Assembly (NCBI GenBank): GCA_048938105.1
Contig: JBHLMN010000012.1
Span: forward strand, 132,876-196,875
Source of the DNA: Promethearchaeota archaeon
GTDB taxonomy: Archaea > Asgardarchaeota > Heimdallarchaeia > Hodarchaeales > Hodarchaeaceae
Direction: 5' to 3'
DNA length: 64,000 bases
Shown: positions 1 to 64,000 of the stretch, piece by piece
How the letters are laid out: the number at the start of each line of letters is the position of its first letter
How positions within the stretch are numbered: the first letter of the stretch is position 1
Position numbers and translations under genes: made by a program
Notes under the pieces: generated by a model
Seen by the model: only the letters and a program-made list of their open reading frames with translations
Database searches by the model: none
Told to the model about the DNA's origin: nothing

Positions 1-823
1 GCTCTAAAGTTTTGATCAGAGGAGTTTCTTTTCGCCTTTGGTAACTACAGGGATATCCTTCTTCTTCTAAAAATTGTTTTAAAGATTGGCCTATTGATTC
101 ATCATTCATAGACTGTTTAACACGAAAAACAATTTCATTTATTGAGTCATCTAACCCAGACCATGCTTGAAGGTCTTGTATCAAAGTATAACCTATTCCA
201 AATTGAACACTTGCTGAAAAAGCAGTACTTTCTGGATCAAAGATTACGACCCACTCAGGTGATATAACCGTTCCTTCAAGTTTTACTTTTTGAATCAAAC
301 TTGAAAATCTAATGTTTAGATTATCAAGATTTTGAAGAGAGTAAGTTTGACAAAAAGTGCTTTCTAGTAAAACATATGATTTATTAATATCATTTACAGT
401 AAGAAATCTGCCTTCATCCAACGCTAATCGATCTACATCACTTGTACTGAAAAAGTCTGCCTGAAGTCCGTACAAATATCCTCTAATTACAATAAGACCC
501 TCCGAACTGTTGAATTCATATGCTATTGAACATTTTAACCTTACATCCCAAGCTTTAATCTCATTTAACCTGGGAAAACGGGCCATGGTATCAATAATAT
601 CAGAATAATTGACTTCATATTCTTGAGGAAAAGCTATAATCCCATCATCAAGGGAATAGTCATCCATAAATTGATTAACACTATCAATTCGCCATTGTAC
701 ACCTGAGAATAACCCCCAAAAAGCCCCTGTTCCTATCCCCAATATTATTGTAACAATGCATACCTGTATCCATCTTTTTCGTAGATCACGGGTAATTCTT
801 GTCCATAATAATCTATTAACCAT
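1..823 (-). CDS. ABC transporter permease, FtsX/MacB-like (N-terminal part; 3' end runs off the window start)
   Basis: Not in the ORF track. My own minus-strand translation from the ATG at 823-821 gives MVNRLLWTRITRDLRKRWIQVCIVTIILGIGTGAFWG..., a basic N-terminus plus TM1 followed by a long non-hydrophobic segment, open to position 1. It starts 3 nt after the stop of the upstream ABC ATPase. Confidence 0.6.
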   Translation of the reverse strand, partial: MVNRLLWTRITRDLRKRWIQVCIVTIILGIGTGAFWGLFSGVQWRIDSVNQFMDDYSLDDGIIAFPQEYEVNYSDIIDTMARFPRLNEIKAWDVRLKCSIAYEFNSSEGLIVIRGYLYGLQADFFSTSDVDRLALDEGRFLTVNDINKSYVLLESTFCQTYSLQNLDNLNIRFSSLIQKVKLEGTVISPEWVVIFDPESTAFSASVQFGIGYTLIQDLQAWSGLDDSINEIVFRVKQSMNDESIGQSLKQFLEEEGYPCSYQRRKETPLIKTLE

Positions 824-826
824 ATT

Positions 827-1564
827 CTACCACCGTAACTCTTCTGGATCGATTGGTGATGGGTTTTTGCTGTCAGATATTACTTTTCCACTTCGTAAGC
901 GAATTACTCGATCCGCAATTTTCGCAATATCAGCATTATGTGTAACAATCAGAATTGTTCTCTTTTTATTACCATTTATTGCAGCTGATACCAACAATTT
1001 CAGTATTTGGATACCAGTTTCATAATCTAGTTCTCCTGTGGGCTCATCGGCCAAAATTAAGTCTGTTTGCTTCGCTAAAGCGCGTGCAATAGCCACACGT
1101 TGTTGTTCTCCTCCTGATAGCTCGCTGGGAAAATGATTGACTCGTTCTTCTAATCCTACCTCTTTTAAAACTTCACGAGCTCTGTGTTGGGCGTTTTTCT
1201 TCTTCTGAAGAAGAATAGCATATTCGACATTTTCTAATGCTGTTAATGTAGGTAAAAGATTGAAAAATTGAAATATAAATCCTACATGCTGCCGACGAAA
1301 TGCCGCAAGGGCATGACGATTAGCTTTTGTTAAATTATAGCCAAGAACATTTACCTGACCTTTAGAAGGGACATCAATAGCACCAATCATATTTAAAAGA
1401 GTTGTTTTTCCAGAGCCCGAAGGCCCCAGAATAACAATTAGTTCACCTTGATGGATTGTTAATGTTACATCAATCAACGCATTAACGTCAATTTCTCCAA
1501 CCTTATAATTCTTTGATATCCCTTTTAAGTTGATAACAGAATGATTATGAATAATTTCCGACAT
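827..1564 (-). CDS. ABC transporter ATP-binding protein (MacB/LolD-like)
   Basis: Walker [10 protein letters not shown], signature [15 protein letters not shown], Walker [14 protein letters not shown]-loop VTHN. Confidence 0.9.
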
Positions 1565-1659
1565 TGCTTGTCAACACAGTTTATTTTGAAATAATAATGT
1601 TGTTTGAGACTTATTAAGTAATATACTTCAGCACAAGACGTTTGACTTATAAATTTCAG

Positions 1660-1702
1660 TGTACAGCAGATTTAAAAGAGGATAATGCGTACATTGTACA
1701 CG
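1660..1702. promoter_or_regulatory. Three GTACA/TGTACA boxes in the divergent ABC / RHH-like intergenic region (candidate operator)
   Basis: TGTACA at 1660-1665 and GTACATTGTACA within 1689-1700, directly upstream of the small ORF at 1722. Confidence 0.25.
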
Positions 1703-1721
1703 ATGTTTTATTTTATGGAGA

Positions 1722-1916
1722 GTGAACCTCATAACAAGGACTCAATCTTTAACAATTCGTCTACCATATGAAACTGTAAAGGAAATAAAAAAATATTCGG
1801 AATTCTTGCGATTAAAACCAACTAGGTTGTGTTCTATGGTACTCCAAGACTCATTAAAAGATTGGGTAAAGAATTATGCTAAAGAGATATATGAAGGAGT
1901 TGATGAGATAGTATGA
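1722..1916 (+). CDS. Small protein, possibly ribbon-helix-helix (CopG-like) DNA-binding
   Basis: 64 aa with a GTG start. LTIRLPYETVKEIKKY resembles an RHH beta-strand plus helix. It overlaps the next ORF by 4 nt (ATGA). Confidence 0.35.
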   Translation: MNLITRTQSLTIRLPYETVKEIKKYSEFLRLKPTRLCSMVLQDSLKDWVKNYAKEIYEGVDEIV

Positions 1917-2659
1917 CTTCAATATTAGGCATAATAATGATTCTTGTATTTTATTTTTGGGCGATTATTCTTCTAATATCAACTCGAAAATTCATTCAAT
2001 TTTGGTTTGAAACTCGTGAGGAATCTTTCTTACATCTTATGTTGATTACGGTTTACCCAGCATTTTTACTTGGTATAATGGCCAGTTATTATATAATATT
2101 AACTATAATTACTCCTGGGGAAGATATAAAAATCCCTACACTGCTAGGAAGTGCATTTACGTATGGATTTTTTTTAGAATTCTCCTTCTTTTATCTATCC
2201 TTATTTAACAATAGTAGACGCTATTTTGAAAAATATATCCCAGTTTTATTCGGATTTACCCTGTTGTTATCTATTTTAGAAATTATCATAAATGAAGAGC
2301 TTTATTCAATAGATTTATTAGACAATACACTATTTTTGGTATCGTTAATTATGATGGTTTATCTATGCGTCCGTATTTATGGTAATTTGCGACAGAATAA
2401 ACAGTTTTTTGATGATCAAGAAAAAGAATTCATAGATTTGTTAGAAAAAATCACGCTTATCTTTTTATTCATATCTATTTTTGACGGATTAGTGCATGCA
2501 ATTATGTCTCTTCAAATAAATTACTTTGATGAAGCCTACATGATTATTGCGATTATTTCATTGGGTTTATTAGGTTTAATCTTTTTATATTGTAAGAGAC
2601 TTGTTGAGGAACGCACCAAGAATATTGACTGGATAGCTTTCTTTAATAATATCTCCTAA
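1913..2659 (+). CDS. Multi-pass (about 7 TM) membrane protein, unknown function
   Basis: Long ORF with alternating hydrophobic helices, translationally coupled to the upstream small ORF. No family recognised. Confidence 0.5.
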   Translation: MTSILGIIMILVFYFWAIILLISTRKFIQFWFETREESFLHLMLITVYPAFLLGIMASYYIILTIITPGEDIKIPTLLGSAFTYGFFLEFSFFYLSLFNNSRRYFEKYIPVLFGFTLLLSILEIIINEELYSIDLLDNTLFLVSLIMMVYLCVRIYGNLRQNKQFFDDQEKEFIDLLEKITLIFLFISIFDGLVHAIMSLQINYFDEAYMIIAIISLGLLGLIFLYCKRLVEERTKNIDWIAFFNNIS

Positions 2660-2663
2660 GTAT

Positions 2664-3185
2664 GTGTTGAACTCTCATATATTCGAAGTGTGGAGAAAAA
2701 AAATGTCTTATACACAATCCCCTCATCTAACTGATGAAGAAATTGAACTATTTCTAAAGGAACCTCATGTTGCTCGGATTTGTACTTTCAATAAAGATGG
2801 TACAATTCATGCTGTTCCTGTTTGGTTTAAATATGAAAAAGGACTATTTACTATCGCTTCTCCCGAGAAAAGTCGTAAAACGAGAAATATGTTAAGAAAT
2901 AATAATCTAACGTTATTAATCGATGTTGCAGGGCCACCGACAAGAGGGGTGATAGTATATGGTAAAGCAGAAGTTGATTTTACTGAATGGGATTCAGAGG
3001 CTCTCTCTTTACTTGAAAAGTATCTGCCAAAGGAGGATGCTAAAAAATCTCTTAATGGGTTGAATAAACTTACGAAATGGGTAAAAATCTCCATTTCGCC
3101 TACTCATATGGCGTCTTTCGATTATGGAAAAGATGAAAAATATTGGAACGCAGTAAGTTATAGTGCAGGAGCTGGTCAACAGTAA
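2664..3185 (+). CDS. Pyridoxamine 5'-phosphate oxidase (PPOX)/FMN-binding split-barrel family protein
   Basis: HVARICTFNKDGTIHAVPVWF and RGVIVYGKAEV look like the PPOX-like family. The track start is a GTG; the ATG at 2703 (MSYTQSPH) is more likely. Confidence 0.5.
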   Translation: MLNSHIFEVWRKKMSYTQSPHLTDEEIELFLKEPHVARICTFNKDGTIHAVPVWFKYEKGLFTIASPEKSRKTRNMLRNNNLTLLIDVAGPPTRGVIVYGKAEVDFTEWDSEALSLLEKYLPKEDAKKSLNGLNKLTKWVKISISPTHMASFDYGKDEKYWNAVSYSAGAGQQ

Positions 3186-3444
3186 TTTAGGATTTAATCG
3201 AATAAAGTATGATATTTACATTAAAATTCTTGCACGAATACTATTTCCAACGGTTATCAATCACGACAGATTCCCAAGATAATAAAATATCTGTGTTGTA
3301 TTACAGGGAATTGAAACAATAGAAGATAAATTAAGATAAATGCTATTTGAAGAAATATTAAATCGAAAATTATAATCTGAATCAACAACTTAATCCTTAC
3401 TATTAAGTAAAACAGCAAAAAGCAGATAGAGGAGCAAACTGCCA

Positions 3445-4125
3445 TTGTGGAAACAAAATGTCGTGAAAAGGAAATTTATAGGAATTCCAGTCCTGTTAAT
3501 TTACATAAATTTAATTTTAATTCTTTGGCCACAGTCATACGATAAAGCCACTGTGCTGAATTTGCTAGCAATCTTGTTATTCAGCGTATTTATTGGTGGA
3601 GATGTATTATTTCGACCGCTTTGGGTTGGTAAAGAAAAAGACCAGTTTAGAAAAAGTACCCTCTTTATTTTTCTATTATTCTTTATAGTCCCATTTCTCC
3701 TATATTTTCCCTATATTGAGTACCAAGCATTCCTTCAGCAATTCATTCCATCCCCGATCGTTTTAGTGATGGGAATAATTGGTAATCTCGTGTTGATTTT
3801 TGGAGGGATTCTAATGATTTGGAGTAGGCTTCTCCTTGGACCATATGGGACACCCAAGATCGTAATTAAAGACCATCATCAATTAATTACTCATGGAGTT
3901 TATCGATATATCCGTCATCCTCTCTATTTAGGTTATATTCTATTGTTATTTGGGTATACTTTTGCTTTTGGAAGTCTTTTCTCTTCCTGCCTCATCATTG
4001 GTTTCATGCTTCCTTTAACTAAAAGTAGAATGGATTTAGAAGAAAAATTACTCCTAGCTAATTTAGGAGAGAAATATAACAACTACATGAGACAGACAAA
4101 ACGGTTAATTCCTAAGATTTATTAA
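3445..4125 (+). CDS. ICMT/PEMT-family membrane methyltransferase-like protein
   Basis: Multi-TM protein with HGVYRYIRHPLYLGYILLLFG followed by EEKLL..LGEKYNNY. TTG start in the track, so the true start is uncertain. Confidence 0.65.
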   Translation: MWKQNVVKRKFIGIPVLLIYINLILILWPQSYDKATVLNLLAILLFSVFIGGDVLFRPLWVGKEKDQFRKSTLFIFLLFFIVPFLLYFPYIEYQAFLQQFIPSPIVLVMGIIGNLVLIFGGILMIWSRLLLGPYGTPKIVIKDHHQLITHGVYRYIRHPLYLGYILLLFGYTFAFGSLFSSCLIIGFMLPLTKSRMDLEEKLLLANLGEKYNNYMRQTKRLIPKIY

Positions 4126-4130
4126 AAATG

Positions 4131-4138
4131 TTTTTTTT
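4131..4138 (+). terminator. Oligo-T tract after the ICMT-like gene (between convergent genes)
   Basis: T8 run immediately after the stop at 4125. Archaeal termination commonly uses oligo-T. Confidence 0.3.
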
Positions 4139-4165
4139 AATGCTAACCAGAGAATCTGAATATAT

Positions 4166-4993
4166 TTATTCAAATCTAAAATGAACAATGCGTGACATTT
4201 TTCTGATAAATGGAATAAACCTTAATATTTTGAATATTCCCACACGTGCTTCTTTATCATTAAAAAAAGACCACTCACTAACCAGTCGGAGATTCGGAGC
4301 CCATTTCTCAATGTCGTGAAGATTATTTACCCCCCATTTAAATTCTGCTTGAAATTCTTTAAGACCAACATTTTTATTTGCTTCTTTAACCATGAAATTA
4401 GTGTACACATCAAAAATAATTTCTGCATTTGGAAATGAAATAGATAGTTTTTGGAAAAGAGATTGGACATCAGTTTTTGGTAAGTACATTAGAACTGCTT
4501 CAGCAATAAAAAGAACTGGACATTCAACTTTTGATGCCAGGGCTAGTATTTGCGGAATCCATGAATAATCAAGAATTGAACAACCAACAAATGGATTTCT
4601 TAGTGTTTCAGATAGGAGTTTTCTTCTAACAATAATAACTTCTGGAAGATCAATATCAATAAAGGTAAGAAGACCATTATCGAGCCGATCAAAACGTGTG
4701 TCTAATCCTGATCCCAAACTAATAACAATACCATTTGGATATTTTTCAAGATAACTACGAATTCGATTATCAAAATAACGCCCTCGAAGGGCATGACCGA
4801 TAATCGCGGGTTTTTCTAAAGATTTTTGGAGAGTAAGAAAGTCGAAATCCAACTTTTCTAGGAGTTCTATGGCTTTTTTATCGTTTAAAATAGGCTTTGG
4901 TGACTTTGCATCTAATGTTCGAGAGAGCAATGGGAAGAATAATGTATTTTCAACTCTTGTAAGTTTTTCTACTTTAATTGCCTCATTTCGCAT
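4166..4993 (-). CDS. SAM-dependent methyltransferase, leucine carboxyl methyltransferase/TcmP-like family
   Basis: The VISLGSGLDTRFDRL motif and the following DIDLPEV strand are typical of LCM-family O-methyltransferases. Confidence 0.6.
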   Translation of the reverse strand: MRNEAIKVEKLTRVENTLFFPLLSRTLDAKSPKPILNDKKAIELLEKLDFDFLTLQKSLEKPAIIGHALRGRYFDNRIRSYLEKYPNGIVISLGSGLDTRFDRLDNGLLTFIDIDLPEVIIVRRKLLSETLRNPFVGCSILDYSWIPQILALASKVECPVLFIAEAVLMYLPKTDVQSLFQKLSISFPNAEIIFDVYTNFMVKEANKNVGLKEFQAEFKWGVNNLHDIEKWAPNLRLVSEWSFFNDKEARVGIFKILRFIPFIRKMSRIVHFRFE

Positions 4994-5317
4994 AATTTTT
5001 AAAGTAAAATAATGAAATAAATAGTTTTTGTTTGAGTTATAAGTTTTACATTGTGAATATTATTAGTAATACAATAAAAAAGATCCAGGGATAGTTAAAA
5101 ATCACTCTAAATATCGTGGATGTATCCCCTTAAATTAGTCTCCGATTTAAGAAAATAAAAAGCTCTTTGACTTTTACTAATCAATATTGATTGCCTCTGA
5201 AAATTCTTAAAATAGTCTTGATTAGGTTAGACATTGCATAAACCTAAATCCAAATAAAGCGAACAAAAAAGAAAAAAGTAGTTCCAACTTTCATAAAAAG
5301 ATAAGGAACGAGGGGTT

Positions 5318-5770
5318 ATGATAACGCTAATAGATTCAATAGACGTGAAAACAACGCCCGGAAAATTGTTTGATGGCTTGATTAAAGTTTTTTCTTCCAA
5401 AGAGAATTATATACAATGGCATAAAGACCATGTTAAATGTAGTTGGATTAAAGGTCAGCCATTCGAGTTGGGATCAATACTCTATTGTGAGGAATATTTG
5501 CATGGCGAATTACATAAGATGAAATTTTTAACCACAAAAAAAGAGCCAAATAGAATAATAGAATATAAACTTCTGTTTCCAATGTCAATTATTTGTCCTA
5601 AAGGTTCTTTTATCATAGAACCAAAGGACGGGAGTTCAATCTTTACGGCGACACTTTCTTTTCGGTTCGGTTGGTTCTTCCAAAAATTTGCTAAGAGGAG
5701 AGTCGAGGCTATTACAATGCATATGAAGGAAGAAGGAGAAAATCTTAGAAAAATCTTAGAAAATCAATAA
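5318..5770 (+). CDS. SRPBCC (START/polyketide-cyclase-like) family protein
   Basis: 150 aa. The size and beta-rich pattern ending in a long C-terminal helix (RRVEAITMHMKEEGENLRKILE) fit SRPBCC. Confidence 0.45.
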   Translation: MITLIDSIDVKTTPGKLFDGLIKVFSSKENYIQWHKDHVKCSWIKGQPFELGSILYCEEYLHGELHKMKFLTTKKEPNRIIEYKLLFPMSIICPKGSFIIEPKDGSSIFTATLSFRFGWFFQKFAKRRVEAITMHMKEEGENLRKILENQ

Positions 5771-5801
5771 GCTTATAATTCAGAGAATTTAAATTGACTT
5801 T

Positions 5802-6482
5802 GTGAGAGATCTTTCAAAAATAACAATAGTCATTCAAATGATCCTTGCTGTTCCATTCATCATCATTTTTGCAGGAGTAATGCTCTTCATTCCAGCTGGA
5901 ACAATTGATTGGATCGAGGGGTGGATTTATATCCTTTTATTAATTGTTTACTACCTTACTATGACTATATATTTAATTATCAAGGATCCATCAACACTGA
6001 GAAAACGTAAAAAACTGTCTACTAGTAAGATTGAAAATTTTTTCCTTGTTATTCTGGGTTTGTTGTTCTTTCCATTGATAATTATGCCAGGCTTTGATTA
6101 TAAATTCCAATGGACACAATTACCAAGTTTAGTTAGGATAATTGGGTTTTTTGGGCTTGTATTCTCATATATCATTAACTTCTGGGTCATGAAAGTAAAT
6201 TCTTACGCTTCAAAAGCTCTAATAATACATGAAAATCATATAGCAATAACGATTGGACCCTATGGAATCGTACGACATCCAATGTATGTGAGTTTTATAC
6301 TTCTAGCTTTTAGTACGCCAATTGCACTCGGTTCATTAGTATCCATACTCTTGGCGATACCAATACCCTTTTTACTTGTCTTTCGGATCCGTAAAGAAGA
6401 AGAAATGTTAAAGAAGAACCTTTCAAGCTATATTGAATATACCGAAAAAGTTCGTTATCGTTTAATTCCCAAAATATGGTGA
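5802..6482 (+). CDS. ICMT/PEMT-family membrane methyltransferase-like protein
   Basis: GPYGIVRHPMYVSFILLAF followed by RKEEEMLKKNL..YIEYTEKV. Multi-TM. GTG start in the track. Confidence 0.65.
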   Translation: MRDLSKITIVIQMILAVPFIIIFAGVMLFIPAGTIDWIEGWIYILLLIVYYLTMTIYLIIKDPSTLRKRKKLSTSKIENFFLVILGLLFFPLIIMPGFDYKFQWTQLPSLVRIIGFFGLVFSYIINFWVMKVNSYASKALIIHENHIAITIGPYGIVRHPMYVSFILLAFSTPIALGSLVSILLAIPIPFLLVFRIRKEEEMLKKNLSSYIEYTEKVRYRLIPKIW

Positions 6483-6573
6483 TTAGTAATGAAAAAGAGT
6501 TCGGATTGAGAAATATCTATTTTTCAACTCTAATACTAATAAATTAAGCCTTATTCCAAATGAAAAAAAGAAA

Positions 6574-7209
6574 TCATAAAAATTGGCCCATCTCTCTAAT
6601 ATATGGAAGAAAAGAAGGTGTCCTATTAACACATTGCTGATATACTTCTCCAACTCTCTTAATTAAATCTTTATCTTCCATCTTTGCTCCAATAATGAAA
6701 GGAATGAAAGAAATCAATGCAATAAAGATTGCTAATAGATTATTCTTCAATAGAGCTAAACCTATAGCGAGAAAAAAATCTCCAGGATACATAGGGTGAT
6801 GAATATAGGAATAGATATCAGAAGTGACAGCCACTCCTTCTTCGGGAAATAACATATGGATCCCTAATCCATGTGCAATTTCATCAAATCCTGTTTTGCG
6901 TAGATGCTTCTCTAATAAAAACCGCATTAGAATGAAAAATATCCCTCCAATAAGAGCAGCTCAAAAAGGTATTAAAATTAGGCCGTTTATTAAAAGAGTA
7001 TGGAATATACAGGTATTGCCAGTAATAAGAACTGGAATTACATAATGAAAAAAGAAGTATCGATACGCTAAATCCCCATGTTTCTCTCGATAAGCCTTGC
7101 CTTTTGTAGCGAAACCAATAAAAAAGGACAAAGTGATGAGTACGAAAATCAATTGACAAATAATAGCCCCATACCAAGCTAAACCATCAAACCACCAGAA
7201 AATCCCCAT
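6574..7209 (-). pseudogene. ICMT/PEMT-family gene interrupted by an in-frame TGA (6961-6963)
   Basis: ORFs 6961..7209 and 6574..6927 are in the same frame (both upper ends divisible by 3), and my reading joins them as ...LILIPF-TGA-AALIGGIFFILMRFLL.... The distal part carries YIHHPMYPGDFFLAIG and MEDKDLIKRVGEVYQQ. The same frame continues upstream to the ATG at 7320 through a second in-frame stop (TAA at 7267-7269). Confidence 0.55.
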
Positions 7210-7355
7210 AATTAGTAAAAGTGCTGTTATTGAGATTATGACAATAACTCCTGCTTTTAAAGGGTCTTAAAATTCTGGAACCTTCTCTTTTAATAGGTTA
7301 AAACCTTTTGTTTGAGACATCGACACAAACTTTAGATAAGTTCATTTTTTAGAGG

Positions 7356-8486
7356 CTATAGATCTAAGTTTGACGGTTTATGTTGTGGTAAAAATTCCTG
7401 TAAGATAGTGGTACAAGCATTGGTATAATCTTCAAATAACTCAAAGAAACGGATATTTTCTTCTAAAAATCTTAAAAACTTTTCTTTTTCTCCATTTTCT
7501 TCAATTTTTTCGAGATTTGATTGAAATTGAACTTGAATAATTTCTTTAGCGTGAGAAAATATATATCGAAACTGTTTAACAGTGTTGAACAAATTTTCTG
7601 TTAAAGTATATTTTATTTGGTAGTATTTTCTTCTATCTTTCCGTTTTTTAATTACCTGAAGGATATTGAGTCGGATGAGCGTTTTTAGCGCAACTGAAAC
7701 GGTTGAACGGCTATAACCAGTGATTTTTATTATGTAATCTTGTGTAAGTGGTTTTTCTTCTACAAAAAATAATAAACCTATCATTACAAGTTCTTTCTTC
7801 TTACCGACAGCTGCGGATTGATTAGCAGCTTGATCTTCAAGAAAATCCTTCTTGATTTTTTCAAGACTATCTCCTCTAATTAAATCATATTTAGGACTAG
7901 GAAAGTTAAAGTTTTTAGCATCATTCGATGAAATATTGCTAATTAATTGGGAAATTGAATCAGGATCCTTAACAAATCTTTCCACATGATTTTGGAAATA
8001 TGTTACAGTGAAATGAAAATAGTTTGAGACTTCCCAATATTCGCTGAGAAATCTCCTCACACGTAAAATTTCGGGATTTTGAGAGGGTAGCGCGTCTAAC
8101 CTATGGATCAATAGCGGGACTTGTTCCAAACTGAATTTAGTTACTTCTAAACCTTCTACTAAAAGAGTACGAAAATATATAGCTAGCTTTTGAGGACACT
8201 GATACTTTTTATGTTCCCCTTTTTTTCGAATTTGAAGGACTAAAAATTTACTAGTTGTATCTGTGAGTCTTGAAAGAGTCTCTGAAACAGTTGCTCTGTT
8301 TAATTGTGTTAATTTAATTATTTGATTTTGATCAAGTGCGTCCCCTTCCATTAGTAAAGCGAATAGAATCCTTACTAGATTTGAATCAAACCAAGTTAAT
8401 GTCTGCTCCATAAAGATAAGGTAATTTCTCTTCATATCTAAGAAAGGTGATTGACTAACAACTGTTTTCATTAAATTCATGTCCAA
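7356..8486 (-). CDS. Large transcription-regulator-like protein with two winged-helix (MarR/TrmB-like) modules
   Basis: Two wHTH-like segments: LDQNQIIKLTQLNRATVSETLSRL and LTQDYIIKITGYSRSTVSVALKTLIRLNIL. Divergent from the ABC-2 transporter operon. Confidence 0.5.
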   Translation of the reverse strand: MDMNLMKTVVSQSPFLDMKRNYLIFMEQTLTWFDSNLVRILFALLMEGDALDQNQIIKLTQLNRATVSETLSRLTDTTSKFLVLQIRKKGEHKKYQCPQKLAIYFRTLLVEGLEVTKFSLEQVPLLIHRLDALPSQNPEILRVRRFLSEYWEVSNYFHFTVTYFQNHVERFVKDPDSISQLISNISSNDAKNFNFPSPKYDLIRGDSLEKIKKDFLEDQAANQSAAVGKKKELVMIGLLFFVEEKPLTQDYIIKITGYSRSTVSVALKTLIRLNILQVIKKRKDRRKYYQIKYTLTENLFNTVKQFRYIFSHAKEIIQVQFQSNLEKIEENGEKEKFLRFLEENIRFFELFEDYTNACTTILQEFLPQHKPSNLDL

Positions 8487-8629
8487 AGAGAAGATAAGTA
8501 GATAATTTTAAATGTTTTATTTTTTCTAGCATTTATGAAATTTCTGGCATTTTCGAAAAATATAAAAACACTTGCTTAAGTTCTGTCAATTGCGATAGTC
8601 ATGCAAAAAAAATTGATTAGGTCTTAAAA

Positions 8630-9517
8630 ATGAATGAACCAAAAATAAAAATCCAAGATCTAACAAAATATTATGGTAAATCTCGTGGGATTGAAAACTT
8701 ATCCCTTGAAATCAAGGAAGGTGAAATATTTGGCTTCCTTGGTCCGAATGGGGCCGGTAAAACAACAACGATTCGCTGTATGATGAGTATTCTCCTACCT
8801 ACATCAGGAAATATTTGGATCAATGGTAACAAGGTTACTAGAAAGAACCCTGAAATACGGGAGAATATCGGATATATTCCTGGAGAATTTATCCTTCCAG
8901 AAAATTATACTGTAAATGAATTTCTCTCCTACATTCAAAACATGCGTAAAAATCCGAGTAAACGACGAAATGAGCTTGTTGAACGATTCGCATTACCTCC
9001 GAAGAAAAAGATAGGAGAGCTCTCTAAAGGAAATAAACAAAAAGTAGGCATTGTGGCTGCGCTTATGCATGATCCAGATGTCTTAATACTAGATGAGCCA
9101 ACCTCAGGCCTCGATCCACTTCTTCAACAGGAACTTTATGAGCTCCTTTTAGAATCGAAAAAACAAGGAAAAACCATTTTTATTAGCAGTCACAATCTTT
9201 CCGAGGTACAAAGAATTTGTGATAGAGTTGCAATCATCAAAGAAGGTGCTTTAATTAAGGTTGAAGAGATTCACACTCTTAATAAAAACGTATCAAGGAT
9301 ATTGGAAGCACAACTTAACAACCCTGATGAAGAACAGCTGAAATCTCTCGGTGCCAATCTTCTTGAAATACAAAAAGATAGAGTCCGCATATTAATTCCA
9401 CAATCAGCTTCGATCAAACCTTTTCTTGAGAAACTTCTCTTAATGGAACCTGAAGAACTATCTTACCCTCCTGCAAGTCTTGAAGACTATTTTATGCAAT
9501 TTTATAAGACTCAATAA
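8630..9517 (+). CDS. ABC transporter ATP-binding protein (ABC-2 type)
   Basis: Walker A GPNGAGKTTT, signature LSKGNKQKVGIVAAL, Walker B VLILDEPTSGLD. Confidence 0.9.
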   Translation: MNEPKIKIQDLTKYYGKSRGIENLSLEIKEGEIFGFLGPNGAGKTTTIRCMMSILLPTSGNIWINGNKVTRKNPEIRENIGYIPGEFILPENYTVNEFLSYIQNMRKNPSKRRNELVERFALPPKKKIGELSKGNKQKVGIVAALMHDPDVLILDEPTSGLDPLLQQELYELLLESKKQGKTIFISSHNLSEVQRICDRVAIIKEGALIKVEEIHTLNKNVSRILEAQLNNPDEEQLKSLGANLLEIQKDRVRILIPQSASIKPFLEKLLLMEPEELSYPPASLEDYFMQFYKTQ

Positions 9518-9531
9518 TAGGAGGCAGTAGA

Positions 9532-11232
9532 ATGTACGTTCCTAAATTCGTTGAACTCTATTATCTTCGTTTTTTACGGCATAAAACTGTTTTTGGGCTT
9601 TCTATTATACTTTTTTCTGCTATCACTCTATTTTTCCCGTTAATTTATCCTGGCGAAGAGTCAATGCAGAATATTGTAATTTATTATGAGAGATTTGTCG
9701 GAGAACTTGAATATGATAATCCTGGATTTCATATATGGACAATTATTGCAGCAGGTATGGTAATTAGTATTTATTTACCACTGACAGCCATCCTTCTTGG
9801 AGTCAATATTTTGCCAATTGCTGAGAAGGATGGGAAAGAACTCTTATTTTCGACACCTAAATCACTTACAAAGGATTTTCTAGAGAATTCAATTCTATTA
9901 ATTAGCTTAATTTGGCTTATTTGCATTCCAAGTTACCTATTATCATTATTTTTTCTTCTCATTAATAATAATGTTGATTCAATTGTAAATTTAACAATTA
10001 GCTTTGTTATTGGAGGATTTCTTGCCAGTTTTATTGCTTTTCTAACTGCTTTTGGTTGTTCATTTTCCTTCTCTAAAAGAATAGGTTATCTTTTTGGTGG
10101 AGGTTATACTGTAATGGGATTTTTTTCAGATATGGCTTTAAGAAATAATGAAGATTTTGAGGCCCTGTTGGAATTAAACCTATTTTCCAGAGCTAAAAGT
10201 ACCCAAAATGCGATCATGGGAACTTGGAATGAGGAATTCCTTCTTTTTACACTCCTCCTAATAATCATTTTGATTATTCTGTCCATTTTATTGATCTATC
10301 GAAAGGATTTCATTGAAGGTGGTTATAGAAAATCAATAATTGATGAACCTGGGATAGAAGGTCAAAAGATCACTGAAAAATTTTCAATAATCAAGCTTCC
10401 TCTTGATAAGCTAATTGGAAGTCTCGGATGGAGATTTCCTGCTTTACGTGATCAATTACATTCAATGGTTGGAATAATGACTGTCTTTTTAATAGTTACA
10501 ATTGGTCTTACAATTATGCAAGGAGCTACATACGAAGGAGAGGTAAAAACAGCTGCTACTTTTGCTAGCATTGATATCCCCTTTATTGATGCAGCCTTAT
10601 TCAATTATAAACTAAAACCAACCCTAGAAGGTTGGTTTACCCTTGAGTTTCTGGCCTGGGCTTGGATGATACCTTTTGGCCCTTTTATACTAATTGTTAT
10701 AAACAATATTATTTTCAGAGACAAAAAAGAGCGAATCGCAGAAATCACATGGGTACTCCCACAAAGTGAAACAAAAATAATGTTCAATAGAACTATTGCT
10801 GCATTAATCGGTCTTATAACCTTGTTCATTTTTAGTTTTCTAGCTTTTACTCTTGTGGATTTTGGGCTTGAAAATAATGGTGATCTCGTTAATGCAGCTG
10901 CAAGCTATTTGATCTTTATGTGGGGGTACTGTGTGTTTTTCATTGCTTTTCTATCCTTAGCACTTCTGGTTCCTTATAGACATGCTCAAAAAACGTTATT
11001 ACTCGGATTTACTATCAGTATTCTTCTTCTTTTAGCTGGATTTATAACTGATAACTTCTTACTGCTGGCTTTAACTCCATTAAGCTATTTTGACTATATG
11101 GGGATATTTTTAGGCGAAAAAACTTTGATAGATGTTCTACCTAATGCTTTGATTTGTTCATCTATTGTTATCGTATTCTATGTTGTTGTACTAAAGAAAA
11201 TTGTATCCACGAGAGATAGATTAGTTCAATAG
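9532..11232 (+). CDS. Large ABC-2-type transporter permease
   Basis: 566-aa polytopic membrane protein 14 nt downstream of the ABC ATPase. It appears to have two hydrophobic bundles. Confidence 0.6.
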   Translation: MYVPKFVELYYLRFLRHKTVFGLSIILFSAITLFFPLIYPGEESMQNIVIYYERFVGELEYDNPGFHIWTIIAAGMVISIYLPLTAILLGVNILPIAEKDGKELLFSTPKSLTKDFLENSILLISLIWLICIPSYLLSLFFLLINNNVDSIVNLTISFVIGGFLASFIAFLTAFGCSFSFSKRIGYLFGGGYTVMGFFSDMALRNNEDFEALLELNLFSRAKSTQNAIMGTWNEEFLLFTLLLIIILIILSILLIYRKDFIEGGYRKSIIDEPGIEGQKITEKFSIIKLPLDKLIGSLGWRFPALRDQLHSMVGIMTVFLIVTIGLTIMQGATYEGEVKTAATFASIDIPFIDAALFNYKLKPTLEGWFTLEFLAWAWMIPFGPFILIVINNIIFRDKKERIAEITWVLPQSETKIMFNRTIAALIGLITLFIFSFLAFTLVDFGLENNGDLVNAAASYLIFMWGYCVFFIAFLSLALLVPYRHAQKTLLLGFTISILLLLAGFITDNFLLLALTPLSYFDYMGIFLGEKTLIDVLPNALICSSIVIVFYVVVLKKIVSTRDRLVQ

Positions 11233-11257
11233 TCTTCTTTCTCTTTTTTTCTTTTAT
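11233..11257 (+). terminator. T-rich tract between convergent genes
   Basis: tcttctttctctttttttcttttat directly after the stop at 11232. Confidence 0.3.
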
Positions 11258-11272
11258 ACTAAGAGATAAATA

Positions 11273-11914
11273 TCATATCAAAGAGAATTGAATCACTACA
11301 AAGAGCATGATACTAAATGTAATTACTGAAATCACTGTGTCGAATTTTCCTGTCTTTAGAAATGGGATAAATAATGGAGTTTTGCTTTTATAACTAGTAT
11401 AATCAGCGCCAAATTTCTTCAATAGGTACTGATCTTCTATAAGTGCAAGAATAATATAAGCCAGTAGTTGTAAATACCATAGTATTATTGTTTCTTCCGC
11501 TGACAGCCAACTCATACCAAAAAAGAAAGTAATATAAAAATAACTCCACCCTGTCAAGCCAATTGTCAAAAGTAGAAGACCAGTATACTGGGGATGTCTT
11601 ATAAATCGATAAGGGCCAGAGGTGACTAATCCCCTTCTCTTTTTTACGCCGAGATAAACAATTGAATAAATTATCAATACAACGCTTATCATAATCAAAA
11701 TTTTCCCAAAGAATACCTCATTAAAATTGAGAAGGCTGGCATAGCCTTCAATGATACTGCTAGAAAGATTGGGAACCAAGGCACCCAATAACAGAATTAC
11801 AGGAGCAGCCATGAGTGGTATCCATACCCAGATTCCTGGAAGTTGCTGAACTAAAAGAAATAAATATCCAGCCGTGCCAAAAACAATAGCTTGAGCTCTC
11901 TCTAGTTTTTTCAT
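11273..11914 (-). CDS. ICMT/PEMT-family membrane methyltransferase-like protein
   Basis: GPYRFIRHPQYTGLLLLTIG followed by EDQYLLKKFGADYTSYKSKTP. Multi-TM. Confidence 0.65.
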   Translation of the reverse strand: MKKLERAQAIVFGTAGYLFLLVQQLPGIWVWIPLMAAPVILLLGALVPNLSSSIIEGYASLLNFNEVFFGKILIMISVVLIIYSIVYLGVKKRRGLVTSGPYRFIRHPQYTGLLLLTIGLTGWSYFYITFFFGMSWLSAEETIILWYLQLLAYIILALIEDQYLLKKFGADYTSYKSKTPLFIPFLKTGKFDTVISVITFSIMLFVVIQFSLI

Positions 11915-12238
11915 TGAACATCATCTCTATCTTATGCAAATTTTCTAGTCTAACCTCATTTCCTACGTTTAAAACCATAAAAACTACCTCTTATAAGCCT
12001 ATAGTTTTCTGCAAGTTGGGAGATAAAAGAGATGAATTAGTACACTTGTCCTAATGGATAGAACAAAGCATTTCACATTGTGGTTCCTCTGTTCGACTTT
12101 TGATACATTTTCATTACATGTATGTTTACGGAATGAAATAAGATCTAACTAAGACATTTGTAATAGAATCTAGTTTTTATTACCTAACAGCAATGTTTTT
12201 CAGGAGATCTTTACTAGATTTTCTCTTGAGGTAGAAAA

Positions 12239-12823
12239 TTGGATAAAATGCTCTTAGAAATTCCATCAATGATAGAGACCAAACAATTAATCATCAGAAA
12301 GTACAAAAAAGGTGATGGGATGCCACTTCTTGAATTATTTGAAAGAAACGATAATCGTGAGCATCTAAAAGATCATGTGTATGAAGCATCCACTATAATG
12401 ACCCAAGAAGAGGCAGAAATTAGAGTTAGGCGTTTTATTGCCTCTTGGGTCGCACGAAAGAGATTTGTTTTGGGTGTATGGTTAAAAGCTTCGAACCTAT
12501 ATATTGGCCAAATCTGGATCGAACCCAAAAAATGGGAAGTTCCCTCATTCGAGCTGGGATGGTTTTTAGACCGATCTTATCAGGGACAAGGATTAGCAAC
12601 AGAAGCAGCGAGAAGAGCAATTGAATTTCTTTTTAATGATTTGAAAGCTCATAAAATCATCATTTTAACTCGTGATGACAATGTGAGAAGCTATAAACTA
12701 GCTGAAAGATGTGGATTTACCAAAGAAGGGTATCTTAAGGATCATGGTATTAAAAATGGTAAAAGATATGGGTTATTTTGCTACAGGTTGTTAAAACCCG
12801 ACTATAAAATCAAAAATGACTGA
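12239..12823 (+). CDS. GNAT family N-acetyltransferase (RimJ/RimL-like)
   Basis: WFLDRSYQGQGLATEAARRAIEFLF is the acetyl-CoA-binding Q/RxxGxG/A-like motif. TTG start in the track; ATG at 12248. Confidence 0.7.
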   Translation: MDKMLLEIPSMIETKQLIIRKYKKGDGMPLLELFERNDNREHLKDHVYEASTIMTQEEAEIRVRRFIASWVARKRFVLGVWLKASNLYIGQIWIEPKKWEVPSFELGWFLDRSYQGQGLATEAARRAIEFLFNDLKAHKIIILTRDDNVRSYKLAERCGFTKEGYLKDHGIKNGKRYGLFCYRLLKPDYKIKND

Positions 12824-12886
12824 TTATGGTTTTTCTGCAGTATAAGAGTTAGTATTTAGATTTCAATTCCTTATTCAATCATCTTT

Positions 12887-13828
12887 TTAGCTTAATATTT
12901 CAATTAATTTGACCAAATCCTCTTTATTGATGGCAACAACATCTGCTTCAGGAAATATATTGCGGTTGTTTTCTGAAATTCCCTGTCCTCCGATTGCAAT
13001 ACGAATTTGGTTTTTGAAAACATTATGTAAATACTCTAAATTTCGTTTAAGAGTACCAAGATATAACGGAAGGGTAATGGAGATAAATATCCAATCAGGT
13101 AATTCAGGAAGATCTTTGATATATTTGATTAAGGATTGGATGGGTAAAGCTCGCCCCAGATTAATAATCTTGTAATTTAAATCCCGAAGAATATATTCTA
13201 AGGCAAATAAACTGAGAACATGTCTTTCACCTTCTACAGGTACTAAAATGATAATTCCTTTTTCCTCTATATTTTCATTTACTGGTATTCTTGCAACGAT
13301 TAGCTCTTCAACGCGATTAGAAATAATGTGTTCTTCCGCAGTTGAAAGATTCGCTTGAGCCCATTGTACACCGACCTCATGCATTAGTGGTGTGATAAAA
13401 TCAACAATAAAGGGTGTACTATTAGGAAACATTGATTCTATGTTTACTGAGAACTCCTCAACATCATAATTTGATGATTTCAGATATCTGATCATTTCTT
13501 GTATGGAGGCTAATTTTAAAACAGAGGGTTTTTCTATTCTTCCTTTCTCCTCAGGCTTCTTCTTTTCTTTTAATATCTCATTCTCATGTATATATAGTTC
13601 TTTGATTAGATCATCAGTTAAATATACAACAGTATACCGCCCCCGTTTAAGTGGGCGTCGTTCGATTTCGATATAACCTTGTAAATTTAGTTCTTTTATG
13701 GCATTAGAAATTGTTGAACGTTTAAGATCTAAATTGGATGCAAGTTCAGAAACAGGGACTTCCCTTCCGCGATTTTGCCTTAAGTATCGAAAAATACGAT
13801 CTCTGGCTGGTAATTGGACATTTTCCAT
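12887..13828 (-). CDS. CarH/LitR-like cobalamin-binding (putative light-sensing) regulator with an N-terminal winged-helix domain
   Basis: N-terminal wHTH (VPVSELASNLDLKRSTISNAIKELNLQGYIE). W156-x9-E166-H167 lies in VQWAQANLSTAEEHII. The B12-binding Rossmann part has GIIILVPVEGERH203VLS, ISITL and IAIGGQG. The gene sits immediately downstream of crtB. Confidence 0.7.
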   Translation of the reverse strand: MENVQLPARDRIFRYLRQNRGREVPVSELASNLDLKRSTISNAIKELNLQGYIEIERRPLKRGRYTVVYLTDDLIKELYIHENEILKEKKKPEEKGRIEKPSVLKLASIQEMIRYLKSSNYDVEEFSVNIESMFPNSTPFIVDFITPLMHEVGVQWAQANLSTAEEHIISNRVEELIVARIPVNENIEEKGIIILVPVEGERHVLSLFALEYILRDLNYKIINLGRALPIQSLIKYIKDLPELPDWIFISITLPLYLGTLKRNLEYLHNVFKNQIRIAIGGQGISENNRNIFPEADVVAINKEDLVKLIEILS

Positions 13829-13897
13829 AAGGCATTGTTACCTTCTTATTGATATTCTTATGATTTCTTCATGACTTACTCTTATTTTATGAACCAG

Positions 13898-14842
13898 CTA
13901 AAGTTTACGAAGGTACTCTAAACGTACTTTAGTTGCCAAAATAATCTTTCTTAGTTTAGAAACAACTGCCCGTTGATTTAATATTTGATAATCAATTCTT
14001 TTTATCTCATTTAGAATTTCCCCATAGACTCTTGAGGCCACTTTTACAGTATAAGCTCCTGCAGGTGGTAATTCCTCAATACCAAGATCAGCTATCTTAT
14101 AAAGAGCTTTCGCTCGCTCTGATTCGTAACGAATGAGTGATTTGAGGTTCTCATTCACTTTATCACCCCTTAGATCCTCAATCGTAACCTGATAATCATT
14201 CCGAGTTTCTTCTGGTAGATATATTCGCCCCTTGAGGAAATCCTCTTTGATATCTCTTAATATATTGGTTAATTGCATTGCTCTACCTAGATCTGCAGCT
14301 CGTGCTAGAGTTCGTTTTTCTGGATTTTTGATGAAGATGTGAGTCATCATTAAACCAACAGTACTTGCAACCCGATACATGTATAAGTCAAGTTCTTCTT
14401 CTGAATAGTACTCGGTTTTTATAAGATCCATTCTCACACCTTCTATAAGCTCATGCATGTAATTAACTGGAATTTGATGTTTACGTAACGTATCTCCAAA
14501 GGCATGAAGGATAGGATTTGTAGAGCTATATCCATTGGCCAATTTTGTTATAGTACTTTTCAATCGATCAAGTTCAAAATTAATCTTATCAATCGTAATC
14601 CCCTTAGGGGCTTCATCAACTATATCATCACTTAAACGACATATAGCATAGAGAGCAGCAACGCTTTTACGCTGATCTTCAGGTAAAAATCGACTAGCGA
14701 AATAGAATGACTTGCTATGCTCTATCATCCAGTCTAGACAGATTTGATAGCTTTCTTCAAGTGTTTCATCCATCAAACTATGTTTAGGTGTCGTACTTTT
14801 GGGAAGAAGTTCCCAATCAATTGTTTTGTGAGTTGAATACAT
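13898..14842 (-). CDS. crtB: Phytoene synthase
   Basis: Squalene/phytoene synthase motifs FYFASRFLP, YAICRLSDDIVDE (first Asp-rich) and NILRDIKEDFLKGRIYLP (second Asp-rich). Confidence 0.85.
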   Translation of the reverse strand: MYSTHKTIDWELLPKSTTPKHSLMDETLEESYQICLDWMIEHSKSFYFASRFLPEDQRKSVAALYAICRLSDDIVDEAPKGITIDKINFELDRLKSTITKLANGYSSTNPILHAFGDTLRKHQIPVNYMHELIEGVRMDLIKTEYYSEEELDLYMYRVASTVGLMMTHIFIKNPEKRTLARAADLGRAMQLTNILRDIKEDFLKGRIYLPEETRNDYQVTIEDLRGDKVNENLKSLIRYESERAKALYKIADLGIEELPPAGAYTVKVASRVYGEILNEIKRIDYQILNQRAVVSKLRKIILATKVRLEYLRKL

Positions 14843-14864
14843 TTTCTAATTCACTTATTAATAT

Positions 14865-14891
14865 TTCATGAATTAGTTCAACTTCATGAAT
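14865..14891. promoter_or_regulatory. Two copies of the 8-bp palindrome TTCATGAA in the divergent crtB / crtI promoter region (candidate operator)
   Basis: TTCATGAA at 14865-14872 and 14883-14890, 18 bp apart, both followed by T. They lie inside the 135-bp crtB-crtI intergenic region. Confidence 0.35.
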
Positions 14892-14977
14892 AAACATTTA
14901 AATATTTTTCGAATGTAGGTAATCAATCAAAAAAGTGTCATTTGTCAAGTAGACATTACTTTTTTGGATAAATAAAA

Positions 14978-16561
14978 GTGAGAAAAATGAGTAATGGACA
15001 TAATAAACGTAATATAGCCTTTGATAATAAAAACCCTGAAACGTTTCTCGAATCAGTGGTAATTATAGGCTCTGGGATTGGTGGACTGGCGGCGGGAATA
15101 CGCCTTCAGACAACAGGAAAATTTAATGTTACTATTATAGAAAAACTAGACCAAGTTGGTGGTCGGGCCAGAGTCTTTAAAGATCAAGGGTTTACTTTTG
15201 ATGGAGGTCCTACGGTAATAACTGTACCTGACATTTTTAAGGATTTATTTACTTTACCTGGTCGAAAAATGGAGGATTATGTCGAATTAATACCAGTGGA
15301 GCCGTTTTATCGAATCCATTTTAACGATGGGACATTTTTTGATTATTCTACTCCGGAAAAAAATATACCTCAAATTGAAAAAGTAAATCCTGAAGATGTA
15401 GAAGGATATAAACGCATGCTTAAAGCAGTTCGACCGATCTACGAGAAGGGGTTCAAAGAATTATCATTTAAACCTTTTAACAAGTTTACTTCAATGCTTA
15501 AAGTAGCTCCCTCCCTCATCAAGTTACAATCATACCGTTCAAATTATAAATTTGTCTCTAAATATATAAAAAATGAGAATCTCCGAATGGTATTTAGTTT
15601 TCACCCTTTACTTATTGGGGGGAATCCTTTCTCGGTTCCATCAATTTATAGTCTTATTCAATACCTGGAAAAAGAATTTGGAGTTTGGTTTGTGCGTGGT
15701 GGTACAAATGCTTTAGTTCAGGCGTTAGCAAACTTATTTGAGGAGCTTGGGGGTAAAATCATTTTGAATAGTGAGGTTAAAAAAATTGAAGTTAAAGATA
15801 ATCAAGTAGAGGGCGTTTTAACTGTTTCGAATGATTTTTATCCAAGTAAAATCGTAATAAGTAATGCTGACCCCGCTTTTACATACACAAAAATGATTGA
15901 TGCAGAGTGGCGCAGGAAAAACAGTGATAAGCGTTATAAAAAAGCGAAATATTCTATGGGATTAGTTGTAATTTATTTTGGAACGAAAAGACAATATCCA
16001 AATATGAAACATCACACTATTATTTTGGGTCCCCGGTATAAAGGACTAATAGAAGATATTTTCAAGAAAAAGATTTTAGCAGAAGATTTTTCGAGCTATT
16101 TACATCTCCCCACTCGGACTGATCCAAGTTTAGCTCCTGAAGGACATGAAGCCTTTTATATCCTGATTCCCGTCCCTCATCAAGATTCTGGTATTAATTG
16201 GGAAGAAATGGCTGAACCATTTAAACAACGAATCTTTGATTTTCTGAATGAAAATTATCTCCCTGAACTAAAAGAGAACTTAGTGACAGAGCGAATTTTT
16301 ACTCCTCTAGATTTTGAACGAGACTATAATAGCTTTAAAGGATCTGGTTTTTCTGTTGAACCAATTTTTACTCAATCAGCGTGGTTCCGTCCACATAACA
16401 AATCTGAAGATATTGATGGTCTTTATTTAGTGGGTGCTGGAACCCATCCAGGAGCAGGATTGCCTGGAGTTGTCTCCAGTGCAAAAGTAACCACAGATTT
16501 GATCATCAATGGGAAAAATGGATTTTCAAAAAAACCCTCTGGAATAAGTAATGCTAATTAG
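14978..16561 (+). CDS. crtI: Phytoene desaturase
   Basis: N-terminal FAD fold VVIIGSGIGGLAAGIRLQ, C-terminal LYLVGAGTHPGAGLPGV, and the length and order typical of CrtI. The track start is a GTG; the ATG at 14987 is likely. Confidence 0.85.
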   Translation: MRKMSNGHNKRNIAFDNKNPETFLESVVIIGSGIGGLAAGIRLQTTGKFNVTIIEKLDQVGGRARVFKDQGFTFDGGPTVITVPDIFKDLFTLPGRKMEDYVELIPVEPFYRIHFNDGTFFDYSTPEKNIPQIEKVNPEDVEGYKRMLKAVRPIYEKGFKELSFKPFNKFTSMLKVAPSLIKLQSYRSNYKFVSKYIKNENLRMVFSFHPLLIGGNPFSVPSIYSLIQYLEKEFGVWFVRGGTNALVQALANLFEELGGKIILNSEVKKIEVKDNQVEGVLTVSNDFYPSKIVISNADPAFTYTKMIDAEWRRKNSDKRYKKAKYSMGLVVIYFGTKRQYPNMKHHTIILGPRYKGLIEDIFKKKILAEDFSSYLHLPTRTDPSLAPEGHEAFYILIPVPHQDSGINWEEMAEPFKQRIFDFLNENYLPELKENLVTERIFTPLDFERDYNSFKGSGFSVEPIFTQSAWFRPHNKSEDIDGLYLVGAGTHPGAGLPGVVSSAKVTTDLIINGKNGFSKKPSGISNAN

Positions 16562-17385
16562 TGGAAGAAATTGTAATGTTAACATATTTCATCTTCCTCC
16601 TTTTCTTTATTGTTATACCTTTGATGGTAATCAGTTTTTTTTATTATAAGAAATATCGTGGAGGGGAAGAATATCAAAAAACGATGATAAAAAAAATCTT
16701 AATTGTGTTAGCGATATTAATAATTGTAGCTATTACTTATACTACTCCATGGGATAATTTTCTCGTCGAAAATGGCATTTGGTATTATGAGACATCGAAA
16801 GTTATGGGTATTTTAATTGGTTTTGTACCCATTGAAGAATATGGCTTTTTCGTATTGCAGACTCTCTTTATTGGATTGCTATTCGGATGGATTCTGCTTC
16901 ATAGAAAGAAAATCAGTCATAATCAGAATAATTTTAGAGTTAATTTACGCCTGATTTCAGCGATTGGGCTACTTATTGTTTGGATTGTAGGATTTCTTGC
17001 ATTTATTAACAGAATAGAAACTTTAACTTATCTGAATTTAATCCTTTTATGGGGAATACCTCCAATAATGATTCAACTGATCTATGGCGCTGATATTCTC
17101 TGGTTGTACAATCGAGACCTTATCTCAGTCATCTCTCTCTCAACTATTTACTTAGCTATTGCAGATACTATTGCGATTGCAGATGGAATCTGGACAATTA
17201 GTATAAATACATCAACAGGGATTCTTTTGGCTGGAGTTTTACCTATTGAAGAGTTTGTCTTTTTCTTGGTCACTAATATATTAATTACTTTTGGATTAAC
17301 CTTAATGATTGATTCTAGGAGTATTGATAGATTTCATCAATACTTTTCTAGATTAAAAGAACACAAGTGGAGAAATAAGTTATGA
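16561..17385 (+). CDS. crtY: Lycopene cyclase, fused CrtYc/CrtYd (heterodimer-type) domains
   Basis: Polytopic protein with two repeats of the lycopene-cyclase-domain pattern (TPWDNFLVENGIWYY ... PIEEYGFF; second half PIEEFVFF). Likely ATG at 16576. Follows crtI directly. Confidence 0.75.
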   Translation: MEEIVMLTYFIFLLFFIVIPLMVISFFYYKKYRGGEEYQKTMIKKILIVLAILIIVAITYTTPWDNFLVENGIWYYETSKVMGILIGFVPIEEYGFFVLQTLFIGLLFGWILLHRKKISHNQNNFRVNLRLISAIGLLIVWIVGFLAFINRIETLTYLNLILLWGIPPIMIQLIYGADILWLYNRDLISVISLSTIYLAIADTIAIADGIWTISINTSTGILLAGVLPIEEFVFFLVTNILITFGLTLMIDSRSIDRFHQYFSRLKEHKWRNKL

Positions 17386-17502
17386 CCAGTAGAATTTTTG
17401 TACAGGAATTGTATACATGCTTCAAAAATTTAGAAAACTGCAATATGAAGATATATTGGGAATACCTCCCTTTCTTTAACTCACACAATTTGAGGTAATT
17501 TC

Positions 17503-17955
17503 ATGTTAAATAACGTAATAGAATATCTTAATGAGTCTGTAATACCTTTGCGGCTTTCTGGTACCACTAAATCAGGCTGGCCATTTGTAATGAGCCTTTG
17601 GTATGTTTATTTAAATGAAAAAATTTACTTAGCAACTATAAAATCAGCTAAAGTCGTTGATTATCTTTCTAATAACCCCAAATGTGCTTTTGAAATTGCC
17701 AGTGATACTCCACCTTATTGTGGGATTCGAGGACAAGCAATGGCAAAAATTATTGAATCTAAGGGGGATGAAATTCTAAAAATCCTTCTAAATCGTTATC
17801 TAGGAGGAGAAAATAGTCCTTTAGCCCGAAGACTGTTGAATCAACGTATACCAGAGGTTGCGATTGAGCTTACTCCTGTTAAAGTGTATCAATGGGATTA
17901 TAGTAAGCGAATGATTGACTCGATTGAATTTTCTTCAGTTAAAAAGTGTCCATAA
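17503..17955 (+). CDS. PPOX/FMN-binding split-barrel family protein
   Basis: About 150 aa. GWPFVMSLWYVYLNEKIYLAT and IRGQAMAKI resemble PPOX-like proteins. Confidence 0.45.
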   Translation: MLNNVIEYLNESVIPLRLSGTTKSGWPFVMSLWYVYLNEKIYLATIKSAKVVDYLSNNPKCAFEIASDTPPYCGIRGQAMAKIIESKGDEILKILLNRYLGGENSPLARRLLNQRIPEVAIELTPVKVYQWDYSKRMIDSIEFSSVKKCP

Positions 17956-17992
17956 ATAAGAACGATAAAAAAACCAGTAAAAAGGTGATATT

Positions 17993-18412
17993 ATGTCAGA
18001 TATCAAATATTCTGCTGGAGTATGCAATATCGGTGACGCTGAAATAAAACAAAGACGTCGATTAGGATATATAGGCATTGGTCTTACTGTGATAGCAATT
18101 ATTGTATATTTAGGATTGATTTATTCTATAAAATTAGATCCATTCTTTGGAGTGATTATTTTCATACCTGCTGAAATGTCAGCTATTGGGTTAATTCAAG
18201 CTAGGAACAAATTTTGCGCTGCTTATGGATTGATTCACCAACAGAACGTTTCCTCAAGCTTAGGCTTAACTGTGAAAATAGGCAATAAAAATTCCCAGAG
18301 AAAGGATAGGAACAAAGCTCTTAAAATTATTTTTCAATCCCTAGTAATTGCGATTATCATTACTGTTTTTACAGTTATTGGAGGGATTTTGATAGCTCAA
18401 AGTATTATTTAG
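17993..18412 (+). CDS. Small membrane protein (3 TM), unknown function
   Basis: Hydrophobic helices. The N-terminal CNIGDAEIKQRRRLG resembles YgaP-like/DUF2892 small membrane proteins (weak recollection). Confidence 0.35.
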   Translation: MSDIKYSAGVCNIGDAEIKQRRRLGYIGIGLTVIAIIVYLGLIYSIKLDPFFGVIIFIPAEMSAIGLIQARNKFCAAYGLIHQQNVSSSLGLTVKIGNKNSQRKDRNKALKIIFQSLVIAIIITVFTVIGGILIAQSII

Positions 18413-18501
18413 GTTTGAATATAGGTTGAAAAAAAGCATAAGAGATAAATATGAATCAAATCAATATACTCAATCTTAGGGAGAGGATTTTTCCTACTCC
18501 A

Positions 18502-19239
18502 TTAAAAAATTCGTCCTAGTGACGCGTCTAAGATTTTTCCAGTCATTAGAGGAGTAGTTGCAGCAAATTCTATCATTTCATTCAAATCCTTAGGTAATAA
18601 TGGGTAATTAAGAAGCTGTTTTGATATTAATTTCGATGATAGAACCTCAATTGTTGTACCATTATCCATAGATTTCTTTTCCAATTCTCTATTATGTCGA
18701 TCCGTAAAAACATATGTAGGAGAAACTCCGTTAATTCGAATTTTGGGAGCCAAAACTCTAGCCATTGTACGAATTAAATAGACTAATCCAGCTTTCGCAA
18801 CTCCATAAGGCATTTTATCCAATGAAGGTTCATAAGCAGCAGAACTAACGATATGTACTATAGCTCCGCCTTCTATCATAAGTTCAGCTGCCATTCTTGT
18901 TAATAAGAAAGCAGATGTTAGATTCACATTTATTACACGATTGAAAAATGAAGCATCCACTTCTAATGGATTTTTTGAAGCCAAGGATCCCCCTATATTA
19001 TTTATCAGAATGTCTATTGATCCAATTTTAGTCTGTACCCATTTCTTTACCTTTCTAATTCCTTCCTCGGTTGTGCAATCAGCTGCAATATTATTAATTC
19101 CTGGAAAACGATCATTTATCATATTTAGACTGGATATGAGAACCTCATTATTCTGATTAGAAAGTTTTCTCATAATTGCCTCTCCAATCCCTCCAACAGC
19201 AACACCAGTAACTAGAATTTTCTTATTTTCGATGATCAT
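18502..19239 (-). CDS. Classical short-chain dehydrogenase/reductase (SDR)
   Basis: TGxxxGxG (ILVTGVAVGGIGEAI), NNxG-like LINNIGG, catalytic S...YGVAK (YxxxK). Confidence 0.8.
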   Translation of the reverse strand: MIIENKKILVTGVAVGGIGEAIMRKLSNQNNEVLISSLNMINDRFPGINNIAADCTTEEGIRKVKKWVQTKIGSIDILINNIGGSLASKNPLEVDASFFNRVINVNLTSAFLLTRMAAELMIEGGAIVHIVSSAAYEPSLDKMPYGVAKAGLVYLIRTMARVLAPKIRINGVSPTYVFTDRHNRELEKKSMDNGTTIEVLSSKLISKQLLNYPLLPKDLNEMIEFAATTPLMTGKILDASLGRIF

Positions 19240-19284
19240 GATTAATTTCCTCAGTTATGTTGTTAATGGTTTAATTTATTACAT

Positions 19285-19773
19285 CTAGTCATCTATTTTC
19301 AGAGTTTGAGTTTTAAGTAATTTATAATTTTTAGGAAATCCCCAATCTTCAATCTTATTGTAACTTGTTTTTTTTGATCGAAAATGTACCCATATTGTTG
19401 TACTATCAAGAAGTGGATTAGCATGGTAATGCTTTTGATCACCATATCGAAAAGCTTCTAGTACTAGGGGTAATTCCTGACGAAAAATTCTATCACGAAA
19501 CTTTAAAGGGCCAATTCCCCCACTTACTTGACAATAGACATGGAGTGAATATACATTTTCGGTTTTCAACCATTCAGCTAACACTTCATCCCGCATTATC
19601 CGTGTTTGCCATCCTTTTAGTTGTTTTTTGTTAAACTCATGGGCAATGGTGAGAAATAAATCTCCTGTCCGATCTGAATGGGTTAATGTATAGCAACGAG
19701 GTACTAGAGGAGAATCAATGGTTGTTGGGGGTATAAATGTAACATTTAGTTTATTTGGGTTTAAGCGATTCAA
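19285..19773 (-). CDS. Staygreen (SGR) family protein, Mg-dechelatase homolog
   Basis: PRCYTLTHSDRTGDLFLTI, QLKGWQTRIMRDEVLAEW, SLHVYCQVSGG, ELPLVLEAFRYGD and IWVHFRS...KIEDWG are collinear with the plant SGR core as I remember it (PRRYTLTHSD..., LQGW...RDEVVAEW, LHVHCHISGG, ELPVVLKAF.HGD, VWVYFHS...ECWG). Confidence 0.75.
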   Translation of the reverse strand: MNRLNPNKLNVTFIPPTTIDSPLVPRCYTLTHSDRTGDLFLTIAHEFNKKQLKGWQTRIMRDEVLAEWLKTENVYSLHVYCQVSGGIGPLKFRDRIFRQELPLVLEAFRYGDQKHYHANPLLDSTTIWVHFRSKKTSYNKIEDWGFPKNYKLLKTQTLKIDD

Positions 19774-19799
19774 GGTAGAAATCCTTCTATTTGAAAGAA

Positions 19800-21302
19800 C
19801 TAAGTTGTAGATAAATAATAGGGCTTAGGAGTAGAGCTTATTTTAGTATATGTAAGACTATCTCCAGGAATATCCCTACAAATTTCCTCTAACAGCTTTT
19901 TTGACAGCATGTCGAAAAATGGTTGGATCATAAACCAATAGGCTATCCCAATAAGCCCTTTTGGGACTATTCGAAAAATCTGATGAAGTTCAATTTTTTT
20001 GTGATTAATACGCCTTAAACGATATCTTAGGATGGTATAACCAGGTAAGATGAAATCTGTATGTAATGTTAATTCTTTCTTTGGAATTTTATTCTGAATT
20101 GAAAGAGGAGTCTTTTTCATCTCTCCCTTGTCCTTAAAACCTTTGAAAAAACCGTTTAGAAAAGCACCAAATTTCCATAAGTATAAATTGATCTGAAAAT
20201 TTCTATATTTCTCAATCTGAAGTAATTTGTTCCACAAATTCTCAGGATTACTAGTTAAAATAGCCTTACGATGATCTTGGAAGACAAATCCTCCAGACCA
20301 GGATGGATCCCCTGGAATGTGCCATTCAACGGGTAAATCATAATAGCTAGAATAACTTCCGTACCTAAGATACTGTTGGGGGTTTAATGCTAATCGAATT
20401 GCTTGTTTATGGTTTAGTAACTTCTGTGGAATCAATTCTCGTATCCTAAAATCATGACAAACAACCTCATTCTTCATTCCATCTATTAATGGACGAGCTA
20501 AAGATGATTGAATGCCTGTAATCAATCTTATCCAATAGGAGCTTAGGCTAGGAGTGAAGAAAGGGATAGGGAGAATTAAACGCTTTGGTAGTGCCATAAT
20601 TTCCACATAACTCTCCATAAACTGTTTATAAGTGATAATATCTGAACCACCAATATCAAAGGTCTCACCGATTGTTTCTGGTACATCTAAACAGTCAGTT
20701 AGATATTTCAGAACATTTCGAATAGCTATTGGTTGATTTCTTGTTCTAAGCCACTTGGGTGTAATCATAATTGGCAATCTATTGACTAGATACCTCATCA
20801 TCTCAAAAGCTGCGCTTCCACTCCCAATAATAATTGCTGCACGTAACGTTGTAACTGGTACTGAACATGAATTCAGTATTCTGGAAACTTCGATTCGAGA
20901 CTGTAGATGCTTACTTAATTTTTCTTTTTCGTCCCCTAATCCCCCAAGATAAATAATTCTTTCAATTGCTGCCTTTTCAGCTGCAATTATTGTGTTTTGG
21001 GCTGCAATTCTATCAGATCTAATAAAATCTTTTATTTTTCCTTCCATAGAATGGATTAAATAGTAAACCGAGGAGACTTCTTCCATTGCGTCTTCTAAGG
21101 TTTTAATATCGAAAACATTAAGATTTACCGTTTTCAAATTCCTATGATGACTCCATAATCTCATATTTAGCTTGTCTTTTGACCTAAACCCCACTCGTAC
21201 AATATATCCTTTCTTTAAGAGTTTTGGTACAAGTCTGGAACCTATGTAACCTGTGGCCCCAAGTACAAGAACTTCTTTTTGTTTCAAGGGAAATCTACTC
21301 AT
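19800..21302 (-). CDS. NAD(P)-binding Rossmann protein (atypical/extended SDR, NmrA/epimerase-like) with a long C-terminal extension (DUF2867-like?)
   Basis: N-terminal VLVLGATGYIGSRLVPKLLKKGY (GxxGxxG). The roughly 200-aa C-terminal part has no motif I can name; the DUF2867-like assignment is from memory of similar architectures. Confidence 0.55.
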   Translation of the reverse strand: MSRFPLKQKEVLVLGATGYIGSRLVPKLLKKGYIVRVGFRSKDKLNMRLWSHHRNLKTVNLNVFDIKTLEDAMEEVSSVYYLIHSMEGKIKDFIRSDRIAAQNTIIAAEKAAIERIIYLGGLGDEKEKLSKHLQSRIEVSRILNSCSVPVTTLRAAIIIGSGSAAFEMMRYLVNRLPIMITPKWLRTRNQPIAIRNVLKYLTDCLDVPETIGETFDIGGSDIITYKQFMESYVEIMALPKRLILPIPFFTPSLSSYWIRLITGIQSSLARPLIDGMKNEVVCHDFRIRELIPQKLLNHKQAIRLALNPQQYLRYGSYSSYYDLPVEWHIPGDPSWSGGFVFQDHRKAILTSNPENLWNKLLQIEKYRNFQINLYLWKFGAFLNGFFKGFKDKGEMKKTPLSIQNKIPKKELTLHTDFILPGYTILRYRLRRINHKKIELHQIFRIVPKGLIGIAYWFMIQPFFDMLSKKLLEEICRDIPGDSLTYTKISSTPKPYYLSTT

Positions 21303-21314
21303 TCTAAGAGGACA

Positions 21315-22085
21315 TCAATAATCTTGACGAGCTTTCCAGAAATCACCATAAAAGAAAAATCCAATCAGTTGAGAAAATACGAATATTATTGATATAACTA
21401 TTCCTAAATACTGTAATATAAGAATTTGATTACTATGGAAGATATACAGAGGGATAAAGTTCAATAAGAACCAAATCCACGAAAGAATTGGAGCAGATAT
21501 GAACATAAGAGATCTTTTCCATTTTGAAACAGATAAGAAGGAACTCAAATCATATTTTATTCCAAAAATAGGAAGTTTCGTTATAGGTGTCCAAGCTAGC
21601 AAGTTTGATTTACGAAATGTGGATTTGAAAATAAAATAATTTCTAAAGTTTAATCCTAAAAGAAAACCAAATATGCAATGGATTACGGTATGAGAGAGCA
21701 TAAAGTTTACAAAACTGATTAGAAAGAACAAAATAACACTAAACCAAAAATCTACAGAAAAATAAAAGGCTAAAAAATAAAGAATTTCTGAGATGAGAAC
21801 ACCAACTGAGAATAGTAAAGTTCCGACTTTAATTGAAAATTTTGGAACGTTCCAACTATCGAAGAAGAATTCATCAATTCTCCCTAAAATATCTATTTCT
21901 TCCTCTGTTATTTTTACTTTTCGTGCATATTTTACAGCAGTTTGATATTTTCTCCAATGACTCTTCCGATTTAATGTTCCTGTTTCATATGAATCCTCTA
22001 AATCCTTGATATTCCTACTAAAATTAGTGTTATCCATTTGAGAACCTTCCCTAGAACTGTAGTTCTTATTAGTTATACTTAACAT
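21315..22085 (-). CDS. Membrane protein (about 5 TM) with an intramembrane HxxxH motif, unknown function
   Basis: Soluble charged N-terminus of about 75 aa, then TM helices. LSHTVIHCIFGFLLG sits in a helix. The gene lies 59 nt downstream of heliorhodopsin. Confidence 0.5.
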   Translation of the reverse strand: MLSITNKNYSSREGSQMDNTNFSRNIKDLEDSYETGTLNRKSHWRKYQTAVKYARKVKITEEEIDILGRIDEFFFDSWNVPKFSIKVGTLLFSVGVLISEILYFLAFYFSVDFWFSVILFFLISFVNFMLSHTVIHCIFGFLLGLNFRNYFIFKSTFRKSNLLAWTPITKLPIFGIKYDLSSFLSVSKWKRSLMFISAPILSWIWFLLNFIPLYIFHSNQILILQYLGIVISIIFVFSQLIGFFFYGDFWKARQDY

Positions 22086-22144
22086 TATAATTCTAGTGAT
22101 CGAGGTTTGAAAATAAAAAGAGGGGAAGGATCATAATGACCCAA

Positions 22145-22957
22145 TTAAGCAAATATTAACCCCATAAATACAATCCAAGCTAATGCTGATTTTGCAAAGA
22201 GGCTTAATAATTGATAACCTCGTTCTCCATATAGATAATCTTTCCATGGGCCTATTTTCTTATACTGAAGAAACATATTCAAGGCAAAGCTGTTAAAGAA
22301 GACGAAATAAACTACTAAGGCAATATAGACAAAAGTAGGAACTTCTCGTCCAACTGTGTTAATACTCAAGAATGTATCAAGGATGACGATCCAGGGCATT
22401 ATTCCAGCTATCCATCCTAGGATATAAGGAGCCCAGCTTGTTTTTTCAGTATATTGGTTATAAGTCTCCATTAACAACCCAAACATGTTCATTAATCCAT
22501 TAAGCACGAATATCAGAGCAAGAATCCAAAATTCTAGTATTCCAAAAGCTAAAGCAATGAATATGATCATCACTGAACTGGAAAAAGCATACTCATACCA
22601 ACGTACTGGATTCATTTCTTTCTTTAAATTGGTAACATATTTGTTATATAATGGAAAAGCAATCAGTAAATGAGCAATAGCTGACATTAGAAGAAAACTA
22701 GCAAGCAGGATACCTGCAATGTTTTCAAAAGTGAAAAAAACTTCGGGGATAGGCTCAAGAACTGGACGAGTACCAGTTAATTCTTTTATTCCTAAATACG
22801 ACCTATAAATGTCGATTTTGAAGTTTTTTATTTCATCAATTACTAAACTCAGAGCAAATATAACTGTTGCTTGCACTAAGTGCAAGATACCCATGGCTAT
22901 ATTGAATTTCCGGAGATAGGAAAATGATATTTTTGACTTTTCAATGTTAGTTGACAT
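22145..22957 (-). CDS. Heliorhodopsin
   Basis: Seven-TM protein collinear with heliorhodopsin 48C12 as I recall it. LRKFNIAMGILHLVQ matches LQNFNRIAGVFHLLQ. NPVRWYEYAFSSSVMIIFIA matches NIFRWVEYSLSSSVMIVLIA (counterion Glu = E122, codon 22592-22594). FFNSFALNMFLQYKKIGPWKDYLYGERGYQLLSLFAKSALAW matches FFNSFALVQYLQYKGKGKWSNYLRGERAYIVLSLVAKSALAW (Schiff-base Lys = K256, codon 22190-22192). Confidence 0.85.
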   Translation of the reverse strand: MSTNIEKSKISFSYLRKFNIAMGILHLVQATVIFALSLVIDEIKNFKIDIYRSYLGIKELTGTRPVLEPIPEVFFTFENIAGILLASFLLMSAIAHLLIAFPLYNKYVTNLKKEMNPVRWYEYAFSSSVMIIFIALAFGILEFWILALIFVLNGLMNMFGLLMETYNQYTEKTSWAPYILGWIAGIMPWIVILDTFLSINTVGREVPTFVYIALVVYFVFFNSFALNMFLQYKKIGPWKDYLYGERGYQLLSLFAKSALAWIVFMGLIFA

Positions 22958-23176
22958 TAAGCAACCTCCTATGGATTTAGACAGAAGAGTCCTTCTTTAT
23001 ATATTCATTATGATAATTAAAACGTAAATCACCAATAAATCTAGATCTAGAATTAATGACTTGAATCAGGATGAAGTTCTATTACTGAAAAAATAAAGAA
23101 TCTATTATAATGTGAACCTAAAACTTGCTGATTGATGAACTAGTACTTCTAAAATCACAAAGAATGGTGAAGGCTG

Positions 23177-23953
23177 ATGTCTCTTACAAAACAAAAACAA
23201 TTTTTGATTTATGGTAACATCTTGAGCTTTTTATTAACTATCGTGATGAATTCTTTAGCCAACATCCTTCCTTTGAATGGAAAAACAACTGCAGAACTCA
23301 GTGACTCTTTCCCTAACTTATTTGTCCCCGCTGGGTATGTTTTTAGTATCTGGGGATTGATCTACATTTTATTAGCAATTTTCACGGTTTCCCAAGCCCT
23401 TCCCAAGTATAGAGAGGAGGATGTTATTGAAAAAATCTCCTATTTCTTTATTATAAGCAATCTGGCTAATTCATCATGGATTGTATTTTGGCACTTTGAA
23501 ATAATAATCGCATCCTTATTGGTTATGTTGATACTCCTTGTATCTTTAATACTAATCTATACCCGATTAGAAATTGGAAAGAAGCCCGTGAGTGAAAAAA
23601 TTAAGATCACTTCTCATATCCCATTTAGTGTTTACCTGGGATGGATTACTGTTGCAACTGTTGCAAATGTTACAGCTTTACTTGTATCAATAAACTGGGA
23701 TGGTTTTGGCATAAGTGAAGTCATCTGGACTGCAGTTGTAATAAGTGTTGCAACAATAATTGCACTAGTTATCGTATTCACCCGGAAAGACTATGCCTAC
23801 GTTCTTGTCCCCGTCTGGGCTTTTATAGGAATAGCAGTAAAGCAATTAAATACTCAAAACGATGTTGTTATAATTTCTGTTATAGCAGCAGTTATTTTAG
23901 TCATAACATTGCTTGTTAGACTTTCATTGGATTTAGTTCAGAATCGAAAATGA
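23177..23953 (+). CDS. TspO/MBR-related (tryptophan-rich sensory protein-like) membrane protein
   Basis: LFVPAGYVFSIWGLIYILLAIF, NSSWIVFWHFE and PFSVYLGWITVATVANV resemble the roughly 260-aa TspO-like family found in bacteria. Confidence 0.5.
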   Translation: MSLTKQKQFLIYGNILSFLLTIVMNSLANILPLNGKTTAELSDSFPNLFVPAGYVFSIWGLIYILLAIFTVSQALPKYREEDVIEKISYFFIISNLANSSWIVFWHFEIIIASLLVMLILLVSLILIYTRLEIGKKPVSEKIKITSHIPFSVYLGWITVATVANVTALLVSINWDGFGISEVIWTAVVISVATIIALVIVFTRKDYAYVLVPVWAFIGIAVKQLNTQNDVVIISVIAAVILVITLLVRLSLDLVQNRK

Positions 23954-24834
23954 ATGATAATAATTTTAGATCACTAATTACTTCACTCATAATAATATGC
24001 ATTGCTGCATGTCTTGCACTCATTGGTAGCCACAGGGGTATAACTGTTTTTGGTGGAATACCAGTATTTGCACTTGGAGTAGCTATTGCCTTTATAATTC
24101 AATGGATTGCGTTTATACCTGCTTATATCAAAAGAACAGAGAAATTTTTCGATTTGACTGGCTCTTTGACTTACAGTATTGTGATTATTTTTTCAGTTGT
24201 TTTGAGTTCTGAAATCAATATACGATCTATTTTACTGATGTTTTTGGTCTTGATCTGGGCGATTCGCCTTGGTATGTTCTTGTTTAGGAGAATACTGAAA
24301 GAGGGTGAGGATAAACGCTTCAAGGAAATCAAAGAATCAGGTTCGCGTTTTCTATTAACTTGGACTCTTCAAGGTTTGTGGGTTAGCTTTACATTAGCAG
24401 CTGCATTGGCTGCGATCACAGTAAAACAGAGGGTAGAATTTGGCGTCTTTGGTTTAATTGGTCTTCTGGTTTGGATCATAGGCTTTGGATTTGAAGCTGT
24501 TGCAGACTATCAGAAGAGTAAATTCAGATCTATTCCTGAAAACAAAGGAAAATTTATTACTACTGGATTATGGTCGATATCACGACATCCCAATTACTTT
24601 GGAGAGATCCTCCTATGGATCGGTATTGCAATCATTGCACTTCCAACACTTCAAGGTTGGAGATGGCTAACACTAATTTCTCCTATTTTTGTCACATTAT
24701 TATTGACCAAGGTTAGTGGTATTCCATTACTTGAGAAACATGCAGATGAAAAGTGGGGTGGTCAGGAGGAATATGAGCAATACAAAAGTAAGACTCCAGT
24801 ATTAATCCCAAGGCCATTCTTCAAATCAAATTAA
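23950..24834 (+). CDS. DUF1295 / steroid 5-alpha-reductase-ICMT superfamily membrane protein
   Basis: GLWSISRHPNYFGEILLWIG and EEYEQYKSKTPVLIP. Overlaps the TspO-like gene by 4 nt (ATGA). Confidence 0.65.
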   Translation: MNDNNFRSLITSLIIICIAACLALIGSHRGITVFGGIPVFALGVAIAFIIQWIAFIPAYIKRTEKFFDLTGSLTYSIVIIFSVVLSSEINIRSILLMFLVLIWAIRLGMFLFRRILKEGEDKRFKEIKESGSRFLLTWTLQGLWVSFTLAAALAAITVKQRVEFGVFGLIGLLVWIIGFGFEAVADYQKSKFRSIPENKGKFITTGLWSISRHPNYFGEILLWIGIAIIALPTLQGWRWLTLISPIFVTLLLTKVSGIPLLEKHADEKWGGQEEYEQYKSKTPVLIPRPFFKSN

Positions 24835-24966
24835 GGAATGCTAGTTACCCATGCTGAATAACTCTTCTAACGATTAAACTCTATAACATATAAAAGATCA
24901 GAGGAAAATATTGATAAAGCTGAATTTCGCAGTTCTTTCCTGATATATGGCTAAAATATTATTTAA

Positions 24967-25305
24967 TCAAACCAATGCATCTGATGGCCACTCTATATGA
25001 ATAATAAAGGATTTTGCTGTTGCACGGTAATATTTAAGAAAAAATCCATATTCATTTTGAACCTTTCGAGTAAGAAACGCTAAATCCTTTGAAACTAGGT
25101 CATCAAGATATCTTTTAATGGTACCAGGGTTTAGTTCGGTTTTTTGTTTCAATTCCATTATATTTAACTCCTTCTCGAGTAATAAATTGAGTATAATCTG
25201 CTTTTTTTGGTGGAATAATACTGGAACTACAGAGGGATCATTGATTACCTTTACTTTAGGAATATCAGAATTCTCATCTGAATCTTCAGGTTTATCATAG
25301 AACAT
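24967..25305 (-). CDS. ArsR-like winged-helix transcriptional regulator
   Basis: KKQIILNLLLEKELNIMELKQKTELNPGTIKRYLDDLVSKDL is a typical ArsR/HTH_20-like arrangement. Confidence 0.6.
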   Translation of the reverse strand: MFYDKPEDSDENSDIPKVKVINDPSVVPVLFHQKKQIILNLLLEKELNIMELKQKTELNPGTIKRYLDDLVSKDLAFLTRKVQNEYGFFLKYYRATAKSFIIHIEWPSDALV

Positions 25306-25325
25306 TCTAATGTGATCCTAGTAGA

Positions 25326-26168
25326 TCATTCTTTTCCTTCGGTTTTTGTAGTTAATATAGTTGTGTTATAAATTCGTGTTGAGATCAAGCTAAGAATAGG
25401 TATGCCAATGAGGACATTTATAAAAGTAACAATCAAAAAAATCAGATTAAAAAATAAAAATGTCTCCACGCTGGTAACTATTAGAAGTCGAGTGATATCA
25501 ACAATAAACATTGTGCCTCGAAAGAGTAGATGATATGTACCAATTGAAAAAAACAGCCGTGAGAAATGATGATTTAATATTAAAAAATTCTCAGTGAAAC
25601 TTTTTTTTATTTCTTTAACTACTATAATACTCGGGAATATTTCAATGAAAGTAATATTCAGCATAAAATCGACAAAATAAACAATAACCTTGATCAAAAC
25701 TAAAAAAGTACGATCTCCTCCATTTGACTGAATTAATTCTAACAATGAGAACATACTGAAGAGTTGTTCCAGAACGATAATTAACGCATAAGGCAATGTC
25801 AACAGTGCGAAATACAGCCAAAATTTCTTAAAATAGGAAATAGATCTTCTAAACTCTGTAAATAATTCCCCAGATGTCATAATATCAAATGTTAAACCAA
25901 AAACAGTCCTTGCGTATGATAGGAGTAAGAAGAATATTAAACAAAAAATTAATAGGATAATTGGCATGAGTATTAATCTAATGATCTCATTAAATTGAAA
26001 ATAGTTCTCTAGTAATACAAATCGTATAATAGAAATACCAGTAAAAACTAATATGATAATTCCAGTTAAGAATAATATAAATGTCTTGATATATTCTTTT
26101 TTATATTCTAAGTATACTCTAAACGCGATTCTTATATCAGTTATTGACTCCTCAAGCATTCTTATCAT
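25326..26168 (-). CDS. Polytopic membrane protein, unknown function
   Basis: 280 aa, about 6-7 hydrophobic helices, 20 nt upstream of the ArsR-like gene on the same strand. Confidence 0.5.
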   Translation of the reverse strand: MIRMLEESITDIRIAFRVYLEYKKEYIKTFILFLTGIIILVFTGISIIRFVLLENYFQFNEIIRLILMPIILLIFCLIFFLLLSYARTVFGLTFDIMTSGELFTEFRRSISYFKKFWLYFALLTLPYALIIVLEQLFSMFSLLELIQSNGGDRTFLVLIKVIVYFVDFMLNITFIEIFPSIIVVKEIKKSFTENFLILNHHFSRLFFSIGTYHLLFRGTMFIVDITRLLIVTSVETFLFFNLIFLIVTFINVLIGIPILSLISTRIYNTTILTTKTEGKE

Positions 26169-26422
26169 CGTTTCCTTGTCAAGGTAAAAATTGGTTTGTA
26201 AACTCGGGGTTTGTTTTTAATAAAAAGTTTTTTTCTAATTAAGTTTAGAGCACATTTTGGTTTTACAATTTAGATAAGTCGATTCATCAGTTGTTCAATA
26301 CTTCGTATTTAACAAAAATATCTAGACTTTAATAGATTTCCTTTGGTTTTGTTAAAATTGCAAAAAGCAGTAAATTTATAAGTTCGTTTTGCAGAAAATA
26401 CAAAACGGGTAAGAATGGATTA

Positions 26423-26451
26423 CCCGACAAATAATCTCTGTTCTACAAAAG
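26423..26451 (+). promoter_or_regulatory. CCGACAA-ATCT box (recurrent upstream motif) in front of the CPBP protease gene
   Basis: cccgacaaataatctctgttctacaaaag ends 18 nt before the ATG at 26469. It closely matches the block upstream of GTPase gene 46388. Confidence 0.4.
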
Positions 26452-26468
26452 TTTAAGGAAAAAGCGCG

Positions 26469-27239
26469 ATGTATATCGAAAAAGATGAAAATAAAACTCT
26501 AGGGGAGGAAATTAGAAGTGAAAACTCCATCAATTTAGTAGTGACAACTTTTCTATTAGGTGTGAGCATTTATGTAGTGGCCCAGCTTATCGGAATATTT
26601 CTTACTACTGAATCATTTGGTCCAATTATCGAAGGAGGAAATGTGTCAAAACTGTTATTAACTCAGTCAATGTTTCTGTTTCTCTCTCTTGTCACTATAT
26701 TTTTTCTGACTAAAGGAAAATTAACTCACTATGGATTAAATAAACCTATCGGAGCAGTAAAATGGGGATATATTATTGGATTAGGATTATTGATTGGTTC
26801 AATTGCTACCATCCTCATTATTGTAACAGGAGCAAATGGAAATCCTGCTTTAACAGGTCTAGGTATTAGAGAAAAAATAGTCTTACTTTGGTTTTTAGCT
26901 AGTATAGCAGAAGAAGTTTTCGTTAGAGGTTTATTACAGGGGTATCTGAATCCTCTAGAGGGTATGAAAATTAGTATTGGTAAGCAAAATTTCTCATATC
27001 CAGTTGTTTTCAGTGCTATATTTTTTGGTACCATCCATCTACCGCTAGTATTTTTTGGGGCAGACCTTATCACAATTTGTATTATCTTTTCAATGACAAT
27101 AACTCTGGGTTTCTTTACAGCCTCTTTACGAGAGAAATATCAAAGTATATTACCTTCAATTGGCATTCATATTACAACAAATATTGGAGGAACAATGCTA
27201 GGTCCAATAATATATGCAATCTTGGTAGGATCAATTTAA
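26469..27239 (+). CDS. CPBP family (CAAX-protease/Abi-like) intramembrane metalloprotease
   Basis: EEVFVRGLLQ (EExxxR), FGTIH and a late conserved His (IGIHITTN) in a polytopic protein. Confidence 0.65.
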   Translation: MYIEKDENKTLGEEIRSENSINLVVTTFLLGVSIYVVAQLIGIFLTTESFGPIIEGGNVSKLLLTQSMFLFLSLVTIFFLTKGKLTHYGLNKPIGAVKWGYIIGLGLLIGSIATILIIVTGANGNPALTGLGIREKIVLLWFLASIAEEVFVRGLLQGYLNPLEGMKISIGKQNFSYPVVFSAIFFGTIHLPLVFFGADLITICIIFSMTITLGFFTASLREKYQSILPSIGIHITTNIGGTMLGPIIYAILVGSI

Positions 27240-27309
27240 TTGGGATCCCCATCAATAGGTGAATAATTCGTTCTCTTAAGTTGTTTCAAGGTCAATATGT
27301 AGTTTCTGA

Positions 27310-27435
27310 TCCCAAAGGTTAAGCTAGCTCCCAAATTCAATGACATTTATTCCAGTAATCATCCCAATCTCACTGGAATAGATCATATTTTTTTTCATTC
27401 TATTTCGATAATATAATTTCATATAGGACTCCCAA
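27310..27435 (+). repeat. Array of four TCCCAA boxes upstream of the second CPBP-like gene
   Basis: TCCCAA at 27310, 27329, 27362 and 27430, all on the same strand, in an otherwise very AT-rich 318-bp intergenic region. Confidence 0.35.
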
Positions 27436-27557
27436 GGAAACCCATGAATTCATTCAGGGAAGGAATTGGGGATGGAAAAAAGATTATTTGCATTATTATT
27501 AACAAAACATTATAAATAAAAAAAAACATTAAATGATATTTGTTTGTGCAGTAGGAT

Positions 27558-28742
27558 ATGGAAAATCAAAATAAAGGAAGTAGTTGGTTTATTTTCTCTA
27601 CACCAGCTATTCTTGCTGCGGGTTATCTTTCATTGCAATTTTTAATCGAATTCCTTGTAGCATTGCTGCTTTTTATCGTTCAATTAACCGATGATATTGT
27701 GATAAGTAAGTTTATTGTCTTAATTATTAGTCAGATGCTTCTTACCGTGATAATTATCTTTGTGATAACCCCTTTCCTGAAAATTAAAGATGTTGAGTTT
27801 ACTACTGTTAGCTATACTAGTTTTCTAAAATTTATTGCAGTTTTTTGTCTATTCTGGGCGATTACGATACCTATTACCCTAATTTTTTCAGTTTTTTCCA
27901 CTAATTTCAGTATAGGGGAAGCAATCTATGAAAAAACATTACCACTGTCGATCGGTCATCGTGGAAATCTATTCTCAGTCATCATGTGGTTACTAGCTGG
28001 TACTCTAAGCTTTGCCATATTTATGGAATATTTATTTCGAAGAACATTGATACCATTATTCGAAAAGCGTGGTTTATCTCCTTTTGCTGCAGTTATCACT
28101 TCAAGTATTGCTTTTGCTTTAGTTAGCATACCAAATTATCTCGGAATCCAACTAACAATTCTTACAGAATCCAACTTATTAATTCTATATTTTAGTAGAT
28201 ATGGATTATTAAATTCACTTTTCTGTTCCTTAAACCTTTTTATGACAACATTTATCCTTGGAATGGCTTGTGGAATTGTATATATCCTAACAAGAAATGT
28301 CATATTTTCAATTATGGTACATTGTCTTGGTATACTTCCCTACTACTTGATAGATTTATTTCATGATAATATTATGTTCGATTTATTGTTAGGTATTTTA
28401 ATTATTGTGATTAACATTTCAGGCCTTCTTGTTGCCTTATTCACGAGTCATACTATTTTTAAAGCTTCATCCCAGACTGACTGGATTACTATCCTTAAGA
28501 AAAAGTCGGAAGTAAACATCAATCGCGGAATAACTGGATTCTTTATTACTTTTTGGGGAATAATTATTAATATTGTGATATTCATTGGTTTACTTGCCGA
28601 ACATGCTCCTATTATAGTTGCTCTATTGTTTAATATTATATTTCTTGGATTTTGCACTAAATATTTACGAGAAGATTCAATAGAGGATAAATCACCCACT
28701 GATCATAATGAAATGAAAGAATATGGTGAAATAAGTGAATAG
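27558..28742 (+). CDS. CPBP family-like intramembrane protease (divergent)
   Basis: MEYLFRRTLIP (E-x-x-x-R with the first Glu pair degenerate) and SIMVHCLG in a 394-aa polytopic protein. Confidence 0.45.
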   Translation: MENQNKGSSWFIFSTPAILAAGYLSLQFLIEFLVALLLFIVQLTDDIVISKFIVLIISQMLLTVIIIFVITPFLKIKDVEFTTVSYTSFLKFIAVFCLFWAITIPITLIFSVFSTNFSIGEAIYEKTLPLSIGHRGNLFSVIMWLLAGTLSFAIFMEYLFRRTLIPLFEKRGLSPFAAVITSSIAFALVSIPNYLGIQLTILTESNLLILYFSRYGLLNSLFCSLNLFMTTFILGMACGIVYILTRNVIFSIMVHCLGILPYYLIDLFHDNIMFDLLLGILIIVINISGLLVALFTSHTIFKASSQTDWITILKKKSEVNINRGITGFFITFWGIIINIVIFIGLLAEHAPIIVALLFNIIFLGFCTKYLREDSIEDKSPTDHNEMKEYGEISE

Positions 28743-29820
28743 GAACATCAATTTACCTGTTAGTATCTTATTCATCATCATTGTTATATGGGGAATTAAT
28801 AGTGGGATCCTTTGGTTAAATCTGTACAACCAACAGATTCAAGATAAAACATGGTTAAGCTCAACACCAGAGGCTCAGGGGATGGATGCAGAAATACTTG
28901 AACAAGTAATTGGAGATATTAAACAGGAAAAGATAGGCATTGACTCATTGCTAATAATCCGTCATGGGTATATAGTATTTGAAAACTACCCGAATTTAGA
29001 GGAGTATCTTAGTCATATTATGTCCAATCAGGATAATATGCACTCTTTATATTCAGTTACAAAAAGCTTTACTTCTACCCTCATAGGTATAGCAATAAAA
29101 GAAGGATACATTGAAAATACCAGTTTAAAAGTGGTTGACTTTTTTCCTGACAAAATGATTGAAAACTTGGACTCCCGAAAGAAGAACATGACCCTTGACC
29201 ACCTTTTAACTATGACTTCGGGTTTTGAATGGGATGAGTGGACTGGTGACAGCGCAATTAAGATGTTGGGAAGTGCTAATCCTATTGAACATATGCTTAA
29301 TCTACCTATGAAATATGATCCAGGAACTGTATTGGTCTATTGTACTGGAGCATCTCATCTGTTGTCTGCAATCATCCAGAAAGCAACAGGACACACAACT
29401 CTTGAATTCGCTCGTAAATACCTCTTTAAACCACTGGGAGTATCTGAAGTACAATGGACTTATGATCAACAAAATGTTTATCATGGGGGTCATGGTTTAT
29501 CTTTAAGATCCCGAGATATAGCCAAACTTGGTTATTTGTACCTGAATCATGGTATATGGAATGGAAAGCAAATTATATCAAAAGACTGGGTAAACAAATC
29601 AACCCAAACCTATAATTTCTTCCATGAAGATAACGGTTATGGATATCATTGGTGGACATGGCCTCAAAGTAATGTATATTATGCAAGTGGTCTATATGGT
29701 CAGAGAATTTATGTGGCTCCAGATTATGATCTGGTGGTTGTTTTCACAGCGAATATTTCAAATGAATTGGTGTTAGATGATTTATTCAATTCCATACTAA
29801 TTTCTATAACCTCTAAATAA
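28735..29820 (+). CDS. Serine hydrolase, beta-lactamase/PBP (class C-like) family, membrane anchored
   Basis: SxxK motif in YSVTKSFTSTLIG. N-terminal signal anchor. GTG start overlapping the previous stop. Confidence 0.65.
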   Translation: MNRNINLPVSILFIIIVIWGINSGILWLNLYNQQIQDKTWLSSTPEAQGMDAEILEQVIGDIKQEKIGIDSLLIIRHGYIVFENYPNLEEYLSHIMSNQDNMHSLYSVTKSFTSTLIGIAIKEGYIENTSLKVVDFFPDKMIENLDSRKKNMTLDHLLTMTSGFEWDEWTGDSAIKMLGSANPIEHMLNLPMKYDPGTVLVYCTGASHLLSAIIQKATGHTTLEFARKYLFKPLGVSEVQWTYDQQNVYHGGHGLSLRSRDIAKLGYLYLNHGIWNGKQIISKDWVNKSTQTYNFFHEDNGYGYHWWTWPQSNVYYASGLYGQRIYVAPDYDLVVVFTANISNELVLDDLFNSILISITSK

Positions 29821-29961
29821 GTGAATTTAATCCTTCAGTTCTTACTTTTTCTATTGATTTTTAAATTTACTATAATCCTAAATGGATCTAAGAAAAGGTA
29901 TTGATAGATCTTTCAGATTCTAAGAAGCTGGGATTAATACTTAAGTAAAAAAAAGAAGATT

Positions 29962-30576
29962 GTGAATGCCATGAATAGTATTCCTAAATCAGTTCTTGCT
30001 TCCCTTGAATACTCCACTGATGGCAAAACATGGTTACAAGGGAAAGGAGAGCGTTTTATTAGAAAATTAGGGATTAAGGAAGACCAATCAATACTTGACT
30101 TTGGCTGTCGTATTGGTCATTATGTAATACCTAGTGCTGTCGTTGTTGGGCCAACTGGGCGAGTTTATGCTCTTGACAAAGACCATGATTCTCTAGATTT
30201 TTTAATAGAAAATGCAAAGAAACTCGATTTAATTAATCGCATCATTCCGATTAAGACTACAGGAGAGCTGAATATATCCCTAGAGAATGATTGTATTGAT
30301 ACCGTCCTTTTATATGATATTATTCATATAATCATTGGTATTGATGGCACTCTTAAACCTCTTCAGTTGTTATTAACCGAACTATCTCGGATTCTTAAAT
30401 CTGGAGGGTTATTATCCGTATTTATATCAGCAAATCACTTAAGCAAAATAAATTACACAAAACAAGATATTATTGATGAAATTAACAAAATTTTTACTTA
30501 TAGGAACATGTTCAAGGAAGAAATGATGCACTGGGATTGGTTAATGGAAGGACAAGTTGAGAATTTTAATCTTTGA
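29962..30576 (+). CDS. Class I SAM-dependent methyltransferase
   Basis: Motif I ILDFGCRIGHY, acidic strand end YALDKD, motif post-II VLLYDIIH. Confidence 0.6.
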   Translation: MNAMNSIPKSVLASLEYSTDGKTWLQGKGERFIRKLGIKEDQSILDFGCRIGHYVIPSAVVVGPTGRVYALDKDHDSLDFLIENAKKLDLINRIIPIKTTGELNISLENDCIDTVLLYDIIHIIIGIDGTLKPLQLLLTELSRILKSGGLLSVFISANHLSKINYTKQDIIDEINKIFTYRNMFKEEMMHWDWLMEGQVENFNL

Positions 30577-30604
30577 GTAAGCATACCTTAAATAATAGTT
30601 TCTT

Positions 30605-32071
30605 CTATTGATTCATAAAACAACCTAGCACTTGAGTTTGAAATGCTTTTTTGTCTTCAAGCGCCAGAAACCATTCAACTAGCTTAACTGCCTCAAAAAA
30701 CACATTGTGCTGTTCAAATTCAAAATTCGCGGTCACTTCGATGGGAGGATTAGTAATTGATTTTACATAGTCGTCTGTAAACAGAGTTGCCTTGAATCTT
30801 TCCAGATCAGTTAATATTGTAAGCAATTTTGTATAATCATAACCCCTTTTAGCATTTGCGTGAACTAACAGAGCTCCAACAATTTCGACAATTTCCTCCC
30901 ATTTATCTGATTTAAAATCCTTTACTAACATTTCTTTAGAGACATAAAGAGCTTTTCTAACGTATAGTATCTCTGTAAGAGCTTTTCCTTCTCTTATTCG
31001 ACGACCAGCTTCAACGATGAGTCCCGCGTTTTTCATAATCTGTAAATAATTGTAAACAGTACTTTTTTTCTTTTTACGAGGAGTATAGTTTATTTTTTTC
31101 CCAACTTTTCTATCCTCTTCAATCCTTGCCAAAACTGCGTTATGATGTTGCTCGTGGATCTCGTTAAGAGTCATGGGTTTTCTTAATAATAACAAAATAG
31201 CCCTGTGATTATAATTCCAAACGACTGTATCCCAAGTTTCTACGTCAAGAGTGTGTACCAACATTGGAGTGTATTCGATATAATCAATAGTAGAGGAACC
31301 TGAATCTGAAATATTGTTCTGGTTTTCCCTTTTTGAATCACGGATGTTACCAGTTGGTTTACTCTCATTATAACACGAGCTTAATCTTTCACTAATACAA
31401 TTGAGATCTTTCTTTTGCATTATCCAATGAAAAAGAGAAAAAAGGTCAAATGACTGAGTGATAGTATCGGGATCTGACATGTTAAGTTTCTTGATGAATT
31501 CATTCTTTTCCTTGTCGGATTTAGAGTCTTCTACTAAATCTTTTAGTGCATTTTTTAAGCCACAATATCGTTCAGTCTCGAATTGGTGAAAAAGGTCTTT
31601 CAATAGTTGGACTGAAGGTGGTTTATGGTTGAAATGCTTATCAATAACGGTTCCTATACAAAGGGCTATATTCTCCCCAATTTTATCAGAGGACCATATT
31701 TTGATTTCTGGACGTTCAGGGATTATTATTTCTGCTACCAGATCGTAAAGCACTTTTGAGGATGTGTGAGGAGATTGAAATAATCGACCAGCCTTAATCA
31801 AAATGTCATTATCTAATAAGTCATTCAAGTATCGATAAATTGAACTGACAGATTTCTGAGTATTTTCTCTGTTATTGTACTCCTTGTGGATTTCATCTAT
31901 CGATAATGGCTTATCTGATAAAATCTCAATAATGGGGTGGTAATCTGGATTGTGTACGTATTTATGCCAAATATCTCTATCAATCCCAATGATAAATTGT
32001 CGTTTTTTATTGATAAATGTCTTGACCATAATTTTTCCACAAAAATTGAATCTTGGAATAGATTTTCTCAA
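30605..32071 (-). CDS. Large regulator-like protein with two winged-helix modules
   Basis: IEILSDKPLSIDEIHKEY...YRYLNDLLDNDIL and LLLLRKPMTLNEIHEQH...YNYLQIMKNAGLI. Divergent from the MFS transporter gene. Confidence 0.5.
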   Translation of the reverse strand: MRKSIPRFNFCGKIMVKTFINKKRQFIIGIDRDIWHKYVHNPDYHPIIEILSDKPLSIDEIHKEYNNRENTQKSVSSIYRYLNDLLDNDILIKAGRLFQSPHTSSKVLYDLVAEIIIPERPEIKIWSSDKIGENIALCIGTVIDKHFNHKPPSVQLLKDLFHQFETERYCGLKNALKDLVEDSKSDKEKNEFIKKLNMSDPDTITQSFDLFSLFHWIMQKKDLNCISERLSSCYNESKPTGNIRDSKRENQNNISDSGSSTIDYIEYTPMLVHTLDVETWDTVVWNYNHRAILLLLRKPMTLNEIHEQHHNAVLARIEEDRKVGKKINYTPRKKKKSTVYNYLQIMKNAGLIVEAGRRIREGKALTEILYVRKALYVSKEMLVKDFKSDKWEEIVEIVGALLVHANAKRGYDYTKLLTILTDLERFKATLFTDDYVKSITNPPIEVTANFEFEQHNVFFEAVKLVEWFLALEDKKAFQTQVLGCFMNQ

Positions 32072-32290
32072 ATTGGATAATAAAATTTTTGCATGTTTTC
32101 AAATTATTTTTAGCCAATATCATAAGATTTAAAAAAAGCTGAGGAACATCTGGTTTTTCATAGAATATATTTGAAAAAAGATGAAAAATATAATAGAATT
32201 CGTATTTCTAGAGAAATATCGATTTTCAATAGTTTAATCTCTAAAAATAATATTCTTAATGCATTTAAATTCTCTTAGGTGTAGGAATGA

Positions 32291-33637
32291 ATGGTAATTC
32301 GTCGCTATTTAGGTATTGAGAGTTTACCAGAGGAAGCAAAATCAATGGTTAAGAATTTTTTAACAATCGAATTGTTAAATTCGTTTTTATTTAGCTTATC
32401 TAGCACATTCTATATTCTCAATGCCATTGACAAAATTGGATTTACTTTGGCTGCAGTCATCACTTCAGTGATGTTAATGATTCAGCTCATGTGTGATTTT
32501 CCCTCTGGATCATTAGGCGATTATATTGGCCAGAAGTGGGTGATGACACTTGCTTATATCTGTTATAGTATGGCCTTCTTTTTATTATCAATAGCTCAGA
32601 CATTTCCAATTTTTCTATTGATAGCATTATTCAATGGCTTAGGAAATGCTCAATCTTCTGGAACAATTGAATCTTGGTTCGACTCAAACTATAAAAGAAC
32701 ATCAAAACAGTTTGACCCTGAAAGGAAGGTTTATGGTTTTGTAAGAGATCGTGTAGGTCTTGCCACCAATATTTCTCTTGCCATTTCATTCATGATAGGT
32801 GGGACTCTAGCTACCGTTTTTTCACGTCAACTTGTTTTTTTTCTCCAGGTTTTTTTGACCATTTTTCTGATTGTGTATACTTTGAAAAATCTTAATGATA
32901 TAGATTTCGATGGTGATCTCTCTGGTGAGAGCGAATCCCAAAAACGGTCTTACGTCCAATATCTTAAAGGAGGAATCAAGTTTATGTTTCTAAGTAAAGC
33001 CACGTTTTTCCTCATACTTGGTCTAGCAATCTATCAAGTAACTTGGTTGATTTGGGGCAATTTAATTCTTTTTCCTCTCTATTTTGGTTATACAGGCTCA
33101 GATTTCGGAACAAGTGTTATTAGGACAATTATCTTTCTCTTAGAAATCCCTGCAAGGTTGTATGTCGCTAAATGGAGTACCCGCTTTAAAAATGCCCAGT
33201 TCCCCTTCTTCCTTTTTCTTCATCTGTCTATCTTCTTTCCTGCTTATCTCATATTGTTCTTGTTATTACCTCCCCAAAATAGTTTCAATTTGATTGGATT
33301 TCTAGCCACTATAATTATAATGAATGTATCCAACAGTTTCATTGTAAGGATAGCATACATTCTGCGAGATCGAATTATTATTGATTTAGTTCCTTCAGAG
33401 GTTAGAAATTCGGTTTATTCACTAATCCCAACAATAATCTCTGTTTTTGGAATTCCACTGCTTGTTATTGTTGGTCAATTGGTGGAATATTTTGGATTGA
33501 TCGCTGGGGTTGTATTTGCTTTTGGGATTTGCATCACTGGTTCTTCAATTCTGCTTATTTCCTTGAAACTAGGCCCTATTACTAAATTAGCTGAAGATAT
33601 CCAGCTTACGAGTTCAAAGACTATTATAGGGGGATGA
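32291..33637 (+). CDS. MFS-type transporter
   Basis: 448 aa and about 12 TM helices in two bundles separated by a charged loop. GSLGDYIGQKW resembles the MFS loop 2-3 motif. Confidence 0.5.
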   Translation: MVIRRYLGIESLPEEAKSMVKNFLTIELLNSFLFSLSSTFYILNAIDKIGFTLAAVITSVMLMIQLMCDFPSGSLGDYIGQKWVMTLAYICYSMAFFLLSIAQTFPIFLLIALFNGLGNAQSSGTIESWFDSNYKRTSKQFDPERKVYGFVRDRVGLATNISLAISFMIGGTLATVFSRQLVFFLQVFLTIFLIVYTLKNLNDIDFDGDLSGESESQKRSYVQYLKGGIKFMFLSKATFFLILGLAIYQVTWLIWGNLILFPLYFGYTGSDFGTSVIRTIIFLLEIPARLYVAKWSTRFKNAQFPFFLFLHLSIFFPAYLILFLLLPPQNSFNLIGFLATIIIMNVSNSFIVRIAYILRDRIIIDLVPSEVRNSVYSLIPTIISVFGIPLLVIVGQLVEYFGLIAGVVFAFGICITGSSILLISLKLGPITKLAEDIQLTSSKTIIGG

Positions 33638-33737
33638 ATAAGGAGTCTTTAAGTGGTTCTCAGAAATGGACCTAGGATGATAGGCTTGATTACGACTTAA
33701 TCCTTGATGTGGTTTAAATACGATCCAAATTATGCCT

Positions 33738-34088
33738 TTATATGTTAGTCTTTCCTTCATCAGTCAACATATTTTGTAGGACTGAAGAAAGGTTGGATGC
33801 ATATTCAACAATGGATTTCCTTCCCTCTATACTTAGATATAAAACAGTTGTGGGCTTTAGGTCTATAAACTTTTTTTTAACCTCAATAAATCCTTTATTC
33901 TGGAGTTTTTTTATGTGAGACGATAAATTTCCACTTGTCAAACCTAAAGCCTTTTGTATAATAGTAAAAGGGGCCCTACCTCGCGGTAGGAGGAACATTA
34001 GAATAGAAAGCCGTGTTGGATTATGGAGATCTACATCTAATTCCAAGACAGTTTGAATATCATCCTTCTGAGAATCTGCAGCATTCAA
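33738..34088 (-). CDS. Winged-helix transcriptional regulator (ArsR/MarR-like)
   Basis: NPTRLSILMFLLPRGRAPFTIIQKALGLTSGNLSSHIKKLQNKGFIEVKKKF. Confidence 0.65.
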   Translation of the reverse strand: MNAADSQKDDIQTVLELDVDLHNPTRLSILMFLLPRGRAPFTIIQKALGLTSGNLSSHIKKLQNKGFIEVKKKFIDLKPTTVLYLSIEGRKSIVEYASNLSSVLQNMLTDEGKTNI

Positions 34089-34208
34089 CTGGATCGTGAG
34101 GTATAGAAAACAATAATTTTTATGTTTTTGGAATGTCTAGGCAACACGCTTCTCCTTCCCCATAATCTTTATTCCAGTAAAAAATAAACTTATTTTTGCG
34201 ATCGTGGT

Positions 34209-34880
34209 TCATTCAGGAATATCTATCTTCTCTATATAAGTATCTATATATCTTCGATTCCAAAAAGCACCGAAGCAGAAACTAGTTCCAAAAGTGAAGC
34301 CAAAAATTAAGCCTCCATAGAGGAAAAATTCGGGATCAATAAAATTCCCAAGTAACATGATTATTGCAGCAGAAAATGATACTATTGGAACCATGAGATA
34401 ACCCTGTTTAGGTAAAATCTCTTCATATTTCAAATAATATTTTTTATCTTGTACTAATGCTGTAAATCCACTTATAAGGGCAATCGTTGGAAAAGTTAGA
34501 TATTGTAATTTAGCAAAGCTGAAAAAGATTACAGCTACTCCCATTATAAAGAAACTTCCAATTAGAAATAGGTTATTACTATTAATTCCTTTTTCTTGAG
34601 TTTTTCGACTGTATATGTTCGTGAGATGACGATCAGAAAAACTTTGGATAATTAAACCTGAAACCATCGCTAGTATCCATGGTGTAATACTTGCAAGTCC
34701 AAAGAATTGCAAACTTGAAAACACGCCATCTAAGATCCCTGCACCTACCAAAAGTAATCCCCAGATAAGACGAGCCATACTATCCTTTTGAATCATAAAT
34801 GTTTTCTCAAAAGCCTTTACTCGGTTCATATAATAGAGTAATTGTTTAATATCTGCAGGTGAAATTATGCTATTTTCCAT
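34209..34880 (-). CDS. Polytopic membrane protein, unknown function
   Basis: 223 aa and about 6 TM helices, upstream of the wHTH gene on the same strand. Confidence 0.5.
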   Translation of the reverse strand: MENSIISPADIKQLLYYMNRVKAFEKTFMIQKDSMARLIWGLLLVGAGILDGVFSSLQFFGLASITPWILAMVSGLIIQSFSDRHLTNIYSRKTQEKGINSNNLFLIGSFFIMGVAVIFFSFAKLQYLTFPTIALISGFTALVQDKKYYLKYEEILPKQGYLMVPIVSFSAAIIMLLGNFIDPEFFLYGGLIFGFTFGTSFCFGAFWNRRYIDTYIEKIDIPE

Positions 34881-35043
34881 AGGAACATATATTCATTCTA
34901 AGTTTATATATGACCTACTAACTTTGAACCACAAAGTGGCTTGTTATTCAAACTTCTTGGCGTTACGGCTATTATTGCTATTATTTAAGGAGGGAAAAAT
35001 TAGTACCAATCAGATTAAACAATTAGAAAAAACAAAATGAAAA

Positions 35044-36003
35044 ATGGGAATGAAACAGATGTCAATAATTATCGAAACAAATGGGCTTAGTAAAACCTTC
35101 AATGGTGTCCAAGCCCTAAAACCATTAAATCTAAAGGTACGAAAAAACTCAATTTTTGGATTTCTTGGTCCAAACGGTGCTGGTAAGACCACCACGATGA
35201 AATTATTACTTGGACTTATCAAACCTACAAATGGTGGTGGTACTATCTTTGGTCATGATATTGTACAAGATAATATCAACATTCGAGCTCGTATTGGTTA
35301 CTTACCACAAGATCTTAACATTAAAACCCTTGAACATTTGAGTGCACGTGAATTACTCCGTTTTGCAGCCAAATTCTATTTTAAGGGTCCTAAAAAGATG
35401 ATTGAAGATCGAGTACAAGAAATGCTTGATCTGGTAGGTCTAGCGGAGAAAGCTGATAGGCCAATTGCAGGTTTTTCTGGTGGAGAAGTTCAGCGTTTGG
35501 GGATCGCTCAAGCCCAAATCAATTACCCTGATTTACTAATATTAGATGAACCAGCTGCTTCCCTTGACCCGATTGGTCGTCGTGATGTGCTTGAGGTTAT
35601 GGAAAGGCTTCGTAAGTATACAACTATTTTCTATAGCACTCATATTCTCGACGATGTGCAGAAAGTTAGTGATAGTGTTGCTATTCTTAACAAAGGGGAA
35701 CTGATTGCTCAAGGATCTATTGAGGAGTTATTAGCTGGAAGTGAGGGGTTAATCTATAACATTAAAATCAGAGGTGACACTACTAAAGCTTACAATTACA
35801 TTTCTGGCGAGCCTTGGATAAAAGATATCAATATTCTTGAGAAGAATGGCTATACAACTTGGCAGATAGGAGTAACCGATGCTTCTCTTGCTGAACAAAA
35901 TTTACTCAGACTCTTGCTCAAAGATGAGCAATTAAGAGTCGTTGAATTTCAACAAAAGAGCTTTGAACTAGAAGATGTTTTCCTGAACTTAGTAGAAGGT
36001 TAA
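35044..36003 (+). CDS. ABC transporter ATP-binding protein (ABC-2 type)
   Basis: Walker A GPNGAGKTTT, signature FSGGEVQRLGIAQA, Walker B LLILDEPAASLD. Confidence 0.9.
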   Translation: MGMKQMSIIIETNGLSKTFNGVQALKPLNLKVRKNSIFGFLGPNGAGKTTTMKLLLGLIKPTNGGGTIFGHDIVQDNINIRARIGYLPQDLNIKTLEHLSARELLRFAAKFYFKGPKKMIEDRVQEMLDLVGLAEKADRPIAGFSGGEVQRLGIAQAQINYPDLLILDEPAASLDPIGRRDVLEVMERLRKYTTIFYSTHILDDVQKVSDSVAILNKGELIAQGSIEELLAGSEGLIYNIKIRGDTTKAYNYISGEPWIKDINILEKNGYTTWQIGVTDASLAEQNLLRLLLKDEQLRVVEFQQKSFELEDVFLNLVEG

Positions 36004-36007
36004 GAAA

Positions 36008-36787
36008 ATGGTAACAAACTCAGAATTTAATTTAAGAACAGTAAAAGGGTGGAGAACTGGTTTAAATAACCTATTATCTGCGGAATTTGGTCGTTGGGGA
36101 ACCAAAGATTGGTATATTGCGATGGCCCTTTGGGTGGGGATTATTAACCTATCCCTTCTTGGGATGCTTTCTGGAATAGAAGATGTACCAGCTGCATTAA
36201 TGGTACTAGGATTACTTGCTGGAATGTTTCCAGTAATAAATGTCGTCATCTTATTGCAAGATGTTATTATTGGAGAAAAAGAAACTGGAACTGCTGGATG
36301 GATCCTTTCTAAGCCCGTTTCGCGTTCTGCATATATTCTTTCTAAACTAATAGGTAATGTTATCGGAATCGTTGTGAGCTTAGCCATAGTCCCTGGAATT
36401 GTAGCATATGCAATTTTCTATCTAGTTGGAGGAGTGTTACTACCTGTTGGTTCCTTCATTTTGGCAATTGCACTTCTCGCTCTCAGTTTGGTCTTCTTTT
36501 TAACCATGACCCTAATGTTAGGTACTTTATTGGATAATAGAGGAGGAGTCATTGGGATTCCAATGTTACTTGGTCCTGGGTACATGTTATATTATAGTCT
36601 GCCTTTCTTATCAGTGATTCATCCGTTAGCCATGTTTTTTCCTTCAGGGAATGTCGATATTACTTTTTTTGGTGCTGTTGCATTAGGAAAGCCAGTAGGA
36701 TCTTTGCTTCCGTTGTTTACGACCATTCTAGGTATCGTTGTATTTACAATTGTAGCTCTGTGGCGTTTTAATCGTGAAGAGTTGTAA
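36008..36787 (+). CDS. ABC-2 type transporter permease
   Basis: 259-aa polytopic protein 4 nt after the ATPase gene. Confidence 0.6.
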   Translation: MVTNSEFNLRTVKGWRTGLNNLLSAEFGRWGTKDWYIAMALWVGIINLSLLGMLSGIEDVPAALMVLGLLAGMFPVINVVILLQDVIIGEKETGTAGWILSKPVSRSAYILSKLIGNVIGIVVSLAIVPGIVAYAIFYLVGGVLLPVGSFILAIALLALSLVFFLTMTLMLGTLLDNRGGVIGIPMLLGPGYMLYYSLPFLSVIHPLAMFFPSGNVDITFFGAVALGKPVGSLLPLFTTILGIVVFTIVALWRFNREEL

Positions 36788-36837
36788 TTACCTTTACCAC
36801 CTCCTTCCTTTTTTATTAAAATCTTGGTGAAAGAAAA

Positions 36838-37128
36838 TTGATACAATCAATCAAAATCCTTCGACCTAATCAAAAAATAAAACTAGTGCTTCTTTTCTGT
36901 TCATTAGGGTTTTCATCATTATTATTTGCGATTTTTCTAAACGTCTTCAAGATTGGATTTATTTTTTCTGTGTTGTGTTGGATGATCACTGGTGTTATAG
37001 AATCGTCCTACAATCAAAAGGAGCTAGAGAATCCAGTATTATCTTTCTCCCCACAGAATTTTATTGTCATGAGTTCAGTTGGAATTGTGATTATTAGTCT
37101 TTTTACTATTCTTCTCTTTCTTCATTAG
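36838..37128 (+). CDS. Small membrane protein (3 TM), hypothetical
   Basis: 96 aa, TTG start in the track, hydrophobic helices. Weak support. Confidence 0.3.
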   Translation: MIQSIKILRPNQKIKLVLLFCSLGFSSLLFAIFLNVFKIGFIFSVLCWMITGVIESSYNQKELENPVLSFSPQNFIVMSSVGIVIISLFTILLFLH

Positions 37129-37189
37129 CTGGTATATTTTTTACCTGTTATTGGCTCTTTTTATGGCAGATAGAAAGAGATATATTGCG

Positions 37190-37897
37190 CTAAATTGAAA
37201 ATTTTGTTGTTTTGAATCTTTCTGGAACAATGACTTCTATTTCAGGTAACACTTTTTCCATAAGAACTTTGAACTGTTTAATATCTTGTTTGTTACCATG
37301 AATAGGTACTGTTATTTTTGGCTGCAAGTTCATGACCATTGCTAGTGCTACTGCTGGAGAGCATGTCGTGGCTGTACCAGTTGGAACAAATGTTATGTCA
37401 GCTGAGACGTCTTTATGTCGCCAATAACCCGAATCACCCCCATGGAAGACTTTTATTCCCCCGAGATTCACAAGGTATTGGGTTATAGGACCTACATGAA
37501 TTCCTCGAAGAGCTACTATTTCAAGATTTGCCACTCGATATGTCTTTGCAGATGATCCTGAATCAGCCACAGTAATCATATTTGGAGGAACACTTGCTTT
37601 GAGTTCTTCTGAAGTAAGAATATCTGCCACAACATGAGTTCCAGTCTGTTTGATTATTTCTAAGGCTTCTTTATTTAGATAATGGTCCCAATGATTGTGA
37701 GTGAAAAAAAGAAGATCAAGCTGTTTAAGTACTGACACCTCTGGTTTTCCTAGACTCCTACTTGGGTCAAATGCGATTGTAATGTCTTTTGATCTTAAGA
37801 TAACTCCGCTATATCCTAAAAAAATGAATACAAATTCGTTTACATCTAATCCAAGCGAATATAATGTTTTTATTGCTTCAACTTTGCTCTGTACCAC
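37190..37897 (-). CDS. MBL-fold metallo-hydrolase
   Basis: HxHxDH motif in FFTHNHWDHY, with later His/Asp ligands (FHGGDSGY, VPIHG). Confidence 0.7.
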   Translation of the reverse strand: MVQSKVEAIKTLYSLGLDVNEFVFIFLGYSGVILRSKDITIAFDPSRSLGKPEVSVLKQLDLLFFTHNHWDHYLNKEALEIIKQTGTHVVADILTSEELKASVPPNMITVADSGSSAKTYRVANLEIVALRGIHVGPITQYLVNLGGIKVFHGGDSGYWRHKDVSADITFVPTGTATTCSPAVALAMVMNLQPKITVPIHGNKQDIKQFKVLMEKVLPEIEVIVPERFKTTKFSI

Positions 37898-38060
37898 TAC
37901 TAATCCCTTGTTATTCTATAATCAATATGGCTGTAAATTTTTGTTTGACTTTATTCATAAATACCTCTATTTCTTTATGATATTTCATTTACTGAGAAAG
38001 TGGAATAATTTCAAGAAAGTAAACTTAATATCTTTAGTATTTTTCTTAGAAAACTCCCAG

Positions 38061-38903
38061 TTATTGCTTTTGGCAACTAGGACACAAATAAATTTGTCCC
38101 CCACCAAAGCTCATTTTCTCAATTCCTGTTCCGCATTCAGGGCAATTTTTTCCTTTCATGTTTGGCCCCATTGCTGGAATATATTTTCCTTTCTTGGCAT
38201 ATATATCAATAAATTGGTTTTTACCTCCAAGTTTCATTCTCTCATGAATTAAGGCCTTAATAGCTTCATATAATGCTTTTGTCTCGTCCATATTTAGCTC
38301 TGATCCTTTCCTTTTTGGAAATAGTTTTGCTCTATAGATAATGTCCTGAAATGCACTGTTTGATATACCAACCAGGATAGCATCCTTTCCAACTAGAATT
38401 CCCTTTAAATTCCTATTTAGAGCGCTTAATTCTTTAGAAAAACGTTCAAATGTGAATTCATTTTCAATTGGTGATATACCTCGTAAAAAGTCTCTTTTAT
38501 ACATGTAAGAGTTAACCAGTTCATCATTCTTAAGCGCAAGAATACATCCCATGCTTTTTATTCGCACTGTCAATGATGTATCATCACTGAATTGAATTTT
38601 CAGGTGATAATTCTTTGATATTCCTTTTTCATCCTTATGGTATAGAATTTCTCCTCCGTATTCAGGAGCAATTAGTAAATTTATGTTATTTTCTAATTCA
38701 ACATGAATCACATTCCCCCTCGCTTTGATTGATGTGATTTTTCCCTTTAATAACTGATCAAAATCTTTAATATTCTTATTCAGAAAACCGACCTTTTGCA
38801 TTCGTTCATAATTCTGTAAGTGGTAAGATTCTATTTGTTTTCCGATTAAAAGCTCTTTCATCTGGTCAGCAAGAATTAAAGCCTCTACTAGTTCAATACT
38901 CAT
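38061..38903 (-). CDS. Fpg/Nei-family DNA glycosylase-like protein with a non-canonical N-terminus
   Basis: H2TH region VGISNSAFQDIIYRAKLFPKRKGSEL and C-terminal zinc finger CPECG-x16-CPSCQK match Fpg/Nei. The N-terminus is MSIELVEA instead of MPELPEVE. Confidence 0.6.
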   Translation of the reverse strand: MSIELVEALILADQMKELLIGKQIESYHLQNYERMQKVGFLNKNIKDFDQLLKGKITSIKARGNVIHVELENNINLLIAPEYGGEILYHKDEKGISKNYHLKIQFSDDTSLTVRIKSMGCILALKNDELVNSYMYKRDFLRGISPIENEFTFERFSKELSALNRNLKGILVGKDAILVGISNSAFQDIIYRAKLFPKRKGSELNMDETKALYEAIKALIHERMKLGGKNQFIDIYAKKGKYIPAMGPNMKGKNCPECGTGIEKMSFGGGQIYLCPSCQKQ

Positions 38904-39051
38904 AATTAAATTGACCCTCTGTTAATTGAAGCTGTTCATCTTTTGCTATTGCAGCTGGACCTGCTAATTTAAATGATAAATATGTCTTTTGAAGGTATAG
39001 AATGAGAGATAATTGACTTGAAAAATATTTCTTTTAGGATGTTTTTAGGAG

Positions 39052-39708
39052 ATGCAAGTACACATAACACCTGATTTAAAAAGAGTATATCCAGAATCGT
39101 CATTCGGGAGTCTAATCGTAAGAAATATACCGAATAGGAAGATTCATGAAGCATTGGAAGAGATTAAGCGAGACTTAGAGAGAAGTATAAGAGAAGAATA
39201 TGAAGAAGTGGACAATGACAGCATGATACAGAATTACAATTCTTATTTCAAGAAGTGGAACAAAATATATCCCATAGAGTACCAGATTAAAACAATAAGA
39301 AGTGGGGGAAAGTTTCCTCAAGTTTCTGTGCTAGTTGATAGCATGTTTGTTGCAGAGCTGTTTAATAGAATTTTAACCTCAGGACATGATCTTGAAGAAA
39401 TCCACGGGGATTTAACATTCGATATCTCAAGAGAAGGGGAACGTTATCTTAAGTTAAATGGTCAGGAACAGAAATTGAAGAAGAATGATGTGGTTCTTAG
39501 AGATAACGAGGGACTACTTGCATGTATTCTGTATGGACCAGCAAGAAGAACATCTATAACGCTCAAGACCAAGGATGCTCTTTATTTCGCTTGGTGCCCC
39601 TATATGACCGATGAAGAGCTTATCATGTCTCATTTGAAGAAAATCTACGAAAATTTGAGTAGTGTGTTTGAATCTGTATTCTCTGAAAGTCAATTGATTC
39701 GATCCTAA
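39052..39708 (+). CDS. B3/B4 (PheT-like tRNA-binding) domain protein
   Basis: Stand-alone B3/4-domain pattern: FPQVSVLVDSMFVAELFNRILTSGHDLEEIHGDLTFDI and VVLRDNEGLLACILYGPARRTSIT. Confidence 0.5.
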   Translation: MQVHITPDLKRVYPESSFGSLIVRNIPNRKIHEALEEIKRDLERSIREEYEEVDNDSMIQNYNSYFKKWNKIYPIEYQIKTIRSGGKFPQVSVLVDSMFVAELFNRILTSGHDLEEIHGDLTFDISREGERYLKLNGQEQKLKKNDVVLRDNEGLLACILYGPARRTSITLKTKDALYFAWCPYMTDEELIMSHLKKIYENLSSVFESVFSESQLIRS

Positions 39709-39866
39709 TTGAACTCTTTCTGCTATGTGATTGAACGATCTTTACTGGCACTATTTCAAGTTATAATATTCCAATATAGGGCAGAAGTAACTGTCATCTA
39801 AAGCTATATAATCGAGATATTCTGTTATGACATAATAGTTACCAAAATTTTCCCAGACGGATTGAG

Positions 39867-40685
39867 ATGGAATCCTATATTGTCTGTAAATTGTGTGGGG
39901 AAAAAAATAGTACAAATTTTTCTTTTTGTAAAAAATGTGGTTCAGAACTTCCCATAACGGAAATTTTCCGCCCTTTTCCTGATCAAGAACTTCCAGATGT
40001 GCTCGATCGTGAGGAGAGAGAGTTTACTGAAATTTCTTTTAATATTGAGAAGTCAGGTTCTATTGAGGAGATCTATAGAATCACCTATCCTGATGATCGT
40101 GTTTTCATCATTGCACGAAGATCTGCTCGTAATCGAATTGGAATTTATGCTTTCTTTGGAATTACTTTTGTAGTAATTGCATTATGGGGGATATTCTATA
40201 GCTTCGTTGACTCTCCTGACTTTGGTGAAGCTTTTGTTAATTACTTGATCTCAGGTGTAATTCAAATTTTTCTCATTCTCAGTTTAATGGTAATAATTAA
40301 TTTTTATAGAGGTTTACGTCGTATTACTGTTTATAACGAAAACGAAATGGTGATTGGAAGAATTAGAGGCAATCTTTTTTTCACTCGATGGCGGGTCTCA
40401 GAATTATCGAGAATAAACAATGCAACATTTCGATTTGGTCTCTTTCGTTCAACAGGGGAAATGAAAACATCTTTTGGATCTTTCTCCGTGGATGTAACTA
40501 GAGAAACCACTTCTGTGAATGATATGAATGGTGAGCTTTGTTTTTCTGTCCGTTCTCTAGATTCTATCTATGTACGGAGGAGATTTCAGATTGATTCAAA
40601 AGCCAAATTAGATCCTTTATTGATCTGTTTAGCGTCAATCTGTATTATTGAACGGATGTTTCGACCAAAAGCTGAACCTGACTGA
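39867..40685 (+). CDS. Zinc-ribbon membrane protein, unknown function
   Basis: N-terminal CKLCG-x13-CKKCG ribbon, two central TM helices and a C-terminal beta-rich domain. Confidence 0.45.
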   Translation: MESYIVCKLCGEKNSTNFSFCKKCGSELPITEIFRPFPDQELPDVLDREEREFTEISFNIEKSGSIEEIYRITYPDDRVFIIARRSARNRIGIYAFFGITFVVIALWGIFYSFVDSPDFGEAFVNYLISGVIQIFLILSLMVIINFYRGLRRITVYNENEMVIGRIRGNLFFTRWRVSELSRINNATFRFGLFRSTGEMKTSFGSFSVDVTRETTSVNDMNGELCFSVRSLDSIYVRRRFQIDSKAKLDPLLICLASICIIERMFRPKAEPD

Positions 40686-40849
40686 TGATCTTATTTTCAA
40701 GTGGGAACTGGTAAAGGTAACAATACGAAAGTAGTTGCAGAGCAGGTTAAACCTGATGAAAAAGTTTTATCTTATCATATGAATTATAGAAAAGATTTGG
40801 AAATCTAATTTCCAGTCATCTAGAAAGTCTAAAGCACTACACTCATCTT

Positions 40850-41686
40850 TCATTCTATTAATGGAAAAATCTCGTATAATTCTTTTGCTCTTGCGATATT
40901 ATTTAATATATCAGTCTTATTGGGGGGTGTTGTTTCTTCTTTTGCTGCAATTCGTGTTAACCGCTTATGTAATTCGTCTGGGTCGCTTTTTGCTAGTTTC
41001 TCTACTCCCGTTATACCTGCTTCATGATATTTCATTGCTAATATTTTTCCAATATACATTAATCGCATTAAATCAGCATATTCTACTAGTGTTTGCAGAG
41101 TTTCTGAATCTATCCCTATTTTTTGAGTTAATGTCTCTCTTGCTTCTCTAGAAGCAGTTCTGTCCAATAAATTCCATGTATTTTTTATATTCACGTTTTT
41201 TAGTTTTTCTATCAAGTTATCATCAATTATATGGTCTGGTAATTTTTTGAATGAATGCTTCTGTGGATGAAGGGATCGTATTTTACGCATAAATCCTAAT
41301 AATTGCCTAGAAGAATCTTCATGGCGTTCTAGTATTGGTTGAACTTTCTTTCGAGTCCTTACAACTTGTAATATTTGAGTTGTATTGATTAATCCTTCCC
41401 TCTGCAAAATACGTAAGATTTCATTCAAATGAGGGGTAAAAAGTTGATATTCTTCTCTTCTCATTCGTTGAAACATCGCATTTAGGTCTTCAAGGGTGTA
41501 TTCTACTTCAGAATGGAATTTTTTACGCAATAGACAACACTCAGTGAAAAATTGGAATTCATTACCAAAAAATCTGTGAGATTGGAATACAGTCTCATTC
41601 CTCAATCTTAAGTTTTTTAAAGGGATGTTAGAAATATATAACATAATGTTAGAAATAATTAACAAATCATCCTGGTGAACATACAA
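40850..41686 (-). CDS. Hypothetical protein with a C-terminal helix-hairpin-helix (DUF4332-like) region
   Basis: LVEYADLMRLMYIGKILAMKYHEAGITGVEKLAKSDPDEL. The annotated start overlaps the divergent ABC gene start, so the true start is probably internal. Confidence 0.4.
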   Translation of the reverse strand: MYVHQDDLLIISNIMLYISNIPLKNLRLRNETVFQSHRFFGNEFQFFTECCLLRKKFHSEVEYTLEDLNAMFQRMRREEYQLFTPHLNEILRILQREGLINTTQILQVVRTRKKVQPILERHEDSSRQLLGFMRKIRSLHPQKHSFKKLPDHIIDDNLIEKLKNVNIKNTWNLLDRTASREARETLTQKIGIDSETLQTLVEYADLMRLMYIGKILAMKYHEAGITGVEKLAKSDPDELHKRLTRIAAKEETTPPNKTDILNNIARAKELYEIFPLIE

Positions 41687-42412
41687 TTGATTGAAGCCAT
41701 TGACCTCACTCGAAAATATAATGGTTTCACTGCTCTAAAAGATATCAACTTTCATGTTGGAGTCGGTGAAGTTTTTGCCTATCTAGGCCCTAATGGTGCT
41801 GGTAAAACTACTACTGTAAATATATTTGTTACATTGTTAACACCTACATATGGTAAGGCGACTGTTGCAGGCTATAATGTTGCGACAGAGGGAGAAAAGA
41901 TTAGGCCATTGATAGGTTATGTCCCCGAGGATTTCGGTCTTTATCCTAGTTTAACAATTAGTGAAAATCTCGATTTTACTGGACGTTTGTATAAAATCAC
42001 TAAAGCTAAAAGGAAAGGGACAATTGAGGAATTAATCGATTTTTTCGACCTTTGGGAAAAAAAAGACACTCCTATTTCAACTCTCTCAAAAGGTACGAAA
42101 CAAAAAGTAAATCTAGCTAGAGCCTTAATGCATAATCCAAAGATTCTCTTTTTAGATGAACCTACATCAGGCCTTGATCCTCTCATGGCAAAGGAAGTCC
42201 TAAATTTAATCCGTAAACTAAAAAAAGAGAATAGAACTATATTAATGACGACTCATCTTTTGAATCGGGCAGAAAAAGTCTGTGATTCGGTCGCGCTCAT
42301 TTCTAAAGGTGAGATTCTCTGTGAGGGGAAAATTCCCCAAGTCAAAAGTAAATTAAAAACCTCTTCACTAGAAGATGTATATTTCGCAATAGTAGGTGAG
42401 AATCATGATTGA
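41675..42412 (+). CDS. ABC transporter ATP-binding protein (ABC-2 type)
   Basis: Walker A GPNGAGKTTT, signature LSKGTKQKVNLARAL, Walker B ILFLDEPTSGLD. GTG start. Confidence 0.9.
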   Translation: MNIQLIEAIDLTRKYNGFTALKDINFHVGVGEVFAYLGPNGAGKTTTVNIFVTLLTPTYGKATVAGYNVATEGEKIRPLIGYVPEDFGLYPSLTISENLDFTGRLYKITKAKRKGTIEELIDFFDLWEKKDTPISTLSKGTKQKVNLARALMHNPKILFLDEPTSGLDPLMAKEVLNLIRKLKKENRTILMTTHLLNRAEKVCDSVALISKGEILCEGKIPQVKSKLKTSSLEDVYFAIVGENHD

Positions 42413-43088
42413 TATGGCAGTAACAATTTGTAAGAAGGAATTAAAAATCCGTTTCGGGTCAAAACGAGTTCTTCTACCAATGTTGTTCTCGATTGGACTA
42501 CCAATGTTAGTATTTCTCCCTAGATTACAAGAATCTTTTTCTCAAATTGGACCTGAGAGTGAATATTTCCGCTTTTTATTCTTCTTGATCCTTCCTGTTA
42601 TGGTGACGACTCTAGTTGGTATCAATACCTTCATCAATGAAATAAGGTGGAAAACAATTAAACCTCTGCTTGTGGCTCCAATCTCTGAGGAAGAGATTTT
42701 TTTAGGGAAAAGTATGGCTTGTATCGTTGTAGGATTAGTTACAGAAGCGTTATTGTCAGGGGTGATTCTTTTCTCTCTAAACTCGGTAGATGAATCAGTA
42801 ATCTTTTTGTTAATCGCAATTGGGCCTCTTTCAGTGATTTTTACTACTTTCATTTTCACAATCGGAACATCAAGGTTTCCTGCGATTGCAGAAGGAGGTG
42901 GAGCTATCTTGATGCCTATGGGCGGATTATTAATTATTTTTATAATATTTTTATTACTAGGGTTTTTTCATATAAGTACAATCTATGTTTATACCATTTT
43001 AACATTGATCCTAGCAACCTTTGTCGTCGTGGGCTATTTTTTAGCAAAGAGATGGTTTAGTCGGGAGCTATTAGTTCTTAGTGTATAA
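42396..43088 (+). CDS. ABC-2 type transporter permease
   Basis: 230-aa polytopic protein overlapping the ATPase gene end. Confidence 0.6.
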   Translation: MRIMIDMAVTICKKELKIRFGSKRVLLPMLFSIGLPMLVFLPRLQESFSQIGPESEYFRFLFFLILPVMVTTLVGINTFINEIRWKTIKPLLVAPISEEEIFLGKSMACIVVGLVTEALLSGVILFSLNSVDESVIFLLIAIGPLSVIFTTFIFTIGTSRFPAIAEGGGAILMPMGGLLIIFIIFLLLGFFHISTIYVYTILTLILATFVVVGYFLAKRWFSRELLVLSV

Positions 43089-43100
43089 GAGGTTGAAAAT

Positions 43101-43520
43101 ATGTCAATGAAAGCTCAAAAGCAAAAATCGTTTCGTTTAATAGTTCCTGCATTGATAGGGATCACTATTATTTCGATAGCTGTCTTAGGGATTTTTACAC
43201 AAGATGATATATTTTATCAGTTGTTGAGTGGTTTTCTTGTCATTCCTGGTGCGATAATCCTACTCTATTCGTTAAGGGAGTTCAAAAATCGACTACTAGG
43301 AAAAGCTATTATCAAACACGATGAGAGATCTGAACGAAACAGATTAAAAGCCGCTGATTTAGGATTTAGATTTCTTCTTGTCTCTCTACTGATCTTGATT
43401 CTTCTTGATGCTATGAATGTGATTAATGAAATTATCTTTATTGCTGTGACGGGGCCTATAATTGCTGTCGGAGTTACACTGTATTATATTGGTTATTATT
43501 GGTTCGAACAGAGAGGCTGA
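43101..43520 (+). CDS. Small 4-TM membrane protein (DUF2178-like)
   Basis: The size, topology and pairing with a downstream short XRE-type HTH gene are typical of DUF2178 modules. Confidence 0.4.
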
Positions 43521-43531
43521 GAGGAACTCTC

Positions 43532-43732
43532 ATGAAAACACGAATTAAAGAGTATAGAGCACGTGATGATTTAACTCAGAAGGAACTCGCTGACAAAGTA
43601 GGTGTGAGAAGAGAAACTATTGTGTTTCTAGAGAAAGGAAAATATAATCCTTCTCTTAAACTCGCATATAAAATTGCAAAGGTTTTTAATGCGTCAATTG
43701 AGACTTTATTTGTCTTTGAAAACGAAGAATGA
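43532..43732 (+). CDS. XRE/Cro-C1 type helix-turn-helix transcriptional regulator
   Basis: [53 protein letters not shown] prefer the ATG at 43532 to the TTG at 43499 used in the track. Confidence 0.8.
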
Positions 43733-43894
43733 GGTTTATATTCAGAAAGGAATTTAACAGTTTTCAGATCTTTCTTCTTTAGATTGAAACAAAATCCAAG
43801 AATCTTAAATATCTTTGGAAGGTTCTTGCATGCATCTAAAGGATTTTTATTGACACCCAACAGACATTTTCTAAAAGACTGAGATGATGTATCT

Positions 43895-44359
43895 TTGGTC
43901 GGAGATGTCGGTAATAAAAAGGAAAATGTAGATGCAGCTAGAACTAAATTTCAAACCTTTTTCATTTCAACTGGATTATCGTGTCTCATCATATGTATTC
44001 TTCTTTTAATTAGTACCGTTTTCATGCGGAATTTCAATGAATTCTTTATTACTACTTTAATGAGTGCAATTTTGTTTGGTTTTGCATTGTTTTTTGAATG
44101 GCATGGTTATTATCTTCTCCCCAAAGGTTCTGACGTGAAACGTGCCTTTTTTGGCAATCCTCTTTTATTTCAGGTTATAAGAATAATTTACTCTGTCCCC
44201 TATCTCCTATTATGCTATAATGGGTTGATTATCGCTGGTGGGTTCAATATCAATCTCTTTATCGTATTTTTTCTCTTATTTTTCCCCTATGTTATTAGTA
44301 GAGCTACTTGGAGATGGACACGGTTACAAAATTGGCTAAGAAGTCTTGATACGTTTTAA
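43895..44359 (+). CDS. Small membrane protein, hypothetical
   Basis: 154 aa, four hydrophobic helices, non-ATG start in the track. Confidence 0.35.
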   Translation: MVGDVGNKKENVDAARTKFQTFFISTGLSCLIICILLLISTVFMRNFNEFFITTLMSAILFGFALFFEWHGYYLLPKGSDVKRAFFGNPLLFQVIRIIYSVPYLLLCYNGLIIAGGFNINLFIVFFLLFFPYVISRATWRWTRLQNWLRSLDTF

Positions 44360-44464
44360 TTACAGATTTAATAAAGTTGATATGCTCTGATCCAATCTTC
44401 TAAATTACGAAACGAACATCAAAACATTAATGAACAATTGTTAACTAAATTAATTTGAAGAAAA

Positions 44465-45550
44465 ATGAAATACTCCTATAAAATTCTAAGTATAAATGGT
44501 ATAGACCTAGAATTGCACATTACATTCATTGGCCTATTTGTATTATTGTTTATATTTACTTTTCCCCAAATCTACGCCATTGTACTCTTTGGTTTACTCT
44601 TTTTATCAGTAACAATTCATGAATTAGCTCATTCACTTCTCGCTAAACGAAATTCCTTAACCGTCAATAGAATTGTCCTTTACCCAATCGGGGGAGCAGC
44701 ACAGATTGAGGATATTCCCGATGACCCCTCTGTTGAATGGAAAGTTGCAGCAATAGGTCCTCTTTCTAGTCTTGTTATTGGTGTCTTTTTTCTTTTGATT
44801 CACTTTTTATACCCAATTCAGTTGTCTGTAACGCCGTTTTTCATTGGAACTGGATTTATTTTTCTTGACATTGGATTTCTTAACATTATCTTAGCCATTT
44901 TTAATTTAATTCCCGCCTTTCCAATGGATGGTGGACGTGTACTTAGAGCTACTCTTACTATCTGGAAAAAAGATTTAATCGAGGCAACTCAAACCGCTGT
45001 TAGTATTGGGCGATTTTTTGCATTAATAATGTTACTCGTTGGATTGTTTAGCAACTTATGGCTTGTAATCATTGGATTTTTCATTTATTGGGGTGCTGCT
45101 CAAGAATTAGAAGCTACAAAACTATCAGCCCTCCTCAAACCTTTGCGTGTTGGAGATGTAATGCTTTCATTCGACAATAACATGACCGTGGCTCCTACAG
45201 TCCCATTAAATGAGGCGTTGGAAGTGATGTTCAATGCCAGAATCAGCGATCTTGTTGTTTGCAATGAAGGTGAACTTTTAGGGGTCATCACATGGGATGA
45301 TATTATTAAAATACCTCCTGAATCCAGATCAAATGCAATTGTTGCTGATTTCATGATTAAACCATTGTCCATCAGTCCTGATCGGTCAGTTTTTGATGCT
45401 TATAAGTTAATGGCAAAGAAAAAGGTACAATTAATCCCTGTTCTTGATAGTAACGCTCCTTGTAGTATTATGGGAGTGATTACTAATCAATCTATTGCCT
45501 ATGGAATTGCATTGGCCCAATCTTTTCAAAATCAGGCCCTAGGGTACTGA
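44465..45550 (+). CDS. Site-2 protease (peptidase M50) family protein with tandem CBS domains
   Basis: HELAHSLLA (HExxH), NLIPAFPMDGGRVL, and a C-terminal CBS pair (VGDVM...ISDLVVCNEGELLGVIT; VADFM...VQLIPVLD). Confidence 0.8.
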   Translation: MKYSYKILSINGIDLELHITFIGLFVLLFIFTFPQIYAIVLFGLLFLSVTIHELAHSLLAKRNSLTVNRIVLYPIGGAAQIEDIPDDPSVEWKVAAIGPLSSLVIGVFFLLIHFLYPIQLSVTPFFIGTGFIFLDIGFLNIILAIFNLIPAFPMDGGRVLRATLTIWKKDLIEATQTAVSIGRFFALIMLLVGLFSNLWLVIIGFFIYWGAAQELEATKLSALLKPLRVGDVMLSFDNNMTVAPTVPLNEALEVMFNARISDLVVCNEGELLGVITWDDIIKIPPESRSNAIVADFMIKPLSISPDRSVFDAYKLMAKKKVQLIPVLDSNAPCSIMGVITNQSIAYGIALAQSFQNQALGY

Positions 45551-45654
45551 TCATTCATTCTCTTCTTTTTTAATCCTCTATGCGGATAAGTAAGATTTTA
45601 AGTGAAAAAATACTCTAGTAAAAATTAACTAAAGAAAAATGGAAGTTAAATTAG

Positions 45655-46053
45655 ATGACAGATTACGAAATCAGCGTTGTTTTGAAAGAAAACTTTGACA
45701 CAGTAGTTATAAAAACTATTGAAGCCTTAAAAAAGGAAGGTTTTGGAGTTCTAACGGAAATTGACGTGAAAAAGACCCTTAAAGAAAAACTAAATGTTGA
45801 ATTCGAACGTTATGTGATTTTAGGGGCCTGCAATCCCCCATTTTCTAAAAGAGTTCTTGATATTGAACGAGAAATTGGGCTTCTCTTACCTTGTAACATC
45901 ATTGTTCAGGAATTGCAGAAGAAAAAAACAACAAAAGTTGCTGCAATAGATCCAGAACGAATGTTCAAGATGATTGGGAATCCTCAAATGGAACCTATTG
46001 CTAAAGAAGTGAAAACTAAACTTCAGCGGGTCATTAGCTCATTAATTGAATAA
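45655..46053 (+). CDS. DUF302 domain protein
   Basis: EGFGVLTEIDVKKTLKEKLNVEFERYVILGACNPPF...LLLPCNIIV is the characteristic DUF302 pattern. Confidence 0.55.
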   Translation: MTDYEISVVLKENFDTVVIKTIEALKKEGFGVLTEIDVKKTLKEKLNVEFERYVILGACNPPFSKRVLDIEREIGLLLPCNIIVQELQKKKTTKVAAIDPERMFKMIGNPQMEPIAKEVKTKLQRVISSLIE

Positions 46054-46101
46054 TTAACCTTTTGTTTATCTGATCTCTTTATTTTTTCTATTTTTTATTA
46101 T

Positions 46102-46114
46102 CCCGACAAGAATC
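46102..46114 (+). promoter_or_regulatory. CCGACAA-ATCT box, distal copy upstream of small GTPase A
   Basis: cccgacaagaatc, 247 bp upstream of the proximal copy. Confidence 0.3.
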
Positions 46115-46348
46115 TATTCGTTAAAAAAGGTTTAGCCTCGTTAATGTGGTTTTACTGGACTTATAGAAATAAATGACATTATTTCTCAACATTAGCTATT
46201 TCTATATCAAATCAATTATGTCACTTGTTGGTGGAATATGTCACATTTAAATATCATACTTCTTTATTAAATAGTGTGTTTGATGATTATTTGTTGGTAA
46301 TACCAATATAAACTGGGAAGAATTAAGAATTTCTTCTTCCTATTTTCT

Positions 46349-46376
46349 CCCGACAAAATCTAATGTTCTAAATAGA
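46349..46376 (+). promoter_or_regulatory. CCGACAA-ATCT box, proximal copy upstream of small GTPase A
   Basis: cccgacaaaatctaatgttctaaatag ends 12 nt before the ATG at 46388. It shares CCCGACAAA..ATCT..TGTTCTA with the block at 26423. Confidence 0.4.
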
Positions 46377-46387
46377 GAGATTAAAAA

Positions 46388-46969
46388 ATGACGGTATTTA
46401 AGATAGCATTAATTGGTGATGGTGGGGTTGGTAAAACATCGATCCGTGAGCGCTATTTAGGGAATGGATTTAAGACGCAATATCTTCTGACTGTTGGCGC
46501 TGATTTTGCCATGCGGGATGATCATATTAATGGATATCAAGTCCGATACCAAATATGGGACTTAGCTGGGCAACAACGCTTCGATGGTGTCAGAGAAGCC
46601 TATTACACTGGCTGTGTTGGAGCTTTATTAGTGTATGATGTCTCCCGTCCCGATTCGTTCTTCAACATGCCTAAATGGATTAATGAGCTATGGACAAATA
46701 ATGGTCGAGGCCGTGTCCCTATTGTTGTCGTGGCTAATAAGATCGATTTGTGTGATACTTTAGATAACACCGTCTCTCCTCTTCAGGGCCGAACTTTTAC
46801 AAAAAATCTTAGTAATCTCACTGAACCTGATGGTTTTATGTGCCATTTTATTGAGACTTCCGCTAAGACTGGGATAAATGTACCTCAAGCTTTTTCTGTT
46901 CTTGGTGTAAATATTCTGAAATTCATAGAAAATCACCGAATGACTCCATTATTGACATTGTATTCATAA
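46388..46969 (+). CDS. Ras-superfamily small GTPase, Rab/Ras-like (paralog A)
   Basis: G1 GDGGVGKT, switch I TVGADF, G3 WDLAGQQRF, G4 NKID, G5 ETSAK. No C-terminal Cys. Confidence 0.85.
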   Translation: MTVFKIALIGDGGVGKTSIRERYLGNGFKTQYLLTVGADFAMRDDHINGYQVRYQIWDLAGQQRFDGVREAYYTGCVGALLVYDVSRPDSFFNMPKWINELWTNNGRGRVPIVVVANKIDLCDTLDNTVSPLQGRTFTKNLSNLTEPDGFMCHFIETSAKTGINVPQAFSVLGVNILKFIENHRMTPLLTLYS

Positions 46970-47122
46970 AAGTCGGAATACATTTGTTAGAATAAAAATA
47001 TTAGGGCACAAAAACACATTTGCTTCATTCGTGACAGAGTAACATTCATTCTTGTGACTAGAAAAAACTCTTTATGAGTTTGAATTGAGTCTTTTCAAAT
47101 ATCATATCCCTTCAAAGGGAAG

Positions 47123-47737
47123 TTGAAAAAACTTCACCGAATAAAAAGAGGAAATTTGATATCAATGAAACACCAATGTATTTGTCCTCATTGTGGAAGG
47201 AGACATTCTTATCATGAGTCTATTCCTAAGAATCAGAAGAACAATCGGATTGCGTTATTCATTGATGGAGGGAATTTATATCACGCAGCTAAACTCCTCG
47301 GATTTAAAGTCGATTTTTTACGGTTAAAAACTTATTTTGTTTCTAAGGAAATGAATTTATTCCAGGCATTCTATTATTCTGCTTATGATCCCTCTGAAGG
47401 GTTTATTATGAAGATCCTCGATTGGTTGAGGTATAATGGATTCACAGTTGTAACCAAAGAAGTAAAAAAAATAACCCATTCTTATATAAAGGGGAATATG
47501 GATGTAGAACTTGTTGTTGATATGTTGCTTAATTTAGACAGATATGATATCGCTGTCCTGTTTTCTGGAGATGGTGATTTTACTCGATGTGTTTCAGAAC
47601 TCCAAAAAAATAGTAAACATATCTGGGTGGTAAGTACGGAAAAATCTGATCCTCCATTGTTAGCTCATGAATTGAGAGTCCAAGCTGACACTTTTATTGA
47701 ATTAGCTGATATAATTCCCCATATAAGTCAGAATTAA
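47123..47737 (+). CDS. NYN-domain (LabA/DUF88-like, PIN-fold) protein with an N-terminal zinc ribbon
   Basis: CICPHCG ribbon. IALFIDGGNLYHAAK, GNMDVELVVDML and AVLFSGDGDF are the acidic NYN motifs. Confidence 0.65.
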   Translation: MKKLHRIKRGNLISMKHQCICPHCGRRHSYHESIPKNQKNNRIALFIDGGNLYHAAKLLGFKVDFLRLKTYFVSKEMNLFQAFYYSAYDPSEGFIMKILDWLRYNGFTVVTKEVKKITHSYIKGNMDVELVVDMLLNLDRYDIAVLFSGDGDFTRCVSELQKNSKHIWVVSTEKSDPPLLAHELRVQADTFIELADIIPHISQN

Positions 47738-47900
47738 CTTGTTTTTCTGTTCTATGCACTAATTGGCCATTTTTCCCAATATAAATAAACGACAGATGAC
47801 TCTTATGTCTTAATCGTCTCTTGAAAATTGAATCAATCTAAGTACTAATAATGGAAATCATAAGCGAACTTTGATATTAACCGTTAGAAAGTGATTAGAA

Positions 47901-48473
47901 ATGAATTTAAAGACCTTTGCTATTGAAACTTTTGAGATTGCAGAATGGAATGTTTTAAAATCTATATTCCGATTGAAATCCAAAGATTTTGAGGTGCAAA
48001 TAAAACCATATTTTAATCCTATTAGGTGGATTATTGGGCACCTTACAATGCACATGGACACCATTTTCAACCACTTATGTCTTGGAGAAAGAAAGCTCAG
48101 TCAAGAATTCCGAGATTATTTCAATTTGGGTCCAGAAAGAGAGAAAGAGAAAGAGTTCCCTATTTCTTACAGGGAGTTAATTGATACATTTCTTGAATTT
48201 TCTCAAATAAGTTTGAACTATCTTTATAATTTGCCAGAAGAAAAATTCACCGATTTACCAGAAAAAAATGATGAAAAAAATACTGAAACTGTATGTGAGT
48301 TAATTCAAAGGATTTCTTTACATTTTTTAGGACATACTGGACAAATTTATATGATTAAAAGGGAACTAGGTAAGGGAGGGTATTTTGTTACAGGTGTAAA
48401 GAAGGACAATCGGGATACAAGTAGGATTAAGTGGATAAAGTGGTGGAATGCAAATAAAGATAATTATCAGTAG
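47901..48473 (+). CDS. DinB-like (four-helix bundle, His-triad) family protein
   Basis: IIGHLTMHMD near the N-terminus and ISLHFLGHTGQI near the C-terminus. Confidence 0.45.
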   Translation: MNLKTFAIETFEIAEWNVLKSIFRLKSKDFEVQIKPYFNPIRWIIGHLTMHMDTIFNHLCLGERKLSQEFRDYFNLGPEREKEKEFPISYRELIDTFLEFSQISLNYLYNLPEEKFTDLPEKNDEKNTETVCELIQRISLHFLGHTGQIYMIKRELGKGGYFVTGVKKDNRDTSRIKWIKWWNANKDNYQ

Positions 48474-48487
48474 TTTTCAGAAGGTTA

Positions 48488-49303
48488 CTAAAGTTTCTTT
48501 CCCACAAAGAGCCCATAACCCATATATTTCGGAAGTTCTTTTGGAGCAGATTTCACTTCCTTTACAAATTCACGATATCTTTTAGATCTAAGAGCCGAGA
48601 TTAGAGATCGAGTTATGTTTCTAAAAAAGTGTCGCCACCCATAGCGTTTGATATGTTCCCAAAATTCACTCCTAGTTTTGATGGAATGAGTCTGTTTGAT
48701 TAAAATTTCAAGATTAGCATTGTTTAGAAGGGTAATCCAATCATTGGTTATCATTATTTCACCCCTGAACCATTGACTTTTTACCAAAGTATCCATTATT
48801 TCCTTGGGGGGTGATTCGCCTAATAATAATGATTCGTTTAACCCTATATAGCCACCTGTTTTTGTAACACGCACAAATTCGTTTATAGCTTTTTGTTTAT
48901 TCTCAACGAAGGAAAGAACAGATTCAGTCATTACAATATCAAATAAATTGTCTTCAAAAGGCAGATCAACTGCATCAGCAACTTTTAATTTGACAAAATC
49001 CATTACTTTTTTTTGTGCTACTCGCTTCGTTGCCTGTTGAATCATTCGTTCTGATATGTCTATACCTGTTATCTGAACCTTGTATTTTTTAGCAATATGA
49101 CTAGCAGTTGCCCCAACACCACAACCCACATCGAGAATTTTTGAATTATCAGTTATGTGACACATTTCCAGCAGTTCATCAGTAGATTTGATACCTCCCA
49201 TGTGTTTGGAAACATCAAAAAAGGCCTGCATCTCAAATAGCGGAAATTCTAAGTTAAATATTTCATCTAACTCAGATTTCTTAATGCCTTTTTCTTCAAT
49301 CAT
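48488..49303 (-). CDS. Class I SAM-dependent methyltransferase (UbiE/CFA-synthase-like)
   Basis: Motif I ILDVGCGVGATASHIA, GIDISERM, FDIVMTESVLSF. Confidence 0.7.
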   Translation of the reverse strand: MIEEKGIKKSELDEIFNLEFPLFEMQAFFDVSKHMGGIKSTDELLEMCHITDNSKILDVGCGVGATASHIAKKYKVQITGIDISERMIQQATKRVAQKKVMDFVKLKVADAVDLPFEDNLFDIVMTESVLSFVENKQKAINEFVRVTKTGGYIGLNESLLLGESPPKEIMDTLVKSQWFRGEIMITNDWITLLNNANLEILIKQTHSIKTRSEFWEHIKRYGWRHFFRNITRSLISALRSKRYREFVKEVKSAPKELPKYMGYGLFVGKKL

Positions 49304-49461
49304 GGCTTTCTGGCTTCCTACATAAGTTTAGTCTTATTAATTCAAATAATGTTCACATATGAAACCAATGGGTTTTAACAGTATTTGAACCTTTCTCCCT
49401 CAAACTAAGCCAGAAGATTCTGAGAATCCTGATAAATAATCGGTTTTTTTAGATCCATATT

Positions 49462-49890
49462 TTAAATAAGTTCTTCTGCTCGAATTGTTGATCTTAAAAT
49501 ATCCAACAGAGTTTTATCATAGGTTCCTGTTAATAAAAATGCTTGGAATATTCCTAGTAGTAGATGGCCCAAGATATCACTCCAAGGCAGGAACGGGGTA
49601 ATGATTAATACCCATATAATTCCGAATAGTAATCCAATCTTTACAAAAAGCTCTTTACTAAGAATAAGCACAGCTACAATAAATTCAAATACGACAATCA
49701 GGAAGACAATTAATTTTTCATTTGGGATGACAATTTGTACAAGAAATTCCTTATAAATAGAAAGATGAACATTTTCAAGGCATACAGTCCATAAATATTG
49801 AGTATTGTGAATTGTATGGAAAAGATTGGCAAAACATGAAATTAAGTAAAATATTCCTAAACCTATTCTGCCTGTATTATGTGCGATCAT
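49462..49890 (-). CDS. Small 4-TM membrane protein (DoxX-like?)
   Basis: 142 aa with four hydrophobic helices. The family assignment is weak. Confidence 0.35.
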   Translation of the reverse strand: MIAHNTGRIGLGIFYLISCFANLFHTIHNTQYLWTVCLENVHLSIYKEFLVQIVIPNEKLIVFLIVVFEFIVAVLILSKELFVKIGLLFGIIWVLIITPFLPWSDILGHLLLGIFQAFLLTGTYDKTLLDILRSTIRAEELI

Positions 49891-50343
49891 TTCAGACTCA
49901 TTTATACAGTAATGGTTTTAAGGAAATTAGACTCTAGATATTCTGCATTCCAAATATTTATTAAACTCAACAAGTATAAATAATTACCGTCTACGTTGTA
50001 AACAATTTTAAAGATAAAATAATTAGTTTCTAGATCTGTAATATTCATTGATATCTTTAGGATCAAATTACTTAAATTTTTACCCTTCGTTTCCAGTTTT
50101 AATCGTATGCAATATTTTCTTTGTATACTTTGATTATTTGTTTTGAACGATTATTATGGTAACCGGATAATTTTGTATTGTCTCCTTAAGATGATGTCTC
50201 TATTCTTCTTAACTCAAGAAAACTGTTAAGAGCTTATGATCTACTGAAATAGGTGACCCTTATGATAAAAGATTATCTAGTAACATATTAAGGAATGGTT
50301 TACTGGCGGTCGTATTTTTAGATGTCTTTTAGTTTTTTGAGGT

Positions 50344-51033
50344 TTATTTTTGATAAATACAGTTTTCTGCATCGTGTAATGAAAATGTTATTTTATTTGC
50401 GATTTCTTTTATAATACCATATGATAAGGATTGATTGTGTCCTTCTACATTGAAACACCCTAATGATGCAACTTTACTCTCTTTTATTATGCAGGGAAGA
50501 TGTATGTGGCCAGTTATTAACCAATGTTGGACGGAGAACTTATAAATCTTCTTAAGACTTATAATAAAATCTGGAACCTCTGATTTATCAAGCCAATAAG
50601 GATTGTTCCCATCATGAGTAAACCAAACCTTCTCTTGGTTGGCTTCATATAGTAAGAAAGAATCAGAATAAATATGAAAATTATTTTTTGACCAGTCCTT
50701 GATTTGATTTTCAATTAATTCTTTATCATGATTTCCCCCAATCATAAAAATCTCTTTATCCAATTCACTAAAAAAGCTCATTATTTGAAAAACAAATTGG
50801 TTGTTCTGTTGGCCGTAATGAAATAAATCGCCTAATATCAAGATTTGGTCAGGTTTGACCTTTGTGATCAATCTTTGTAAACAAGCCATCGTTGGTGCTA
50901 TAGATTCGATACTAAAGTAGCTTTGATTACTATCTGAAAAATGCTGATCACTAATCAACAGGGCATTTAAGGGCTTTGATAGAATAATTTGTTCAATTGT
51001 TCCATCTGTGTTGATTAAATCCATACATTTCAA
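50344..51033 (-). CDS. Calcineurin-like metallophosphoesterase
   Basis: LLISDQHF (DxH), ILGDLFH (GD), MIGGNHD (GNHD), ITGHIH (GH). Confidence 0.7.
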   Translation of the reverse strand: MKCMDLINTDGTIEQIILSKPLNALLISDQHFSDSNQSYFSIESIAPTMACLQRLITKVKPDQILILGDLFHYGQQNNQFVFQIMSFFSELDKEIFMIGGNHDKELIENQIKDWSKNNFHIYSDSFLLYEANQEKVWFTHDGNNPYWLDKSEVPDFIISLKKIYKFSVQHWLITGHIHLPCIIKESKVASLGCFNVEGHNQSLSYGIIKEIANKITFSLHDAENCIYQK

Positions 51034-51735
51034 TTGTATTTATTATGTTATAATCCTTTTCTGATACCCGTGTTTAAATCCAGCTATCGTTATATTCCAC
51101 TAAAGGAGAATCTAAAGGCATAGAAGACTATAAAAAGGTCAGAGTAAGACGTCTGAAGCCTAAATTGGGGAAATTCAAGCCTGATTCAAGAATTGACTTT
51201 TCTGGAGTATAATTCTATATTGATTTTTGTTAATAGTGTAGATCTTAGGAAAAACCTTTAGTTATTGTAACACTTTTTCGGATAATCTATTCAGAGTTTC
51301 TTAAGAATGAAAATACCTAACATCTATTTGACAAGAGTATTACAGATGTTTTGGATAATAAAAGACGTGAATAATCATGGTACTAGAAGAAGAAGGTCAA
51401 GTGTCTCTTGAAAGAAGGAGAAAAGTTCGAGAAACACTAGAATTTTTAAAATATGATGGACAACTAGTACTAGAACCCCAGTGGTATTCAAAGACATCTA
51501 ATGATAAGAGTAAACGGTTCAAAGATAAGCTCTGAGAAATATCAACTAATAAAATCCTTTTCTCCATAAATAACTGAGACTGACTCTCTTTTGTATATTT
51601 CAAATGCGGGGTATCTATGCCTCTCAATTATTATAGTATCTGTTGGAAATTTATTCTAAGAAAAATACAGAATTAAATTCATGTTCATTCATAAATTTAT
51701 TAAGAAAAAGTCTTGATTTGAGAATAATCTCTTTA

Positions 51736-52458
51736 TTAGCTTATAGGAAAAGCTTCGAGCAGGATCGGTTTTACAACTGAACTTAAAATCATATAACCTT
51801 TCTCATTTAGGTGAATTCCATCCCATTTAAAGACATCAGTTCGGGGATTCTTGTTCTGATCTAATAGAGCTGGAACAACATCAATGTAGTCGAGTCTTTC
51901 ATCTTGTGTACAGAATTCCTGTATCAGTTCGTTAGCCTTCTGCATCTCTGGCCAGAACTTCTTTCGCCTCTTGGGAGGTTTGATGGAAATGAAGAAGATT
52001 GGAACATCAGGTTGAGATGTATGAATCTTCTCACAAAAAATTCGGAAAGAATTCAGTACTTCTTCTGGTGATTTTTTCTTGGAAAAAACTAACCCAGTGA
52101 TATCATTCTCACCAGCATAAAAGACTATACCTTGGGGTCTGTAATGTAATACGACACGATCAGCATAATGGATTACATCAGGAATTCTTGAACCTCCAAA
52201 ACCTCGGCCAATGACGGGAAGAGGCGCCATGTCTTCCTTGAGTGTCTTCCAGTAAACTATACTGGAACTACCAGTGAATACAATTGTTCTTTGGGTTGGT
52301 GGGCTTAAACGGTCTTGTTTTTCAAACTTACGAATACTTTTTTCCCAAATAGTTGGGTCTTCCTTGCTTATTCGTACGATATATCTCAAAACATAGATTA
52401 AGGCTGTAATTATACAAAATGTGAGAGCTATAATAAAAAAGATTAAGAAAACATCCAT
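51736..52458 (-). CDS. SGNH/GDSL-type hydrolase with an N-terminal membrane anchor
   Basis: Block I FTGSSSIVYW, block II GFGGSRI, block III YAGENDI, block V DGIHLN. Confidence 0.65.
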   Translation of the reverse strand: MDVFLIFFIIALTFCIITALIYVLRYIVRISKEDPTIWEKSIRKFEKQDRLSPPTQRTIVFTGSSSIVYWKTLKEDMAPLPVIGRGFGGSRIPDVIHYADRVVLHYRPQGIVFYAGENDITGLVFSKKKSPEEVLNSFRIFCEKIHTSQPDVPIFFISIKPPKRRKKFWPEMQKANELIQEFCTQDERLDYIDVVPALLDQNKNPRTDVFKWDGIHLNEKGYMILSSVVKPILLEAFPIS

Positions 52459-52813
52459 AGAAATTCAACCATATTTGGGAATAGGCTTGTATTATAAGTT
52501 TTTCTGCTTCTAAAAGCTTAGAATGAAAAGAATTTTATTATTTCTGCCAATAATTCATTAGAATTATCTGGAAAAGCGTGTTCTAAGCCAGAAATTTTAT
52601 AAAACTTTTAACTAACATTTCCTTGCTTTAAAAGGGTTGATAATTCCTTTATTTTGTCATAATCCAGATCCTCTATCCCTGCTAGTATGTAACATTTAAT
52701 CCTCTCCTTTATAGCTCTCTCAAAATTCTTAGAAATAACATCAGGTTGGATAAGAGGAGAATTAACAGCAATTTATCCGTTTAAGGGGAACTTGGGCTTT
52801 CAATGAAAAGCTA

Positions 52814-53437
52814 TTATTGCACCTGTTTAATCACTGATTGACTCGCTACAGCTTGGATCTTCTGACTTGTTTTCTGCGAGATCATATTCCGCTTTTCTGC
52901 ATATTTCATGATGGTCTCCCCGAGAAGTGAGAATGCATCATTAATTTTCACCCCTGTTTTAGCGGATGTTTCGATATAATGGCAGGCGAACCCTTCGCGT
53001 GAGGTCATCTTGGTGAGTTTTTCAGAGAATAGTCTCCCTTGTTCAGCACTTATTGTTTCTGTTTTAGACCCACGCATATCAATCTTGTTTGCTACTATGA
53101 CAATGGGCAATTTATCCCGACCATTATTCGCCCACAGTTCTTTAACCCATTTAGGGACGTTGAAATATGAGTCTGGTCTTGTTACATCAAAAACAAGAAG
53201 TGCTCCCAACGCTCCTCTATAATAAACCCCTCTTACCCCGTCAAAACGTTCCTGTCCAGCTAAGTCCCATATCTGATATCTAATAGGTGTACCATATATG
53301 ACATCATCCTTTGTGGCAAAATCTGCGCCAATTGTCAACACATATTGGGAATCAAAGCCTTTTCCGAGGTATCGTTCACGAATAGCCGTCTTTCCAACAC
53401 CGCCATCACCAATTAATACGACCTTAAGAACGATCAC
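52814..53437 (-). CDS. Ras-superfamily small GTPase, Rab/Ras-like (paralog B)
   Basis: GDGGVGKT, TIGADF, WDLAGQERF, NKID, ETSAK. GTG start. By my manual alignment about 70 percent identical to paralog A over the first 120 residues. No C-terminal Cys. Confidence 0.85.
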   Translation of the reverse strand: MIVLKVVLIGDGGVGKTAIRERYLGKGFDSQYVLTIGADFATKDDVIYGTPIRYQIWDLAGQERFDGVRGVYYRGALGALLVFDVTRPDSYFNVPKWVKELWANNGRDKLPIVIVANKIDMRGSKTETISAEQGRLFSEKLTKMTSREGFACHYIETSAKTGVKINDAFSLLGETIMKYAEKRNMISQKTSQKIQAVASQSVIKQVQ

Positions 53438-53625
53438 AATAAGTCTCTCTTTCTAGATTACTCTTATTTATTCACCCTCCTAAAATAAATGATAACTTTT
53501 TCTGAATAATTTATCCGGATATTTGCCCACTAATCAGATTTTTCCTTCGAAAATCAGAAAACTAAAAGTATTCATAATTATTATTCTCCTGCTTCCAGAT
53601 AAAGGGAGATAAAGGGTTTAATAAG

Positions 53626-53636
53626 AATTTGTCGGG
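53626..53636 (-). promoter_or_regulatory. CCGACAA box upstream of small GTPase B
   Basis: The minus strand reads aaacccgacaaattcttatt, about 190 nt upstream of the GTG start. Confidence 0.3.
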
Positions 53637-53755
53637 TTTATTTCTAAAAATAGAAGAATTATACTAAAAAACGCGACAAAAACTGTCACTACAACAACAT
53701 TGATTTGTGATTCTTAGGATTCTACTGAGAGAGAAAAGAAGAATGGGGAAAATGA

Positions 53756-53953
53756 TTATCTTAAGATATTAATGCCTCTTTTCTTTAATTCTTCAAGAAA
53801 TGGTATCATTGATTCAGAAAGCGGATTTCCCGTTAAATCTATATTTTTAAGATTGGGAATCTCTTTTAAATTGCGGGGGAGGGTCATCAATTGATTATTG
53901 CTTACATTTAAGTATACAAGATGAGATGCTTCAATAATCTCTTCTGGAGAACT
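53756..53953 (-). pseudogene. Leucine-rich-repeat (LRR) gene remnant (C-terminal fragment only)
   Basis: My own translation gives SSPEEIIEASHLVYLNVSNNQLMTLPRNLKEIPNLKNIDLTGNPLSESMIPFLEELKKRGINILR*. It is bounded upstream by a TGA, has no start codon, and contains two clear LxxLxLxxNxL-type repeats. Confidence 0.5.
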
Positions 53954-54051
53954 TCAAATTTAGAATTGGTAATTACGTTAAATAATCTCATTGCCTTCTT
54001 AATATCCCCTAAATGTTATTTTTTTTTGAAGACAATCAGTTCTTGTTTCAA

Positions 54052-54115
54052 TGAATTGATTTGAAGGATGTTCTAGATAGTGGGGAAGGAACCACTAAGT
54101 AAAATCTAGTATTTT
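54052..54115 (-). repeat. Copy A of a roughly 60-nt repeated segment lying just after a gene stop codon
   Basis: The minus strand reads ...gtggttccttccccactatctagaacatccttcaaatcaattca. The 30-nt core is 24/30 identical to copy B (56157-56216). Confidence 0.45.
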
Positions 54116-54182
54116 CCAATCATCTAATGACCAAAAATAGGATAATTGAAATAAATGTGGAAGACACTCTCTTACCTTAGTA

Positions 54183-54602
54183 TTACTTTAACCAAGAATA
54201 TAGCATCATTTTTTCTAGTAATGAATCATTTCCAATTCCCAATAAAGGAAGCAATTCAGGTTTGATTTGAAATAGTATATCTGTTAAAGGTGTCGTATCA
54301 GGGATGTTTAACATGTCTCTGACTGCTGTTATTTCAACCAATAGCTCATTTAATTGACCATAATCGCGTGTCGAAAGGTTAAACGCTATTCGAATTTCTT
54401 CTAGCTGTTTAAAAATCCGAATTAAGTCATCTATTGGAGTTTGATGAGATAATCCTAGCTCTACCTTCATCTGTTTTAAAGAACACCAAACTTCATCAAC
54501 TGCATGATCAAATAAGCGGTCATCAAGTTTTAGTACAATCCTAAGCTTTTTCAACTCTTCCAATTTTCTTAATTCGTTTGATAATAAATTATTTAGGAAC
54601 AT
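54183..54602 (-). CDS. Hypothetical alpha-helical protein
   Basis: 139 aa, Leu/Glu-rich and predicted helical. No family recognised. Confidence 0.4.
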   Translation of the reverse strand: MFLNNLLSNELRKLEELKKLRIVLKLDDRLFDHAVDEVWCSLKQMKVELGLSHQTPIDDLIRIFKQLEEIRIAFNLSTRDYGQLNELLVEITAVRDMLNIPDTTPLTDILFQIKPELLPLLGIGNDSLLEKMMLYSWLK

Positions 54603-54998
54603 TCTTATCCAACCATCTCTTTTTTATTCCTAACCAGACAATTATACATATTTTGATTTCATTATTCTTTTCAAGACAAATTATGTCTCTGATTAGGAAA
54701 GACTCAATCATAATAGATATAGTAATAACATATTCAGAAGTGACAGTTTTCAATAAACAATGTCAGAAATTACTAAAGCAATAACCTGGTAAGACTTCAG
54801 AAAAAGGAATTTAGCTTGTTTTTATAGATAAGAAAGGAGAAAAATAAATTATTTTGTTTCACTAATGAAACGAGTTCAAGAATTTTCATAATTCCGTATT
54901 TAGGGAATATAGAGGAGAGTATCAAATATAAAATGCTTGGAAAGAACCCTATAAGGAATTCTAGCGTATAATGAATCCTCAATCCTAAAGATTAAAGA

Positions 54999-55694
54999 TC
55001 ATAGCTTAACCTTTTTTAGATCTTTAAAGGTGTCCTTGTGAATTGATTCAAGCTTCTGATTAGTTTTTAATAGGATTTTCAAGCTTTTTTCAATTTTTTC
55101 AAGTTTTTTCCCAATTTCTTTGAAGTTATTTTCAAATTTTTTCGCTTGAGAGTCATATTGCTCTTGTTTAGACCTTATCTCTTTGAACTGAGAGTCAGAC
55201 TGGTTAAATTGTTTGCTAATATCATCAATAGAAATAGTTGCTTCCGATAGATCTTTAGAATCAGCTATAAATGATTCAGATGGAGTTGGAGGGGGAACTT
55301 GATTTATCTTCTGCTCGACGTTGAAAATAGGAGTTTGAGGTGATTTTTCAATAGGGGTAGGTGTGGGAGGTAATGATTCTGAAATTGTTGGAGGTGGTGT
55401 TTTTTGAGGAGGCGAAATTGGAGGAGAAGGAGGGGGAGGAGGAACATGAGAGGTAGGTACTGGAACAGTATTTGGTTCAGTCGTAGAAGACAGATAAGGT
55501 GGGATATTCGATGGTTCTGATATTGGTGTTGGTGGTGGAGGTTCTTCAAAAGATTCTTGAAGATCTAAAGGGATTATTGGTTTTATTTCATTTGGTTCTC
55601 GATCTGTAAGTGCTTTAGCAGCCCCACAATGAGGGCATGGGAAGTTCATCACATAATTCCTGCATTTTTTACAAACGGGACTCATATGAGTCAT
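54999..55694 (-). CDS. Zinc-ribbon / polyproline-rich / coiled-coil protein
   Basis: CKKCRNYVMNFPCPHCG ribbon, then a roughly 95-aa Pro-rich tract (EEPPPPTP, HVPPPPPSPPISPPQKTPPPT, VPPPTP), then a Lys/Glu-rich heptad-like C-terminus. Confidence 0.6.
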   Translation of the reverse strand: MTHMSPVCKKCRNYVMNFPCPHCGAAKALTDREPNEIKPIIPLDLQESFEEPPPPTPISEPSNIPPYLSSTTEPNTVPVPTSHVPPPPPSPPISPPQKTPPPTISESLPPTPTPIEKSPQTPIFNVEQKINQVPPPTPSESFIADSKDLSEATISIDDISKQFNQSDSQFKEIRSKQEQYDSQAKKFENNFKEIGKKLEKIEKSLKILLKTNQKLESIHKDTFKDLKKVKL

Positions 55695-55812
55695 TTCCTT
55701 TTCTAATATTTTTAATTCAATTCTAGTTACTTATCTTTTAATACTACATTCTTATTATTCAATTGTTTAACTGAAATAAAATGGAGGTATGGAGTCACAC
55801 TGAGTCGTTTAG

Positions 55813-55824
55813 AGATTTTGTCGG
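55813..55824 (-). promoter_or_regulatory. CCGACAA-ATCT box upstream of the polyproline protein gene
   Basis: The minus strand reads aaatccgacaaaatctctaaac, about 120 nt upstream of the ATG at 55694. Confidence 0.3.
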
Positions 55825-56156
55825 ATTTATCAGCATTAATCCTTTTGTTTTTATTTTAGCGACTCTTTTGATGTAAATTACTCTGTTTTAGTTATTTAAA
55901 TATTTCACATGTCTCTAGGATAATGAAAAACTAATTATTCTACCTGAGGAGGAAATGACTCATAACCTCTCGAATGGTAATAATATTCATCAACATGATT
56001 GTAAACTATACTTTGATAGATTTTGAAAGAATAATATTAAGAGATCAACGAAAGTGGAGTAGATGATGACCAAAACTTTGAAATAGCTTGATAACCATCA
56101 TTAAGATAGGAGTAATAGGGTTTTAACCTTTTGAACATGTAAACGATAGCCTTTAT

Positions 56157-56216
56157 TGAATTCATGGATGTTTTAGCTATTTGGGAAGGAACTATAAAGA
56201 TAATTCCAGCGTATTT
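56157..56216 (-). repeat. Copy B of the roughly 60-nt repeated segment lying just after a gene stop codon
   Basis: The minus strand reads ...atagttccttcccaaatagctaaaacatccatgaattca. It begins about 20 nt after the stop of gene 56238..57608. Confidence 0.45.
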
Positions 56217-56237
56217 GGTATTACTATTCTCCTCTAT

Positions 56238-57608
56238 TTACTCTCCGTCTTTTCTTCTATAGAAAAGTAATACAGCAATCAATAAAGTGGAAAATGTCAA
56301 CCCTGAAGATGTTCGTGGAGTTGATGATGTACTTGTTTGATCAGTTGAAGTTGACACTGAGGTGCTGCCGTCTTCTACCTCAAGATTAATAATGATTATC
56401 CTTAAATCATCATCCAATTGACCATAATCATTCCATCCAGTAATCATACCCAGTAATACGTATTTACCATCACTTGTTTGTATCATTGATGCAATCAAAG
56501 TCATATGTGAACCTCTAAATGTGACATTGAATTGTATATTACCAGATATATCAGTCTTTAGAAACCACATATCACATACTCCGCTTCCAGGATTAAAAGC
56601 ACCTACAACTGCAAATCCATTATCTGATGTTTGAAGGAGAGAAAGTGCCATATCAATACCAGACTTTCCATAAGTTTGATTCCACTGAATTAATCCTGCT
56701 TCATTAGTTTTCACGAGCCATATATCACTCGAGCCCGCACCAAAAGAAATTGTATAACCTGTAAGTGCATAACCCCCATCAGAAGTTTGAATTAGTTCAA
56801 AGGCCTCATCACCTTCTACCCCTCCATAGGTTTCATTCCATAAAACTCCTCCAGAAGTATTTATTTTTAGAAGCCACATATCTATATAACCTGCTCCAAA
56901 GGATTGTGTGGTTCCTGCTAAAGCAAAATCTCCACTAGATGTTTGTATTGCAGATGTTGCTCGATCATCTTTTTCCCCTCCATACGTTTTATTCCAGATA
57001 GCAACTCCTGAAGCATCGGTTTTCACAATCCACATATCATAATCAGCATTAGCTATAGATGGCCGGGTACTGCCAGTAAGTAGGAATCCTTTATCTGATG
57101 TATAAATTAGTGCACTAGCGTCTTGATATCCATTGTCTCCATATGTTTCATTCCACTCCATGTTTCCATCGCTATCCGTTTTCACAAGCCACATATCATC
57201 TTGACCCTCTCCAAAAGATTCTGTATAACCAACTAAAGCAAATCCTCCATCCGATGTTGAGACAATAGAATGAGCTACATCATCCTCCTCTCCTCCAAAA
57301 GTTTTGTTCCATAAGATTACCCCAGATGCGTCAGTTCTCACAAACCAGAAATCTTTTTTGTTAAAGCTATACGATTCACTATAACCAGCAATTGCAAATC
57401 CCCCACCAGCAGTTTGGATAATTGAAGTTCCACAATCCGACCGTGTCCCCCCATAAGTATGATTCCCCTCAATTATTAGAGTATATTCTTTATTATTGTT
57501 CCTCGAATTCTGTTCTCGACTAGGATGCGAAACAGCAATCATTAAACTAGTCAGTGATGAGAATAATAAGGAAAAAAAGATTATTAGGAATATTTCCTTT
57601 TTTATCAA
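56238..57608 (-). CDS. Secreted/surface protein with about seven roughly 50-aa beta-propeller-like repeats and a C-terminal Ser/Thr linker plus TM anchor
   Basis: N-terminal signal-like helix. Repeats of the type SxxQTSDGGFALxGYTxSFGxGxxDMWLVKTDxxGxxxWNxTYGG. The C-terminus is TSSTPRTSSGLTFSTLLIAVLLFYRRKDGE. Confidence 0.7.
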   Translation of the reverse strand: MIKKEIFLIIFFSLLFSSLTSLMIAVSHPSREQNSRNNNKEYTLIIEGNHTYGGTRSDCGTSIIQTAGGGFAIAGYSESYSFNKKDFWFVRTDASGVILWNKTFGGEEDDVAHSIVSTSDGGFALVGYTESFGEGQDDMWLVKTDSDGNMEWNETYGDNGYQDASALIYTSDKGFLLTGSTRPSIANADYDMWIVKTDASGVAIWNKTYGGEKDDRATSAIQTSSGDFALAGTTQSFGAGYIDMWLLKINTSGGVLWNETYGGVEGDEAFELIQTSDGGYALTGYTISFGAGSSDIWLVKTNEAGLIQWNQTYGKSGIDMALSLLQTSDNGFAVVGAFNPGSGVCDMWFLKTDISGNIQFNVTFRGSHMTLIASMIQTSDGKYVLLGMITGWNDYGQLDDDLRIIIINLEVEDGSTSVSTSTDQTSTSSTPRTSSGLTFSTLLIAVLLFYRRKDGE

Positions 57609-57759
57609 CTATTAATCCGACCAAAATTTTTGTTAATCCAAAATTTAAAGGTGTATTATAATGTAATGGGTTAACAGCTGGGATATTTCCTTAAAAGAAA
57701 CAGAAAAAAAATCATTGAACTTAATGATTTTAACTATACAATTCATACCAAAAAAAGGC

Positions 57760-58152
57760 TTAATTCATTAGTACTCTGTAAAATTTCTTTCTTAAATTCT
57801 TTTTCATTTGTTCTAATAAATATTCATTTCTTTGTGCTTCTTCTAAGTCTTGTTTCATTGTTTTTTCTCTTATCCTCTTTCTTATTTTCTTTCTTATTGA
57901 TTTTAAGCCTTCTTCCTCAAAAAGTCGTTGTAAATATTGTTCGTTTTTGGAGGGTTCCTTTCTCTTATAACCGGAGCATAAGAAATAATAATAAGGATGA
58001 CCTAGTGGAATCTCTTTCAATGTGGCTTTGTGATAATTCAAATATCTCCTTATTTGCTTTTGATTATTCCAGAAATCGGGATTGAATATATATAATCCGT
58101 TATGTAATCTTAACGTACTCTCGAATAGATCTTCAATCTCGTTACTCTTCAC
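57760..58152 (-). CDS. Hypothetical basic protein
   Basis: 130 aa with a Lys/Arg/Glu-rich C-terminal half. No family recognised. Confidence 0.35.
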   Translation of the reverse strand: MKSNEIEDLFESTLRLHNGLYIFNPDFWNNQKQIRRYLNYHKATLKEIPLGHPYYYFLCSGYKRKEPSKNEQYLQRLFEEEGLKSIRKKIRKRIREKTMKQDLEEAQRNEYLLEQMKKNLRKKFYRVLMN

Positions 58153-58278
58153 TCATCTTCACTTATTCTTCTAGGGGCCACTTCAGTAGTTTTCTAATTA
58201 GAACTAAAAAGATACAAGTTAATATTTTTTCTAGAGAAATTCTCCGGATTTAACAATGAAAATTAATTAGGAAAAATA

Positions 58279-59235
58279 TCATCCAAACAATTCGTTGTAT
58301 CTCTTTGTGATTTCTTCTTTGAAGGGCATCGAACTTTGAGCTCCCGTTCTTGTGACTGCAATAGAAGCTGATACATTTGCATAACTTGTAGCTGTTTTTA
58401 AAGTATCACCCTGACATAATCTACTTGCTAAAACACCGTTAAAACAATCACCCGCTCCAACTGTATCAACAGCAGTGACATTGATAGCTGGAACATGATA
58501 TTGGTTCCCACTTTTCTTTTCGGAGACAAAACATCCTCTATCCCCTAATGTAACAATCATTGTCTGTATTCCGATGTTATGGAGATCATTCGTTATTTCC
58601 AATAAGATATCATTTTTTCCCTCGTGTTTTCCTTGAAAACCAAGTGAGGAATATAATTGAAAAAGTTCATTTTCATTTGGTGTTATTATATTAACTTGTT
58701 CCAGAACCTCCATCGAGATTTCTTTAAATGGTGCTGGATTTAGGATTTTAATCGTGTTTTTCTTAGTAATGTGAAAGATTTCTCGAATAACTTTTGTTGA
58801 GATTTCCATTTGCACTACTATTACAGAAGCGTTTTGTATTATATCTGTGGCTTTTTTTAAATCACTCGATGTTAACTTCGCGTTTGCTCCAGGCGCTACA
58901 CTGATCATATTCTGACCATTTGAGTCTATTAAGATAAATGCGACACCACTTGCATTTTTTGGATCTATTATAACATGTGTTGTGTCTATACCTTCATGTG
59001 CCAGATTTTCAAGCATTTGAGTACCAAAAGCATCATGGCCTAATTTACCAATAAAGATTGTTTTGGCTCCTGATCGGATGGATGCAACCGCCTGATTGGC
59101 ACCCTTTCCTCCAAAAGATTGAGTAAAAGTTCCCTCAGTAACTGTTTCTCCAGGTTTGGGAAATCTTTTTGAATAAATATTAAGATCCATGTTACTAGAA
59201 CCAATGATAAGGACGTAATTTCCATTAGATGTCAT
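58279..59235 (-). CDS. rbsK: Ribokinase (PfkB family)
   Basis: GGKGANQAVA near the N-terminus and DTVGAGDCFNG plus AVTRTGAQ near the C-terminus. Confidence 0.8.
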   Translation of the reverse strand: MTSNGNYVLIIGSSNMDLNIYSKRFPKPGETVTEGTFTQSFGGKGANQAVASIRSGAKTIFIGKLGHDAFGTQMLENLAHEGIDTTHVIIDPKNASGVAFILIDSNGQNMISVAPGANAKLTSSDLKKATDIIQNASVIVVQMEISTKVIREIFHITKKNTIKILNPAPFKEISMEVLEQVNIITPNENELFQLYSSLGFQGKHEGKNDILLEITNDLHNIGIQTMIVTLGDRGCFVSEKKSGNQYHVPAINVTAVDTVGAGDCFNGVLASRLCQGDTLKTATSYANVSASIAVTRTGAQSSMPFKEEITKRYNELFG

Positions 59236-59462
59236 TCAAGAACCTCTAATTGTAATCTGACTAGTTTATCCCTTAAGTCAAAATTCCATGATAAAATGAT
59301 TGACTTAATGAAGGTTTTTATAATTTAGTTTTGTGATTTCTGTTCTATAAAGTAATTCTCAAACAGGCTGGAGGAATAGCTTTAATTTATTCTCAATCCA
59401 ATCATAGATTAAACATAATTACTGATCAATGGGTTCACTGCCATAATTTTGAGGCGGTTGTA

Positions 59463-60566
59463 ATGAATTATGAAGATTATTATGACAAAGTATTTGGTGG
59501 GTGGTTAGGTCGGGTTACTGGAAGCCATTTTGGAGCCCCTTTTGAATTTCGTCCGTATTGGTACATCAAAAGGAAGTACTGTGCTGGTGGAAAAAAGGAA
59601 ATAACAGGTTACACTAGAGTTGTCAATCCACAAAGTGTAAATGATGATGAAATCTATGAAATTTGTGGCTTATTGGCATTAGAAGAAAAAGGAGTTAAAA
59701 TTACTGCTTATGATATTGCAGATCAGTGGAACCGACGTCTTTATAAAAAGCAATATACCGCAGAAAAGATAGCTCTGAAAAACATCAAGAAAGGGATTAT
59801 GCCTCCTGATTCAGCTAGTGAATCAAATGGAAATTACTGGTTCGATGCTATTGGAGGACAGATGAAGGGAGATATTTGGGGATTAATTGCTCCAAATCAT
59901 CCCAGAATCGCTGCTCATTATGCACAGATAGACGGTTCAGTGGCTCACCAAGGTGTCGGTATTGATGGTGAAGTTTTTATTGCAGCCATGATTGCGAATG
60001 CTTTTGGAGAATCCAATATTCAAGAAATAATTCATAAATCACTTGATGTATTATCCACAGAGAGTGTTTATCGAGAATTTGTAGAAACAACTGAGAAAAT
60101 ATTTGAGAGACATGAAGAATGGAGACCTGCAAGGGAGGAAATGATGCATGAATGGCACCTCATCAGAAAAAGTCTACGAAAAACAGCATCATCCTTTAAG
60201 AGAGCCAGAATTTTCCTGAAGTACATGCATTGGCTCCACGTTTTACCAAACGCTGGAATCATTGTTTTGAGCTTGTTATATGGATCAGAAGATAAGATTG
60301 ATCCTTTTGGTAGACCCATTTGTATTGCTGGAATGATGGGTTTCGATACTGATTGCAATTGTGGTAATATTGGCACCATAATGGGTACCATATTCGGTGC
60401 TGAAAAAATCCCCTCATCATGGAAAGATCCGCTGGAAGATACTTTCAATACATTTGTTGAGAATTATAGTCAATGGAAAATTTCTGAACTGGCTAAGAGG
60501 ATTTGTGATCTTGGTGTAAAGGTCATTGCCTCTAAAGATTCTATTTTAGGGAAAGATATATCATGA
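59463..60566 (+). CDS. ADP-ribosylglycohydrolase (ARH/DraG) family protein
   Basis: N-terminal GGWLGRVTGSHFGAPFEF, VNDDEIYE, and the C-terminal metal-binding GFDTDCNCGNIGTIMG pattern. Confidence 0.6.
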   Translation: MNYEDYYDKVFGGWLGRVTGSHFGAPFEFRPYWYIKRKYCAGGKKEITGYTRVVNPQSVNDDEIYEICGLLALEEKGVKITAYDIADQWNRRLYKKQYTAEKIALKNIKKGIMPPDSASESNGNYWFDAIGGQMKGDIWGLIAPNHPRIAAHYAQIDGSVAHQGVGIDGEVFIAAMIANAFGESNIQEIIHKSLDVLSTESVYREFVETTEKIFERHEEWRPAREEMMHEWHLIRKSLRKTASSFKRARIFLKYMHWLHVLPNAGIIVLSLLYGSEDKIDPFGRPICIAGMMGFDTDCNCGNIGTIMGTIFGAEKIPSSWKDPLEDTFNTFVENYSQWKISELAKRICDLGVKVIASKDSILGKDIS

Positions 60567-60678
60567 ATCAAAAGCAAGAACAGATGAAATTATTAACAGA
60601 CATGTTATTAGGAGAAAGAAAAAGTCAGGATACTTCAATAGAATATCCTGGTTTCCTTTAAATTTAATATTTGCGTTG

Positions 60679-63600
60679 CTACTTACTTCTTCTCCTAATA
60701 AGAGTGATTACTCCTAGAATAACCAACAAGCTATAACCAGTCCATCCAGGGGTACTCCCATCTTGTGTTGTGGAAGAATCTGTACTTGTTTTGATTGTAG
60801 TTTCACTGGATGACTCTGTTGGAGGTGTTGTAGTAGGAGTCGTAGGTGTTGTAGTGGGAGTGGTTGGGTGTGTTGTTGTTTGGGGCTCTATATTTAGAAT
60901 AGTAAAGGACGAGTCGGAACTATCTTCATTAGTAAAGCCCAGTTCATCGGTTACAATAACCTTAATAACGTAATTCTCGCCGTCAGAGACTGTAGTTGTG
61001 TCCCACTCAATGTTAGTAACCTCTAGACCTTCTGCTATTGGAGTCCAAGATCCTCCTCCATCAGATGAATAATAAACTGAATAATTCAATGAATGACCTA
61101 GTGAATCGATAGACGCTGACCATTGAATATTGATTAGTCCGCCTATAACCTCTCCACCAGAAGGATAAAGCACGATAGGTTCTGAGAGGAGGTGATTTTG
61201 AATGATGAATACTTCAGAGATTGCTGTTCTTTCTAGACCTTCATTATTCCATGCTCTTACCATTATTTGATAAGTTAATCCATCAGTAACCTTACTTGTA
61301 TTCCATAAATATCCAGGGGAAGATAAAGTACCCAAAGATGTCCAAGATGTACCCAAATCATTAGAATAATACAGATCATATGATATTGGAAACTTATAAT
61401 TCCAGCTATCAGTTGAAGCAGCCCATTGAATGGAAATAACACCTGATACACTATCCCCTCCTATTGGTTTTGTTATCACAGGAACAGTAAGGTAATGTCC
61501 AACATTCTCAGTTGTAAAAAAGTCATCAGAGATGTCCTCAAGAATGATTCTGACCTCCTTATATGTTACTTCCTGATAGAATGCTGTTATTTTGAGTAAA
61601 TAGTTTGAACTGTTTGTTAAGGTCAATGTATTCCATAAATAAGAGGTTACGTCTAAATCCTTAGCAATCTCTATCCAAGATACTCCATTGTTAAGTGAAT
61701 AGTATAAATTATATGTGAATAGGTTATTTAGAGGATCACTAGCGGCAGTCCATTGAATGGTGACATTTCCAGATAAGGTCTCTTCCCCATTTGGGAATAA
61801 TATCGTCGGAAATGTGGGTAAATAGTGATTTGCTAGGAGTAATGGATCAAAATTCGCACCGCCATCAAGAGAATAGGTTTTTCCATCAAGATACCCGTCT
61901 TCATCTGCATCTATTCCAAGTTCATCATTCCAATAATTCTTTTTAAAAACGTTATAAGATCCTGAATCATAAGCCTGTGGATTGCCCATGCTATTATTTA
62001 AAAAATTGTTAAACATAACAACATTCCAATTGGAGTTAAAAATGTAAACTCCATATTGTGTATTATTAGTGAACTCATTAGTAAATACTGAATTGTTACT
62101 TCCGTAAACTATTTGGATTCCTTTTTCGCTACAATTTGATATAGAGTTCCAATAAACTGTCGTATTAACTTGATATTGTAATAATATTCCAGAGCCGCTA
62201 GATTGATTATGAATAATATTTGATTTAAGGGTGTTTTCGAATCCATTAAAAATGGCGATAGCAAATCTCATATTGTCATAAAATTCATTTTCAGATATCT
62301 TTGAATTATTTATTTCATGAAGATCAATGATTCCATTCGTTGATCCACTGTTCCGTAAAAAGAAGTTACCTGAAATAGTAAGATTCTCCATGACGGTTCC
62401 ACAAATAACTTGGCCAGTGTCAGAGAAGATGTTATTGGTTATTCTCGAATTATTGGTAGAATAAATATCCAAAGCAGTATAAGTACAGGAACTAATTGTA
62501 TTGTCGTGAATACTCACATTATTGCTAGAATGAATTATAATTCCGCTATAAACGTCTGATAAATGTAAACCTGTTATCTCGATGTTTGTACAATTAAAAA
62601 TAAATACTTGTTCTGTGTATGAAGGGACAGTTAATGGACCAGTCAAATCTTTCCAAAAAATCAGCGGGTTGCCGTTTAATAGATTATTTGAAACCTCAGC
62701 TTGAGCAAATTGAGCATAGATAGACCCATCAATCAATATATCATTGTTATTTAATATATTGTCTTTAATAGTTGTTCTCTGTGTATAGTATATTCTAATG
62801 CCATTGCTGCCACTATTTTCTATAGTGTTATGGACTAATGTAGTGTCAAACGCCGAATAAAGTTCAATTCCATATGTTGTGCTATTATAAATTTTATTAT
62901 GTGACAAGGAATTATGCGTATCCTCAATATATATCCCACGACTATTATTGAACAAAGTATTATTATTGGCGGTGTTCCAAGAATTTAGATAAATACCATA
63001 ATCTATACTATTATTAATGGTGTTATTAATAATAACATGCCAATCATTCGCTTGTATGCCATAATTATTATCATAAAGGACGTTATTGGTTATAGTACTG
63101 TTATAAGCAGTATCCCAGTGTAAAATCCCAGATGATCCAGAGTTCTTGGTATGGTTATAAATTTCATTATCATCAATAGTAGTATTATAAGTATTCGTAG
63201 TGACAATAATTCCACTCCCTACATTACCATGAACAGTATTCTTAGATATAGATGTATTTACGGAATTAACTATGCGCATTCCATTGCCATAAGTCCCTGA
63301 TTGATAATACCAAGAAGAATTGATAGTATTATCCGAAATTGTATTGTAGTATGCAAAATTAGTATATATGCCATTATTCCTATTCTTTTGAATAGTATTA
63401 CCTTCTACACGCGTATGATTTGAACTAGAAAGAACAACACCATCACCATTTGAAGATATTGTATTTCCTGAAATTAATACATGAGACGAGGCACTAACAC
63501 TTACACCACGATTAGTTAAGGTACTGGTAATAGTATTCCCGGTAACATTGATGTTTGATGATCCACCTGAGATTCGAATTCCGTAAGTGGCTGAATCTTC

Positions 63601-64000
63601 AATAAAACTATCTCGAATAAGGATATTTTTAACATTATCAAGGTAAATACCGTAATCGTCCCCCGACAGAGTACAAAAATATATATCAATATATAAATTA
63701 GTGTTCAGGATGGAAATTAATCTCCCTGATATCCCAGTTGTTATATTTTGCGCCCAAATACCAAATGGTTTTTCAGCACTACCGTCTCGACCGTCAAAAG
63801 CCCAGCCATTAGGACCTGCCTGAGAAACTAAATCTGCATCTCCATCTACTGATATAGCCGAGTCAGCCTGTATGGAGCTAATTGATTGTGATACAGAAAA
63901 TAAATCAATTTGCTTATTCTTCGTCTGTTGAAGAAGTGTATATTGACCCCATCCCCACACTACTGATAATGTGATCAAAATAATGACAATAACTATTTTT
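60679..64000 (-). CDS. Very large surface protein (5' end beyond window): parallel beta-helix (PbH1/NosD-like) repeats, three Ig-like/Asp-box modules, Thr/Pro linker and a PGF-CTERM-like anchor
   Basis: Dozens of roughly 22-aa repeats (xxNTIxxNxxxGIxxxxSxxN). Three roughly 100-aa modules carry IQWxASxD and YYSxDGGxSW. The linker is TTTHPTTPTTTPTTPTTTPP and the terminal sequence is STPGWTGYSLLVILGVITLIRRRSK. The frame stays open upstream of the track start (…KIVIVIILITLSVV), so the real start is past 64000. Confidence 0.75.
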   Translation of the reverse strand, partial: KIVIVIILITLSVVWGWGQYTLLQQTKNKQIDLFSVSQSISSIQADSAISVDGDADLVSQAGPNGWAFDGRDGSAEKPFGIWAQNITTGISGRLISILNTNLYIDIYFCTLSGDDYGIYLDNVKNILIRDSFIEDSATYGIRISGGSSNINVTGNTITSTLTNRGVSVSASSHVLISGNTISSNGDGVVLSSSNHTRVEGNTIQKNRNNGIYTNFAYYNTISDNTINSSWYYQSGTYGNGMRIVNSVNTSISKNTVHGNVGSGIIVTTNTYNTTIDDNEIYNHTKNSGSSGILHWDTAYNSTITNNVLYDNNYGIQANDWHVIINNTINNSIDYGIYLNSWNTANNNTLFNNSRGIYIEDTHNSLSHNKIYNSTTYGIELYSAFDTTLVHNTIENSGSNGIRIYYTQRTTIKDNILNNNDILIDGSIYAQFAQAEVSNNLLNGNPLIFWKDLTGPLTVPSYTEQVFIFNCTNIEITGLHLSDVYSGIIIHSSNNVSIHDNTISSCTYTALDIYSTNNSRITNNIFSDTGQVICGTVMENLTISGNFFLRNSGSTNGIIDLHEINNSKISENEFYDNMRFAIAIFNGFENTLKSNIIHNQSSGSGILLQYQVNTTVYWNSISNCSEKGIQIVYGSNNSVFTNEFTNNTQYGVYIFNSNWNVVMFNNFLNNSMGNPQAYDSGSYNVFKKNYWNDELGIDADEDGYLDGKTYSLDGGANFDPLLLANHYLPTFPTILFPNGEETLSGNVTIQWTAASDPLNNLFTYNLYYSLNNGVSWIEIAKDLDVTSYLWNTLTLTNSSNYLLKITAFYQEVTYKEVRIILEDISDDFFTTENVGHYLTVPVITKPIGGDSVSGVISIQWAASTDSWNYKFPISYDLYYSNDLGTSWTSLGTLSSPGYLWNTSKVTDGLTYQIMVRAWNNEGLERTAISEVFIIQNHLLSEPIVLYPSGGEVIGGLINIQWSASIDSLGHSLNYSVYYSSDGGGSWTPIAEGLEVTNIEWDTTTVSDGENYVIKVIVTDELGFTNEDSSDSSFTILNIEPQTTTHPTTPTTTPTTPTTTPPTESSSETTIKTSTDSSTTQDGSTPGWTGYSLLVILGVITLIRRRSK

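Follow-up and report, generated by a model that had tools for sequence, protein, structure and literature searches.

A probable composite light-response and photoprotection island in an Asgard archaeon, with heliorhodopsin and a Staygreen homolog

Introduction

The window, that is, the whole 64,000-nucleotide stretch of DNA analyzed here, raises the question why a non-phototrophic archaeon should group carotenoid genes, a B12-type regulator and heliorhodopsin with a homolog of the plant Mg-dechelatase Staygreen (SGR), and whether these genes belong together functionally. A sequence-only reading had listed 13 genes between 12887 and 24834, seen a common theme of light and pigments in them, called their grouping unusual and proposed one integrated regulon. 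All 13 consecutive ORFs were found in that order and at these coordinates (Table 1); the family calls were upheld by profile searches, those of the TspO-like, PNPOx-like and B12-regulator proteins being weaker yet supported, and the theme was borne out. The genes fall into three parts, a carotenoid divergon (module A), a heliorhodopsin array (module B) and a TspO-like–DUF1295 pair (module C). Base composition is uniform (GC 0.31-0.37) and the island is therefore not compositionally foreign; the nearest relatives of the region are named Hodarchaeales, Hermodarchaeota and Promethearchaeota. We are largely confident that this is a real, functionally linked light-response island; that its three modules make up a composite of light response and photoprotection is, on balance, the favored view, light regulation being predicted from the sequence features described below.

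Table 1. Features of the island (positions in the window)
Feature	Length	Position	Strand	Evidence or remark
Winged-HTH regulator with CarH-type B12 photoreceptor module	313 aa	12887..13828	-	HTH_11 31.5 bits
Phytoene synthase CrtB	314 aa	13898..14842	-	SQS_PSY 248 bits
Candidate operator, crtB<>crtI spacer		14865..14904	.	two TTCATGAA palindromes (14865-14872, 14883-14890), then TATA-like TTTAAATA (14897-14904)
Phytoene desaturase CrtI	527 aa	14978..16561	+	TIGR02734 604 bits; Amino_oxidase 127 bits
Lycopene cyclase, two fused CrtYc/Yd-type domains	274 aa	16561..17385	+	TIGR03462 111 bits, two stretches
PNPOx/FDOR-like split-barrel protein (P150)	150 aa	17503..17955	+	PNPOx_N 20.8 bits, below cut-off
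Small membrane protein (m139)	139 aa	17993..18412	+	family-less
Classical SDR oxidoreductase	245 aa	18502..19239	-	adh_short 110 bits
Staygreen (SGR) Mg-dechelatase homolog	162 aa	19285..19773	-	PF12638 166 bits
NmrA/atypical-SDR NAD(P)-binding protein with DUF2867-like C-terminal domain	500 aa	19800..21302	-	fusion
Orphan Asgard membrane protein (TM240), invariant S-H-x3-H	256 aa (longest ORF)	21315..22085	-	
Heliorhodopsin (HeR)	270 aa	22145..22957	-	PF18761 286 bits
Distant TspO/MBR-like membrane protein	258 aa	23177..23953	+	TspO_MBR 27.9 bits, cut-off 24
DUF1295 membrane protein, steroid-reductase/ICMT-like superfamily	294 aa	23950..24834	+	DUF1295 237 bits

The Carotenoid Divergon and Its B12-Type Regulator

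Module A has the layout crtB-regulator <> crtI-crtY(-P150-m139), the regulator gene following crtB in the same orientation. CrtB scores 150-221 bits against CrtB and HpnD models; the lycopene cyclase gene, which overlaps crtI by 1 base, was missed by Pfam alone, the Lycopene_cyc match of its product being weak. The nearest solved protein to P150 is Rv2991 (1RFE, E 1.5e-4), and its gene accompanies that of m139 in four other loci (L001, L013, L172, L090); m139, for which Pfam and NCBIfam searches gave no match, is conserved beside UvdE and photolyase (L001, L004, L013, L172).

The regulator had been called “CarH-like”, which holds for its B12 module but not for the protein as a whole. B12-binding (25.7 bits) and B12-binding_2 were both below the Pfam cut-off in the profile search; across 21 Asgard homologs, W156-x9-E166-H167, G-E-R-H203, SxT and GG do not vary, all four published light-response signatures (GxxW, EH, GxxH, GxxxP) are found, and the AF2 model (pLDDT 85) matches the B12 domains of photocobilin, CtMerR, AerR and CarH at E 2e-9 to 2e-7. 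Membership in the CarH family is ruled out, as a winged helix (HTH_11/MarR/ArsR-like) takes the place of MerR for the DNA-binding domain. CarH and LitR are adenosyl-B12 photoreceptor repressors of light-induced carotenoid (and photolyase) regulons in Thermus, Myxococcus, Bacillus megaterium and Streptomyces. The Asgard regulator shares with them the Wx9EH and ExHxx(G/P)...SxT...GG-type motif, the light-response signatures and fold of the B12 module, a gene adjoining crt genes, repeated candidate operator sites over the promoter and, in relatives, a crt/regulator unit that also has photolyase and UvdE. Apart from the winged helix, it differs from them in that its family (32 clusters) is restricted to Asgard archaea, in that Ser replaces Gly/Pro in the B12 motif and the spacing is 43, not 41, and in that the candidate operator consists of two 8-bp palindromes by an archaeal TATA box, whereas that of CarH consists of direct repeats.

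The paired TTCATGAA is conserved in four Asgard lineages. In the crtB<>crtI spacer, it is also found in L172 (Hodarchaeales) and L090 (Heimdall), while L173 (Odin) has 3 copies there and L174 a copy carrying one mismatch; wherever else the exact motif occurs in the window, it falls within an ORF. The motif was not found in the HeR<>TspO-like spacer, which has conserved blocks of its own, and there is therefore no sign that modules B and C are under B12 control. The proposal of a single integrated regulon is not supported either, since the sole conserved operator-like element, the paired TTCATGAA, is limited to the crt promoter. For the crt divergon, a B12 light-switch is reasonably well suggested by the conserved residues and sites: in the dark, the regulator would sit on the paired TTCATGAA by the TATA box and block transcription; upon illumination it would be released and β-carotene-type pigments would be made, and in relatives UvdE and photolyase would come from this unit as well.

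The Heliorhodopsin Array

Heliorhodopsin matches TaHeR (6IS6) at E 3e-61, and its retinal Schiff-base Lys, in AKSALAW, and its counter-ion Glu, in WYEY, are both aligned with those of TaHeR. The genes for the orphan membrane protein, the NmrA/DUF2867 protein, Staygreen and the SDR follow on the same strand; in the window, Staygreen is thus three genes from heliorhodopsin, not adjoining it. Heliorhodopsin may be a separate transcript, because the gap of ~107 bp to the next gene holds a T-tract and a TATA-like box.

The window Staygreen aligns with the solved protein 7Y5Y over its full length (E 1e-45) and keeps R26, Y28, T29, D34, D62 and the equivalent of D114, the residues of PMC8531759; as in plant SGR and AbSGR-h (7Y5Y), the domain is complete, and neither the catalytic Asp pair nor the structural residues have been lost. 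In contrast to plants, the host is a non-phototrophic archaeon, and of the plant pathway PPH, PAO and RCCR are missing from the window, where neither a PPH-type hydrolase nor a PAO-type oxygenase was found. The published view is that chlorophyll dechelation by bacterial homologs is possibly a promiscuous activity. The NmrA/DUF2867 protein matches NAD_binding_10 (53 bits), NmrA (44 bits) and, weakly, DUF2867 (20.8 bits), its best solved matches being NDUFA9-like chains; its gene adjoins SGR in Chloroflexota (L008, L021, L041, L056, L058, L063).

For the orphan protein, previously described as a 5-TM HxxxH protein, homologs point to 240 aa with the start at 22037. Profile searches matched no family, the AF2 model (pLDDT 91) had no PDB match at E<1, and the protein family comprises only 23 clusters, all Asgard, with H116, H120, D55, K161, R175, N193 and D232 invariant; its gene is followed by NmrA/DUF2867 in the window, L001 and L090. 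A different explanation of the array is chromophore supply, in which the HxxxH, NmrA/DUF2867, Staygreen, SDR and TspO-like proteins would act on carotenoids, not tetrapyrroles: β-carotene made by CrtB/I/Y would be cleaved or tailored to retinal or an antenna carotenoid for heliorhodopsin, the orphan protein being the missing carotenoid-cleaving enzyme. Its invariant H-x3-H together with conserved Asp, Asn and His would fit a membrane metallo-enzyme, and the island is predicted to make cyclised carotene, yet Blh/Brp and CCD genes were not found in island and flanks; further, the TspO-like, TM240 and NmrA genes of Heimdall CP070695.1 come straight after crtI-crtY on one strand, CrtB adjoins Staygreen in L032 and L043, and tomato SGR1 reportedly binds phytoene synthase. 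Nevertheless, we regard chromophore supply as unlikely: the orphan protein lacks a sequence or fold match to carotenoid oxygenases and occurs in its few Asgard clusters alone, in contrast to HeR-SGR pairs, which are widespread and mostly lie in loci missing crt genes, while Staygreen has all residues required for Mg dechelation and the substrates of its characterized relative are chlorophylls.

The TspO-Like–DUF1295 Pair

Divergent from heliorhodopsin lies the TspO-like gene, which the DUF1295 gene overlaps by 4 bases. TspO_MBR is matched by 7 of 10 members of the TspO-like family; comparison with TspO by hhalign gave E 0.02, an approximate value, and a sequence search of the PDB gave no match. 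With ~85 residues more than TspO, the protein is a distant relative only; its gene adjoins SGR in L051, L071, L079 and L086. The Rhodobacter crt cluster includes tspO (crtK), and here, too, a TspO-type protein is linked with carotenoid genes, although the host, unlike Rhodobacter, is without bacteriochlorophyll synthesis as far as the window shows. The DUF1295 protein has weak matches to sterol and steroid reductases; a DUF1295 gene of Chlamydomonas is induced by singlet oxygen (PMC4067076), and when the island is compared with the sigmaE-ChrR/SAK1 singlet-oxygen regulons, DUF1295 is common to both.

Recurrence of the Island Genes

A Staygreen-anchored neighborhood scan covered 80 loci, one genome per species, with five light markers scored (HeR, B12 regulator, photolyase, UvdE, CrtB). 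Heliorhodopsin is present in 18 of the 80 loci, and in 11 of these 18 it adjoins Staygreen in the same orientation, less than 130 bp away; these tight pairs belong to Hodarchaeota, Hadarchaeota, Anaerolineae and Dehalococcoidia. A B12 regulator was found in 10/80, photolyase in 12/80, the TspO-like gene in 9/80, DUF1295 in 12/80 and NmrA/DUF2867 in 13/80. At least one light marker occurs in 35/80 loci and none of the five in 45/80, while 29/80 have none of the tested neighbor families; many marker-free loci are short contigs, yet the locus of a complete Thor genome is among them.

The linkages recur in relatives, as had been predicted, and the island of relatives adds photolyase and UvdE, which are absent from the window. 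L001-3 and L010 show the order DUF1295<TspO-like< >HeR>TM240>NmrA>SGR, and after SGR carry genes for an SDR, photolyase, UvdE and the 139-aa and 150-aa proteins (m139, P150). Heimdall CP070695.1 has DUF1295-tocopherol cyclase-SGR-MFS-HeR-137aa-UvdE-photolyase and a second cluster, crtB-regulator <> crtI-crtY-118aa-TspO-like-TM240-NmrA, plus an SGR fragment; in L172, crtB-regulator <> crtI-crtY-398aa-P150-m139-UvdE-photolyase is followed by SGR. The Staygreen protein of L076 is 100% identical to 7Y5Y, which residue numbering identifies as the Anaerolineae enzyme found active in PMC8531759; its locus contains an SDR, too, and forms a one-strand array, photolyase>SDR>NmrA/DUF2867>DUF1475>DegV>TspO-like>DUF3159>SGR. 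Further bacterial arrays are Rieske>tocopherol cyclase>UvdE>MFS>alpha/beta hydrolase>HeR>SGR (L087) and CarH>...>photolyase>...>SGR>NmrA>MFS (L041).

The grouping is beyond chance, because the same genes co-occur again in other Asgard genomes and partly in Chloroflexota and other archaea. A skeptic might hold that there is no functional unit, that is, that 13 independent light and lipid genes came together by chance in one lineage and that the theme is over-read. The island is a mosaic, with photolyase and UvdE in relatives but not here and with a 94%-identical heliorhodopsin elsewhere adjoining transposase and ubiquitin-like genes, an unrelated context; gene order varies among genomes, and the TspO-like and PNPOx-like proteins are among the weak assignments. 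However, the same families re-associate in varied order and strand across Asgard, Bathyarchaeia, Hadarchaeota and Chloroflexota, and heliorhodopsin lies within 10 kb of Staygreen in the above 18/80 loci compared with ~1% by our estimate of chance (a single-copy gene within 10 kb of another in genomes of at least 1.5 Mb), which makes a mere coincidence very improbable.

Part of the grouping is not as unusual as had been thought, since heliorhodopsin beside carotenoid, photolyase and UvdE genes has been published before (PMC8612252; PMC11109279), and a heliorhodopsin with retinal Lys and counter-ion Glu amid photoprotection genes agrees with those neighborhoods. Carotenoid, photolyase and UvdE genes surround the Zn-finger heliorhodopsins, whereas the recurrent neighbors here are Staygreen, NmrA/DUF2867 and TspO-like genes. 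Staygreen is not among the ten published neighbor groups of 448 heliorhodopsins (PMC11109279), and a link between the two was not found in the searched papers that mention heliorhodopsin; a Staygreen-heliorhodopsin fusion was looked for and not found. The pair, to which the sequence-only reading gave no special place, is the best-supported link of the island and apparently unreported so far.

Proposed Role of the Staygreen Module

Our best reading is that the island serves photoprotection and that its Staygreen module deals with photosensitizing tetrapyrroles under light control. By the most likely mechanism, Staygreen would, in the lit cell, strip the metal from chlorophyll-type photosensitizers that entered or formed in the membrane, its predicted substrate, and the TspO-like protein, as a porphyrin-binding-type membrane protein, would handle pigment or damaged lipids together with the NmrA/DUF2867, SDR and DUF1295 proteins. 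Pheophytin is still a photosensitizer, and Mg removal alone therefore does not detoxify. Heliorhodopsins bind and regulate glutamine synthetase, photolyase and an ABC transporter encoded next door (PMC11109279); by comparison with these pairs, the same-strand neighbors here are plausible partners, and heliorhodopsin might serve as light sensor that binds and tunes one of them. Any contact with Staygreen is putative, and the gating of tetrapyrrole demetalation by heliorhodopsin is a tentative proposal which we hold to be possible rather than probable.

The enzymes next to Staygreen in bacteria could instead indicate nutritional chlorophyll catabolism, in which chlorophyll of phytodetritus would be taken up and degraded as a source of carbon, nitrogen or phytol, with light sensors nearby only since detritus occurs in lit habitats. 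Bacterial Staygreen loci with MFS (16/80), alpha/beta hydrolase (8/80), Rieske oxygenase and tocopherol-cyclase-like proteins are reminiscent of the SGR-PPH-PAO steps in plants and of phytol recycling, and a 2026 preprint on prokaryotic chlorophyll degradation includes SGR homologs from one Asgard order. However, homologs of the MFS, hydrolase, Rieske and tocopherol-cyclase proteins were not found in the window, and the Rieske protein carries a VanA_C domain instead of PaO; a nutritional role here seems improbable to us. Light control is favored over shared habitat because Staygreen pairs operon-tight with heliorhodopsin and lies in CarH-photolyase arrays. Modules B and C are drawn from a set of genes that accompanies Staygreen in many non-phototrophs, beside heliorhodopsin or a B12 regulator as light sensor, and the pairing of heliorhodopsin with a plant-type Staygreen recurs in many non-photosynthetic microbes.

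Association of Staygreen with light sensors

The most useful result of this analysis is a conserved association of Staygreen (SGR), a homolog of the Mg-dechelatase, with heliorhodopsin or with a B12 photoreceptor, which extends to NmrA/DUF2867, TspO-like, and DUF1295 proteins and includes the locus of the validated enzyme. A Staygreen profile scan with one genome per species confirmed at least 515 relatives; the neighborhoods of the best 80 of these, from Asgard archaea, Bathyarchaeia, Hadarchaeota, Chloroflexota, Actinomycetes, and others, were searched with the proteins of the window and a few additional queries. Among these 80 loci, many of which are short contigs, 35 contain at least one of heliorhodopsin (18 loci), photolyase (12), B12 regulator (10), UvdE (5), and CrtB (4); the other recurring neighbors in the same best 80 are an MFS transporter (16), NmrA/DUF2867 (13), DUF1295 (12), DUF1475 (11), DegV (10), the TspO-like protein (9), and an alpha/beta hydrolase and a DUF1731 epimerase (8 each). 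By a rough estimate, which is not a computed control, the chance of a single-copy gene lying within 10 kb of another is about 1% in a genome of at least 1.5 Mb.

Heliorhodopsin and Staygreen are encoded on the same strand in 11 of the best 80 loci, with gaps from -103 to +123 bp: in a Hodarchaeota locus (L013), in a Hadarchaeota locus (L060), and in nine loci of Chloroflexota; in loci of Odin and Promethearchaeota they are neighbors with divergent orientation. In a metagenome scan anchored on heliorhodopsin, Staygreen lies directly 3′ in 5 of 80 loci, while crtI-crtB-UvdE is found upstream in several and photolyase, Rieske, or DUF1295 genes in others. Heliorhodopsin and the B12 regulator do not occur together in any of the best 80 Staygreen loci, versus about two expected by chance, a hint that the one may take the place of the other as light input. 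The presence of both within one island sets the window and its close relatives apart.

The Staygreen protein with proven activity and known structure belongs to this picture. The protein closing a one-strand array in locus L076 (photolyase, SDR, NmrA/DUF2867, DUF1475, DegV, TspO-like, DUF3159, and Staygreen, in this order) is 100% identical to the crystallized protein 7Y5Y, the numbering of which corresponds to residues T31, H32, S33, D34, S35, T36, E38, L39, F40, W55, R58, F59, M60, R61, D62, and D114 of the active Anaerolineae enzyme AbSGR-h; thus, the one prokaryotic Staygreen with proven Mg-dechelatase activity keeps the company of the window gene. Catalytic D34 and D62 and structural R26, Y28, T29, and D114 have been described for Staygreen (PMC8531759). 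The window protein matches PF12638 with 166 bits, above cut-off, and 7Y5Y with an E-value of 1e-45 over residues 1-152, and in the alignment it keeps all of these residues: R26, Y28, T31, H32, S33, D34, R61, and D62 are invariant in 18 homologs, T29 is conserved in at least 90%, and D112 of the window protein, the counterpart of D114 in 7Y5Y, is invariant.

Fusions of Staygreen to heliorhodopsin were looked for and rejected, as the long proteins with N-terminal Staygreen, found among 966 representatives, bear DUF3888, FG-GAP, or DUF4397 instead. Among the proteins P0185, P0201, P0205, P0213, P0236, P0238, and P0305, several are Staygreens of the prokaryotic type with C-terminal DUF3888, others carry FG-GAP or DUF4397, and one Staygreen-DUF3888 protein also has collagen-like repeats.

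Two further arrays, from bacteria, read CarH, DUF1731 epimerase, a 147-aa gene, amine oxidase, photolyase and, further on, Staygreen, NmrA, and MFS (L041), and Rieske/VanA_C, tocopherol cyclase, UvdE and, further on, MFS, alpha/beta hydrolase, heliorhodopsin, and Staygreen (L087). Tocopherol-cyclase-like, MFS, and Rieske/VanA_C genes recur with Staygreen in Chloroflexota (L087, L006, L004), with the alpha/beta hydrolase added in L087, and the first two also in one Heimdall genome. A family of 344-398 aa without a Pfam match is encoded directly upstream of Staygreen in Chloroflexota and inside a unit running from crtI to photolyase in a Hodarchaeales genome; a search found no member in the window.

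Nutritional chlorophyll catabolism is one of the two main rival explanations. Tocopherol-cyclase-like protein, MFS, Rieske protein, and hydrolase form a loose parallel to the SGR-PPH-PAO steps of plants and to the recycling of phytol, and the hydrolase and Rieske protein of the bacterial loci recall plant pheophytinase and PAO. However, Pfam assigns VanA_C rather than PaO to the Rieske protein in the related loci, so that its identity as PAO was rejected, and while the plant PAO/phyllobilin pathway comprises SGR, a hydrolase of the PPH/CLH type, PAO (Rieske with PaO), and RCCR, the window has SGR alone: a search of it found no homologs of the hydrolase or the Rieske protein, nor of photolyase, UvdE, MFS, or tocopherol cyclase.

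Arrangement of the island and its recurrence in Asgard genomes

The sequence-only reading had described 13 consecutive genes, most of them linked to light or pigments, and this observation was confirmed: the region 12887-24834 contains exactly 13 substantial open reading frames (see table), and most of the family assignments are supported by profile searches. Homologs place the start of the HxxxH protein (TM240), an orphan membrane protein, at 22037, so that about 107 bp, with a T-tract and a TTATAA box among them, separate it from heliorhodopsin; the gaps following in this minus-strand array are 12, 26, and 45 bp. Heliorhodopsin may be its own transcript. A scan for sigma-70 promoters and hairpin terminators, which is not suited to archaea, stayed at shuffle level.

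Coordinates of features in the window and in loci of its relatives
Feature	Source	Coordinates	Strand	Remarks
Regulator (winged HTH and B12 module)	Window	12887-13828	-	3′ of crtB
crtB	Window	13898-14842	-	Followed by regulator, same strand
crtI, crtY, 150-aa gene, 139-aa gene	Window		+	Divergent from crtB-regulator; crtI/crtY overlap of 1 base
Imperfect inverted repeat	Window	17400-17420		Spacer between crtY and 150-aa gene
HxxxH protein (TM240), longest ORF	Window	21315-22085	-	
Heliorhodopsin	Window	22145-22957	-	Followed by HxxxH protein, NmrA/DUF2867, Staygreen, SDR; converges on crtI-side genes
TspO-like and DUF1295 genes	Window			Divergent from heliorhodopsin; overlap of 4 bases
Second, stronger PNPOx gene	Window	2664-3185		Flank
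LCM methyltransferase	Window	4166-4993		Flank
SRPBCC protein	Window	5318-5770		Flank
ICMT/PEMT-like and Rce1-like genes	Window	3445-4125, 5802-6482, 6574-6927, 11273-11914; also 26469-27239, 27558-28742		Flanks
Fpg/Nei-type DNA glycosylase	Window	38061-38903	-	13 kb downstream of island
Staygreen fragment, 80 aa	L090 (CP070695.1)	1354-1596	-	
Array closed by Staygreen identical to 7Y5Y	L076	36-7954		One strand
Staygreen with tocopherol-cyclase-like, MFS, Rieske/VanA_C	L087; L006; L004	2412-10474; 5486-10510; 7910-12989		Chloroflexota
344-398-aa family	L172; L008; L004	5241-6437; 8946-9980; 16801-17859 (region)		
Heliorhodopsin beside DDE transposase	L092	6884-13064		94% identical

The linkages, expected by the same reading to recur in related genomes, do so. 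Besides the 80 Staygreen loci, this is seen in the loci L001-3 and L010 (86% for Staygreen, 94% for heliorhodopsin), where TspO-like and DUF1295 genes diverge from a unit of heliorhodopsin, TM240, NmrA, and Staygreen, followed by SDR, photolyase, UvdE, and the 139-aa and 150-aa genes. In the complete Heimdall genome CP070695.1 the island gene set is divided between two loci, one with DUF1295, tocopherol cyclase, Staygreen, MFS, heliorhodopsin, a 137-aa gene, UvdE, and photolyase, the other with the crt divergon (crtB-regulator divergent from crtI-crtY) and then a 118-aa gene, TspO-like, TM240, and NmrA. A Staygreen fragment of 80 aa lies beside this latter crt/B12-regulator cluster (L090), while the intact Staygreen gene is some 1 Mb distant and adjoins heliorhodopsin; the fragment suggests a past window-like arrangement that was later broken up.

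The host is an Asgard archaeon; the best homologs of several of its proteins carry source names from Hodarchaeales, Hermodarchaeota, Promethearchaeota, or Heimdallarchaeota. GC content is flat over the window (0.31-0.37), and recent horizontal acquisition of the island was rejected, there being no anomaly in either GC or skew. The island is a mosaic, as a 94%-identical heliorhodopsin is found elsewhere (L092) beside a DDE transposase; that locus, in which JAB, ThiF (E1), and E2-like genes of the ubiquitin type also adjoin, is without any island genes.

Heliorhodopsin

As had been proposed, heliorhodopsin and Staygreen are genuine members of their families. The former matches PF18761 with 286 bits (cut-off 26.7) over residues 15-267, that is, the whole 7-TM domain, and its AKSALAW (TM7) and RWYEY (TM3) segments align to those of TaHeR (6IS6). 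The Lys and Glu therein we take to be the Schiff-base lysine and the counter-ion, as established for TaHeR and 48C12. An exact look-up of this heliorhodopsin returned no record. Carotenoid genes, photolyase, and UvdE have already been reported to flank heliorhodopsins (PMC8612252), direct regulation of neighbor-encoded glutamine synthetase, photolyase, and ABC transporter by heliorhodopsin has been described (PMC11109279), and a role in photo-oxidative stress has been proposed in the literature.

Carotenoid genes, B12 regulator, and a candidate operator

The predicted carotenoid enzymes all score above cut-off at the level of the family: phytoene synthase (SQS_PSY, 248 bits), CrtI (TIGR02734, 604 bits), and, missed by Pfam, a lycopene cyclase of two domains (TIGR03462, 111 bits). 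The 150-aa protein stays under the cut-off for PNPOx_N (20.8 bits), with Rv2991 as the closest solved protein; the 139-aa membrane protein had no family match in the profile search.

The regulator had been called CarH-like, a designation that stands for its B12 module but not for its DNA-binding domain. Its C-terminal half contains W-x9-E-H, followed by E-R-H203-V-L-S, S250-I-T, and G280-G281; W156, E166, H167, H203, S250, and G280/G281 are invariant over 21 Asgard homologs. The Wx9EH motif of the four-helix bundle was defined in PMC9304148, where such features separate true CarH photoreceptors from B12-independent paralogs. The lower-ligand motif D/ExHx2G/P-x41-SxT/V-x22-27-GG is present with Ser for Gly/Pro and a spacing of 43 versus 41, and GVQW, EH, GERH, and GRALP represent all four of the published light-response signatures GxxW, EH, GxxH, and GxxxP (PMC11796333). 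The AlphaFold (AF2) model (pLDDT 85) best matches photocobilins (8J2W/X/Y), CtMerR (8JBS), AerR (7TE2), CarH (5C8x/8C3x), and LitR, with E-values from 2e-9 to 2e-7 and target TM-scores of up to 0.73; the B12 domains of methionine synthase (MetH) score in the same range as the light-sensing ones, and the Pfam B12-binding match (25.7 bits) is below its cut-off of 32.1. Thus, Wx9EH, lower-ligand motif, and B12-domain fold are shared with the CarH/LitR photoreceptor repressors. These, however, have a MerR-type DNA-binding domain, whereas the N-terminus of the window regulator matches winged helices of the HTH_11, MarR_2, ArsR, and TrmB types and gave no match to MerR in profile searches; it is therefore a CarH analog rather than a member of the CarH family. 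Among 5.8 billion proteins its family forms only 32 clusters, every one of them from Asgard archaea, Kariarchaeaceae included.

The order crtY-crtI, divergent from crtB-regulator, is kept in five Asgard lineages. The palindrome TTCATGAA is present in two exact copies in the crtB/crtI spacer of the window, at a spacing of 18 bp there and in L172 and of 19 bp in L090; three copies are found in the Odin locus L173 and a copy with one mismatch in L174. A TTTAAATA box follows 6 bp past the second palindrome in the window. The paired TTCATGAA is a putative repressor site beside the crt promoter. In L172 the crtI unit, in which no gap exceeds 54 bp, extends over a 398-aa gene, the 150-aa and 139-aa genes, and finally UvdE and photolyase, which is the classic content of CarH/LitR regulons.

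As an operator of the whole island, and with it a single B12 regulon, TTCATGAA was rejected as unsupported: the window shows no enrichment of it (61 matches versus 58.8 expected, one mismatch allowed), all its remaining exact copies there are within open reading frames, and it is absent from the spacer between heliorhodopsin and the TspO-like gene, where other conserved blocks are found instead. The initial interpretation is supported in part: of the integrated photoprotection/photosensing regulon envisaged there remains a light-response island that is real and recurrent, the evidence favoring separate control units over one regulon. The spacer between crtY and the 150-aa gene has an imperfect inverted repeat, TGTACAGGAATTGTATACA, unrelated to TTCATGAA.

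Other island proteins and flanking genes

Profile searches identify the SDR as a classical one and the 500-aa protein as NmrA/NAD_binding_10 with a weak DUF2867 tail. The TspO-like protein was called correctly insofar as TspO_MBR (PF03073) is matched above cut-off (27.9 bits versus 24), also by seven of ten family members; not borne out are the size and a similarity to solved TspO. It is 258 aa long and has an additional membrane region at the C-terminus, whereas five helices and about 150-170 aa are the norm for TspO/MBR; neither sequence nor profile searches of the PDB gave a match at E≤1, and hhalign against an approximate RsTspO sequence gave an E-value of only 0.02. Its family is well conserved (250-300 aa) in Asgard archaea, Bathyarchaeia, and Chloroflexota, and the protein is best described as a distant relative of TspO to which a C-terminal membrane part has been added. 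The DUF1295 protein (237 bits) shows a weak likeness to membrane NADPH-dependent sterol/steroid reductases; in Chlamydomonas, the SAK1-dependent genes induced by singlet oxygen include one for a DUF1295 protein (PMC4067076).

The HxxxH protein (256 aa as the longest open reading frame, 240 aa as indicated by homologs) belongs to 23 clusters worldwide, all from Asgard archaea, in which S-H-x3-H is kept without exception, as are several charged residues; NmrA/DUF2867 always follows. It has no Pfam match even at E≤10, and its confidently predicted fold (pLDDT 91) matches nothing in the PDB below an E-value of 1, the best being a weak SpoIVFB-like overlap (TMq 0.33). The other main rival is a role in carotenoid or retinal supply. 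The idea that the HxxxH protein is a Blh-like carotene oxygenase is pure speculation, as neither Pfam nor PDB folds match.

The flanks encode four ICMT/PEMT-like membrane methyltransferases, with two Rce1-like CAAX prenyl-protease genes nearby. ICMT and Rce1 are the eukaryotic post-prenylation processing pair, and their presence in an Asgard genome is of possible interest. Downstream of the island an Fpg/Nei-type DNA glycosylase is encoded; such enzymes repair oxidized bases.

Possible function and significance

The mechanism favored over carotenoid/retinal supply and nutritional chlorophyll catabolism would be a light-linked removal of metal from photosensitizing tetrapyrroles, alongside carotenoid synthesis. 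In the lit cell, Staygreen would demetalate chlorophyll-type photosensitizers with heliorhodopsin as the light gate, and the TspO-like and NmrA/DUF2867 proteins would act with this pair in pigment disposal. The gating by heliorhodopsin is the tentative step, for which we would not give even odds. Equally doubtful is the full proposal that heliorhodopsin and Staygreen form a conserved light-gated pair which, with the TspO-like and NmrA/DUF2867 proteins, demetalates and disposes of chlorophyll-type photosensitizers only in the light in non-phototrophic Chloroflexota, Asgard, and other archaea. If true, it would be the first physiological role for a prokaryotic Staygreen and a new class of effector for heliorhodopsin, and it would suggest that plants acquired SGR from an ancestral setting of this kind.

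The link between heliorhodopsin and Staygreen is apparently new. A literature search, covering neither subscription papers nor the supplementary neighbor table of PMC8612252, found no paper on heliorhodopsin together with dechelatase, Staygreen, or PF12638; Staygreen is not in the published ten-group neighbor classification of 448 heliorhodopsins (PMC11109279), and the terms "gene cluster," "operon," and "rhodopsin" are absent from a 2026 preprint on prokaryotic chlorophyll breakdown. Archaea go unmentioned in the SignatureFinder survey of B12 photoreceptors (PMC11796333); the Asgard-specific winged-helix B12 regulator with its conserved candidate operator would be an archaeal CarH analog and is a candidate green-light switch.

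The pairing bears on the function of heliorhodopsin and on why non-photosynthetic bacteria and archaea keep a homolog of the Mg-dechelatase. Because it is found on the same strand in 11 species of several phyla with gaps below 130 bp, and because an Anaerolineae enzyme that has been crystallized and assayed is encoded in a photolyase/TspO-like array, both questions are testable with existing reagents, and suitable assays, already used for heliorhodopsin with photolyase, glutamine synthetase, and ABC transporter, are in place. For Asgard biology, the island adds a concrete piece of genetic evidence that these archaea live in lit habitats exposed to oxygen.

Follow-up and report, generated by a model that had tools for sequence, protein, structure and literature searches.

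The closest described systems are the CarH/LitR photoreceptors (T. thermophilus, M. xanthus, B. megaterium), in which a single polypeptide is both light sensor and DNA binder, is encoded in a carotenoid gene cluster, and acts at an operator overlapping the promoter. The sensor consists of a four-helix bundle with a Wx9EH motif and a Rossmann domain with an ExH...SxT...GG motif; in all of these respects the protein considered here resembles them, its operator and its light sensing being predicted ones. CarH/LitR proteins are further marked by binding of AdoCbl, by oligomerization that depends on it, and by release from DNA on illumination, features that are inferred for the present protein. The B12 motif of CarH has the consensus D/ExHx2G/P-x41-SxT/V-x22-27-GG (PMC9304148), and its occurrence together with Wx9EH is the criterion for AdoCbl photoreceptors, separating them from B12-independent CarA (PMC9304148, PMC8156234). 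The Wx9EH B12 module is portable, as shown by photocobilins, where it serves as a light sensor on varied outputs (PMC10979010), and by a photoglobin survey (PMC8717448). Reviews describe CarH homologues as bacterial, and the CarH-type photoreceptors described so far always carry a MerR domain; here the same B12 module is predicted to sit on an archaeal winged helix and to act at an archaeal (eukaryote-like) promoter.

The window (the whole 64-kb stretch of DNA that was analysed) comes from an Asgard of the Hodarchaeales group, in agreement with the archaeal host named in the original prediction, which was made from the sequence alone. On its minus strand is an ORF with an ATG start codon and a 313-aa product, referred to here as the regulator, which modelling predicts to be an Asgard protein joining a CarH-type B12 module to an archaeal-type winged helix; B12 binding and light response are inferred. 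The gene and the parts of its product are as follows.

12887..13828, minus strand: regulator gene, 313 aa, with winged helix, linker and CarH-type B12 module (ORF, domain matches, AlphaFold2).
13619..13807, minus strand: winged-helix DNA-binding domain, aa 8-70, with recognition helix at aa 37-49 (AlphaFold2, HTH_11, Foldseek).
13514..13570, minus strand: disordered Lys/Glu-rich linker, aa 87-105 (pLDDT <50; variable across the family alignment).
13289..13504, minus strand: four-helix bundle, aa 109-180, with W156-x9-E166-H167 (AlphaFold2, motif script, alignment).
12893..13255, minus strand: Rossmann-type B12-binding domain, aa 192-312, with E201-x-H203, S250-x-T252 and G280-G281 (Pfam, AlphaFold2, Foldseek, alignment).

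The full-length AlphaFold2 (AF2) model, made with an alignment of 32 homologues, has a mean pLDDT of 85. An assembly or fusion artefact was rejected: the same architecture, at 302-324 aa, recurs in >30 independent assemblies.

For the B12 module, the original prediction had named W156-x9-E166-H167 and, 36 residues after H167, H203, and all of its coordinates were reproduced by script (W156, codon 13361-13363; E166-H167, 13328-13333; H203, 13220-13222). We take W156-x9-E166-H167 to be the cap over the upper-axial 5'-deoxyadenosyl group, as in CarH, and H203 to be the lower-axial His. An S-x-L-like ISITL segment and an IGGQG glycine pair had also been claimed; both are present, and are read here as S250-x-T252 and G280-G281. 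The complete motif, E201-x-H203-x2-S206-x43-S250-x-T252-x27-G280-G281, departs from the CarH consensus in two small ways, S for G/P and x43 for x41. W156, E166, H167, E199, H203 and G280-G283 are invariant across the 32 aligned homologues (37-78% identity), and Wx9EH is present in 172 of 177 fetched proteins, a set that includes the best 150 matches among 1.84 billion representatives; the five without it are mostly short fragments. Invariance in the one set and prevalence in the other argue that these motifs are not chance matches, and the 172 of 177 therefore place the module with photoreceptor-type B12 domains.

A search with B12 profiles had been set beforehand as a check. For the regulator as a single sequence, its matches are significant by E-value and under the curated Pfam gathering cut-offs, both for B12-binding (PF02310; 25.7 bits vs a cut-off of 32.1, E 1.1e-5) and for B12-binding_2 (PF02607; 18.9 bits vs 23, E 1.8e-3). 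Family homologues have precomputed matches to both, and a family profile matched B12 domains in the PDB at E 2.5e-9. The predicted C-terminal fold (AF2) is a four-helix bundle plus Rossmann domain, the arrangement that in CarH/LitR, with five strands in the Rossmann fold, encloses the cofactor. Comparison with T. thermophilus CarH (TtCarH), also part of the original prediction, likewise came out positive: with the predicted model as query, the top Foldseek matches in the PDB are photocobilins, TtCarH in many states (5C8A, 5C8D, 8C31 and others; E 1e-8), MetH cobalamin domains and AerR, with a Chloracidobacterium MerR-family B12 domain also matched, and TM for the B12-module matches, those to TtCarH included, is ~0.7 relative to target. 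By profile score the module is about equally near to methyltransferase corrinoid proteins (MttC, MtgC) and to CarH; where MttC can be aligned to the family, it lacks Wx9EH. Identification as a corrinoid methyltransferase protein was rejected on the DNA-binding domain, the Wx9EH cap and the crt gene context, though the MttC/MtgC profile scores are similar to that of CarH.

The N-terminus was claimed to be an archaeal/ArsR-TrmB-type winged helix rather than MerR, and this also held. Its best Pfam match is to HTH_11 (31.5 bits vs a cut-off of 25, E 1.6e-7), with weaker matches to MarR_2, HTH_27, ArsR and TrmB, and none in Pfam to MerR. Residues 1-85, modelled separately (AF2 pLDDT 89), give helices at 8-18, 26-33 and 37-49 and strands at 53-60 and 63/64-70, that is, alpha1-alpha2-alpha3 followed by a beta-hairpin wing. 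Foldseek neighbours of this domain include Stf76, the Pyrococcus heat-shock regulator Phr, PH1061, SmtB/CadC, MarR and PadR; no MerR protein is among the top 50. The model thus predicts a classical winged helix of the HTH_11/MarR/ArsR clan. In the recognition helix, S41, N42, A43, K45 and L47 are invariant in the family alignment and E46 is found in >90%.

About 40 homologues were found. A word-indexed search gave 32 proteins of 302-373 aa and 37-78% identity, whose named sources are all Asgard (Hodarchaeales/Hodarchaeota, Kariarchaeaceae, Hermod-, Thor-, Odin- and Promethearchaeota); the one exception to Asgard naming is a cluster mate, labelled Euryarchaeota/Methanobacteriota, of the divergent member P0040. 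An exhaustive phmmer search of the 1.84 billion representatives gave 1573 matches at E<=1e-3, only 15 of them at E<1e-30; below these there is a gap down to E ~1e-16, beyond which the B12 module alone matches. When each GTDB species was represented by a single genome, scanning yielded ten loci, and every one of them was in an Asgard MAG. Among the 129 nearest B12-module proteins outside the family, 31 have MerR domains, 27 XRE-type HTH_3 and one an ArsR HTH (HTH_5). The description "domain-swapped" given in the original prediction is therefore a fair one, with the proviso that other proteins, too, have a non-MerR domain fused to the module. The uncharacterized XRE-B12 and ArsR-B12 proteins likewise combine a non-MerR HTH with a Wx9EH module; they differ in DNA-binding fold and lineage, and are only ~25-30% identical to the Asgard regulator in the B12 module. 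No crt linkage and no published characterization was found for them.

Pairwise BLASTP aligns 95 aa of the regulator with TtCarH (28% identity, E 4e-8), pairing W156, E166 and H167 with W131, E141 and H142, and E201-R202-H203 with E175-R176-H177. Several residues important in TtCarH are different: H132, which forms the light-state bis-His link, is A157 in the regulator, and no family member has a His directly after the Wx9EH Trp; the dimer salt bridge R176-D201 corresponds to R202/A227; and G192 of the tetramer interface is N218. These residues are common, not universal, in bacterial CarH (PMC9304148), and their absence here means that assembly into oligomers and the end state of the photochemistry may both depart from CarH. 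The N-terminal domains differ as well (MerR with an RxWERRY recognition helix in CarH/LitR, an HTH_11/MarR/ArsR-like winged helix here), as do the DNA sites (tandem 11-bp direct repeats for CarH; for the Asgard protein a candidate consisting of two 8-bp TTCATGAA palindromes 18-19 bp apart) and the promoters (sigma-A in bacteria, archaeal BRE/TATA here). The NCBIfam CarH equivalog model NF052513 (TransRegCarH) scores only 27.1 bits, against a cut-off of 400, and over residues 141-240 only. Given its DNA-binding domain, operator, interface residues and NCBIfam score, the regulator is best described as CarH-like in its inferred mode of working, without being a member of CarH/LitR. Photocobilins (8J2W, 8J2X, 8J2Y) are its best PDB matches both in sequence and in structure (E 4e-7 and 3.7e-10), but these have an added bilin-binding globin domain, control enzymes, and have neither a DNA-binding domain nor a crt link.

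The original prediction placed the gene directly after crtB, facing a divergent crtI-crtY operon. This held, and the linkage is conserved across the family. The neighboring genes are:

13898..14842, minus strand: crtB, phytoene synthase family, adjoining the regulator gene upstream on the same strand (SQS_PSY, 1.7e-73).
14978..16561, plus strand: crtI, phytoene desaturase, divergent from crtB (crtI_fam, 1.7e-181).
16561..17385, plus strand: lycopene-cyclase-domain protein, CrtY-type, with two CarR domains (TIGR03462, 2.1e-32 over two stretches).
17503..17955, plus strand: PNPOx-like protein, a conserved passenger of the crt locus (syntenic in L008, L009 and L010).
17993..18412, plus strand: 139-aa membrane protein, also a conserved crt-locus passenger (syntenic in L008, L009 and L010).

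The crtB product also matches the NCBIfam CrtB and HpnD models, under their equivalog cut-offs, and the true start of crtI is probably the ATG at 14987, where the start-codon context is conserved in the intergenic alignment. In 16 of 17 distinct loci, with members down to 32% protein identity, the regulator gene is directly 3' of crtB (the exception is L007), on the same strand and separated by 20-70 bp; the most divergent members with this linkage have 32-38% identity. Most loci have crtI and the cyclase gene in divergent orientation to crtB, and the cyclase-domain gene follows crtI in 13. There is some variation in what lies beyond: a PNPOx-like gene comes after the regulator gene in L012, L014, L015 and L017, and in L008 the crtI operon runs on into genes for a UV-damage endonuclease (UvdE) and a DNA photolyase. 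Elsewhere in the window are a heliorhodopsin, 8 kb from the regulator locus, a TspO-like protein and a Staygreen homologue. A 256-aa membrane ORF beside the heliorhodopsin has no family match even at E<=10 and therefore cannot be called a Blh-type carotene oxygenase. A tRNA scan of the window found none.

The intergenic regions contain what is likely to be the operator of the regulator, a pair of TTCATGAA boxes, for which there are no binding data. The elements in the window are:

14895..14911, minus strand: predicted crtB promoter, with BRE-like CGAAAAA (14911-14905) followed by TATA box TATTTAAATG (14904-14895).
14865..14890, minus strand: candidate operator O1, two exact TTCATGAA palindromes (14883-14890 and 14865-14872), 18 bp start to start.
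13868..13893, minus strand: candidate operator O2, in the crtB-regulator gap, TTCATAAA-N10-GTCATGAA, 18 bp start to start.

The crtB TATA box is one that we take to match the archaeal TTTAWATA consensus. When eight intergenic regions were aligned, the sole conserved blocks were a BRE-like CGAAA, the TATA box TATTTAAATA and the two boxes, the first of which begins 3-5 bp past the TATA box. In archaea transcription usually starts ~25 bp from the TATA box; for crtB this predicts a start that coincides with the edge of the second box, with O1 lying between it and the TATA box. The region 14843-14977, named in the original prediction as the one to use for EMSA, contains this conserved candidate operator. 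If at most one mismatch is allowed per box, with a spacing of 17-20, 14 of 15 non-redundant loci have a TTCATGAA pair no more than 130 bp ahead of crtB; the two boxes are 18 bp apart in members of the Hodarchaeales clade and 19 bp apart in the others. In the fifteenth, L003, boxes are present at other spacings and at both the crtI and the crtB promoters: within its 255-bp intergenic region each promoter has a TATA box, with boxes directly after it.

Beyond these, the other 222 kb of DNA that was fetched holds only six more pairs, all of the O2 type, located in the gap that separates the crtB stop codon from the start of the regulator gene (window, L008-L011 and L004). Measured from the start of crtB, O2 lies at +949 in L008-L011 as in the window; in L004 it lies at +956. 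Its first box is always TTCATAAA in Hodarchaeales loci, creating a TATA-like CATAAAWTA; in the window this box doubles as the TATA-like CATAAAATA. One possibility, inferred and again without binding data, is that this element belongs to an autoregulated internal promoter for the regulator gene.

Within the 64-kb window, O1 and O2 are the only TTCATGAA pairs; what occurs elsewhere is limited to isolated boxes with one mismatch, and the upstream regions of the heliorhodopsin, TspO-like and Staygreen genes likewise lack a pair. A wider regulon within the window was rejected on this absence of further pairs at other promoters. Nor could a separate crtI operator be defined there: conservation does not extend to the half of the intergenic region next to crtI, so no crtI promoter could be defined either. 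A clear second operator at crtI is seen in L003 only.

Among characterized archaeal repressors, Phr of Pyrococcus furiosus (2P4W) is one of the top structural matches to the DNA-binding domain. For archaeal repressors such as MDR1, LrpA and Phr, the binding site lies downstream of the TATA box and ahead of the start site, and the position of the candidate operator fits the way in which they block recruitment of RNA polymerase; it is this shared position that supports the reading of the regulator as a repressor. Their signals are heat, metals or amino acids, and all of them lack a B12 module. A functional parallel is CrtR of Corynebacterium glutamicum, likewise a winged-helix repressor (MarR-type) beside a crt operon that it controls (PMC5401885, PMC6739363), in a species for which light-inducible carotenoid production has been reported (PMC5401885, PMC6739363); CrtR differs in being bacterial, in sensing isoprenoid pyrophosphates, and in having no B12 domain.

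The best reading of the locus, and a likely one, is that the regulator is an AdoCbl-dependent one-component photoreceptor-repressor of the crt genes, bound to DNA in the dark and released by light. The motifs, family, synteny, predicted fold and conserved candidate operator are demonstrated; cofactor identity, light response, oligomeric state and repression as opposed to activation are inferred, with no experiment behind any step. The proposal of a B12-dependent, light-controlled repressor in the original prediction has thus held in its computable parts, and remains an inference as to cofactor binding, light sensitivity and repression. In the dark, AdoCbl would be held between the four-helix bundle, whose W156, E166 and H167 would cover the adenosyl group, and the Rossmann domain, with H203 as lower ligand, and would keep together an oligomer, most simply a dimer, whose winged helices would be placed on the two TTCATGAA boxes of O1. 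The bound oligomer would block recruitment of RNA polymerase to the crtB promoter at O1, and at O2 would cover the TATA-like element ahead of the regulator's own gene. Near-UV to green light would break the Co-C bond, the oligomer would dissociate or lose affinity, and crtB and the regulator gene would be transcribed; crtI-crtY, from a shared or adjacent promoter, would probably follow derepression of crtB. Control of crtI-crtY is inferred to be likely from L003 and from the near-symmetric shared TATA box, and is less certain in the window, since most loci have one pair for the whole divergent crtB/crtI region.

The oligomer is also a matter of inference. The presence of two boxes, the loss of TtCarH tetramer residues and the long flexible linker would favor a dimer over a tetramer of the CarH type. 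Because a palindromic box reads alike in both directions, it might accommodate protomers that are antiparallel, as in a head-to-tail dimer of B12 domains, although this is no more than a possibility. More speculatively, a dimer of dimers could bridge O1 and O2, which are 1 kb apart around crtB; if so, light would open an O1-O2 repression loop in the Hodarchaeales clade.

Other explanations can be considered. The regulator could be a light-independent crt repressor, with the B12 module serving for oligomerization (as in Myxococcus CarA) or as a sensor of cobalamin supply or redox state. The TtCarH bis-His and dimer salt-bridge residues are not conserved in the family, and no genes for cobalamin synthesis, transport or adenosyltransferase were found nearby when ~60 of the ORFs in the 64-kb window were scanned against Pfam, both of which would be consistent with this. 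Many Asgard lineages inhabit dark sediment (PMC12137139), and the origin of many Asgard MAGs in dark sediments counts against a light switch. However, CarA-type proteins have lost the Wx9EH Trp (PMC9304148), whereas W156-E166-H167 and H203 are invariant here, and AdoCbl under a Wx9EH cap is inherently photolabile, as CarH photochemistry shows. The target genes make photoprotective or retinal-precursor pigments, and the heliorhodopsin 8 kb away, together with the UvdE and photolyase genes that end the L008 crtI operon, provides a context appropriate to a light sensor. On balance this alternative seems unlikely.

Still less probable is a light-dependent activator or light-state DNA binder with AerR/CrtJ-like logic. 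In its favor, some B12 photoreceptor modules do work through partners or in the light state, and AerR is among the structural matches; but the regulator carries a DNA-binding domain itself, no partner being required, the O1 boxes are between TATA box and predicted start, and the O2 boxes overlap a TATA-like element. In archaea such positions give repression, activators usually binding upstream of the BRE. It is similarly improbable that the TTCATGAA pairs serve some other factor or the promoter itself, with the winged helix-B12 protein acting elsewhere or as a non-regulatory corrinoid protein. The lack of binding data for the boxes leaves room for this, and an 8-bp palindrome is unusual as the site of a winged-helix protomer. 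Against it, the pairs travel with the regulator gene over 32-78% protein identity and are also found directly ahead of the regulator gene itself, the recognition helix is as invariant as the box, there is no methyltransferase-corrinoid context, and the nearest relatives carry the photoreceptor motif.

With the photoreceptor-repressor still the preferred reading, a bolder version combines several claims: that this is the first predicted Asgard light-sensing transcription factor and apparently the first archaeal one based on B12, that it was assembled independently, with its own operator code and a BRE/TATA promoter, and that an O1-O2 loop is possible. We incline towards this joint reading by a small margin only. 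No description of the family turned up in a literature search that combined CarH/B12 photoreceptors with archaea, Asgard, Heimdallarchaeia or Hodarchaeales; two reviews, PMC7153952 (Annual Review) and PMC4967030 (TiBS), were outside the search and might mention it in passing. The candidate operator of paired TTCATGAA boxes, for which binding remains to be shown, is new in this analysis. Evidence of light use by Asgard archaea has so far come mostly from rhodopsin genes; here there would be a testable Asgard light-response circuit in which protein, operator sequence and target genes can all be named. If the reading is correct, light-regulated pigment synthesis would be old and widespread among the archaeal relatives of eukaryotes, given that the family occurs in Hodarchaeales, in Kariarchaeaceae and in MAGs labelled as Thor-, Odin- and Hermodarchaeota. 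The regulator might also provide a green-light optogenetic switch, orthogonal to CarH in that its predicted DNA site is unrelated to CarH's. In Kariarchaeum, two genes of the crtB/crtI locus were left without an assigned function in a 2025 study (PMC12137139); these may be this regulator and the cyclase-domain protein.

The clearest sign that crtI may belong to the regulon, a possibility inferred from sequence alone, comes from L003, a locus labelled Odinarchaeota with a 255-bp crtI-crtB intergenic region. There, a TATA box and copies of TTCATGAA (an 8-bp palindromic box, pairs of which form the candidate operator, without binding data) are found at the crtI and crtB promoters alike (5780-5830 and 5960-6010). 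The boxes are spaced 25 bp apart at the crtI promoter, and 18 bp (second box degenerate) and 35 bp apart at that of crtB. The mechanical crtI ORF of the window begins at GTG 14978, while the start conserved in eight aligned loci is ATG 14987; the crtB-crtI intergenic region is therefore 14843-14986.

Two passenger genes travel with the crt locus in the window:

17503-18412 (+), PNPOx/F420-type 150-aa protein and 139-aa membrane protein

In the window, as in L008-L010, both come after crtY, and the PNPOx-like gene comes after the regulator in L012, L014, L015 and L017; the window's 139-aa membrane protein had no family match. In L008, a Hodarchaeales locus (78% identical), the divergent crtI-crtY operon extends to UvdE, a UV-damage endonuclease, and on to a DNA photolyase (1964-4240), the order past crtI-crtY being a 398-aa unknown protein, PNPOx-like, a 140-aa membrane protein, UvdE and photolyase. 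This extent suggests, tentatively, a broader light-damage operon.

The window also contains other genes connected with light or pigments:

21315-22957 (-), 23177-23953 (+) and 19285-19773 (-), heliorhodopsin, a 256-aa ORF, TspO/MBR-like and Staygreen neighbourhood

The heliorhodopsin matches PF18761 (2e-85), and is followed by the 256-aa multi-pass membrane ORF, for which no family match was found. Genes for a TspO/MBR-like protein and for a homologue of Staygreen (Mg-dechelatase family) lie nearby, making these surroundings a pigment and light neighbourhood; the TTCATGAA pair is absent from the window promoters of all four genes.

In L004, a Kariarchaeaceae contig, the regulator and a 247-aa protein with 41% identity to the window's lycopene-cyclase-domain protein lie within the crtB/crtI locus (447-1190 and 3919-4893). 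A 2025 paper on the corresponding locus of Ca. Kariarchaeum pelagium reported nothing there beyond genes for linear carotenoids and two unknown ones (PMC12137139); these two may be the regulator and cyclase-domain genes seen in L004.

In some regulator homologues (366-382 aa), the B12 module is preceded by an extra wHTH beside the conserved one:

P0020 and P0033-P0035; loci L012, L014, L015 and L017

The extra domain follows the conserved wHTH in P0033 and precedes it in P0020. The crtB promoters of these four loci retain two boxes at 19-bp spacing; a second crtI lies downstream in L014, L015 and L017, and a second crtB in L014 and L015. The sole family member without an adjoining crtB (L007 7001-7909, soil metagenome contig) has Arf/Rag-like small GTPase genes on its flanks, as well as the gene for an unknown protein of 1021 aa.

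Outside the family, the closest B12 modules (P0046-P0048; E about 1e-15) follow an unrelated N-terminus, KxxGxxYAYLV...KYLG, without a Pfam match. One, encoded at L020 6001-6849 on a soil contig that also carries cupredoxin genes, does not adjoin crt genes. These proteins could represent another lineage-specific fusion of a DNA-binding domain to the photoreceptor module.

As a separate observation, the window is unusually dense in ICMT/PEMT-type membrane methyltransferases, and also encodes two CAAX prenyl proteases of the Rce1-like type, along with two Ras-family GTPases:

3445-4125, 5802-6482, 6574-6927, 11273-11914, 23950-24834, 26469-28742, 46388-46969 and 52814-53437, methyltransferases, Rce1-like proteases and Ras-family GTPases

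Together, this set resembles the eukaryotic CAAX-processing toolkit.

Follow-up and report, generated by a model that had tools for sequence, protein, structure and literature searches.

Five genes headed by a heliorhodopsin (HeR) follow one another on the minus strand of the 64,000-nt stretch of DNA analyzed here (hereafter, the window), which comes from an Asgard archaeon (Promethearchaeota). The string occupies positions 22957 to 18502, and its genes are 59, 12, 26, and 45 nt apart (Table 1). Our ORF listing reproduced this arrangement as the original prediction, made from the sequence alone, had described it, and domain searches confirmed three of the proposed identities: HeR (PF18761, 2.4e-85), a Staygreen (SGR) homolog (PF12638, 5.5e-49), and a classical SDR (adh_short, 1.8e-31). 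HeR and SGR are encoded on the same strand 2.4 kb apart, with two genes in between. On the HeR strand, TATATAAA and GGAGGT are located ~46 nt and ~12 nt, respectively, upstream of the HeR ATG. A T7 run was found downstream of gene 5, and a T5 run within the spacer between HeR and gene 2 could represent an archaeal transcription terminator. The five genes are presumably co-transcribed.

Table 1. Features of the HeR–SGR string and the surrounding island (coordinates in the window)
Feature	Coordinates	Strand	Remarks
Gene 1, heliorhodopsin (HeR), 270 aa	22145..22957	-	Head of string
Gene 2, orphan HxxxH membrane protein, 256 aa	21315..22085	-	No Pfam/NCBIfam family
Gene 3, NDUFA9-like atypical extended SDR with degenerate DUF2867 tail, 500 aa	19800..21302	-	NAD_binding_10/NmrA/Epimerase domains
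Gene 4, Staygreen (SGR)/Mg-dechelatase homolog, 162 aa, TTG start	19285..19773	-	PF12638
Gene 5, classical SDR, 245 aa	18502..19239	-	adh_short; end of string
Divergent intergenic region, HeR versus TspO-like gene; probable promoters	22958..23176	.	Sequence motifs
TspO/MBR-like membrane protein, 258 aa	23177..23953	+	PF03073; divergent from HeR
DUF1295/steroid-5-alpha-reductase-like membrane protein	23950..24834	+	PF06966 at 2.1e-70
Two small genes: PNPOx-like, 150 aa; membrane protein, 139 aa	17503..18412	+	Weak PNPOx_N match
Carotenoid block, described as light-regulated	12887..17385	.	Regulator, crtB, crtI, lycopene cyclase
wHTH + B12-binding regulator	12887-13828	-	HTH_11/MarR + PF02310
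crtB	13898-14842	-	SQS_PSY at 1.7e-73
crtI	14978-16561	+	crtI_fam at 604 bits
Lycopene cyclase	16561-17385	+	CarR_dom at 111 bits

HeR scored 286 bits against its Pfam model (cutoff 26.7) and 302.9 bits against the NCBIfam equivalog NF038020 (cutoff 100), and the nearest solved structure was that of TaHeR (6IS6, 3e-61). Lys-256 (in SLFAKS) and Glu-122 (in RWYEY), to which the family suggests roles as the last-helix lysine that binds retinal by a Schiff base and as the helix 3 counterion, respectively, were unchanged throughout an alignment of 10 SGR-linked HeRs. A HeR 94% identical to that of the window was found alone next to a DDE transposase (locus L091), representing an IS-mediated rearrangement. 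The premise of the original prediction that HeRs have no accepted function is dated, as regulatory binding has been reported for glutamine synthetase, a photolyase, and an ABC exporter (PMC9529153, PMC9769723, PMC11109279).

The SGR homolog matched its Pfam model over nearly the full length (166 bits, model positions 2–147 of 147), and its residues 1–152 aligned with residues 1–154 of AbSGR-h (PDB 7Y5Y) at 1e-45 and 58% identity. The TTG start is supported by the end-to-end course of this alignment. Eleven residues (R26, Y28, T29, T31, H32, S33, D34, T36, R61, D62, and E63) were invariant among 12 homologs. The catalytic His-32, Asp-34, and Asp-62 and the structural Arg-26, Tyr-28, and Thr-29 of AbSGR-h are present in the window SGR with the same numbering, and Asp-114 of AbSGR-h corresponds to Asp-112, also invariant in the 12 homologs; every AbSGR-h residue of proven importance is thereby retained. 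Mutating these residues abolishes or weakens AbSGR-h activity (PMC8531759). In vitro, AbSGR-h has low specificity: it dechelates chlorophylls a, b, and c as well as chlorophyllide and protochlorophyllide, and its activity on numerous Mg-chlorins and Mg-porphyrins is high (PMC11006732). The authors of these assays regard the removal of Mg from chlorophyll by bacterial SGRs as a promiscuous secondary activity. Judged by its sequence, the window SGR is a homolog of a demonstrated Mg-dechelatase and has an intact active site, and its in vivo substrates may be Mg-tetrapyrroles.

Gene 2 matched no Pfam or NCBIfam family. The HTVIH motif highlighted in the original prediction proved to be an invariant HxxxH (H132 and H136) across 14 homologs, which also share D71, G175, K177, R191, and a C-terminal GD..K, whereas the five TM segments assigned to the protein gave way in the AlphaFold2 (AF2) model (pLDDT 89.9) to an N-terminal helical bundle and about four long helices, without a fold match in the PDB. 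Only 33 cluster representatives were found in 1.84 billion proteins, from few Asgard genomes; homologs are located in locus L011 and in an island carrying crtI, crtB, and a B12 regulator (L171). Since one relative (P0121) is 240 aa long, the start may lie 16 codons further in.

The protein encoded by gene 3 was expected to be a Rossmann-fold reductase. It has the GxxGxxG motif (GATGYIG) and matches NAD_binding_10 (3.9e-14), NmrA, and, weakly, DUF2867 in a degenerate C-terminal part, but it resembles the complex I subunit NDUFA9 (7ar7_P, 1.2e-11) and has an invariant H132xxxR136 where SDRs have the catalytic YxxxK. Because both Tyr and Lys are replaced, it is an atypical SDR whose redox activity is uncertain. 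Members of this family adjoin SGR in 11–15 of 80 SGR loci and HeR in three loci (L057, L088, and L155). Gene 5 (109.6 bits) carries TGVAVGGIG, NNIG, VSSAA with the catalytic Ser, and YGVAK in its translation; its NCBIfam matches were generic (SDR, FabG, and glucose dehydrogenase) and all under cutoffs, and the only SGR loci with a homolog of it nearby are from Asgard archaea (L009, L011, L015, and L016). The suggested parallel with plants, in which SGR would be flanked by chlorophyll b reductase-like SDRs, found no specific support in the Pfam, NCBIfam, and PDB comparisons, in which gene 5 was a generic SDR, seen in Asgard loci only, and gene 3 an NDUFA9/NmrA-type protein without the catalytic Tyr. 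Genes 2, 3, and 5 may have roles in pigment handling.

The divergently encoded TspO-like protein exceeded the PF03073 cutoff (27.9 bits versus 24), as did 8 of 11 homologs, and source annotations name its homologs tryptophan-rich sensory proteins. The best PDB folds for its AF2 model (pLDDT 90.4) were RsTSPO (4uc3) and BcTSPO (4rym); the match to 4uc3_A had a Foldseek probability of 0.98 and a TM score of 0.68 on the target, but an E-value of only 1.0. This gene is found near SGR in 6–8 loci. The DUF1295 gene overlaps its stop by 4 nt and is repeatedly found close to SGR and HeR in loci of Asgard archaea and Chloroflexota. Homologs of the PNPOx-like and 139-aa proteins both adjoin photolyase, UvdE, and HeR in L011 and L015, and the 139-aa homolog, without the PNPOx-like one, also occurs in L005, L009, L013, and L016. 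In the carotenoid block, the regulator translation carries WAQANLSTAEEH and GERH; we take the Wx9EH motif in the former to be that of CarH-type B12 photoreceptors. When the crtB/crtI and HeR/TspO intergenic regions were compared, orthologs included, for a common operator, only AT-rich TATA-like 12-mers emerged.

A neighborhood census had been named beforehand as a test of the prediction, and two were conducted, one of 80 species-representative SGR loci and a separate one of 80 HeR-anchored loci. Seventeen of the SGR loci had a HeR no more than 10 kb away, so that the linkage extends beyond this genome; by a rough estimate, random placement of a single-copy gene in a genome of 3,000 genes would give fewer than one of 80. 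In 11 of these 17 loci, HeR was immediately upstream of SGR on the same strand, with gaps of 17 to ~82 nt, and this direct adjacency spans Hodarchaeota, Anaerolineae, and Dehalococcoidales. Three layouts were seen in Asgard archaea: HeR-x-x-SGR (the window and L011), SGR-MFS-HeR (L005), and HeR-SGR (L009 and L016). The pairwise distances of HeR and SGR co-varied (r = 0.88, 16 loci). The complete five-gene order was found elsewhere only in the closest relative(s) of the window, with an SGR 86% identical. What had been proposed as an operon is conserved in its HeR–SGR core, whereas the five-gene string is lineage-specific. From the other side, only 4 of the 80 HeR-anchored loci contained SGR, and the link is asymmetric and facultative. 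Our literature search found no publication linking heliorhodopsin with Staygreen, and Staygreen is absent from the published ten-group classification of HeR neighbors, in line with the original prediction, which knew of no description of such an operon.

These counts bear on whether the string merely arose as genes were shuffled within a variable island, its members having no common function. The confinement of the five-gene order to closest relatives, the IS-mediated HeR rearrangement in L091, and the variation in island content between genomes would fit such an origin. However, the excess of HeR near SGR over the rough chance estimate, the adjacency kept across bacteria and archaea, and the coherent functional theme of the neighbor set all argue against it; this explanation is already disfavored, and we regard it as highly improbable. 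Because the same order recurs in the relative and HeR is linked to SGR in 17 of 80 SGR loci, the five-gene arrangement is not a product of chance.

Unbiased clustering of the genes around SGR recovered photolyase (13), HeR (12), MFS (12), SDR-DUF2867 (11), CrtI-like (11), MerR+B12 (8), DUF1295 (7), TspO-like (6), and alpha/beta hydrolase (6, of 80 loci). Clustering placed AhpC/TSA in 7 loci and tblastn in ~19, and in HeR-less TACK and Asgard loci it is directly adjacent to SGR (same strand in 7/7, median gap 32 nt). MerR+B12 regulators accompany crt genes and photolyase in 8–10 of the 80 loci. The islands of the window's relatives add photolyase, UvdE, and peroxiredoxin, and their content differs from genome to genome. 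Most SGR loci have no HeR, many have neither HeR nor crt genes, and Thorarchaeota and Bathyarchaeia copies of SGR are partnered by peroxiredoxin or URO-D-family genes instead. Around HeR, the commonest neighbor was the heme-binding gene SOUL (13/80), and MsrA, AhpC, and PNPOx-like genes also recurred. The neighbor set of SGR is a photo-oxidative-stress island.

Such a setting is also expected if HeR and SGR are only co-regulated, that is, if both are cargo of a light/oxidative-stress regulon without any contact, and the native SGR substrate is a non-chlorophyll metal complex or an oxidized metabolite whose handling also involves peroxiredoxin. No neighbor of SGR is more frequent than AhpC/TSA, HeR contexts are very diverse (PMC8612252), a near-identical HeR occurs without the cluster, and published work considers the action of bacterial SGR on chlorophyll promiscuous. 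Conversely, the same-strand adjacency in three deep lineages and the co-varying divergence are tighter than a regulon needs, the SGR catalytic residues that were tested show strict conservation, the homolog that was assayed has high activity toward Mg-tetrapyrroles, and the TSPO-fold and SOUL neighbors point to tetrapyrroles. Co-regulation alone is a possibility to be taken seriously, though we consider it rather unlikely.

The carotenoid genes offer another explanation, in which HeR would obtain retinal or a carotenoid through synthesis or recycling by the SDRs, the membrane protein with HxxxH, and perhaps SGR, in parallel to blh in proteorhodopsin-crtEIBY-blh operons. crtB, crtI, and lycopene cyclase lie 1–8 kb away, with no carotenoid cleavage enzyme (Blh or CCD) among the ~45 window ORFs scanned, and an Anaerolineae operon reads crtI-crtB-lycopene cyclase-x-DUF1722-HeR-SGR. 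Moreover, SDRs include the retinol dehydrogenases, and Blh, like gene 2, is a membrane protein with a His motif. Against this, SGR is small and soluble, with an intact dechelatase site and a homolog of demonstrated Mg-dechelatase activity; SGR often occurs apart from both HeR and crt genes; gene 2, for which no similar fold was found, is restricted to few Asgard genomes; and gene 3 has lost the catalytic Tyr. Chromophore supply therefore seems improbable.

We propose instead, giving it about an even chance, that the string represents, in one lineage, a widespread, undescribed association of HeR with a Staygreen Mg-dechelatase, serving as a light-linked defense against Mg-tetrapyrrole photosensitizers. 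Light would turn the island on, likely via the nearby CarH-type B12 photoreceptor regulator, with HeR as the probable membrane light sensor. The soluble SGR would then strip Mg from environmental Mg-tetrapyrroles (chlorophylls, chlorophyllides, and related pigments) dissolved in the membrane of a non-phototroph; to our knowledge, Mg removal is the obligatory first step in known chlorophyll detoxification routes. If the three characterized HeR-partner pairs are a guide, a membrane complex of HeR with SGR, with the NDUFA9-like SDR, or with both might make these proteins more active in light; HeR–SGR contact and light gating of SGR are putative. The TSPO-fold protein, DUF1295, the two SDRs, and the HxxxH membrane protein might bind, modify, or hand on the pigment or its products, while carotenoids would quench the resulting singlet oxygen, with photolyase, UvdE, and peroxiredoxin added in relatives.

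This defense reading is supported by the likeness of SGR to AbSGR-h, the recurrent and co-varying HeR–SGR pair, the makeup of the neighbor sets, and the precedent of HeR regulating what a gene next to it encodes (PMC9529153, PMC9769723, PMC11109279). It is weakened by the facultative nature of the linkage, with most SGR loci lacking HeR and a 94%-identical HeR standing alone; by the two genes between HeR and SGR in the window and the T5 run behind HeR; and by the promiscuity ascribed to bacterial SGR together with the lack of a shared operator in the regions compared. Pheophytin is itself a photosensitizer. Dechelation alone is therefore no detoxification, and the ~45 window ORFs scanned with Pfam (1–40 kb) yielded no equivalent of pheophytinase, PAO, or RCCR. 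The predicted processing of Mg-tetrapyrroles is favored by the likeness to AbSGR-h, the retained key residues, and the TSPO-fold, CarH-type, and carotenoid neighbors, but the downstream steps are missing from these ORFs; as a whole, the original interpretation is partly supported.

More tentatively, and with more doubt than confidence, the HeRs of this clade might be light sensors against tetrapyrrole photosensitizers in non-phototrophic archaea and bacteria, with SGR, SOUL heme/porphyrin binders, and TSPO-fold proteins as interchangeable partners, and the Asgard cluster, which includes the orphan HxxxH membrane protein and the Tyr-less SDR, might encode an undescribed route for disarming scavenged chlorophyll. 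If true, HeR and prokaryotic SGR would each have a physiological function. The HeR–SGR pairing in light-damage-defense islands of many non-photosynthetic microbes is a testable clue to the function of both proteins.

Several known systems resemble parts of this locus. The TspO-like protein is comparable to the TspO/MBR proteins RsTSPO (4UC3) and BcTSPO (4RYM) in its score above the Pfam gathering threshold and its five-helix core (TM 0.64–0.68 on the target), but it is ~100 residues longer with extra helices and has no sequence-level PDB match, and porphyrin binding is only putative. Like the bacterial CarH/LitR B12 light regulons, in which carotenoid and photolyase genes are light-induced, the window has a B12-binding regulator with Wx9EH beside crtB; here, however, it has an archaeal-type winged helix (HTH_11/MarR) rather than MerR, and no operator was found. 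The plant PAO/phyllobilin breakdown pathway (NYC1/NOL, SGR, PPH, PAO, and RCCR) shares the homologous SGR step, the SDR-fold proteins nearby, and likely the same purpose of avoiding a phototoxic pigment. It differs in that the ORFs scanned in the window include no PPH, PAO, or RCCR equivalent, the host does not synthesize chlorophyll, and the genes are clustered with a rhodopsin.

AbSGR-h (Anaerolineae SM23_63) is the closest enzyme, with 58% full-length identity, the same catalytic and structural residues, and a non-photosynthetic host; the host here is an Asgard archaeon, and activity, shown for the Anaerolineae protein, is predicted for the window protein by homology. Its papers (PMC8531759, PMC11006732) make no mention of an operon, and the HeR/photolyase/AhpC/CarH neighborhood of SGR appears to be new information. 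Finally, the regulatory HeR-partner operons (AbHeR-glutamine synthetase, PMC9529153; TfHeR-photolyase, PMC9769723; OcHeR-OmrDE, PMC11109279) likewise combine HeR with an enzyme or transporter in one string. SGR directly follows HeR in relatives, whereas two genes intervene in the window itself; the putative Staygreen partner falls outside the ten published neighbor groups, but four of these groups (photolyase, MerR, SDR, and alpha/beta hydrolase) are present in SGR islands too.

The five consecutive minus-strand ORFs of the original prediction lie exactly at the predicted positions in the ORF listing, and their family assignments are backed by Pfam and NCBIfam. They encode a heliorhodopsin (HeR), gene 2, a 500-aa NDUFA9-like atypical SDR (SDR500), a Staygreen/Mg-dechelatase homolog (SGR), and a classical SDR (SDR245), separated by 59, 12, 26, and 45 nt in a window whose G+C content is ~33% throughout and in which no tRNAs or Rfam families were found. 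The closest SGR matches carry the names Promethearchaeota, Hermodarchaeota, Hodarchaeota, and Heimdallarchaeota, which marks the host as an Asgard archaeon. The spacers were inspected by eye and with regular expressions; a sigma-70 promoter/terminator scan was set aside because the host is archaeal. TATATAAA and GGAGGT are located ~46 nt and ~12 nt ahead of the HeR ATG, respectively. A T5 run lies in the HeR/gene 2 spacer, the remaining three spacers contain no T-runs, and a T7 run occurs 3′ of gene 5. Judged from the sequence, these signals are compatible with one promoter, possibly with partial termination after HeR, and the string would then be co-transcribed. An operator search compared the promoters of HeR/TspO, crtB/crtI, and their orthologs for common 12-mers (≤2 mismatches) and returned only AT-rich, TATA-like words.

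Features of the window and of compared loci (L-numbers)
Feature	Position	Strand	Remarks
Gene 1, HeR, 270 aa	22145-22957	minus	PF18761 2.4e-85; NCBIfam HeR equivalog 303 bits (cutoff 100)
Gene 2, 256 aa	21315-22085	minus	no Pfam or NCBIfam family
Gene 3, SDR500, 500 aa	19800-21302	minus	NAD(P)-binding extended-SDR/NmrA domain and weak DUF2867 tail
Gene 4, SGR, 162 aa	19285-19773	minus	TTG start; Staygreen PF12638 5.5e-49
Gene 5, classical SDR (SDR245), 245 aa	18502-19239	minus	adh_short 1.8e-31
lycopene-cyclase-domain protein	16561-17385		
crtI	14978-16561		
crtB	13898-14842	minus	
Winged-helix (HTH_11/MarR) + B12-binding regulator	12887-13828	minus	adjoins crtB
PNPOx-like 150-aa protein; 139-aa membrane protein			crt side of string
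TspO/MBR-like protein, 258 aa			transcribed divergently from HeR
DUF1295 protein			divergent side of HeR; start overlaps TspO-like stop by 4 nt
AhpC/TSA-SGR without adjacent HeR	L023, L031, L034, L039, L054, L070, L075 and others		
PF14249 tocopherol-cyclase-family genes	L005:9000-9950, L012, L019, L053, L067, L080		
SOUL protein (example)	L149:2443-2967	minus	

The SGR protein aligned end to end with AbSGR-h, the assayed Anaerolineae homolog (PDB 7Y5Y; 1e-45, about 58% identity). In AbSGR-h, the D34N and D62N mutations abolish activity, H32A weakens it, and R26, Y28, T29, and D114 are structural residues (PMC8531759). The window SGR keeps every one of these key residues with the same numbering (D114 being D112 here), and they are invariant across 12 archaeal and bacterial homologs. 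AbSGR-h, whose substrate specificity is low, removes Mg from Chl a, Chl b, Chl c, chlorophyllide, and protochlorophyllide (PMC11006732). The HeR, to which TaHeR is the nearest solved structure, retains the invariant last-helix Lys and the helix 3 Glu. An analogy originally drawn between the two SDRs and plant chlorophyll b reductase found no specific support: in gene 5 the classical SDR active site is intact, but the family matches are only generic, and the Rossmann half of gene 3 is similar to complex I subunit NDUFA9 (1.2e-11). Gene 3 carries an invariant HxxxR in place of the SDR YxxxK, and its Asgard copies no longer contain the C-terminal motifs seen in bacterial DUF2867 domains. The gene 2 family is very rare: an exhaustive HMMER search found only 33 cluster representatives in 1.84 billion proteins. 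Its members share an invariant HxxxH plus a few charged residues, and the confident AF2 model of gene 2 (pLDDT 89.9) matched no PDB fold (best E-value, 1.1). Assignment of gene 2 as M50 or zincin-like was rejected, since there is no Glu in the motif and no PDB structure matches the fold.

A scan with an SGR alignment, taking one genome per species, confirmed 507 loci, the best 80 of which were examined. Among these 80, tblastn with the window proteins placed a HeR within 10 kb of SGR in 17 (4 Asgard, 10 Chloroflexota, 1 Thermoproteota single-cell genome, and 2 Actinomycetes); in 11 loci, HeR was directly upstream of SGR on the same strand and separated from it by no more than about 82 nt, and two further loci had SGR ahead of HeR. 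By a rough estimate, random placement of a single-copy gene in a ~3,000-gene genome would produce less than a single case among 80 loci, and we consider it very improbable that HeR and SGR are chance neighbors, the least likely of the rival explanations. Pairwise distances of HeR and SGR co-vary (r = 0.88, 16 loci), and the pair falls into three deep groups (Asgard; Anaerolineae; Dehalococcoidales/Actinomycetes), indicating that it was either retained over long divergence or transferred as a unit.

Unbiased clustering of every ORF within 6 kb of SGR in the best 80 loci recovered photolyase (13 loci), HeR (12; median gap, 59 nt), an MFS transporter (12; median gap, 70 nt), SDR-DUF2867, the gene 3 family (11), a CrtI-like oxidase (11), an ABC ATPase (9), MerR+B12 of the CarH/LitR type (8), DUF1295 (7), AhpC/TSA peroxiredoxin (7, or about 19 by tblastn; median gap, 32 nt, all same strand), TspO-like (6), alpha/beta hydrolase (6), and DUF1722 (5). 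These families indicate that prokaryotic SGR genes reside in photo-oxidative-stress islands. One Anaerolineae contig carries crtI-crtB-lycopene cyclase-x-DUF1722-HeR-SGR on one strand; the idea that its two unknown ORFs are Blh was rejected, as one encodes a 165-aa protein without hits and the other a DUF1722 protein. Separately, AhpC/TSA lies directly ahead of SGR on the same strand in loci without an adjacent HeR from Thorarchaeota, Hermodarchaeota, Bathyarchaeia, and Thermoproteota, an arrangement that tblastn finds in about 19 loci.

The window string is likewise flanked by crt genes and a B12-binding regulator. This regulator has a Wx9EH motif, WAQANLSTAEEH, plus GERH; Wx9EH is the signature of CarH-type adenosylcobalamin photoreceptors, and the sequence suggests an archaeal-type equivalent of CarH/LitR, the light-sensing repressors of bacteria. 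The crtI-crtB-B12 regulator block is also present in L171, and a gene 2 homolog was found in this second island. On the other side of HeR, the divergent protein was assigned to TspO because its Pfam score exceeds the gathering threshold, 8 of 11 homologs match the model too, homologs are named "tryptophan-rich sensory protein" by their sources, and R. sphaeroides and B. cereus TSPO rank among the top PDB folds for its confident predicted model (pLDDT 90.4) (probability 0.98 and TM 0.64-0.68 on the target, with a Foldseek E-value of only about 1). Single-sequence and profile searches of the PDB with this protein gave no match. The second-likeliest rival explanation, that the neighborhood serves chromophore supply for HeR, could draw on the nearby crt genes; we regard it as improbable. 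No Blh or CCD for retinal supply was present among the window ORFs scanned. Elsewhere in the window (3445-6927, 11273-11914, and 26469-28742), membrane enzymes resembling prenyl-protein-processing enzymes are unusually numerous, with four ICMT/PEMT-family methyltransferase paralogs and two Rce1-like CAAX protease paralogs accompanied by an LCM methyltransferase and an SRPBCC protein.

The closest relative, with an 86%-identical SGR, is arranged as DUF1295-TspO<>HeR-gene2-SDR500-SGR-(small opposite ORF)-SDR245, followed by photolyase, UvdE, and counterparts of the two small genes on the crt side of the window string. HeR and SGR stay together in more distant Asgard genomes, and the remainder is rearranged: a Heimdallarchaeota chromosome has DUF1295-tocopherol-cyclase-like-SGR-MFS-HeR-x-UvdE-photolyase, and in a Hodarchaeota MAG, SGR follows HeR by 27 nt with SDR, photolyase, and UvdE close by. 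Heimdallarchaeota and Hodarchaeota have a PF14249 tocopherol-cyclase-family gene just upstream of SGR, and several Chloroflexota have one near SGR, which hints at chromanol-type antioxidant synthesis within SGR islands. A Thorarchaeota SGR (53% identical) has no HeR; on this chromosome (L006:7713-10461), SGR comes directly after two URO-D-family (uroporphyrinogen decarboxylase/MtaA-like) genes, and a tetrapyrrole or corrinoid connection is possible.

The converse scan, of metagenomes with a HeR alignment, yielded 80 loci, their HeRs sharing 46-94% identity with that of the window, and SGR was present in only 4 of these loci. The 94%-identical HeR (L091:4623-10803) has no other gene of the five-gene cluster around it. 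Immediately upstream is a DDE transposase, and downstream is a Prok-JAB/ThiF (E1-like)/E2-like gene set. The HeR–SGR link is thus facultative and asymmetric. At the same locus, MsrA and a PNPOx-like gene were seen farther upstream. The commonest HeR neighbor was a SOUL heme-binding protein (PF04832, 2e-40), present in 12-13 of these 80 loci and in most cases transcribed divergently from HeR, with a median of 228 nt between the two; next came DUF6512 (8 loci), and then DrrA-like ABC ATPases, MsrA, PNPOx-like, AhpC, an SDR, and fasciclin (4-7 loci each). Chloroflexota-type HeR loci share SDR-DUF2867, MerR+B12, TspO-like, DUF1295, and CrtI with the SGR islands. Tetrapyrrole binders and oxidative-stress enzymes therefore recur near this HeR clade with or without SGR. 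The likeliest rival explanation, that HeR and SGR are co-regulated without contact and that SGR acts on a non-chlorophyll substrate, is one that we consider possible, if doubtful; the near-identical HeR outside the cluster speaks for it, and the conservation in the window SGR of the residues critical to AbSGR-h speaks against it. In three loci (L057, L088, and L155; Actinomycetes and one metagenomic contig), an NDUFA9-like SDR-DUF2867 gene is directly upstream of HeR with no SGR between; it may represent the "SDR" group of HeR neighbors reported in 2024.

Together, the anatomy of the string, the family memberships, the conserved active site, the recurrent adjacency, and the composition of the islands best support the reading that, in this lineage, a conserved HeR–SGR pair in a light-stress island has been elaborated into the five-gene string. 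SGR would act in vivo on Mg-tetrapyrroles taken from the environment and HeR would provide the light input, most plausibly by binding the product of the neighboring gene, here perhaps SGR, by analogy with known HeR-partner cases; genes 2, 3, and 5 may have roles in the same process. The facultative linkage and the lack of evident later breakdown enzymes among the window ORFs scanned are weak points of this reading, and pheophytin is still a photosensitizer, which counts against detoxification by dechelation alone.

The pair joins two questions, namely the role of HeR in most organisms and why non-photosynthetic bacteria and archaea retain a highly active chlorophyll Mg-dechelatase, and its conservation in light-stress islands makes them jointly testable. 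If the reading is true, heterotrophs of sunlit sediments and mats protect themselves from other organisms' pigments, SGR represents a new class of HeR partner, and the chlorophyll activity of bacterial SGR would have to be seen as more than promiscuous. An Asgard host is of added interest, since heterotrophic eukaryotes likewise detoxify ingested chlorophyll.

The HeR–SGR gene association is real, and nothing in the searchable literature describes it: we found no work there pairing heliorhodopsin with staygreen/stay-green, and nothing relevant pairing it with SOUL. Staygreen is absent from a 2021 study of HeR context and from the ten groups of HeR-adjacent genes classified in 2024 (GS, NAD synthetase, photolyase, MerR, TerC, ABC transporter, SDR, alpha/beta hydrolase, DUF2177, and DUF2238). 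SGR homologs were already known in Chloroflexota and archaea; the term "operon" does not occur in PMC8531759, nor do "gene cluster," "synteny," or "rhodopsin" in a 2026 SGR preprint. The earlier statement that HeRs have no accepted function is only partly current, because they have been reported to bind and regulate the products of adjacent genes, namely glutamine synthetase (PMC9529153), photolyase (PMC9769723), and an ABC exporter (PMC11109279). The HeR–SGR pair is of the same kind as these systems of HeR and an adjacent partner, from which it differs in having Staygreen as the partner and in providing a new context for prokaryotic SGR.
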